IMG/VR virus record: IMGVR_UViG_3300028510_000022
Direction: 5' to 3' (one strand)
Length of the DNA: 18,976 bases
Source: a virus
Positions 1 to 18,976 of this stretch are shown piece by piece. Positions within the stretch are counted from its first letter, which is position 1. The number at the start of each line of letters is the position of its first letter. The notes below the pieces were generated by a model that was not told the DNA's origin, did no database searches, and worked only from the letters and a program-made list of their open reading frames with translations. The position numbers and the translations under genes were made by a program.

Positions 1-144
1 ATGTACTCCCCCACCCCTTTTTGAAAAATTCCCCCAATGGAAATTTCAAAATGAAATGAAAGAGAAATTTCATTTTCAATTATTTTCAAAACTAAAATCA
101 CTAACTTATCATCTCTAAAAATCCTTTCCTTTATTTCTATATCT

Positions 145-172
145 ATTATAACACAATATAGAAAAATGTCAA
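145..172 (-). promoter_or_regulatory. Outward-facing sigma-A-type promoter inside the left ITR (TTGACA, 16-nt spacer, TGtTATAAT on the minus strand)
   Basis: On the minus strand, TTGACA is the complement of 167-172 and TATAAT is the complement of 145-150, with an extended -10 TG (complement of 151-153 reads tgt). It points toward nt 1. Confidence 0.55.
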
Positions 173-216
173 GAAAAAACTTTTAAAAATAATTTAAAAA
201 TATTTTCAAAAATCTC

Positions 217-245
217 TTGACAATTATTTCTGTATATGATATACT
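217..245 (+). promoter_or_regulatory. Inward early promoter inside the left ITR (TTGACA, 17-nt spacer, TGaTATACT)
   Basis: TTGACA lies at 217-222, the spacer is exactly 17 nt, TATACT lies at 240-245, and an extended -10 TG lies at 237-238. A phased A-tract 22-mer sits upstream at 184-205. Confidence 0.7.
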
Positions 246-328
246 AGTTATAGTTAGAAATGAGGTTGAAACATTTCTAAAAATAATTTAAAAATATTTA
301 CTCAAAACACTTGACAAGGAGAATTAAA

Positions 329-526
329 ATGTTAAAGACAAGAGAAATTGTTAGATTTACACGTTTTGACGGTTCAGTTTTTCACAGAACCTTTATAGTA
401 AAAGATAATGAAAGCTCACAAGATATTATAGAAACTTTCATCTATAACTATAATAAAACTAAGTATAAATCATCTGATATGGTTAATTATAATTATGAGG
501 TGTTAGAAGTTAAAACAATAATGTAA
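329..526 (+). CDS. Hypothetical early protein (65 aa)
   Basis: An AAGGAG site at 316-321 sits 7 nt before the ATG at 329. The TTG at 311 in the ORF track lies upstream of the RBS, so I prefer 329. I recognise no homology. Confidence 0.6.
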   Translation: MLKTREIVRFTRFDGSVFHRTFIVKDNESSQDIIETFIYNYNKTKYKSSDMVNYNYEVLEVKTIM

Positions 527-541
527 AAAAAAAAAATTTAC

Positions 542-601
542 TTTCTTATTAAGTTTAACACTTGCAAAATTTTCTTAATTGTGTTAAACTTAAATAAGAA
601 A
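542..601. promoter_or_regulatory. Long AT-rich inverted repeat (about 20-bp stem with one bulged A and a 19-nt loop), preceded by an A12 run
   Basis: 542-561 pairs with 581-601, with a594 bulged. The A12 run lies at 525-536. Read on the minus strand this is a hairpin followed by GTAAA and T12. The loop and right arm also carry a candidate + strand promoter. Confidence 0.5.
562..590 (+). promoter_or_regulatory. Candidate promoter for the replication operon (TTGCAA, 17-nt spacer, TGtTAAACT)
   Basis: TTGCAA lies at 562-567, the spacer is 17 nt, an extended -10 TG lies at 582-583, and TAAACT lies at 585-590. Confidence 0.35.
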
Positions 602-662
602 ATAAATAAAGTTTATTTTCTTAAATGTAAAAAGCAAATTTAAAGAAAGGAGAAAAAGATAG

Positions 663-935
663 TTGACTGATACACCTATAAAATGTACTTTCAACGTTAC
701 ACAGGTAACTTTTAATCTATATAAGAATGAAGATGGAAACGTGACTATCACACCCGAGACAGTGACAATCAACCAACGTAGACAGCTTCCTTATATTCAG
801 CGTTATCTGGAAGAGCGTTTTAAGGGCTATCTCACTATTGAGGTAGTAGACTATGAATACAAGAGCCTTACGGCATTTATACCATTTGCTACCGCCCTAG
901 AATACGGAGAGGAACAACCAGTGGAAGGGGTGTAA
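663..935 (+). CDS. Hypothetical early protein (90 aa, TTG start)
   Basis: An AAGGAG site at 647-652 sits 10 nt before the TTG at 663, and there is no in-frame ATG nearby. The gene is directly upstream of the terminal protein gene. Function is unknown. Confidence 0.6.
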   Translation: MTDTPIKCTFNVTQVTFNLYKNEDGNVTITPETVTINQRRQLPYIQRYLEERFKGYLTIEVVDYEYKSLTAFIPFATALEYGEEQPVEGV

Positions 936-939
936 GTAA

Positions 940-1632
940 ATGGCTTTAACACCAAAACAAAGGAAGGTACAACGGGACTACTTAACAAGAAAGAAAAGAA
1001 CTTTACAACGTCAGGGCGCTTCTAATGCAGAAATAAAAGCCTTTATGGGTGGACGGTGGGACTTTTCAGGAATGAGTGACAAGGCTCTAGAACGAGCCTA
1101 CAACGAGGTAAAAGGCAAGGGACGGACGCAAGTTTTCGGAAACCATGTCTACACTAGTGACTATGTGAAAAAGGCTAAGGCTTGGTACGGCGATAAGTTT
1201 TCAACCGAAAAACTTACGCAAGGCTTTCGCAGTTCTCAACGCTCAGACTTGAACCGCTTTCACTCAGCTAAAGAGGTCAAAGAATACCGCTCACAACGTG
1301 ACAGAGAAGCTAAAGAGCGTTATATATCAGCACTGGAAGAAATGCACTACAACACCAGAGAATCAGGGAACAAGGCGCAAGAAAAAGCCTTTAAACAAAT
1401 GATTTCACGCATAAGGAGAATGAGTGCTAGCAACTTTGGGGCTTTCCTTACGGGTGGAGCTTCTGACAAGGTTTCATTTGATAATGTTATGGTTTTTGTA
1501 GATACAGACGGCAAAGATACAGCTTTTGAATTTCAGGATAGTTTAGCCCGTGAAATCCTTGATAATGTAGACAAGTTTTCTAAGCAATTTGTGGCAGACA
1601 CACGCAGACGAAAGAAACGAGGTAAGAAGTGA
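940..1632 (+). CDS. Terminal protein (primer for DNA replication), 230 aa
   Basis: The gene sits immediately upstream of the protein-primed DNA polymerase gene and overlaps it (GTGA). It has a basic N-terminus (MALTPKQRKVQRDYLTRKKR) like the phi29 terminal protein. Its size fits the roughly 28 kDa terminal protein reported for Cp-1-type phages. Confidence 0.7.
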   Translation: MALTPKQRKVQRDYLTRKKRTLQRQGASNAEIKAFMGGRWDFSGMSDKALERAYNEVKGKGRTQVFGNHVYTSDYVKKAKAWYGDKFSTEKLTQGFRSSQRSDLNRFHSAKEVKEYRSQRDREAKERYISALEEMHYNTRESGNKAQEKAFKQMISRIRRMSASNFGAFLTGGASDKVSFDNVMVFVDTDGKDTAFEFQDSLAREILDNVDKFSKQFVADTRRRKKRGKK

Positions 1633-3335
1633 CTTGCTACTATGCAGGCGACTTTGAAACAACTACAAACGAGGAAGAAACAGAGGTTTGGCTATCTTGT
1701 TTTACCAAGGTTATTGACTATGACAAGCTAGATACATTTAAGGTAAATACAAGCCTTGAAGGCTTTCTAAAAGCGCTCTATCTTGATCTAGACAAGACCT
1801 ATACAGAGACAGGTGAAGATGATTTCATCATTTTCTTTCATAATCTAAAATTTGACGGCTCTTTCTTGCTATCATTCTTTCTTAATAATGATATTGAATG
1901 TACTTACTTTATCAATGACATGGGGGTATGGTATTCTATAACTTTAGAATTCCCAGACTTTACACTAACCTTTAGAGATTCTCTAAAAATCCTTAACTTT
2001 TCCATTGCGACAATGGCTGGACTTTTCAAAATGCCGATAGCAAAAGGAACAACCCCTTTACTAAAGCATAAACCAGATGAAATAAAGCCAGAATGGATTG
2101 ACTACATCCATGTAGACGTTGCAATTCTTGCCCGTGGTATCTATGCCATGTATTATGAAGAAAATTTCTCAAAATATACATCAGCTAGTGAAGCGCTAAC
2201 AGAATTTAAAAGGATTTTCAAGAAGTCAAAAAGGAAGTTTAGAGACTTTTTCCCTATCCTAGATGAAAAGGTAGACGACTTTTGCCGTAAAGCGTACCGT
2301 GGGGGCTGGACGTTCGCAAATCCTAAAACACAGGGGCGAACCTTGAAGAAGCTGATAGACATCTACGACATCAACAGTATGTACCCAGCAACCATGCTAC
2401 AAAATCCTTTACCAGTCGGAACACCTAAGCGCTATAAGGGAAAGCCCAAAGAGATAAAAGAAGGATACTATTATATCTATCATATTAAAGCTGATTTTGA
2501 CTTAAAACGTGGTCACCTTCCTACTATACAAATCAAGCGCAAATTGGACGCTTTAAGAGTTGGGGTTAGAACTAGCGACTATGTAACAACCTCCAAAAAT
2601 GAGGTTATAGACTTATATTTGACTAACTTTGACCTTGACATTTTTTTAAAACATTATGACAGCTCCATCATGTACGTTGAAACCCTTGAATTTCAGACAG
2701 AATCAGGCTTATTTGATGATTACATCACAACATACAGATACAAGAAAGAAAACGCTCAAAGCCCAGCCGAAAAGCAAAAGGCGAAAATCATGCTTAATAG
2801 TTTATATGGTAAGTTTGGGGCTAAAATCATATCTGTTAAGAAACTAGCCTATCTGGACGATAAAGGGATTTTACGCTTTAAAAATGACGATGAAGAAGAC
2901 GTTCAACCCGTTTATGCACCCGTTGCCCTTTTCGTTACGTCAATAGCCCGTCACTTTATTATCTCAAACGCACAGGAAAATTATGACAATTTTCTATATG
3001 CTGATACAGATAGCTTGCATTTGTTTCATTCTGATAGCCTTGTACTTGACATTGACCCGTCAGAGTTTGGCAAGTGGGCGCATGAGGGTAGAGCCGTAAA
3101 GGCAAAATATCTACGCTCAAAGCTCTACATAGAAGAACTAATACAAGAAGACGGAAGCACACACCTAGACGTTAAGGGCGCTGGAATGACCCCAGAAATC
3201 AAAGAAAAAATAACCTTTGAAAACTTTGTCATAGGTGCAACATTTGAGGGCAAGCGTGCCAGTAAGCAGATAAAAGGGGGAACTCTTATTTATGAAACAA
3301 CCTTTAAAATCAGAGAATCAGACTATCTTATTTGA
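1629..3335 (+). CDS. Protein-primed family-B DNA polymerase (phi29 gp2-like), 568 aa
   Basis: Exonuclease motifs are present: Exo I DFETTT, Exo II HNLKFDGSF and Exo III YIHVDVAIL. Polymerase motifs are present: motif A DINSMYPATM, motif B KIMLNSLYGKFG and motif C LYADTDSLH. The GTG start at 1629 has GAGGT 5 nt upstream. The N-terminus MTCYYAGDFETTT parallels phi29 ...YSCDFETTT. Confidence 0.95.
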   Translation: MTCYYAGDFETTTNEEETEVWLSCFTKVIDYDKLDTFKVNTSLEGFLKALYLDLDKTYTETGEDDFIIFFHNLKFDGSFLLSFFLNNDIECTYFINDMGVWYSITLEFPDFTLTFRDSLKILNFSIATMAGLFKMPIAKGTTPLLKHKPDEIKPEWIDYIHVDVAILARGIYAMYYEENFSKYTSASEALTEFKRIFKKSKRKFRDFFPILDEKVDDFCRKAYRGGWTFANPKTQGRTLKKLIDIYDINSMYPATMLQNPLPVGTPKRYKGKPKEIKEGYYYIYHIKADFDLKRGHLPTIQIKRKLDALRVGVRTSDYVTTSKNEVIDLYLTNFDLDIFLKHYDSSIMYVETLEFQTESGLFDDYITTYRYKKENAQSPAEKQKAKIMLNSLYGKFGAKIISVKKLAYLDDKGILRFKNDDEEDVQPVYAPVALFVTSIARHFIISNAQENYDNFLYADTDSLHLFHSDSLVLDIDPSEFGKWAHEGRAVKAKYLRSKLYIEELIQEDGSTHLDVKGAGMTPEIKEKITFENFVIGATFEGKRASKQIKGGTLIYETTFKIRESDYLI

Positions 3336-3726
3336 TGGTTTTGTATGTTTGGTTTATCGTTCCTTTTTCAAAAAATTATTACAAACGCAACAGGTTAAAA
3401 ATAAAAAGGGTTATTACTTTCAAAAGTCTAGCAATGCACCTAAAAACATCATCTTTTTAAAATCGTTTTTAAAGGCTAATTATGCTTACGAAGATTTTAA
3501 CTACATCATGGCGCTTTATCAATTTGTTTCAAAAGAAATTGATAAAATTTCAATCAATGCTTTTTACAACCTATGCACCTATTTAGAAGAAAAACAAATC
3601 TTTGAATTATCTTCTAATTCTCTTTACGATTGTTACGAGAAATCAAAAAATCGTGAAAACGATTTAGAAAATCTTAATACAATCATCGCACCACTTAAAT
3701 TTTTAAAATCAACAAATGGAGAATAA
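3292..3726 (+). CDS. Hypothetical early protein (144 aa)
   Basis: The ORF overlaps the polymerase 3' end by 44 nt. An AAGGGGG site lies about 11 nt upstream of the ATG at 3292. I recognise no motifs. Confidence 0.55.
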   Translation: MKQPLKSENQTILFDGFVCLVYRSFFKKLLQTQQVKNKKGYYFQKSSNAPKNIIFLKSFLKANYAYEDFNYIMALYQFVSKEIDKISINAFYNLCTYLEEKQIFELSSNSLYDCYEKSKNRENDLENLNTIIAPLKFLKSTNGE

Positions 3727-3730
3727 ACAA

Positions 3731-4243
3731 ATGGCTAAAAAACAAGCAAAGCATGAAAATTTTGACACAGTAGTTGCTCAAGCAACTATCACAGCAACAT
3801 CAAACAAATCAGACGGCAAGTACAAGCAAAAGAAAGCTACTAAAGCCGTGTACCTTGTCCCAGCAACTGAAGAAGACGCTAAAAAGTTGACAGACTTTGG
3901 TCTACAACTTTACACACCAGACACGGAGAAAGACCCAGACGCAAAACCTTACTTTATTGTGAAAGCTACTGAAAATGTGAAAATCTTCACAAGTGAAACA
4001 GACTTTGAAGAAGTGAACTTTGGGGTATCTTATGAAGGTGTGAACCCAGAAACAGGGGAAATCACAGTCAAGAAGACCCCTAACTATAAAACAGAAACTC
4101 CTGTACACGTTGCTATCATGTTTGTAGAAGGTGGCGACAATGGAAATGACTTTTTCCGTCTCAATGCTCTCATGATGGAAGACGTGCTAACACTTGAAGA
4201 AGTGCAACCCGTGAATCCTTTTGCTGAATTGTTTGGAAAATAA
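3731..4243 (+). CDS. Hypothetical early protein (170 aa); an ssDNA-binding or DNA-binding role is possible from position only
   Basis: A GGAG site at 3718-3721 sits 9 nt before the ATG at 3731. The alternative ATG at 3716 has no RBS. This is the last gene of the left early operon. The functional guess rests only on analogy with the phi29 early gene set. Confidence 0.6.
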   Translation: MAKKQAKHENFDTVVAQATITATSNKSDGKYKQKKATKAVYLVPATEEDAKKLTDFGLQLYTPDTEKDPDAKPYFIVKATENVKIFTSETDFEEVNFGVSYEGVNPETGEITVKKTPNYKTETPVHVAIMFVEGGDNGNDFFRLNALMMEDVLTLEEVQPVNPFAELFGK

Positions 4244-4270
4244 AAAAGCGCCTTCCTAAAGGAAAGCGCC
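4242..4270 (-). terminator. Intrinsic terminator for the minus-strand small RNA
   Basis: On the minus strand the sequence reads GGCGCUUUCC-UUUA-GGAAGGCGC followed by UUUUUU. The single imperfect position is a G-U wobble on the minus strand but a C-A mismatch on the plus strand, and only the minus strand has a U-tract. Confidence 0.75.
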
Positions 4271-4390
4271 AATTATAAAGCGTTTTTTCATGGTTTAAAA
4301 AGTCAGTTGGTTAGAATGACTTGCACCGATAAGCACCCCTTAAGGTGTAACCATCTTATCAGCACTAGTTAAACCTTGAAAAGCCTTACA
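4243..4390 (-). ncRNA. Candidate pRNA-like packaging RNA (about 148 nt)
   Basis: The unit is bracketed by a consensus promoter (4397-4425, minus) and the terminator at 4242-4270, and it has no ORF. The predicted fold has a 5'/3' helix (4369-4383 pairing with 4285-4298). A bulged hairpin follows (4326-4333 pairing with 4355-4362, with an inner stem at 4334-4347). A second hairpin has stems at 4301-4305 and 4317-4321. The bulge GGUUA (complement of 4348-4352) is complementary to the loop UAACC (complement of 4309-4313). Confidence 0.6.
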
Positions 4391-4396
4391 ACTTTT

Positions 4397-4425
4397 ACTA
4401 TATCATACTTGATTTATTTTGTCAA
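4397..4425 (-). promoter_or_regulatory. Promoter of the small RNA (TTGACA, 17-nt spacer, TGaTATAGT on the minus strand)
   Basis: On the minus strand, TTGACA is the complement of 4420-4425, the spacer is exactly 17 nt, and TATAGT is the complement of 4397-4402 with an extended -10 TG. Confidence 0.7.
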
Positions 4426-4437
4426 GTATGATATACT
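4409..4437 (+). promoter_or_regulatory. Late-operon promoter (TTGATT, 17-nt spacer, TGaTATACT), overlapping the divergent small-RNA promoter
   Basis: TTGATT lies at 4409-4414, an extended -10 TG lies at 4429-4430, and TATACT lies at 4432-4437. It shares the ATGATATAnT core seen in the ITR promoter and at 14573-14582. An RBS and the scaffold gene ATG at 4466 follow. Confidence 0.6.
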
Positions 4438-4465
4438 TTTGTTAAAAAATTGAAAGGAGAGGGCT

Positions 4466-4756
4466 ATGACCTCACTAGAATGTTTAGAAATTCTAAACAA
4501 TGCAATTTCTAAAGTCGGAAACGATGAAGAAATTGAAAGCCTAACAACAGACTTGATGGACATCAAGAATTTTGTGGGCGAAGTTGATTTAACCGTCTCA
4601 GTCTTGAATGAAGACGTTGAGCGCTTAAACAAGAAAAACGGCGAATTACGTTCAGCTAATAACGAACTATACCGCCGTTTAGGGGCGCAAGATGAAATCA
4701 TGAAAAAGGCTAATGAAGACATGAGCGTAGTATCAGCAATCAATGCTGTTATTTAA
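4466..4756 (+). CDS. Scaffolding protein (phi29 gp7-like), 96 aa
   Basis: This small coiled-coil protein is encoded just upstream of the capsid gene. The segment ANNELYRRLGAQDE resembles phi29 gp7 SNSKLFRQIGLTEK as I recall it. phi29 gp7 is 98 aa. Confidence 0.65.
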   Translation: MTSLECLEILNNAISKVGNDEEIESLTTDLMDIKNFVGEVDLTVSVLNEDVERLNKKNGELRSANNELYRRLGAQDEIMKKANEDMSVVSAINAVI

Positions 4757-4774
4757 TAGAAAGGAAAAAGGAAA

Positions 4775-4999
4775 ATGAAACAGTTTTCTAAAAATATTAA
4801 CTGGTATCCAAACAACACGCTTGAAGCGTTAAAAGATGAACCAGAAACAGTCGCAGAAGTGACACCACCAGCAACCATGCCAGCTGACACACCAGCGCAA
4901 GAAGTGCCAAACTACCCAGCGCAAGCCCCAGCTACTGAAGTCGAGGGCGTAGAAATGAACATCAACCACGAAAACGTGGTAGAAGAAGGAGAAGAATAA
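4775..4999 (+). CDS. Hypothetical acidic Pro/Ala-rich protein (74 aa)
   Basis: The ORF has an RBS (AAAGGAAAAAGGA) and lies between the scaffold and capsid genes. Its low-complexity PA-rich centre gives no functional assignment. Confidence 0.55.
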   Translation: MKQFSKNINWYPNNTLEALKDEPETVAEVTPPATMPADTPAQEVPNYPAQAPATEVEGVEMNINHENVVEEGEE

Positions 5000-5001
5000 A
5001 G

Positions 5002-6099
5002 ATGGCTAATAAAATTACCACTTTTTTATCAAACACCACAGGCAAGAACATTTCAAACATTGACCTATTGAACTCTATCCGCACCCGTGCAAGTGCTGAC
5101 TATCAGGCTGATATTCCCGTGCTTGAAGGCGCACGAATCAACCATGCAACCGTACCCTATCAGGATTTTGAGAAACACGCAAATGAGTTTTTTAAAGCTC
5201 TTGTAAATCGTATTGGTTCAACTGTTATCAAAGCCCTTACTTATGAAAATCCACTAGCTATTTTCAAGTCTGAAACGTTTGAGTTCGGGGACACATTGCA
5301 AGAAATCTATGTACACCCAGCTGATAAGAAAACTTATGACGCTAAGTCAGACGTCAGCCCGTTCAAGTTTGCAGATACTAACATTGAAGTATTCTATCAC
5401 ACTTTGAACAATGAAAACTATTATGAGCGCACTTTTGAACGTGCTTGGATTCAGAAAGCTTTTGTTTCTGACATGGCTTTTGATGAATTTGTAGATAAGA
5501 TGTTTACATCTCTTTTGTCATCAGACACGCTGGACGAGTATCAAGCTATCAAGGGCGTACTTGAGAAATCACTTGCTGAAGTTTCTTACACTGACCTTAC
5601 AGGAACAACTAAGAAAATTACAGTAGCTGGTACTAAGATTGACGAAACAAAATCTGATTTTGTGGTAGACTTTAACCAATCACTAATCAATCAGTCTAAA
5701 CGCTTTACAATTCCAAGCCGTACCCAATTTAACAACCCAGTGGGTGTACCTAACATGACGGCTATTGAAGACCAATACCTAGTTATTTCAGCAGAATTTT
5801 CTACCCATCTTGATATGTTACTTGCTAACGCTTTCAACATGGACAAGGCAAGCGTGCTTGCTCGCACTATTGTAGTTGATGATTTTGAAAAATTCACAGG
5901 TGCAGGTGCAAATAATGGACGTAAGCCAGTTGCTTTCTTGATTTCTGCTAAGTCTATCATTAACAAAGATAAACTAGTACACATGGAATCAATCCGTAAT
6001 CCACGTAACATAACCTACAATTATTTTTACCATCACCACTATTTGACTAGTCTCTCACTTTTTGAGAATATTCATTTCTGGTATGTGGAGGAAGCCTAA
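5002..6099 (+). CDS. Major capsid (head) protein, 365 aa
   Basis: Position, size and a strong GGAG RBS support the call. It is followed by a strong intrinsic terminator, as expected for the most abundant late product. The synteny scaffold-capsid-portal matches phi29 and Cp-1-type phages. Confidence 0.8.
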   Translation: MANKITTFLSNTTGKNISNIDLLNSIRTRASADYQADIPVLEGARINHATVPYQDFEKHANEFFKALVNRIGSTVIKALTYENPLAIFKSETFEFGDTLQEIYVHPADKKTYDAKSDVSPFKFADTNIEVFYHTLNNENYYERTFERAWIQKAFVSDMAFDEFVDKMFTSLLSSDTLDEYQAIKGVLEKSLAEVSYTDLTGTTKKITVAGTKIDETKSDFVVDFNQSLINQSKRFTIPSRTQFNNPVGVPNMTAIEDQYLVISAEFSTHLDMLLANAFNMDKASVLARTIVVDDFEKFTGAGANNGRKPVAFLISAKSIINKDKLVHMESIRNPRNITYNYFYHHHYLTSLSLFENIHFWYVEEA

Positions 6100-6110
6100 A
6101 GGCTGACCGA

Positions 6111-6136
6111 GGGCGGGCAATAGCCCGCCCTTTTTA
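6111..6136 (+). terminator. Intrinsic terminator after the capsid gene
   Basis: GGGCGGGC (6111-6118), loop AATA, GCCCGCCC (6123-6130), then TTTTT (6131-6135). Confidence 0.85.
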
Positions 6137-6155
6137 TAATATGAAAGGGGACTAA

Positions 6156-7169
6156 ATGAGCTACAAGAATTACAAGCGACATCTTGGAAAGATTGAGCTG
6201 AATAAGGAAACAGTGGAGCGCAACCGTCTAGCCTTCTTTGAGTTTTATTTTAACTATTTCTATAATATCGTTGTTAACTATTTCACATGGGAAGGCTTGC
6301 CAAATGATATTGACGAGCTTTTCATAGAAAGAAAGTTGATTGAAAACGGTCACGTCTCATTTTTTCATGATGATACGTTTGGCTTTATTGCTCAAGGTGG
6401 AACAAGGGGCGAGCGGTTGAATCACTATGACCAGCCTTTAAGCTATCAACCAGTCAATGCTTCTAGTATGAACTATTTTAAACAGATGGAGATAGCCTAT
6501 ACAGAGAATGATTTTAGAGTGATTGAAGACTTGCACAAGGACAACCCAGAGAAAATCAAAAAGCCTTGCATTGTGATTCCTAACAATAACTTTTATGAGC
6601 CTTACATTGGTTATCTTGAGTTATTTTGCGAGAAATTGGCAGATATTGAGCTGACTATTCAATTAAATAGAAACGCTCAGATAACCCCCTATTTTATCTT
6701 TGTAGACAATAATAGCGTGTTATCTATGAAAAATATCTTTAATAAGATTGCGAATTTTGAGCCAGTGGTTTATTTGAACAAGCAGAAAGACCAAGACGGA
6801 CAGGATAGCTTTAAACAGTTATCTGACTACATTCAAGTATTCAGGACGGACGCACCTTTTCTACTGGACAAGTTGCATGATGAAAAGTTAAGGGTTATGA
6901 ATCAACTACTAACTTTTATTGGTATCAATAACAACCCCTCAGATAAAAAAGAGCGTCTAGTAGTATCTGAAGCTATTTCTAATAATGGGGTTATCTCAGC
7001 CAATATCGAAGTAGGCTGGAAGTCACGCAGAAAAGCGGTTGACCTTATCAATAAATGTTACGGGCTAGAAATATCCGTCAAGCCAGCTGAAACCATTCAG
7101 CAATTCAATCTTGATAAAGTAGCGCTAGACATTGCAGAGCAAGGGGGTGCAGTCTTTGACCCAGAATAA
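6156..7169 (+). CDS. Portal / head-tail connector (phi29 gp10-like), 337 aa
   Basis: Recalled phi29 gp10 segments align clearly. [28 protein letters not shown] aligns with [74 protein letters not shown] aligns with [46 protein letters not shown]. Confidence 0.92.
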   Translation: [337 protein letters not shown]

Positions 7170-7803
7170 CACCACAGCAACCATTGCAACCTTTCTAAAA
7201 TCCCGATACAGAAACCCTGTAACAGGAAAACTAGACGGGTTGGCAGTTGATGAAAACGGCGATTTTCTACATTATAATACCATTATAGATGATACTTATA
7301 ACGAGCTTTTCAAGGATATGCACCTAGTAGACGGTGTTTCAGAAAATTTCAAGAAAGAATTTTGTAAGCACTTTTACAACAGGGAGATTGGGCTTGAGAC
7401 TTTTGCACGCTTTCAGGTAGCACTGGAAGACGTTCTAAACAATGAGTGTTTCAATCTATTCAAGTATCTTGCAGAAATCAGAAACAAGGCTATCAAGGAA
7501 TTAAATCAATCCATGAACATTGATACAGTCGGCAACCAAAAAGCAGATGGGCAAGCCTTACAGATAGCCAACACCACACCCCAGGAGCGCAAGGAAATTG
7601 TATTTACGGAGCGCTACGGAGTGATTGAATACGCTGACAACTTGGTAGAAAACCACCAGAAAAACAACGCTGACACAAAAAGCAACGTCTCAGGCTGGAG
7701 TGGTTCAAGCCTTGCTGAGCGTTTACAAAACAATGCAGAATTGAAAGACATTCAATTTCAGATTTTTAACATTTGTGATAAGCTATTTTTACAAGTGTTT
7801 TAG
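7156..7803 (+). CDS. Structural protein, possibly the lower collar (position analogous to phi29 gp11), about 215 aa
   Basis: An AAGGGGG site at 7141-7147 sits 8 nt before the in-frame TTG at 7156. In-frame alternatives are TTG 7132 and GTG 7147. The function is inferred from gene order only. Confidence 0.5.
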   Translation: MTQNNTTATIATFLKSRYRNPVTGKLDGLAVDENGDFLHYNTIIDDTYNELFKDMHLVDGVSENFKKEFCKHFYNREIGLETFARFQVALEDVLNNECFNLFKYLAEIRNKAIKELNQSMNIDTVGNQKADGQALQIANTTPQERKEIVFTERYGVIEYADNLVENHQKNNADTKSNVSGWSGSSLAERLQNNAELKDIQFQIFNICDKLFLQVF

Positions 7804-7814
7804 AAAGGGTATAG

Positions 7815-8399
7815 ATGAAAGATTTATCAAATGCTAAAATATTAAAATATGATAGTATGTTAGAAGAAATCACTCTTTTCAGCTTTCAGGGTTTTGCCTA
7901 TGCTGAAGATGGTTTGTATTATATCAAATCAGCAAGTAAGCGACTAGGCGACTTGTCCAAGTTGTGGCTAAAGCTAAAGCCTATCAGCTATCATTTTGAA
8001 AGTATTGAAGATGAAACCTTCTGGACGATAAGAAAGAGCTACAAGCCTTTATTATCTACTAAAGCCCTTCTATATATCCGTTTTAAGATTGTAGGCGCTT
8101 ATTATAGCTTTGAAAAGTTAAACAGTAAGAGCAAGCTCAAAGGCTTTGGCAGAGTGATAGATGATAATAACTATTTCTCACGGATTCCACTAGTGAACGA
8201 GCTGACCCATTGGGACAATGGGGTTATTGTTACCCCTAACTATCAGATGGCGCTATCAGGCTTTAAAGATGGACGGGTGGCTATTCACGGTCAGCAATTT
8301 CTTGATGATTGGGCAACCTTTGACATCAATGTTACAAATGATAGAAAAGGAGTACAGAGAACCATCATGACAGCAGAAAGAGGACATGAACACTTATGA
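7815..8399 (+). CDS. Hypothetical late protein (194 aa)
   Basis: The ORF has an AAAGGG RBS and is translationally coupled (ATGA) to the next gene. I recognise no motifs. Confidence 0.6.
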   Translation: MKDLSNAKILKYDSMLEEITLFSFQGFAYAEDGLYYIKSASKRLGDLSKLWLKLKPISYHFESIEDETFWTIRKSYKPLLSTKALLYIRFKIVGAYYSFEKLNSKSKLKGFGRVIDDNNYFSRIPLVNELTHWDNGVIVTPNYQMALSGFKDGRVAIHGQQFLDDWATFDINVTNDRKGVQRTIMTAERGHEHL

Positions 8400-8716
8400 T
8401 AATTATTAACCTATCGGAAACACCCGATACACTACAAGTTGAAGTCATGGGACATGGAGACGATACAGACCAGTCTTGCGCCCGTGTATCAACCGTTTGT
8501 GATTGTATCTATTTAACCTTTAAAGACCAGTTAGAGAAATACAAGAAGCATAACGGCTACACACTTTTAATTGCTAACAAGAAAAAACTAGGACGTAAAG
8601 ATATTTTGCTTTTGCGCTTCCTTGAATACTTGGAAGCCTTGAAAGAACTCTATCCAAATTCAATCAAAATCGAAAATACAACAAACAAGGAGAAAACAAA
8701 TGGCAAAAACAACTAA
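8396..8716 (+). CDS. Prp-like (YsxB/DUF464 family) cysteine protease, probable prohead maturation protease, 106 aa
   Basis: The segment VMGHGDDTDQSCARVSTV matches the Prp His...Cys dyad pattern (GHA...DIVCAGAS in S. aureus Prp, also 106 aa). The C-terminal helix ILLLRFLEYLEALKELYPNSIKI parallels Prp LILQTMLVSLQTIEEEYNENIRL. Cp-1 is reported to encode its own head-protein protease. Confidence 0.65.
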   Translation: MIIINLSETPDTLQVEVMGHGDDTDQSCARVSTVCDCIYLTFKDQLEKYKKHNGYTLLIANKKKLGRKDILLLRFLEYLEALKELYPNSIKIENTTNKEKTNGKNN

Positions 8717-9674
8717 AAAAGTTCAAGGGATTCACTCACTTATCAAATTTCAGCGTCATCAAGGTGTTGAGAGCCTAACTATTGAAGGCAAACAAGAACT
8801 TGCTGATTTAAAACAGGATAGCAAGGGAGATACAAGCCTTATTTTGAACGCTGATAAGGACAAAGTAAATGAACTAGTTTCAGCCGTCCCTTATCTTGAC
8901 ATTGCTCATACAACCACAGGGGAAGCGCCTAACCAAACCAAAACGGCAACAGTAAGCCAAGACCTTTCACATTTTCCGCTATCTGGTGGGGAACTTGTAA
9001 CAGTTGAAAAATCAGCTGAAGGCTTGACACTCAACGATGCAAAAGTAAAAGAGTTAATTGACACTAAAGCTGAAGCTCTAAAGAAAGAGCTTGGAAGTGG
9101 TGCTGGAACTGGTACAGGTGCAACAGCTAGCTCTATCACGTTAAACGGTGGGGAACTGGTAAAAGTTGACAAGTCAGGCGATACGCTAACACTTAATGAC
9201 AGCAAGGTTAAGGAGCTAGTAGAATCTACTAAAACGGAGATTTTAAAGGCTATCCCTCCTAAAAAACTAATAGCTTCTCAATATGATTTAGAAGCTGAAG
9301 AAGTTTTAAACGCTGAGTTTGGTGTAGAAGGCGAAAAATTGCGATATAGTACATTTATTTTATCGTTAGAATACAATGGTAAATATGACAGTCATTTTAT
9401 TCATATTCCACTAAATAACAATGAAGTAATTAATAAGCTATCAGACAACACTATTATCAGGATTAATCCAAAAGCTGAAGGCTTCCACATTATGCTATAT
9501 TTCAAAAATGCTACTAGTATTACCATTTCAGGTGTTGACTATTGCAATTTAACTGATACACCTAGCATGACAATCAATACATTATCAGAAACCTATGATG
9601 ATGTAAACAATACCTTACTACCTACAAGCGGAAACACTCCACAACCACTAGATGATGGTTATGGCCGTTTATAA
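8700..9674 (+). CDS. Structural protein with three internal ~38-aa repeats (fibre/appendage candidate), 324 aa
   Basis: An AAGGAG RBS is present. Repeat copies are LSGGELVTVEKSAEGLTLNDAKVKELIDTKAEALKKEL and LNGGELVKVDKSGDTLTLNDSKVKELVESTKTEILKAI, joined by a Gly/Thr linker. A degenerate third copy lies upstream. Confidence 0.65.
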   Translation: MAKTTKKVQGIHSLIKFQRHQGVESLTIEGKQELADLKQDSKGDTSLILNADKDKVNELVSAVPYLDIAHTTTGEAPNQTKTATVSQDLSHFPLSGGELVTVEKSAEGLTLNDAKVKELIDTKAEALKKELGSGAGTGTGATASSITLNGGELVKVDKSGDTLTLNDSKVKELVESTKTEILKAIPPKKLIASQYDLEAEEVLNAEFGVEGEKLRYSTFILSLEYNGKYDSHFIHIPLNNNEVINKLSDNTIIRINPKAEGFHIMLYFKNATSITISGVDYCNLTDTPSMTINTLSETYDDVNNTLLPTSGNTPQPLDDGYGRL

Positions 9675-9688
9675 GAAAGGGTTAAAAT

Positions 9689-10444
9689 ATGACACCAGAA
9701 GAATTTCATGACGAGTTTTTCCGAAACTATCGGGGGCGCTATTCTTCTTACTGGGTGGAACGATGGGGGCTTATCCCTTCCATTCCTACCAGCTTTGATA
9801 ATGCTAACTCAATTTACGAGCTTTTAGCATGGCTTCAGCGTGCCTTTAAGCAGTTGCTTGATGATTTTGTAGCCCTTGAGAGTGAGTTTGAAGATTTTAA
9901 GAATGCTCTTACAGAGCTACTTGAAAACCTTGTACCGCTTTTGATTAAGCGCTACATGGAAAGCGCTGAAGCTGATAGATGGTTCACTGGTAAGGCTGAC
10001 AAGTATTATGAACGAGTTATCAAACCATACATTGATGAACAAATCAGAAACTTGAAAGAAAAGATTGAGCGAGATTTACGAGAGCTTGAAAATCGAATCA
10101 ATGAAAAACTTGAAGCAGAAAAACAAGAACGAATCCGTGAAATCAACAGCTTAAAGGAAAAGCTGGAACAAGAAAAACAAGCCAGACAACGAGATAAAGA
10201 AGACCTACAAAGACAAATCCAAGACCAAGCAACCAAAAACAACGATTTAAAAGATACGTTAACAAAACTGATTTCAAATCTTGAAAAATCAGGTGCATGG
10301 GCTGGAGGACTTAAAGGGAACTTTAAAGACGGTCGCAACATTGCAACAGGTAATATTAATATCTTTGGCGGTACGCCAGACGGTAACAGCTTTATCAGGA
10401 CAAACAACGGAAGTACAGAAAATGACCTTTCAGGAGGTATTTGA
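9689..10444 (+). CDS. Coiled-coil fibre/appendage protein, 251 aa
   Basis: The central region of about 90 aa is a heptad-rich charged segment (EKIERDLRELENRINEKLEAEKQERIREINSLKEKLEQEKQ...). The stop overlaps the next start (TGATG). The functional class is inferred. Confidence 0.6.
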   Translation: MTPEEFHDEFFRNYRGRYSSYWVERWGLIPSIPTSFDNANSIYELLAWLQRAFKQLLDDFVALESEFEDFKNALTELLENLVPLLIKRYMESAEADRWFTGKADKYYERVIKPYIDEQIRNLKEKIERDLRELENRINEKLEAEKQERIREINSLKEKLEQEKQARQRDKEDLQRQIQDQATKNNDLKDTLTKLISNLEKSGAWAGGLKGNFKDGRNIATGNINIFGGTPDGNSFIRTNNGSTENDLSGGI

Positions 10445-11199
10445 TGGCTTTAGAATTAAAATTTTCAACCAGTACCAATGCTAAAATAGAAAATTTTGGT
10501 ACTGGTGTACCAGCTTGGACGGAAGCCTATGCTAACGCTTGGCAGTTCTCAAAGGCTGATACAGATTACGGCTACATGACAAACGGGAATACAACCTATA
10601 TCCAATATGGACATCGTGACCCGTCAATTTGGGCTTCTATGCGCTTTTGGGGTCAATCCGTGGAAGTCATTGAAGAACGAACAAACCCCGATAATTCCAT
10701 TACAGCGAAAATCAGAGTAAAAGCTCTTTTCTGGTGGAGTAAACGGGTAAGCTCAAATGCTGGTTATCGTGTTAACTACGATATTAAAGTAAACGGGCGG
10801 ACAGTCTGGAGCTTTAGCGGTTATACAACCGATGAAGTGATTAAAAACGACGAAGTGGCTCAAGAATTTACGGTTACAGTTCAACCCGAAGAACGCTCTA
10901 GTGCTAGTGCTTTAAATATCAACGTTACTTACCCAAACGGAGAGTTTGACAATAACAATTTTTATGTGGGAATCTTCCTATATAATAATTTTAAAAAAGC
11001 GATTAAGCCTTGGGCTATCCGTAAGGGTGAAATCTTTAAGACCTTGAACCGCTCAAGCGGTTTCTTCAAACAGCGTAAAGACGGCTGGAAAGATGTGAGC
11101 GGTCAACCTACAAACGCAGTCGGGAAAGCCGAGAGCGCCCCTCACAAAATCAGAAAGTCGGGTCAATGGCTAGGACAAGGTCAGATAGGGCAACAATAA
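10444..11199 (+). CDS. Hypothetical tail/receptor-binding candidate, 251 aa
   Basis: A GGAGG site at 10433-10437 sits 6 nt before the ATG at 10444. The track TTG at 10441 is less likely. The gene is coupled to the fibre gene upstream and is followed by a terminator. Confidence 0.6.
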   Translation: MALELKFSTSTNAKIENFGTGVPAWTEAYANAWQFSKADTDYGYMTNGNTTYIQYGHRDPSIWASMRFWGQSVEVIEERTNPDNSITAKIRVKALFWWSKRVSSNAGYRVNYDIKVNGRTVWSFSGYTTDEVIKNDEVAQEFTVTVQPEERSSASALNINVTYPNGEFDNNNFYVGIFLYNNFKKAIKPWAIRKGEIFKTLNRSSGFFKQRKDGWKDVSGQPTNAVGKAESAPHKIRKSGQWLGQGQIGQQ

Positions 11200-11226
11200 G
11201 GGAGGGTTTCAGCCCTCCTGTTTTTA
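11200..11226 (+). terminator. Intrinsic terminator inside the late operon
   Basis: GGGAGGG (11200-11206), a 6-nt loop, CCCTCCT (11213-11219), then G and TTTTT. Confidence 0.7.
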
Positions 11227-11238
11227 AAGGAGTAATAA

Positions 11239-12726
11239 ATGAAGGAATCAACTAAAATCTGGTTATATGCCAAAAGCCCTTTTAAGAATGATTATGCGAA
11301 TGTTATTAACTTTGAAACAAGGGACGCCATGGAGGATTTTTTTACTAAAAAGAACCCTCATATAGATATTGTGTACGAGTATGACAAATTTCAATATACC
11401 CAAAGAAACGGCTCTATTGTAGTATCTGGACGGGTGGAGAAATATGAAAATGTAACCTACATGAGATTTATTAACAACGGACGGACTTACTACGCTTTTG
11501 TATTTGATGTACTATACGTTAATGAAGACGCTACACGGATTATCTACGAGGTGGACGTTTGGAACACCTACCAGCACGAACTAAAGGCGCTAAATGTAAT
11601 CGGGCAAGTAGAACAGCAGACCATGCCTAATGAGTTATGGGCGCTAAGAGATAGTCAGCAAGGCTTTTCAGTAGGGACTAAGTACGCAAGTAGAGCTGGA
11701 GAGGTTGGTATAGATACAGAGTGGCTTGTAGTCGTTGCTAAGCCTACTATTAAAATGACAACCAAAGCCAATAGACCTGTAAATATGAGTTTTTCAGGAA
11801 TGCAAAAAACCTTTAAATACTTTTTTATCCCTGTAAGTTTGAGAAAAGGGTCATCTAAGCCTTTTATCTTTAACGGTAAAAAGTATGATAGCTTTTACCT
11901 TGAAAACCTTTACAAACATTTGTTTGGCTTAAATCAAGACGGGTCAAGCACTGTAAACCAGATTGTCAATATGTATCTAAGCCGTGATATTGGGGTAAAA
12001 TACAAAGAGACAACGGTAGGGGATAAGACCTATATAGAAATCTTGTCAAACGTTGTCGGAAACGTTGCAGAAATTGGGCGCAAAAATCAACGGAATTATA
12101 GACCTTCTACAAGTTCAAGCGGTGGAAGCTCTAGCACGTCCGAAACAGGCGACATTTCAACGGAAGAAAGTAGAGTTAGACTAGTGACCCGAATTATTAA
12201 GAAGCTAGTACCAGACGCAACAGCAGAAGGGATAGCTGGAATCATCGGGAACTTTTCAGCAGAAAGCAACGTAACCGCTAAGAAATATGAGGCTGACTAT
12301 GCAACAGGCTACGAGTACGACAAAATGGCAACCCTTCCAACAGCTGAAAGCCTCGTAGGAAGTTGGGGCGCTTTTGCTGGGTTATACACTATTTCATTAA
12401 ATGAAGCTGGTTATAGAGGGTCAGACGGTCAACACTGGATAGGCATGGGAATTGGACAGTGGACAGGCTCAAGATGTGAAGCCCTTATCGCCTACGCAAA
12501 AGAGAAAGGACAGTCTGTTTGGGACTTTAACCTACAATTTAACTTTATGAATGAAGAAAGTAGAGCGGACACTTTTAGACGTGTAGCTAGTTCATCGGCA
12601 AGCGCAAGCGACAATGCAAGCGATTTTATGAACAACTGGGAAGGTGTAGAATACAAGGAAGCTGAACGAATTGAGCAAGCGAATGCATGGCTCTCAACGG
12701 TTCAAGATGAGTTAGGAAAGGTATAG
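11239..12726 (+). CDS. Tail knob N-terminal part (phi29 gp9-like) fused to a C-terminal phage-tail-lysozyme-like domain, 495 aa
   Basis: The N-terminal part aligns with recalled phi29 gp9 segments. PFKNDYANV aligns with PFSNDYKNT. YMRFINNGRTYYAFVFDV...YEVDVWNTYQ aligns with YIMFQN..KWFYAFVTEL...FEIDVLQTW. VNQIVNMYLSRDIGVKY aligns with VNDIVNMYVTDYIGLKL. A Ser/Gly linker (STSSSGGSSSTS) follows. The C-terminal domain carries GIIGNFSAES...GMGIGQWTGSR, typical of tail-associated lysozyme-like domains. Confidence 0.85.
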   Translation: MKESTKIWLYAKSPFKNDYANVINFETRDAMEDFFTKKNPHIDIVYEYDKFQYTQRNGSIVVSGRVEKYENVTYMRFINNGRTYYAFVFDVLYVNEDATRIIYEVDVWNTYQHELKALNVIGQVEQQTMPNELWALRDSQQGFSVGTKYASRAGEVGIDTEWLVVVAKPTIKMTTKANRPVNMSFSGMQKTFKYFFIPVSLRKGSSKPFIFNGKKYDSFYLENLYKHLFGLNQDGSSTVNQIVNMYLSRDIGVKYKETTVGDKTYIEILSNVVGNVAEIGRKNQRNYRPSTSSSGGSSSTSETGDISTEESRVRLVTRIIKKLVPDATAEGIAGIIGNFSAESNVTAKKYEADYATGYEYDKMATLPTAESLVGSWGAFAGLYTISLNEAGYRGSDGQHWIGMGIGQWTGSRCEALIAYAKEKGQSVWDFNLQFNFMNEESRADTFRRVASSSASASDNASDFMNNWEGVEYKEAERIEQANAWLSTVQDELGKV

Positions 12727-12729
12727 GAT

Positions 12730-14568
12730 ATGACTGAAGCAACACAAACACTAAAAGCCCTTAATGAAATCAAGTCAAGGGTGGGGACTAGCATAGGTAG
12801 CGGTCAGTGCTACGGGTTAGTCGCTTTATATTCTCAGCTTTTGGGAGGGTGTAACATCGGGGGAGGTATCAACACCCCGAACCCTGACGGAAACGGGCGC
12901 CAAGCAAGTGGAAGCGATACACAAAGGGGTATGAGTGCCAGTAATATTGGTGGCGATTATAACTGGGACGCCGTAGGCTGGAAAGTACGTTTTGACCCTT
13001 CTTTTTCTGATTTAAGAGTGGGCTGTATCGTAAACTATAAGCCAACTAGTAGTAATATCTGGGGGCATACAGCCGTTATTTCAGCTGTTAACGGTTCGAG
13101 CTATGACGTTATAGAACAAAACTACGCTTGGAGCGGTTACACTACGGAAAGAACAGGTATAGACACGGTGGATAACATTGAAAGTATTATCTACCCCCCT
13201 GAAGTGGTAGCTGGTGGAGACATCGGAGAAATCACGGGGAACACTGGAGACAGACAACTTGGAAACGGTGACTACACCAAAACAGCCTTTGACGTGGAAG
13301 CCGTTCTAATAGAAGTAGAAGGATTCTTTGACTATCGCCCCAACGTTTACGAGATTCCAAACTTGCTAGAGATTGCCTACAACCAGATACAAGACAGCTT
13401 ACGAGCTTACACTGGGAAATCTGACCTAGAAATAGAAGTGCAGCTGTTAAATAGTGAATTTACTGAAGTTGAATTGTATGACATTTACGGGAATAGTTAT
13501 GTATATCAACCGCAGTACCTACCTAGAACCCTTGACACAGGTCACAAGTATAAAGTCATTGTAAATGGTAGCCTTGGAGATAATAACCAAGTACACATCA
13601 ACTTTTTAGAGTATAACAACGCTAACAACCTAAGCTATGCGGATAAGAATATTTTAGAAAATATTGATACGAAAACATGGACAGAATACAACCCTGAACA
13701 TTTTAAGTATGGGCTTAATGATGTAACAGGGAAAAACATTGCCATTTTAAATGACGCTGAAGCTAGTTACATTCAGACCCATAAAAACCAAATGGAGCAT
13801 ACTCAGCTGACCTTTAAAGAAAACCGGGAAATGCTTAAACAAAGCGTGGACTTGTCAAATAAACAGGTAGCAACCGCTAACTCACAAGCTAGCTACAATG
13901 CCCAATATGCCGTAGATACAGCTAACATCAATCAATGGACTGAGGGAGCTAGTGGAGTTCTAAACGTAGCTGGGAACTTACTACAAGGTAATCTAGGGGG
14001 TGCTCTAAGTGGTTTGGCTTCTGGTGGTATGAAAGTTTTCAATGCTAACCGTGAATACAATAATAAACTAGTTGAGCAAGGGTTTACAGATACAAACAAC
14101 GCTTTGAAATCTCAATCTAATGCCCTTAACAACATGAAAGCAAAAATAGCCCTAGACCAGTCAATCAGAGCCTACAACGCAAGCATGGCAGACTTACAGA
14201 ATCAGCCTATCAGCGTCCAACAGATTGGGAATGACTTATCTTTCCAAAGTGGGCATTTATTGACCGATGTCTATTGGAAAGTATCAATCGCTCAAAAAGA
14301 AATTTTAGGGCGAGCAAACGAATACATAAAATGCTATGGGGTACTTGTCAATATCTTTTCTAATAATGCTTTAAGCGTTATGAAAGCCAGAAAGCGGTTT
14401 AACTACATCAAGATGATAAATGTTAACCTTGGAAACTTAAGAGCGAATCAATCTCACATGAACGCAATACAGGCTATTTTTCAGTCTGGTGTTAGAATCT
14501 GGAACTATTCAGCGAATAAAGATGATAATATTTTATTTGACATCAAGAAAAACAATCCGAATTTTTAA
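12730..14568 (+). CDS. CHAP-domain peptidoglycan hydrolase fused to the tail knob C-terminal part (phi29 gp9-like), 612 aa
   Basis: The CHAP domain shows Cys in GSGQCYGLV and His in WGHTAVIS, followed by EQNY. The rest aligns with recalled phi29 gp9 segments. KVIVNGSLGDNNQVHINFLEYN aligns with KIQVRGSLGVSNKVAYSVQDYN. NIAILNDAEASYIQTHKNQMEH aligns with [22 protein letters not shown]. The Gly-rich hydrophobic loop is GNLGGALSGLASGGM. The C-terminus RKRFNYIKM...IQAIFQSGVRIWNY aligns with RKAFNYVQT...IRTIFDNGITLWHT. Confidence 0.85.
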   Translation: MTEATQTLKALNEIKSRVGTSIGSGQCYGLVALYSQLLGGCNIGGGINTPNPDGNGRQASGSDTQRGMSASNIGGDYNWDAVGWKVRFDPSFSDLRVGCIVNYKPTSSNIWGHTAVISAVNGSSYDVIEQNYAWSGYTTERTGIDTVDNIESIIYPPEVVAGGDIGEITGNTGDRQLGNGDYTKTAFDVEAVLIEVEGFFDYRPNVYEIPNLLEIAYNQIQDSLRAYTGKSDLEIEVQLLNSEFTEVELYDIYGNSYVYQPQYLPRTLDTGHKYKVIVNGSLGDNNQVHINFLEYNNANNLSYADKNILENIDTKTWTEYNPEHFKYGLNDVTGKNIAILNDAEASYIQTHKNQMEHTQLTFKENREMLKQSVDLSNKQVATANSQASYNAQYAVDTANINQWTEGASGVLNVAGNLLQGNLGGALSGLASGGMKVFNANREYNNKLVEQGFTDTNNALKSQSNALNNMKAKIALDQSIRAYNASMADLQNQPISVQQIGNDLSFQSGHLLTDVYWKVSIAQKEILGRANEYIKCYGVLVNIFSNNALSVMKARKRFNYIKMINVNLGNLRANQSHMNAIQAIFQSGVRIWNYSANKDDNILFDIKKNNPNF

Positions 14569-14573
14569 AAGTA

Positions 14574-14582
14574 TGATATAAT
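14574..14582 (+). promoter_or_regulatory. Extended -10 promoter-like element (TGaTATAAT) ahead of the packaging/lysis genes
   Basis: The same GTATGATATAAT core occurs in the other predicted phage promoters. There is no good -35 at 17 nt; a TTGACA at 14537-14542 is 34 nt away. Confidence 0.4.
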
Positions 14583-14595
14583 GAAATAGAAAGGA

Positions 14596-15687
14596 GTGGT
14601 TTTTATCGAAGAACAAGAAAAATGGTACAACCCGCAGAAAATGCTAAGCTATAACCAGTATCTAAACTTTGTTATTGGTGGGCGTGGGATTGGTAAGACC
14701 TTTGCACTAAAAAAGTATCTGCTCAAGCGCTTTATAGACAAAGGGGAACAATTTATCTATTTAAGACGTAACAAGTCAGAGCTAGATAGAATAGACAAAG
14801 ACAAGTTTTTTACTACTGAATTGTTAAAACAAGTTTTTACCAATTTTGAAGTGATTGATAGTGATGCCAGCAAGATTCACACTAAAATTATTTTCAGAGC
14901 TGACAACATGGAAGATGAAGAAAATATCCTTGTCTTGTCTTCTACTAAGATAATTTTAAATGGTAAAATAGTTTGTTATCTCAAGAGCCTTTCTACTTGG
15001 GTTGACTTGAAAGGGTCAGAGTATGACGAGGTTATGAGTATTCTATATGATGAAGTTTTAATTGATGTTACCAGTAAAAAGAGGTATCTTGATAACGAGG
15101 TGGAAGCCCTACTAAACTTTATATTCTCTGTTTTTCGTAGGCGTGACGGTTGCCATGCCTACCTACTATCAAATGCAAGTAATTTCAACAATCCCTATTT
15201 TGCCTTTCTGAAATTTTATGACGATAGCGGAAAGCGCTTCTACAACATAAAACAATATGCAACGCTTATAGAATTCCCTCCACACTCAGCTTTTCAGACT
15301 GAGGAAGAAAAAGAAAGCGGATTCTTTAAGCTCTTGAGCAAGTCAAGCATTTATGAAAGCGTTGCTAACAATGAATTTCAGATAAAGAATGACAAGAACA
15401 TAGCGAAGATTAAGGGCTTAAAATCTAGGTTATATAGCTTCTATTGTGATGGTACTTTCTTGACAGGGTACTACATTGATAACATGGTATATATTGCCAA
15501 AGGTTTTGACAAGAATTTGACCGTTTATTGTCTGGAAGTGGAACAGGTAGAAGATGGATTTGTTTACTTGAACAAGTCAAGCGCTCTAGGTAAGACTTTG
15601 AGAAGTCTTTATCTAAAAAATATGCTCATATATGAGGATTTAGAAACAAAAAACAAATTTTTAGAGGTTATCAATCATGTTATATAA
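14596..15687 (+). CDS. DNA encapsidation (packaging) ATPase, phi29 gp16-like, 363 aa
   Basis: [46 protein letters not shown] aligns with phi29 gp16 [46 protein letters not shown]. The Walker A motif is GGRGIGKT. The start codon is uncertain, as described in the findings. Confidence 0.92.
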
Positions 15688-16093
15688 TATTATGTTAGAC
15701 GTTGCAAAAGGTGACTATATCACTTTTCTATTTATCTTGATTCTATCTGACTTTATCACGGGTTTTCTCAAGGCTTGGAAGTGGAAAGTTACCGATAGCT
15801 GGACAGGGCTAAAGGGAGTTATTAAACACACCCTTACATTTATTTTTTACTACTTTGTAGCCGTTTTCTTGACCTACATTCACGCCATGGCAGTGGGTCA
15901 AATTCTGCTTATCATTATCAATCTATACTATGCCCTATCAATCATGGAAAATCTAGCTATAATGGGTATCTTTATTCCTAAATTTATGACAGCAAGGGTA
16001 CAAGCTGAGTTACAAAAATACACAGCGCAACTGGATTCTGGAAAGGAACTAATGGAAGCATTTAAAGGAGCAAAAGAAGATGAAAAAGAATGA
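15677..16093 (+). CDS. cph1: Holin (Cph1-like, phage_holin_4 type), 138 aa
   Basis: Hydrophobic segments are present ([59 protein letters not shown]), with a charged C-terminal tail. The gene lies immediately upstream of the lysin gene and overlaps it. GAGGT sits 8 nt before the ATG. Confidence 0.8.
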
Positions 16094-17096
16094 TTTATTT
16101 ATAGATGTTTCAAGTCACAACGGCTACGATATAACAGGTATTTTGGAAGCGATGGGAACAACTAACACCATCATTAAAATTTCAGAAAGTACAAGCTATA
16201 TCAATCCATGTTTAAGCGCTCAAATTGAACAGTCTACACCAGTTGGATTTTATCATTTTGCCTGGTTTGGTGGAGATGTAGAAGAAGCAGAAAGAGAAGC
16301 AAGATATTTCTTGGAGAATGTACCTACTCAAGTCCCTTATTTGGTGCTTGACTATGAAGACCACGCAAGCGGAGACAAAGAAGCCAATACTAATGCTTGT
16401 TTGCGCTTTATGCAGATTCTTGCTGACGCTGGATATAAACCGATTTATTATAGCTACAAGCCCTTCACGCTCAATAATATTGACTATCAGCAAATTTTGG
16501 AGCAATTCCCTAATAGTCTATGGGTTGCTGGATATGGTTTAAACGATGGAAACGCTGATTTTGAATACTTTCCAAGTATGGACGGTATCAGATGGTGGCA
16601 ATACTCAAGCAACCCATTTGACAAGAATATAGTGCTTTTAGACGATGAACCAGAGCAAGAACCAAAGACAGCTGGAACATGGAAAAAAGACAGTACGGGC
16701 TGGTGGTTCAGACGTGCAAACGGCTCTTTCCCCTATAATAAATGGGAAAAAATCGCTGATATTTGGTACTACTTTGACAGCAAGGGCTATTGCTTAACGT
16801 CTCAATGGGTGCTATATAAAAATAAATGGTATTATCTCAAGGATAATGGCGCAATGGCTACTGGTTGGGTGCTAGTAGGCTCAGAATGGTACTATATGGA
16901 CGATTCAGGCGCAATGGTTACTGGTTGGGTTAAATATAAAAACAACTGGTACTATATGACAAATGAGCGTGGAAATATGATTTCTAATGAGTTCATCAAG
17001 TCAGGCAAGGGTTGGTATTTCATGAACGCAAACGGAGAGCTTGCAGATAACCCATCATTTACAAAAGAACCAGACGGACTTATAACCGTAGCATAA
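16080..17096 (+). CDS. cpl1: Endolysin: GH25 lysozyme with six choline-binding repeats (Cpl-1-like), 338 aa
   Basis: The protein is near-collinear with the Cpl-1 sequence as I recall it ([23 protein letters not shown]..., LVLDYED catalytic acidic pair, [22 protein letters not shown]). The C-terminal GW/WYY repeats are typical of choline-binding modules. Confidence 0.95.
16677..17060 (+). repeat. Six tandem choline-binding repeat units (about 20 aa / 60 nt periodicity) inside the lysin gene
   Basis: Protein repeats follow the pattern GWxx..WYYxxxxGxMxTGW. The DNA-level copies ggcgcaatggctactggttgggtg (16849-16872) and ggcgcaatggttactggttgggtt (16909-16932) are nearly identical. Confidence 0.85.
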
Positions 17097-17106
17097 CAGA
17101 AAAAGC

Positions 17107-17134
17107 TAGTAGATTCATTCTACTAACCTTTTTT
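17107..17134. terminator. Weak bidirectional terminator between the convergent late and right-early operons
   Basis: TAGTAGA (17107-17113), loop TTCAT, TCTACTA (17119-17125), then ACC and TTTTTT. An A-run lies upstream at 17101-17104. The stem is short and AT-rich, and it overlaps the stop of the minus-strand gene. Confidence 0.4.
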
Positions 17135-17539
17135 ATATTCTGAAATGATTTTATAAGCGTCATCATCAGGATTATCCAAAGCAAGGGAACAAAGAGCAGA
17201 TAAAACGCTATTTACTTGATTATATTTCTGTAAATAGTGGTTTTCTAGTTGCTTTTGATTGCTGATATGCTTTTCATAACCAGACAGTGAAAAAGAGTGA
17301 TGTAGGCTGATAAGTTGCTGGACTAGTCTAGCTTTTTCCAAACCGTCTGGATATGCTTTAATAAATTGTGAAAGCGCTACTAAATACCGCTCAAATGAAT
17401 GTAAAATAATTTCATCAATCGTAATTAAACCCCTTACACTTTTAGCTGATAGTGAAAGCAAGCTATCTGATAATAGTCTCAATTCTGTTTCATATTGTAA
17501 GCGCTTTTCTTGCTCTTCTAGGCGTGTATTTTCTTCCAT
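17123..17539 (-). CDS. Hypothetical right-early protein (138 aa, helical)
   Basis: AGGGGG sits 8 nt upstream of the ATG. This is the last gene of the minus-strand operon. I recognise no motifs. Confidence 0.6.
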   Translation of the reverse strand: MEENTRLEEQEKRLQYETELRLLSDSLLSLSAKSVRGLITIDEIILHSFERYLVALSQFIKAYPDGLEKARLVQQLISLHHSFSLSGYEKHISNQKQLENHYLQKYNQVNSVLSALCSLALDNPDDDAYKIISEYKKG

Positions 17540-17543
17540 GATA

Positions 17544-17786
17544 TTAACCCCCTACATTCTCTAAATAACTCACTAGGCGCAAAATAGAAGCCGTGTTGCT
17601 ATCGTTTTCTCGCTTTAGCTTGCTGATTGTTGTTTGTTGTTGCTCAATCTGTTTCTGTTGCTTAAAGATGGTATAGGTCAATAGTGAAAGCACTACTAGA
17701 AAAGCTAGAATGATAAGGTTACAAGAAGCGAACCACCAGAACCAAAAGCGCCCTTTTTTATTTAATTTGTTGTATGACTGTTTCAT
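17544..17786 (-). CDS. Small membrane protein with one N-terminal TM helix and a Gln-rich coiled coil (80 aa)
   Basis: The TM segment FWFWWFASCNLIILAFLVVLSLLTYTIF is followed by KQQKQIEQQQTTISKLKREN. Confidence 0.6.
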   Translation of the reverse strand: MKQSYNKLNKKGRFWFWWFASCNLIILAFLVVLSLLTYTIFKQQKQIEQQQTTISKLKRENDSNTASILRLVSYLENVGG

Positions 17787-17789
17787 TTG

Positions 17790-18056
17790 TTAGTACCTAA
17801 AAGTATATAATTCCCTTTCTACTGATAAATAAGTGACCCGTAATGTACCTTTGTAAGCCGTATAGCCGTCTCTTTGATGGTGTATGTCTACATCATACAA
17901 ATCATAATGAGTAGGTTCAAAGCCTTCTATATCGTCCATTATAGGCTTTAAGCGACTAATAGCATAGTCAAGAGAAATAACTGGAAAGCCGTCAAAATGA
18001 TACTGCTTGACTATCTTTCTAGCTTTTTCTATCTGTTTTAGTTGAATCTTATCTTT
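17790..18056 (-). other. Open reading frame of 88 sense codons with no canonical start for its first 39 codons, in frame with the upstream gene across a TAA
   Basis: The minus-strand translation after the TAA at 18059-18057 reads KDKIQLKQIEKARKIVKQYHFDGFPVISLDYAISRLKPIMDDIEGFEPTHYDLYDVDIHHQRDGYTAYKGTLRVTYLSVERELYTFRY, then stop. The only ATG (17939-17937) has no RBS and would give 49 aa. Confidence 0.45.
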
Positions 18057-18326
18057 TTAATAGCCTTCCCTCCCTTGTACATATCTTTCAAAAGCTGATT
18101 TTAGACAAAAATGTTTGTATTTTGAAAATTTAAGTTTTTTCACATCTTCAAATATGACAAGCGTATTTAATCGCTCATTTTTAAAATAGTTCTCATGGAC
18201 TTCTTTATAACCACGATTTCTATATAATTCTTTTTCTTCTTCTAGCTTTTCGTCTGAAAACTTATCTATACATTGAATATTAAGGGGTGTTACCCCCTCA
18301 AGAATAATTTGAAATTGTGCTATCAT
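18057..18326 (-). CDS. Hypothetical right-early protein (89 aa)
   Basis: AAGGAG sits 7 nt upstream of the ATG at 18326. Function is unknown. Confidence 0.6.
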   Translation of the reverse strand: MIAQFQIILEGVTPLNIQCIDKFSDEKLEEEKELYRNRGYKEVHENYFKNERLNTLVIFEDVKKLKFSKYKHFCLKSAFERYVQGREGY

Positions 18327-18338
18327 TTTCTAACTCCT

Positions 18339-18608
18339 TTACTCAACTTCTTCAAACCAATCTGAAATGTTTGTATATAATTCAGAAAGTGTTTTAACTC
18401 GTTCAAAATATTCAGCAAATGGAACAAACTCATTGTTTCTGTACAATTCAAGTTTGCGCTCATTTCCTAAGTCAACAATCTGACTTACATGGTCTCCGTA
18501 TATTTCAGCGCTATCTACTCCAAAGAGTAAATCAAGCGCTTGACCGTGAGTTAATTCTGCAAAAGTTTCATCATTGTGATTCACATATAAGGCTTTCATT
18601 TTTAACAT
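18339..18608 (-). CDS. Hypothetical strongly acidic right-early protein (89 aa)
   Basis: AAAGGAG sits 7 nt upstream of the ATG at 18608. This is the first gene after the consensus right-early promoter. By my count it has about 18 Asp/Glu and 7 Lys/Arg. Confidence 0.65.
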   Translation of the reverse strand: MLKMKALYVNHNDETFAELTHGQALDLLFGVDSAEIYGDHVSQIVDLGNERKLELYRNNEFVPFAEYFERVKTLSELYTNISDWFEEVE

Positions 18609-18637
18609 TGTTTTTCTCCTTTGTTTTAACTGACTTA

Positions 18638-18666
18638 ATTATATCATTTCACAAAACCCTTGTCAA
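18638..18666 (-). promoter_or_regulatory. Right early promoter (TTGACA, 17-nt spacer, TGaTATAAT, full consensus) straddling the ITR boundary
   Basis: On the minus strand, TTGACA is the complement of 18661-18666 and lies inside the ITR. The spacer is 17 nt. TATAAT is the complement of 18638-18643 and lies in unique DNA, with an extended -10 TG. Confidence 0.8.
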
Positions 18667-18731
18667 GTGTTTTGAGTAAATATTTTTAAATTATTTTTAG
18701 AAATGTTTCAACCTCATTTCTAACTATAACT

Positions 18732-18760
18732 AGTATATCATATACAGAAATAATTGTCAA
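18732..18760 (-). promoter_or_regulatory. Inward early promoter inside the right ITR (mirror of 217..245)
   Basis: Sequence identical to the left copy: TTGACA is the complement of 18755-18760 and TATACT is the complement of 18732-18737. Confidence 0.65.
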
Positions 18761-18804
18761 GAGATTTTTGAAAATATTTTTAAATTATTTTTAAAAGTTT
18801 TTTC

Positions 18805-18832
18805 TTGACATTTTTCTATATTGTGTTATAAT
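18805..18832 (+). promoter_or_regulatory. Outward-facing promoter inside the right ITR (mirror of 145..172)
   Basis: TTGACA lies at 18805-18810, the spacer is 16 nt, and TGtTATAAT has TATAAT at 18827-18832. It points toward the right terminus. Confidence 0.55.
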
Positions 18833-18976
18833 AGATATAGAAATAAAGGAAAGGATTTTTAGAGATGATAAGTTAGTGATTTTAGTTTTGAAAATAATTG
18901 AAAATGAAATTTCTCTTTCATTTCATTTTGAAATTTCCATTGGGGGAATTTTTCAAAAAGGGGTGGGGGAGTACAT

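Follow-up and report, generated by a model that had tools for sequence, protein, structure and literature searches.

A pRNA-like RNA gene on the minus strand between the early and late operons of a Cp-1-like phage

The ORF7/ORF8 gap and its transcription signals

The window, that is, the whole stretch of viral DNA analyzed here (18,976 nucleotides; IMG/VR record IMGVR_UViG_3300028510_000022), is the almost entire genome of a pneumophage of the Cp-1 type (Cepunavirus group). Its alignment with Cp-1 runs over positions 6 to 19338 (80-84% identity), and its inverted terminal repeats measure ~318 bp. Besides a protein-primed DNA polymerase and a capsid protein of the Phi29_MCP family (PF25622, E = 2e-88), the phage encodes both a portal (gp10) and a packaging ATPase (gp16) of the phi29 type: the connector is of the gp10 type (PF05352, E = 2e-129), matches phi29 portal structures and starts with a basic N-terminal tail, MSYKNYKRHLGK, and the ATPase belongs to Podovirus_Gp16 (PF05894, E = 6e-47).

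The left early operon ends with ORF7 and the late genes begin with ORF8, the two being separated by a non-coding gap of 222 nt. Both strands of the gap were checked and hold no ORF longer than 25 aa, for which reason a coding reading was dropped; neither a tRNA nor a tmRNA was found by ARAGORN. An earlier reading made from the sequence alone (hereafter, the sequence-only reading) had described the gap as an ORF-less interval with a minus-strand promoter, TTGACA-17-TGaTATAGT, and a terminator that works on the minus strand only, and each part of this description held. The features of the gap and its flanks are the following:

3716-4243: ORF7, last gene of the left early operon
4466-4756: ORF8, scaffolding protein, first late gene
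4399-4435, no strand assigned: perfect 14-nt inverted repeat, containing the RNA promoter and the overlapping, divergent promoter of the late operon
4409-4437, plus strand: late-operon promoter TTGATT-17-TGaTATACT, divergent from the RNA promoter and overlapping it
4420-4425, minus strand: -35 hexamer TTGACA of the RNA promoter (promoter scan)
4397-4405, minus strand: extended -10 element TGaTATAGT of the RNA promoter (promoter scan)
4241-4390, minus strand: predicted transcript of ~150 nt, its 5' end placed from the promoter and its 3' end within the U tract
4236-4270, minus strand: intrinsic terminator, 10-bp stem at 4270-4247 and tail U6AU4

The RNA gene is thereby oriented convergently with the early operon and divergently from the scaffold/capsid operon. 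Its promoter matches the consensus at 11/12 positions plus the TG, with a spacer of 17 nt (promoter scan). The 19-kb window has four sites of the form TTGACA-N14-TGnTATAAT, allowing up to two mismatches, where 0.32 would be expected, and 0/200 shuffles reach four; the remaining three are the terminal early promoters, which places the RNA promoter in the same consensus class. At the other end, the terminator hairpin reads GGCGCUUUCC-UUUA-GGAAGGCGCU on the minus strand (4270-4247) and is followed by U6-A-U4. The imperfect positions of its stem are G·U on this strand and would be A·C if read on the plus strand, where, furthermore, AATTATAAAGCG intervenes before any T run. The G·U positions together with the U run make this hairpin a proper terminator on the minus strand only.

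Fold, strand and loop complementarity

Folded as the minus-strand RNA 4390-4237, the sequence reaches -53.1 kcal/mol, against -31.5 +/- 3.5 kcal/mol for shuffled sequences (z = -6.2, with 0/200 shuffles equalling it), and the minimum free energy (MFE) structure is the same as the centroid structure. Its elements, named where appropriate after their analogues in phi29 pRNA, are located as follows:

4369-4390, minus strand: 5' strand of the terminal helix, the A-helix analogue (MFE pairs)
4274-4298, minus strand: 3' strand of the terminal helix (MFE pairs)
4355-4365, minus strand: 5' strand of the 11-bp helix below the bulge, the C-helix analogue
4323-4333, minus strand: 3' strand of the C-helix analogue
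4348-4354, minus strand: 7-nt bulge AUGGUUA, with GGUUA at 4352-4348
4334-4347, minus strand: distal hairpin CACCU-UAAG-GGGUG, the E-hairpin analogue
4300-4322, minus strand: second hairpin AAGUCA/UGACUU, the D-hairpin analogue, with an 11-nt loop at 4316-4306 that holds UAACC at 4313-4309

The core, of ~117 nt, is a three-way junction on a terminal helix of ~21 bp, with junction linkers of 3/0/1 nt. One of its arms comprises 11 bp, the 7-nt bulge on the 5' side and a capped hairpin of 5 bp; in this arm GUGCUGAUAAG pairs with CUUAUCGGUGC around CACCU-UAAG-GGGUG. The other consists of 6 bp closed by the 11-nt loop. This is the fold that had been drawn in the sequence-only reading, namely a helix of the 5' and 3' segments enclosing a bulged hairpin and a second hairpin, with GGUUA in the bulge and the complementary UAACC in the hairpin loop. 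Both pentamers have an unpaired probability of at least 95% over the ensemble, and the accessibility of the second-hairpin loop is ~1.0.

Relatives were collected from IMG/VR by exact-word and capsid-protein scans, plus one metagenome scan, amounting to ~90 contigs. These yielded 63 distinct versions of the RNA, which form six clades with capsid proteins sharing 69-99% identity with that of the window; the metagenome scan contributed one extra variant (L134; members of the family are cited by such numbers). When IMG/VR was scanned twice more, with divergent capsid sequences as queries, the known ~90 contigs came back and nothing further, and contigs with a capsid identity of 23-51% gave no match to the covariance model. 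In every clade the RNA unit is syntenic and divergent from the scaffold/capsid operon, and has a promoter of the sigma-70 type on the RNA strand (usually TTGACA-17-TGnTAnnAT). The -35 element is kept in all clades other than L095-L099, in which it is weaker. A hairpin and a U run are likewise found at the terminator site of every clade, with stem sequences differing from clade to clade. In the clade L105-L115 a separate terminator serves the early operon, and the promoters lie back to back rather than overlapping, the RNA structure being kept.

The consensus computed by RNAalifold from 19 representative sequences recovers the fold of the window RNA, with compensatory changes in 18/31 pairs. 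A covariance model, R1, was built from these 19 representatives, which exclude the clades L100/L101 and L105-L115. It makes a single match in the window (4272-4393, minus strand, 133.9 bits), and also finds the two unseeded clades, in the syntenic position and the same orientation, with E values from 1e-7 to 0.06. Pair cells were counted on alignment A4, made of 46 distinct sequences: 97.4% of them are standard pairs, against ~40% when the partners are slid, and double-sided changes affect 30/36 pairs, which 0/500 shuffles reach, these shuffles ignoring phylogeny. The changes are distributed over the whole structure, being compensatory in 8/9 pairs of helices 1 and 2 (the terminal helix), both-sided in 11/11 pairs of helix 3 (the C-helix analogue), and compensatory in 4/5 pairs of helix 5 (the distal hairpin) and in 5/6 pairs of helix 6 (the second hairpin). 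Covariation across relatives of this extent means that the structure has been selected and is not an accident of the sequence.

The same alignment tells the strand. Read as minus-strand RNA, the helices hold 194 G·U cells vs. 9 A·C cells, and the alifold energy is -31.8 kcal/mol in the sense direction, with a structure conservation index (SCI) of 0.81, vs. -14.8 kcal/mol and an SCI of 0.41 for the reverse complement. From the asymmetry of the wobble cells and from this comparison it follows that the RNA is read from the minus strand, as had been claimed from the promoter and the terminator. The order of arms found in phi29 is also obtained on the minus strand only.

The co-variation of the bulge and the hairpin loop among related phages had been set beforehand as the decisive computational test of the sequence-only reading, and its outcome was positive. 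The two 5-mers are complementary in 230/230 cells of the 46 distinct sequences, and double changes of bulge and loop are seen in 12 cells, vs. 1.8 +/- 1.2 in shuffled data (0/500 shuffles reach 12, phylogeny being ignored by the shuffles). Since the bulge and loop columns are unpaired in the covariance model, the alignment was not fitted to them. The pairs fall into three Watson-Crick classes and their wobble variants, given here as bulge / loop:

GGUUA / UAACC: window, Cp-1, Cp-7 and relatives; L096
GGUAA / UUACC: L095, L097-L099, L102, L134
GAUUA / UAAUC: L100, L101, L103, most of L105-L115
GAUUG / UAAUC (wobble): L108, L113, L114
GAUUA / UGAUC (wobble): L105

The wobble variants are valid on the minus strand only. 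On the capsid-gene tree the loop classes are interleaved, which requires at least 4-5 independent double substitutions, a count of independent events that rests on a simple neighbour-joining (NJ) tree of that gene. A close pair illustrates the process: L096 and L099 differ at 4/150 positions, and two of these four are the compensating bases of the bulge and the loop. In this sense, the bulge of the family is complementary to its hairpin loop, and the complementarity is maintained by covariation.

Comparison with the pRNA of the phi29 family

The structure line of the Rfam family RF00044 describes phi29 pRNA as a terminal helix, an arm bulged on its 5' side (GAUUAAACC) and ending in a capped hairpin, a second hairpin with the loop UGGUU, and a return strand. 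The same three-way junction, with the bulged arm preceding the second hairpin in the 5'-to-3' direction, is found in the window RNA. The dimensions are close, with a terminal helix of 22 bp in phi29 vs. 21 bp in the window RNA, 9 vs. 11 bp in the helix below the bulge, 4 vs. 5 bp in the distal hairpin, 6 bp in the second hairpin of both, and a core of 118 vs. ~117 nt. The phi29 loops on which the sequence-only reading had based its comparison (a bulge with AACC and a hairpin loop with GGUU) agree with the Rfam phi29 pRNA alignment, and so does its statement that the topology is that of phi29 with the loop identities swapped: the elements come in the same order and the same four bases are used, the window RNA having GGUU(A) in its bulge and (U)AACC in its loop, and phi29 the other way round. 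A further domain lies 3' of the core in both the phi29-family pRNA and the window RNA, consisting in the latter of the terminator alone.

On the other hand, several traits differ. The bulge-loop pairing amounts to 5 bp (6 in the window) vs. 4 in phi29, and the predicted energy of the loop duplex is -6.2 kcal/mol for the window RNA vs. -3.7 kcal/mol for phi29. The second-hairpin loop has 11 nt instead of 5, and the phi29 junction linkers are 1/3/0 nt rather than 3/0/1. The location of the gene is also different, since it lies between the early and late operons and convergent with the early genes in the window, whereas that of phi29 is near the left end. GA-1 comes closer in this respect, its pRNA being an internal unit away from the genome end, with its own promoter (A1b) and terminator (TA3), as in the window RNA. 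The pRNAs of phi29 and GA-1 use the early promoters A1 and A1b, and the promoter of the window RNA fits the consensus class of the terminal early promoters. With the pRNAs of phi29, B103, M2/Nf, SF5 and GA-1 it shares, more broadly, being small, non-coding and encoded by a phi29-like podovirus with protein-primed replication.

No relation was detected at the level of covariance models. The scan with the Rfam pRNA model that the sequence-only reading had suggested gave no match on the whole window at the gathering score of RF00044 (100 bits), nor, even at E <= 10, on positions 4000-4700 or on the most divergent clade, L105; as a positive control, RF00044 scores phi29 pRNA at 145.4 bits. Conversely, R1 made no match on phi29, and R2, a further model of this RNA, none with its filters off at the pRNA genes of phi29, GA-1 or B103. 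As membership in RF00044 failed in both directions, we refer to this RNA as "pRNA-like" and not as a "phi29-family pRNA"; homology to the Bacillus pRNAs is possible, and the resemblance to phi29 pRNA is one of architecture. A phi29-type covariance model has likewise been described as unable to detect the Cp-1 pRNA reliably (Hertel and co-workers, PMC6266182). Matches to other Rfam families (PyrG leader, DUF3800-I and others) were weak and driven by the terminator, and none was credible. As a side observation, the E-loop of the clade L105-L115 is UUGAGU on a 4-bp stem, identical to the conserved E-loop of phi29; this was noticed post hoc, raises no model score, and is retained as a lead only.

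Proposed role and its alternatives

What is established comprises the transcription signals of the gene, its strand, its secondary structure and a loop complementarity under selection; the pRNA-like interpretation of the sequence-only reading is supported. The next step is one of analogy: we think it fairly probable that this stable and highly structured minus-strand non-coding RNA of ~150 nt acts as a prohead (packaging) RNA, assembled into a ring through bulge-loop pairing. The host sigma-A RNA polymerase would transcribe it leftwards from the strong promoter until its own intrinsic terminator ends the transcript, and it would be made early in infection. The five bulge nucleotides of one molecule would pair with the five hairpin-loop nucleotides of its neighbor, head to tail, so that copies of the RNA would close into a ring at the prohead's portal vertex, from which the terminal helices would project outward and dock the gp16-type packaging ATPase. 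We infer the intermolecular pairing, the binding to the prohead and the packaging role from the likeness to phi29. The basic connector tail MSYKNYKRHLGK is consistent with a prohead RNA, because the N-terminal 14 residues of the phi29 connector bind pRNA, according to the passage of PMC9965433 that cites Xiao 2005.

The bulge-loop pairing could instead take place within one molecule, as an intramolecular pseudoknot that would make the same RNA a compact monomer with a non-packaging role, for instance that of a protein-sequestering or regulatory RNA when early expression gives way to late, or of a scaffold on which another complex is built. Covariation fits intramolecular pairing equally well, and no linker separates the two arms at the junction, which means that they could lie side by side; the overlap of the RNA and late promoters in one palindrome further invites a regulatory reading. 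The phi29 bulge-loop contact was itself first interpreted as an intramolecular pseudoknot. A monomer leaves unexplained, however, the phi29-like order and sizes of the elements in a phage with a phi29-type connector and ATPase, and no target or partner for it is evident; we regard it as unlikely, though worth keeping in mind.

The geometry of the locus, convergent with ORF7 and both divergent from and overlapping the late promoter, would also suit an antisense or transcriptional-interference device that insulates or times the operons, the fold being secondary. The Cp-1 clade agrees with this to the extent that ORF7 and the RNA have a single hairpin between them. Interference requires no three-way junction, yet 30/36 pairs show compensatory change and the loop complementarity is conserved; moreover, in L105-L115 the boundary is built differently, with its separate early terminator and back-to-back promoters, and the RNA structure persists. 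This makes a device of that kind improbable.

Existing annotation points to the opposite strand. The Cp-1 record (Z47794) carries orphan plus-strand -35/-10 signals in the gap, at 4699 and 4724, and the Cp-7 record (LK392619) a plus-strand promoter at 4860-4891 and a "terminator" at 5005-5033, so that plus-strand signals are annotated in the gap in both GenBank entries and the functional RNA might be the plus-strand transcript that they imply. The plus strand does fold well (-44.7 kcal/mol, z = -5.4), and the palindrome looks like a terminator on it. The promoter sites of the two records are nevertheless not equivalent, neither reaches the scan threshold in the window, and the spacer of the Cp-7-type promoter is 15 nt there. 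The annotated Cp-7 "terminator", in turn, is the palindrome carrying the late promoter, that is, the proposed terminator would be the late promoter itself. Such a transcript would have 194 A·C mismatches in its helices, an SCI of 0.41 vs. 0.81, and the arms in reversed order relative to phi29. A plus-strand RNA as implied by GenBank was rejected on the G·U/A·C counts and the SCI, and is considered very improbable.

That there is no functional RNA at all, and that the repeats of this palindrome-rich region at an operon boundary are DNA elements (sites bound by proteins, a terminator active in both directions, or signals for replication or packaging), is scarcely credible, since strand-asymmetric G·U pairing is meaningless for sites in duplex DNA, and compensatory change in four nested helices plus a pseudoknot, together with the conserved promoter and terminator, points to RNA.

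A putative Cp-1 pRNA is said to have been proposed in 1996 by Martin, Lopez and Garcia (J Virol 70:3678). The sequence-only reading had mentioned such a proposal, which can be traced through a passage of Hertel and co-workers that cites the 1996 paper for "the pRNA of Cp1" (PMC6266182). A full-text literature search, which did not extend to the 1996 Cp-1 paper and a 2001 review of the phi29 family, found neither coordinates nor a strand for it, and an RNA feature in the gap is annotated in 0/5 of the database records examined. The kind of RNA is already known; what appears to be new here is the minus-strand gene model, the set of 63 variants spread over six clades, the proof by covariation of the fold and of the loop-loop contact, and the distinct loop classes. 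For the packaging-motor field the subject is of real interest, as a suggestion that is old and largely forgotten becomes precisely testable.

To our knowledge, phi29 pRNA is the only known RNA component of a viral DNA-packaging motor. A 2024 review considers pRNA a trait found only in phi29 and its Bacillus phage relatives (PMC11476376). For the Lactococcus phage asccphi28, no evidence of a pRNA has been reported, its ATPase forming rings alone (PMC7823558). This phi29-like podovirus resembles the Cp-1 group in being protein-primed, in infecting a lactic acid bacterium and in having a small portal and ATPase, but it is reported without the RNA (PMC7823558), whereas the Cp-1 group carries a pRNA-like gene; the asccphi28 motor therefore indicates that pRNA is not obligatory for motors of the phi29 type. 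RNA-assisted DNA packaging, by analogy with phi29, probably exists outside the Bacillus phages, and RNA-scaffolded packaging motors, if the prohead-RNA reading is true, would be no peculiarity of these. The RNA of pneumococcal and oral streptococcal phages would then offer an independent system in which to ask why some motors need an RNA ring. In this respect, the three natural loop classes amount to ready-made compensatory mutants, and might serve as new orthogonal building blocks for pRNA-based RNA nanotechnology. An annotation correction would follow for Cp-1, Cp-7 and SOCP, and the covariance model can be used to find the gene in metagenomes.

Taken jointly, the proposal is a broader one, and we see the odds for and against it as evenly balanced: Cp-1-type phages would carry a second family of pRNA with no detectable sequence relation to the first, its ring would be built on a 5-bp bulge-loop code with at least three mutually incompatible classes, the Cp-1 and Cp-7 annotation would be on the wrong strand, and prohead RNA would be ancestral or repeatedly acquired in phi29-like motors.

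Enterococcus phi29-like phages have, in the same early/late gap, an unannotated and ORF-less promoter-terminator unit. Should the prohead-RNA reading prove true, this unit, taken with the points above, would mean that phi29-like motors inherited a prohead RNA from their ancestor or gained one repeatedly.

Terminal loop of the bulged arm and the phi29-family pRNAs

In the most divergent clade of Cp-1-type relatives (L105, L108-L115 and L135-L137), the E hairpin, the distal hairpin of the bulged arm, reads CGCA-UUGAGU-UGCG. The pRNAs of the phi29 family (phi29 itself at L118 201-318) carry a conserved E-loop, UUGAGU, written in capitals in the Rfam consensus, which is the same 6-nt loop, and the differences in the stem are compensatory. 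The window RNA (the predicted minus-strand, pRNA-like transcript of the ORF7/ORF8 gap) has UUAAGG/UAAG at this place. On the sequences compared, the shared loop may be a vestige of common descent or of a common protein contact; homology of the divergent clade's RNA to phi29 pRNA is unsupported by any model score.

Gaps of other phages

The Enterococcus faecium phi29-like phages show the synteny found here (DNA polymerase, small ORF, gap, scaffold, capsid), with the following interval:

L236 4572-4838: unannotated gap of 267 nt, Enterococcus phage vB_EfaP_2/Chl-5 (PV455607.1)

On its plus strand, a promoter (TTTACA-17-TGnTAAAAT) and a hairpin with U7 delimit an ORF-less unit of ~155 nt, which folds into a 5'/3' helix enclosing two hairpins (-46.2 kcal/mol, z = -3.05); these phages are represented by only three records, almost identical to one another. 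R1 and R2, the covariance models built from versions of the RNA, gave no match in L138, a human gut metagenome contig (1-500) whose capsid is 51% identical. The end of this contig carries three tandem TTGACT-17-TATAAT promoters, upstream of the scaffold gene and divergent from it, each -35 box lying within the loop of the terminator hairpin before it; two short ORF-less units of 75-85 nt result.

Promoters and terminators of the window

Upstream of the RNA, two divergent promoters overlap completely within a perfect inverted repeat:

4399-4435: palindrome, perfect 14-nt inverted repeat, both promoters inside
4425-4397, minus strand: promoter of the RNA
4409-4437, plus strand: late-operon promoter, TTGATT-17-TGaTATACT

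Because of this overlap, simultaneous occupancy by two polymerases is impossible. The arrangement could be a switch or operator. The L100/L101 clade retains a palindrome of different sequence; the L105-L115 clade has no such arrangement, and instead two TTGACA boxes stand back-to-back, 3 nt apart. Between ORF7, the last gene of the left early operon, and the RNA, the Cp-1 clade has one hairpin (window 4247-4270), a good terminator for the RNA's strand only; in the L105-L115 clade, an extra, separate plus-strand terminator (CCCCUUAG...CUAAGGGG-U6) adjoins the RNA's own.

The regulatory features in GenBank disagree in the ORF7/ORF8 gap between two records:

Cp-1, Z47794.1: 973-978 and 996-1001; gap signals 4699-4729
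Cp-7, LK392619: 4860-4891 and 5005-5033, in the gap

At one site the -10 box precedes the -35 box on the strand given, and the features of both records look like unverified predictions.

Beside the promoter of the RNA, the genome has three of the same near-consensus, extended -10 type:

217-245, plus strand
18732-18760, minus strand
18638-18666, minus strand

Two of them are identical copies directed inwards within the inverted terminal repeats, and the third lies at the right end; presumably, the early operons, left and right, are transcribed from these three.

Follow-up and report, generated by a model that had tools for sequence, protein, structure and literature searches.

The 18,976-nt stretch of viral DNA analysed here (IMG/VR record IMGVR_UViG_3300028510_000022; ‘the window’) belongs to a pneumococcal phage of the Cp-1 type and carries two adjacent open reading frames that lie in one frame (12730 − 11239 = 1491 = 3 × 497) and together resemble a single phi29-type tail knob interrupted by a TAG codon. 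Is this codon a flaw in one gene, a signal that ribosomes partly ignore, or the boundary between two genes? A first-pass annotation had left three explanations side by side, namely a knob assembled from two chains, partial read-through of the TAG, and an amber mutation or sequencing error; only the first of these held. Judging from comparative sequence analysis, we consider it likely (probability roughly 0.8) that each ORF is a genuine gene, that the two are co-transcribed and that together they encode a phi29-type knob with an embedded two-enzyme lysin cassette.

Domain architecture of the two reading frames

The ORF coordinates, junction letters and translation agree with the layout first described, two same-frame ORFs separated by TAG and GAT (Table 1). 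The junction (12715-12732) reads GGAAAGG TA TAG GAT ATG, with the ORF2 start codon at 12730-12732, and continuous translation of 11239-14568 meets one stop only. A consensus scan returned no promoter-like or terminator-like site at this junction. Both products match PHROG families labeled ‘tail protein’ (ORF1, PHROG 30532, E 0; ORF2, PHROG 2248, E 1.6e-94).

Table 1 Features of the knob locus (window coordinates).
Feature	Position	Strand	Remarks
Terminator-like hairpin	11200..11219	+	Between 252-aa upstream gene and ORF1; from consensus scan alone, which is not evidence of function
Shine-Dalgarno AAAGGAG of ORF1	11226..11232	+	6 nt 5′ of ORF1 ATG; read from sequence
ORF1	11239..12726	+	495 aa, ATG start; knob N-part and tail lysozyme
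Knob N-terminal part	11239..12093	+	ORF1 aa 1-~285; homologous to phi29 gp9 residues 1-~288
Ser-rich linker	12094..12183	+	ORF1 aa ~286-315; from translation
gp13-type tail lysozyme domain	12184..12723	+	ORF1 aa ~316-495; PF18013
GGAAAGG Shine-Dalgarno for ORF2	12715..12721	+	Within final ORF1 codons
TAG stop of ORF1 and 3-nt spacer GAT	12724..12729	+	TAG 12724-12726, GAT 12727-12729
ORF2	12730..14568	+	612 aa, ATG start; CHAP and knob C-part
CHAP cysteine peptidase/amidase domain	12730..13194	+	ORF2 aa 1-~155; PF05257
Gly/Asp-rich linker	13195..13341	+	ORF2 aa ~156-204; without counterpart in gp9
Knob C-terminal part	13342..14565	+	ORF2 aa ~205-612; homologous to phi29 gp9 residues ~305-599
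Long helical hairpin	13753..14190	+	ORF2 aa 342-487; counterpart of phi29 L-loop/Andhra ‘channel loop’
Gly-rich hydrophobic hairpin tip	13927-14037	+	ORF2 aa ~400-436; aligns with phi29 L-loop

The proposal that the two ORFs represent the N- and C-terminal parts of a gp9-type knob was borne out by homology searches. Pfam Caud_tail_N (PF16838) covers ORF1 aa 5-114 (E 7.9e-13), aa 5-263 match residues 9-272 of phi29 gp9 (PDB 5fb4; E 8.6e-10), MAFFT likewise aligned the N-part to gp9, and tblastn matched it to gene 9 or tail knob genes in 123 phage records. On the ORF2 side, BLASTP aligned aa 236-592 with GA-1 gp9 residues 335-598 (E 2e-12) and also matched phi29 gp9 residues 324-428 and 476-585, while hhalign of the C-part of the Cp-1 group against classical knobs gave a probability of 99.2% (E 6e-20). 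Both parts match one and the same gene 9 in GA-1, Karezi, Chedec 11 and Sarmo (tblastn). PF20934 is precomputed for P0001, a product 100% identical over ORF2 aa 161-612; in the ORF2 of the window itself, our local Pfam scan found no phi29_gp9_C match.

The Gly-rich loop and the C-terminus of ORF2, both singled out in the first-pass annotation, align with phi29 gp9, the terminal ...IFQSGVRIWNY with ...IFDNGITLWH and the hairpin with residues ~426-476. In the AlphaFold2 (AF2) model, the hairpin comprises helices H342-417 and H423-487, with low confidence at the tip; its role as L-loop or channel loop is taken from PMC6542822 and PMC9710869. Single-chain AF2 models are of low confidence overall (mean pLDDT 59-60 for ORF2 and for a fused homologue, P0122), and that of ORF2 matches the gp9 fold weakly (E 5.6e-3, TM 0.17).

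Two predicted hydrolases flank the break, as first annotated, and both exceed the Pfam gathering thresholds: Phage_lysozyme2 (PF18013) at ORF1 aa 327-486 (E 1.8e-21) and CHAP (PF05257) at ORF2 aa 25-131 (E 7.2e-8). Residues 17-158 of phi29 gp13 fall in PF18013 too (E 1.8e-42), and the candidate catalytic Glu342 of ORF1 (codon 12262-12264) aligns with gp13 Glu45. The N-terminal domain of ORF2, with Cys27 (12808-12810) and His113 (13066-13068), resembles lysin Ly7917 (PDB 5d74, E 3e-15), and a Foldseek search with the AF2 model retrieved the CHAP domains of Ly7917, LysGH15 and LysK (E down to 3e-10); the PDB match and the predicted structure together confirm a CHAP fold. Model confidence drops below pLDDT 50 at ORF2 aa 166-202, within the Gly/Asp-rich linker, and is low in the P0122 counterpart (aa 294-314) of the Ser-rich linker.

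Are these modules enzymes at all? The lysozyme segment alone found no PDB match by sequence, and the corresponding part of P0122 is poorly modelled (pLDDT <50 at aa 352-454), both of which would suit a knob formed by two chains whose lysozyme-like and CHAP-like modules are wall-binding or structural decorations, the wall being penetrated by other means. We regard this as improbable in view of the Pfam scores and of the candidate catalytic residues, which are invariant (Glu342 in 46/46 sequences; Cys27, His113 and Asn131 in 59/59). Moreover, relatives place other catalytic modules (GH73 glucosaminidase, M23, Amidase_5) at the same positions, which indicates selection for wall hydrolysis as such, and the genome offers no alternative virion lysin: besides a GH25 endolysin, the window holds no further peptidoglycan hydrolase and no separate gp13-like gene. 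The latter, together with the PF18013 domain shared with gp13, favors the earlier idea that a gp13-like wall function has been built into the knob itself.

The stop codon in related phages

We surveyed the junction in 71 related loci (Cp-7, SOCP and 68 metagenomic genomes) whose ORF2 products are 67-99% identical to that of the window. A stop separates the ORFs in all 71, as TAA (58), TAG (10) or a TGA-TAA tandem (3), and is followed by a conserved ATG after 3 nt (62 loci), 2 nt (7) or 1 nt (2), so that the two ORFs occupy different frames at nine loci. A GAAAGG or AAAGG motif accompanies the junction at every locus; the authors of the SOCP study give AAAGGGTAAACAATG as the ribosome-binding site of ORF19. 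The first-pass annotation had asked whether orthologues form one ORF or two and whether the stop is conserved. Cp-7 and SOCP do have two ORFs and a stop is always present, but its identity and the spacer vary. The shared frame in the window is no more than chance would give, having a prior of one in three and not being kept in relatives (spacers of 1, 2 or 3 nt).

This variability bears directly on programmed read-through of the TAG, which would yield a minor ~125-kDa knob-N/lysozyme/CHAP/knob-C fusion beside the two separate chains. The window itself is compatible with such a product, its ORFs sharing a frame with only TAG and one codon between them, and the existence of natural ~1,100-aa single-chain homologues implies that the fusion would be foldable. 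Yet 58 of the 71 loci carry TAA and three the tandem stop; at the nine loci with a 1- or 2-nt spacer, read-through would not reach ORF2; products 99% identical to the window's ORF2 follow either TAG-GAT or TAA-AAT/TAA-ATT; and the window contains no tRNA gene. Read-through as a programmed event is thus very improbable. TAG-bearing variants may experience it as low-level noise, and nothing points to selection for it.

Nor is the stop plausibly an artefact of sequencing or assembly, or a recent defect caused by amber mutation of a single ORF. Errors in this region do have a precedent: in the 1995 Cp-1 record (Z47794) they cut the first gene in two, giving orf17 and orf18, and the three-ORF picture of that record is a sequencing artefact. 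However, the same junction recurs in Cp-7 and SOCP, which are independently sequenced isolates, as well as in 68 metagenomic contigs, which come from many samples. Strong purifying selection, moreover, acts on both sides of it. Omega ranges from 0.035 to 0.09 over all six segments (ORF1: knob N-part 0.035, Ser-rich linker 0.09, lysozyme 0.065; ORF2: CHAP 0.06, knob C-part 0.04), values that are approximate because dS is near saturation (~1). The survey refutes the artefact reading, to which we assign next to no chance. With a stop always present, a variable spacer, and Shine-Dalgarno motif and ATG retained, sequencing error, amber mutation and conserved read-through are ruled out; on this comparative evidence, the locus does consist of two genes, with a real and conserved stop between them.

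Fused and differently split relatives

Single-chain knob-lysins of 1,039-1,302 aa, each encoded by one ORF, exist in metagenomic sequences (P0122, P0124-P0126, P0128-P0133 and P0135). They share the window's order of modules. P0122 (1132 aa), the nearest relative that is not in the Cp-1 group, carries the same four Pfam families, while several others contain GH73, M23, Amidase_5 or GDSL modules instead. In the contigs checked for gene order (L076 for P0122; L077 and L078, from two samples, for P0133), the fused gene occupies the same place in a late operon of the Cp-1 type. A profile built from 11 single-chain relatives matches phi29 gp9 in three stretches (E 1.9e-53) and the PlyCA CHAP domain (E 5e-18), and the best Foldseek match of the P0122 AF2 model is phi29 gp9 (5fb5_B; E 1.3e-15), aligned across the whole chain; the knobs of Andhra and C1 come next. 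In the alignment, P0122, P0132 and P0133 have a 25-30-aa low-complexity linker in place of the window's TAG-GAT-ATG. Still other loci (L080, L081 and L082) are split in different inter-domain linkers, either between the enzymes or after both.

Most simply, the two-gene state would reflect the fission of one ~1,100-aa knob-lysin gene, of a kind still found in related phages, within the linker between lysozyme and CHAP. In a neighbour-joining tree, the Cp-1 group and P0122 are sisters inside a mostly fused clade; as the tree carries no support values, it does not establish the direction or number of fission and fusion events, and the direction is inferred. The converse history, which concerns the past of the locus and not its present function, would have the split state as ancestral and the ~1,100-aa chains as products of repeated gene fusion. 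It could account for the occurrence, in several regions of the tree, of split forms whose peptidases differ, and for the near-equal numbers among 22 representatives with E <= 1e-30 (10 split-type, 11 fused and one fragment). We nevertheless consider it possible but doubtful: the outgroup of classical knobs is single-chain (phi29, GA-1, P0144, P0148-P0153), the sister P0122 is fused with identical module types, and break points differ by lineage, as expected of independent fissions. An ‘ancestrally single gene’, as the first-pass annotation had it, is hence plausible in the evolutionary sense, with P0122 as a one-ORF example, but fails as an explanation by recent mutation.

A proposed two-chain knob and its known counterparts

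The most probable reading is that each chain is made on its own and that the two then join in a knob bearing its own wall-degrading enzymes. ORF1 would yield a ~55-kDa chain of knob N-domain, Ser-rich linker and gp13-type lysozyme. Ribosomes would terminate at the TAG and, by a putative translational coupling, restart 3 nt downstream at the ATG that GGAAAGG serves or be replaced there by new ones, producing a ~68-kDa chain of CHAP peptidase, linker and knob C-part with a predicted membrane-active channel loop. Simple co-transcription would not fit if PL6, a transcription start annotated in the Cp-1 RefSeq record ~30 nt inside the ORF2 homologue, is real. Between them the chains would restore a gp9 fold, presumably with six copies of each encircling the tail tube; the glycosidase would sit at the C-terminus of one chain and the peptidase at the N-terminus of the other. 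At this predicted position, the enzymes may clear a path for the knob through the peptidoglycan of pneumococcal or mitis-group hosts, a task that falls to separate proteins in phi29 (gp13) and Andhra (gp10), before the long hydrophobic hairpin is extruded to breach the membrane.

The nearest known relatives are the cepunaviruses Cp-1, Cp-7 and SOCP, ~80% identical in nucleotide sequence across the whole 3.3 kb. Orthologues of ORF1 are Cp-1 orf17 plus orf18 and ORF18 of Cp-7 and SOCP; those of ORF2 are Cp-1 orf19 and ORF19 of Cp-7 and SOCP. Like the window, Cp-7 and SOCP have two genes with a stop-3 nt-ATG junction, reading TAA-GAC or TAA-ACA in Cepunavirus relatives versus TAG-GAT here. Their deposited records say ‘tail protein’ only, and the Cp-1 interactome paper names orf17 ‘Tail protein N’. 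No description of the lysozyme and CHAP modules inside the knob, or of the single-chain relatives, turned up in our literature search.

The knobs phi29 gp9 (5FB4/5FB5), C1 gp12 and Andhra gp12 share with that of the window the N-terminal tail-tube-like and C-terminal domains, the Gly-rich hydrophobic channel loop and the C-terminal motif, but each consists of one enzyme-free chain of ~590-610 aa. Relative to phi29 gp9, the window's knob has an insert of ~430 aa (lysozyme, CHAP and linkers) between residues ~288 and ~305, with the break between the two chains falling within it, and its helical hairpin is roughly double the length. phi29 gp13 follows the same glycosidase-plus-peptidase entry logic, its N-domain belonging to PF18013 with the catalytic Glu aligned; however, gp13 is a separate gene product attached to the knob tip, whereas in the window both enzymes are covalently built into the knob chains. 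The peptidase type reported for the gp13 C-terminal domain is M23, which the fused relative P0131 also carries; the window has CHAP instead. The PlyCA-like lysins Andhra gp10 and P68 gp11 (glycosyl hydrolase, linker, CHAP) share the glycosidase-then-CHAP order and a presumed wall-penetration role at the knob, yet are separate proteins, plugged into the knob as a dimer via a helical linker; the window's knob would instead carry one of each enzyme per protomer.

Two-gene knobs have been described in the phi29-like phages Phanie, Astrid and DU_PP_III, where adjacent genes encode the N and C parts of gp9, extra domains sit at the break and AF3 models show inter-chain beta-sheets (PMC11476376). That review regards the split as a trait of a lineage infecting Gram-negative hosts. 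The host here is a Gram-positive streptococcus, and in place of Ig-like, non-enzymatic extra domains, the break lies between two hydrolases.

Genome setting and homology of the two knob genes

The window codes for a DNA polymerase, major capsid protein, connector and gp16 ATPase, all of the phi29 type, along with a holin and an endolysin; it carries perfect inverted terminal repeats and is ~80% identical in DNA to Cp-7, SOCP and Cp-1 (Cepunavirus) across the full length of its 3.3-kb knob region. The terminal repeats, the phi29-type gene set and the Cepunavirus identity together identify it as the complete linear protein-primed genome of a new Cp-1-group phage. Its GH25/choline-binding endolysin suggests that the host has choline in its teichoic acids, as in the S. 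pneumoniae / S. mitis group.

Table. Coordinates of features in the window and in related loci.
Feature	Position	Strand	Remarks
Inverted terminal repeats	1-319 and 18658-18976		perfect, 319 nt
106-aa ORF	8396-8716	+	weak Peptidase_Prp match
252-aa gene	10441-11199
G+C-rich hairpin, then T run	11200-11219	+	between 252-aa gene and ORF1
Shine-Dalgarno (SD) motif of ORF1	11226-11232		AAAGGAG
ORF1	11239-12726	+	495 aa
Stop codon of ORF1	12724-12726	+	TAG
ORF2	12730-14568	+	612 aa
Predicted helical hairpin	13753-14190	+	146 residues, ORF2 aa 342-487
gp16 packaging ATPase ORF	14596-15687	+	GTG start at 14596 per mechanical ORF list
Endolysin	16080-17096	+	GH25 + choline-binding repeats, as in Cpl-1
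L081 (related locus), RyR-domain protein gene	3765-4118		117 aa; late operon, between knob-C and gp16
L082 (related locus), NAGPA-domain protein gene	639-1238		199 aa; late operon, upstream of appendage genes
L083 (Cp-1 RefSeq NC_001825), 'PL6'	1679-1710		annotated -35, -10 and transcription start; equivalent to window ~12727-12760
L084 (Enterococcus phage EF62phi), knob and CHAP genes	4495-7681		unsplit 600-aa knob gene, then separate 459-aa 'CHAP domain protein' gene

Several smaller features were recorded alongside. Two shorter, imperfect inverted repeats lie within the terminal repeat regions. The 106-aa ORF, whose match to Peptidase_Prp (a cysteine protease; E 4.4e-4) falls under the Pfam cut-off, may encode a capsid-maturation protease, and its product could in principle process the linkers of single-chain knob relatives. 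In the gap equivalent to that holding the hairpin and T run, the Cp-1 record places a late promoter and transcription start, PL5. The start of the gp16 ATPase gene is annotated later in Cp-7 and SOCP and earlier in Cp-1.

The first-pass annotation had read ORF1 and ORF2 as the N- and C-terminal parts of a knob of the phi29 gp9 type, with a lysozyme-like and a CHAP domain at the break. Its coordinates and domain calls all hold against the ORF list, the junction sequence, the translation and Pfam; a single translation of the region from the start of ORF1 to the end of ORF2 contains one stop. Pfam places Caud_tail_N (PF16838, a tail-tube-like beta-sandwich) at ORF1 aa 5-114 (E 7.9e-13; 49.4 bits, cut-off 27), Phage_lysozyme2 at ORF1 aa 327-486 and CHAP at ORF2 aa 25-131, and phmmer aligned ORF1 aa 5-263 with residues 9-272 of phi29 gp9 (PDB 5fb4; E 8.6e-10).

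For the C-part, local hmmscan did not report PF20934 (phi29_gp9_C) on ORF2, nor on the C-part alone at E ≤ 10, and phmmer of ORF2 against the PDB matched the CHAP domain only; homology was therefore shown via BLASTP, tblastn and hhalign. BLASTP aligned ORF2 aa 236-592 with residues 335-598 of GA-1 gp9 (E 2e-12) and also matched ORF2 to phi29 gp9 residues 324-428 and 476-585. When a Cp-1-group C-part profile was compared with classical knobs, hhalign gave a probability of 99.2% (E 6e-20), aligned to gp9 324-585. Against 50,697 phage records, tblastn placed both parts, in the correct order, on one and the same 'gene 9 / tail knob' gene in GA-1, Karezi, Chedec 11 and Sarmo, and PHROG 2248 ('tail protein', 590 positions) covers ORF1 at profile positions 4-279 and ORF2 at 86-589. 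An alignment containing fused rows gave only an N-part match to gp9 in hhalign, contributed by those very rows. PF20934 is precomputed for P0001, a homologous protein that matches the query (ORF2 aa 161-612) at 100% identity, and was detected in P0122, a metagenomic protein 50% identical to the window's C-part. Profile searches bear out the proposed homology, through Pfam for the N-part and through hhalign for the C-part.

In the multiple alignment, the two genes differ from gp9 by an insert of ~430 residues between gp9 residues ~288 and ~305, made up of ORF1 aa ~286-495 and ORF2 aa 1 to ~225. Since the protomer is encoded as two chains rather than as one polypeptide, we class the knob as a split variant of the gp9 type and not as a canonical member.

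The stop-spacer-ATG junction

At the break, the sequence reads GGAAAGG-TA-TAG-GAT-ATG, and the end of ORF1 itself holds a second SD, 8 nt ahead of the ORF2 ATG. The first-pass annotation had offered three accounts of this single TAG: a knob of two chains, partial read-through into one polypeptide, or an amber mutation or sequencing error in a single gene. A same-frame stop between halves of a known protein does mimic recoding. To weigh these accounts, we drew on 70 related loci in IMG/VR, whose ORF2 products share 67–99% identity with that of the window, and on Cp-7 and SOCP; 71 junctions in all were readable.

All of them encode two ORFs. A stop was present in 71/71 (TAA in 58, TAG in 10, and TGA directly followed by TAA in three), as were the ATG and an upstream GAAAGG/AAAGG motif; retention of stop, SD motif and ATG across these loci speaks against an error or an amber mutation. 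The spacer from stop to ATG measures 3 nt in 62 junctions, 2 nt in seven and 1 nt in two, placing ORF2 out of frame with ORF1 in nine loci. Such out-of-frame junctions recur across samples (for example GGATAGTTATG in L018, L044 and L070), and ORF2 products 99% identical to the window's come with TAG-GAT, TAA-AAT or TAA-ATT. Read-through of TAG is contradicted by the prevalence of TAA, the TGA-TAA double stops and the nine frame-shifted loci, and by the window's lack of any tRNA gene, hence of a suppressor tRNA. A consensus scan found no promoter-like or terminator-like site at the junction, and it gave fewer promoter-like sites than shuffled sequence did.

Taken together, the 71 junctions, the missing tRNA and the absence of a junction promoter or terminator rule out an error of sequencing, an amber mutation of recent date and a conserved read-through mechanism alike. 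The frame shared by ORF1 and ORF2 in the window follows from the 3-nt spacer and is no signal in itself. The comparative data make this a plain gene boundary, without unusual decoding, and the junction is what two ordinary genes with coupled translation would show.

Protein trans-splicing or ribosomal bypass as a means of joining the chains was considered and rejected, there being no intein-like sequences and only a plain stop/SD/ATG at the junction. The PL6 start annotated in Cp-1 lies inside the ORF2 homologue, ~30 nt past the gene's true start; a transcript from it could not code for full-length ORF2, and our scan found no consensus promoter at the equivalent place in the window. The orf17/18/19 boundaries of the old Cp-1 record stem from sequence errors, and the orf17/orf18 break of the 1995 record is a sequencing artefact.

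Candidate enzyme modules and the predicted hairpin

The lysozyme of ORF1 (aa 327-486) is a PF18013 member (77.3 bits, cut-off 28.2), the family also matched by the N-terminal domain of phi29 gp13 (E 1.8e-42). Pairwise BLASTP against gp13 was weak (E 0.003) and phmmer of the lysozyme segment against the PDB returned no match; in the alignment of the ORF1 motif IAGIIGNFSAES to ICGMLGNMQSES of gp13, Glu342 falls on Glu45 of the GNxxxES motif, reportedly the catalytic residue of gp13. The CHAP domain of ORF2, of the cysteine peptidase/amidase family PF05257 (33.3 bits, cut-off 26), has a PDB match in Ly7917, a streptococcal lysin (5d74; E 3e-15), and its AF2 model resembles CHAP lysins in their papain-like fold (Foldseek, E 3e-10). 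Confidence in the AF2 models was low (pLDDT 59–60, the ORF2 model included), and they served only to set domain boundaries and to rank Foldseek matches.

Among the related loci, Glu342 is invariant in 46/46 ORF1 sequences, and Cys27 and His113, the candidate Cys-His catalytic pair, are invariant together with Asn131 in 59/59 ORF2 sequences. From the same sequences, Nei-Gojobori omega came to 0.035 for knob N, 0.09 for the first linker, 0.065 for the lysozyme, 0.06 for both the CHAP domain and the second linker, and 0.04 for knob C, values that are approximate at a dS of ~1 yet all far under 1. Above-cut-off Pfam scores and invariant candidate catalytic residues back the two predicted enzymatic domains proposed at the knob break. 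The further idea that the function of gp13 is built into the knob gains support from the PF18013 kinship and from a Pfam scan of the window's ORFs, in which no peptidoglycan hydrolase other than the endolysin was found. Judged by their sequences, the ORF1 lysozyme and ORF2 CHAP domain are candidate pneumococcal virion lysins.

A Gly-rich hydrophobic stretch at ORF2 aa ~400-436 aligns in position and sequence with the phi29 L-loop, as had been suggested. In gp9-type knobs this loop plugs the channel and afterwards enters the membrane; the membrane activity of the ORF2 stretch is putative. In the AF2 model it caps the tip of the predicted helical hairpin, whose ~45–65 extra residues on either side of the tip are absent from phi29 and GA-1 gp9 and are common to all lysin-bearing relatives in the alignment. 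With its greater length, the hairpin may be adapted to crossing more of the wall or to closing off a knob without a gp13-like cap.

Fused and split relatives, and a proposed two-chain knob

A first search for homologous proteins was swamped by near-identical Cp-1-group sequences, a profile search with the fused alignment returned only two proteins, and a search with P0125, another metagenomic homologue, returned nine. Searched exhaustively with phmmer, 1.84 billion cluster representatives yielded 124 relatives of the knob C-part, 22 of them at E ≤ 1e-30: 11 single proteins of 1,039–1,302 aa, 10 of split type and one fragment.

Pfam finds Caud_tail_N at the N-terminus of the fused proteins, phi29_gp9_C at the C-terminus and hydrolase modules in between. 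P0122 holds exactly Phage_lysozyme2 and CHAP there; other fused relatives carry GH73 glucosaminidase plus CHAP, M23, or GDSL plus Amidase_5. The P0122 contig keeps the window's gene order (two ~245-aa genes, knob, gp16, holin, endolysin), and no related loci for P0122 were found in IMG/VR. Two further fused proteins are P0133 (1,168 aa), one ORF in two independent samples, and P0132, which stands for a cluster of 157 sequences. As a profile, the eleven fused proteins matched phi29 gp9 over three stretches (E 1.9e-53); further matches were to PlyCA, Ly7917, the Andhra knob and a GH73 autolysin. We modelled P0122 as the natural fused counterpart of ORF1 plus ORF2; the low-confidence AF2 model (pLDDT 59) found full-length phi29 gp9 as its best Foldseek match across the whole chain (E 1.3e-15), with the Andhra and C1 knobs ranking next. 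P0122, P0132 and P0133 align a low-complexity linker of 25–30 aa with the TAG-GAT-ATG of the window; in the P0122 model, the linker (aa 511-529) is disordered. The endolysins of the fused-knob relatives are Amidase_2 or other GH25 types.

Three split contexts were examined. In L080, a 494-aa gene (knob-N and glucosaminidase) overlaps by 4 nt a 565-aa gene (Amidase_5 and knob-C); in L082, a 486-aa knob-N and glucosaminidase gene is followed after a 42-nt gap by M23 and knob-C (591 aa); and in L081, the first gene holds knob-N, glucosaminidase and CHAP (658 aa), with knob-C alone (415 aa) beyond a 22-nt gap. In a neighbour-joining tree of the C-part, computed without support values, the Cp-1 group has the fused P0122 as its sister and lies within a clade of mostly fused proteins, with split forms scattered over the tree and enzyme-free single-chain knobs outside the lysin clade. 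On these sequences, the simplest reading would be a single insertion of the lysin cassette into a single-chain knob, then several breaks in the gene at linkers between domains. In the Cp-1 group, the separation of lysozyme from CHAP would be one of these events, probably a fission rather than the state before a fusion. The adjacent knob and CHAP genes of EF62phi are a third arrangement of knob and entry lysin, which could be an evolutionary intermediate. Fused, split-between-enzymes and split-after-enzymes versions in syntenic genomes amount to a natural experiment on fission and fusion and on how well a hexameric tube copes with large insertions.

Starting from two genes with their own SDs, which are observed, we infer the following course for translation, enzymes and hairpin. 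ORF2 would be translated by re-initiation or coupled initiation, favouring near-equal amounts of the two chains. The chains would interlock to rebuild one knob protomer, in the way that AF3 models propose for phi29-like phages of Gram-negative hosts with two-gene knobs (PMC11476376), and six interlocked pairs would form the tube. At entry, the lysozyme that ends ORF1 and the CHAP domain that opens ORF2, both flexibly linked to the knob, would cut glycan strands and peptide stems, standing in for phi29 gp13 and for the tail-tip lysin of Andhra (gp10) or P68 (gp11). The long hydrophobic hairpin would then exit the channel and breach the membrane, as proposed for phi29.

We give a probability of roughly one half to the overall reading that Cp-1-type phages and a wider, undescribed phi29-like clade build a glycosidase and a peptidase into the DNA-ejection tube, in the middle of the knob protein, whose gene was repeatedly cut or rejoined at linkers, with 6+6 two-chain knobs in the Cp-1 group. 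If true, nature would offer one virion machine in a series of versions, some fused and some split.

The split gp9 with embedded lysins is common to the whole Cp-1 group and part of a broader metagenomic family, in which fission and fusion of the gene form a clear natural series. The split of the gp9 homologue in Cp-1 is not new in itself, since the GenBank records of Cp-7 and SOCP already show the two-gene arrangement as two 'tail proteins' and the Cp-1 interactome table names orf17 'Tail protein N'. Within the searchable literature, outside which the older key papers lay, we found no description of the insert as a gp13-type lysozyme and CHAP cassette, of the break between the two enzymes, or of a wider clade with the same cassette fused or split elsewhere; searches there for a knob-lysin fusion or a Cp-1 tail lysin returned general lysin reviews only. 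Going by that literature, the proposed virion architecture of a split knob with embedded lysins is so far undescribed. In annotating Cp-1-group genomes, the two 'tail proteins' can be read as a single split knob together with the entry lysins of the phage; Cp-1 would have no missing gp13, because that function sits inside the knob. The PF18013 lysozyme and CHAP peptidase would be two unexploited virion-associated pneumococcal hydrolase candidates beside the well-known endolysin Cpl-1.

A 2024 review of phi29-like phages (PMC11476376) describes two-gene knobs as a trait of the Gram-negative lineage, with Ig-like inserts. The window pair, too, consists of adjacent genes for the gp9 N- and C-parts with accessory domains at the break, the definition of a two-gene knob; likened by published description, the Gram-negative knobs carry Ig-like accessory domains, whereas those of the window are enzymes. 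Contrary to that review, two-gene knobs reach beyond Gram-negative phi29-like phages. Should the proposed reading be true, embedding the lysins in the knob would be a third solution to tail-lysin attachment, beside phi29 gp13 and Andhra gp10.
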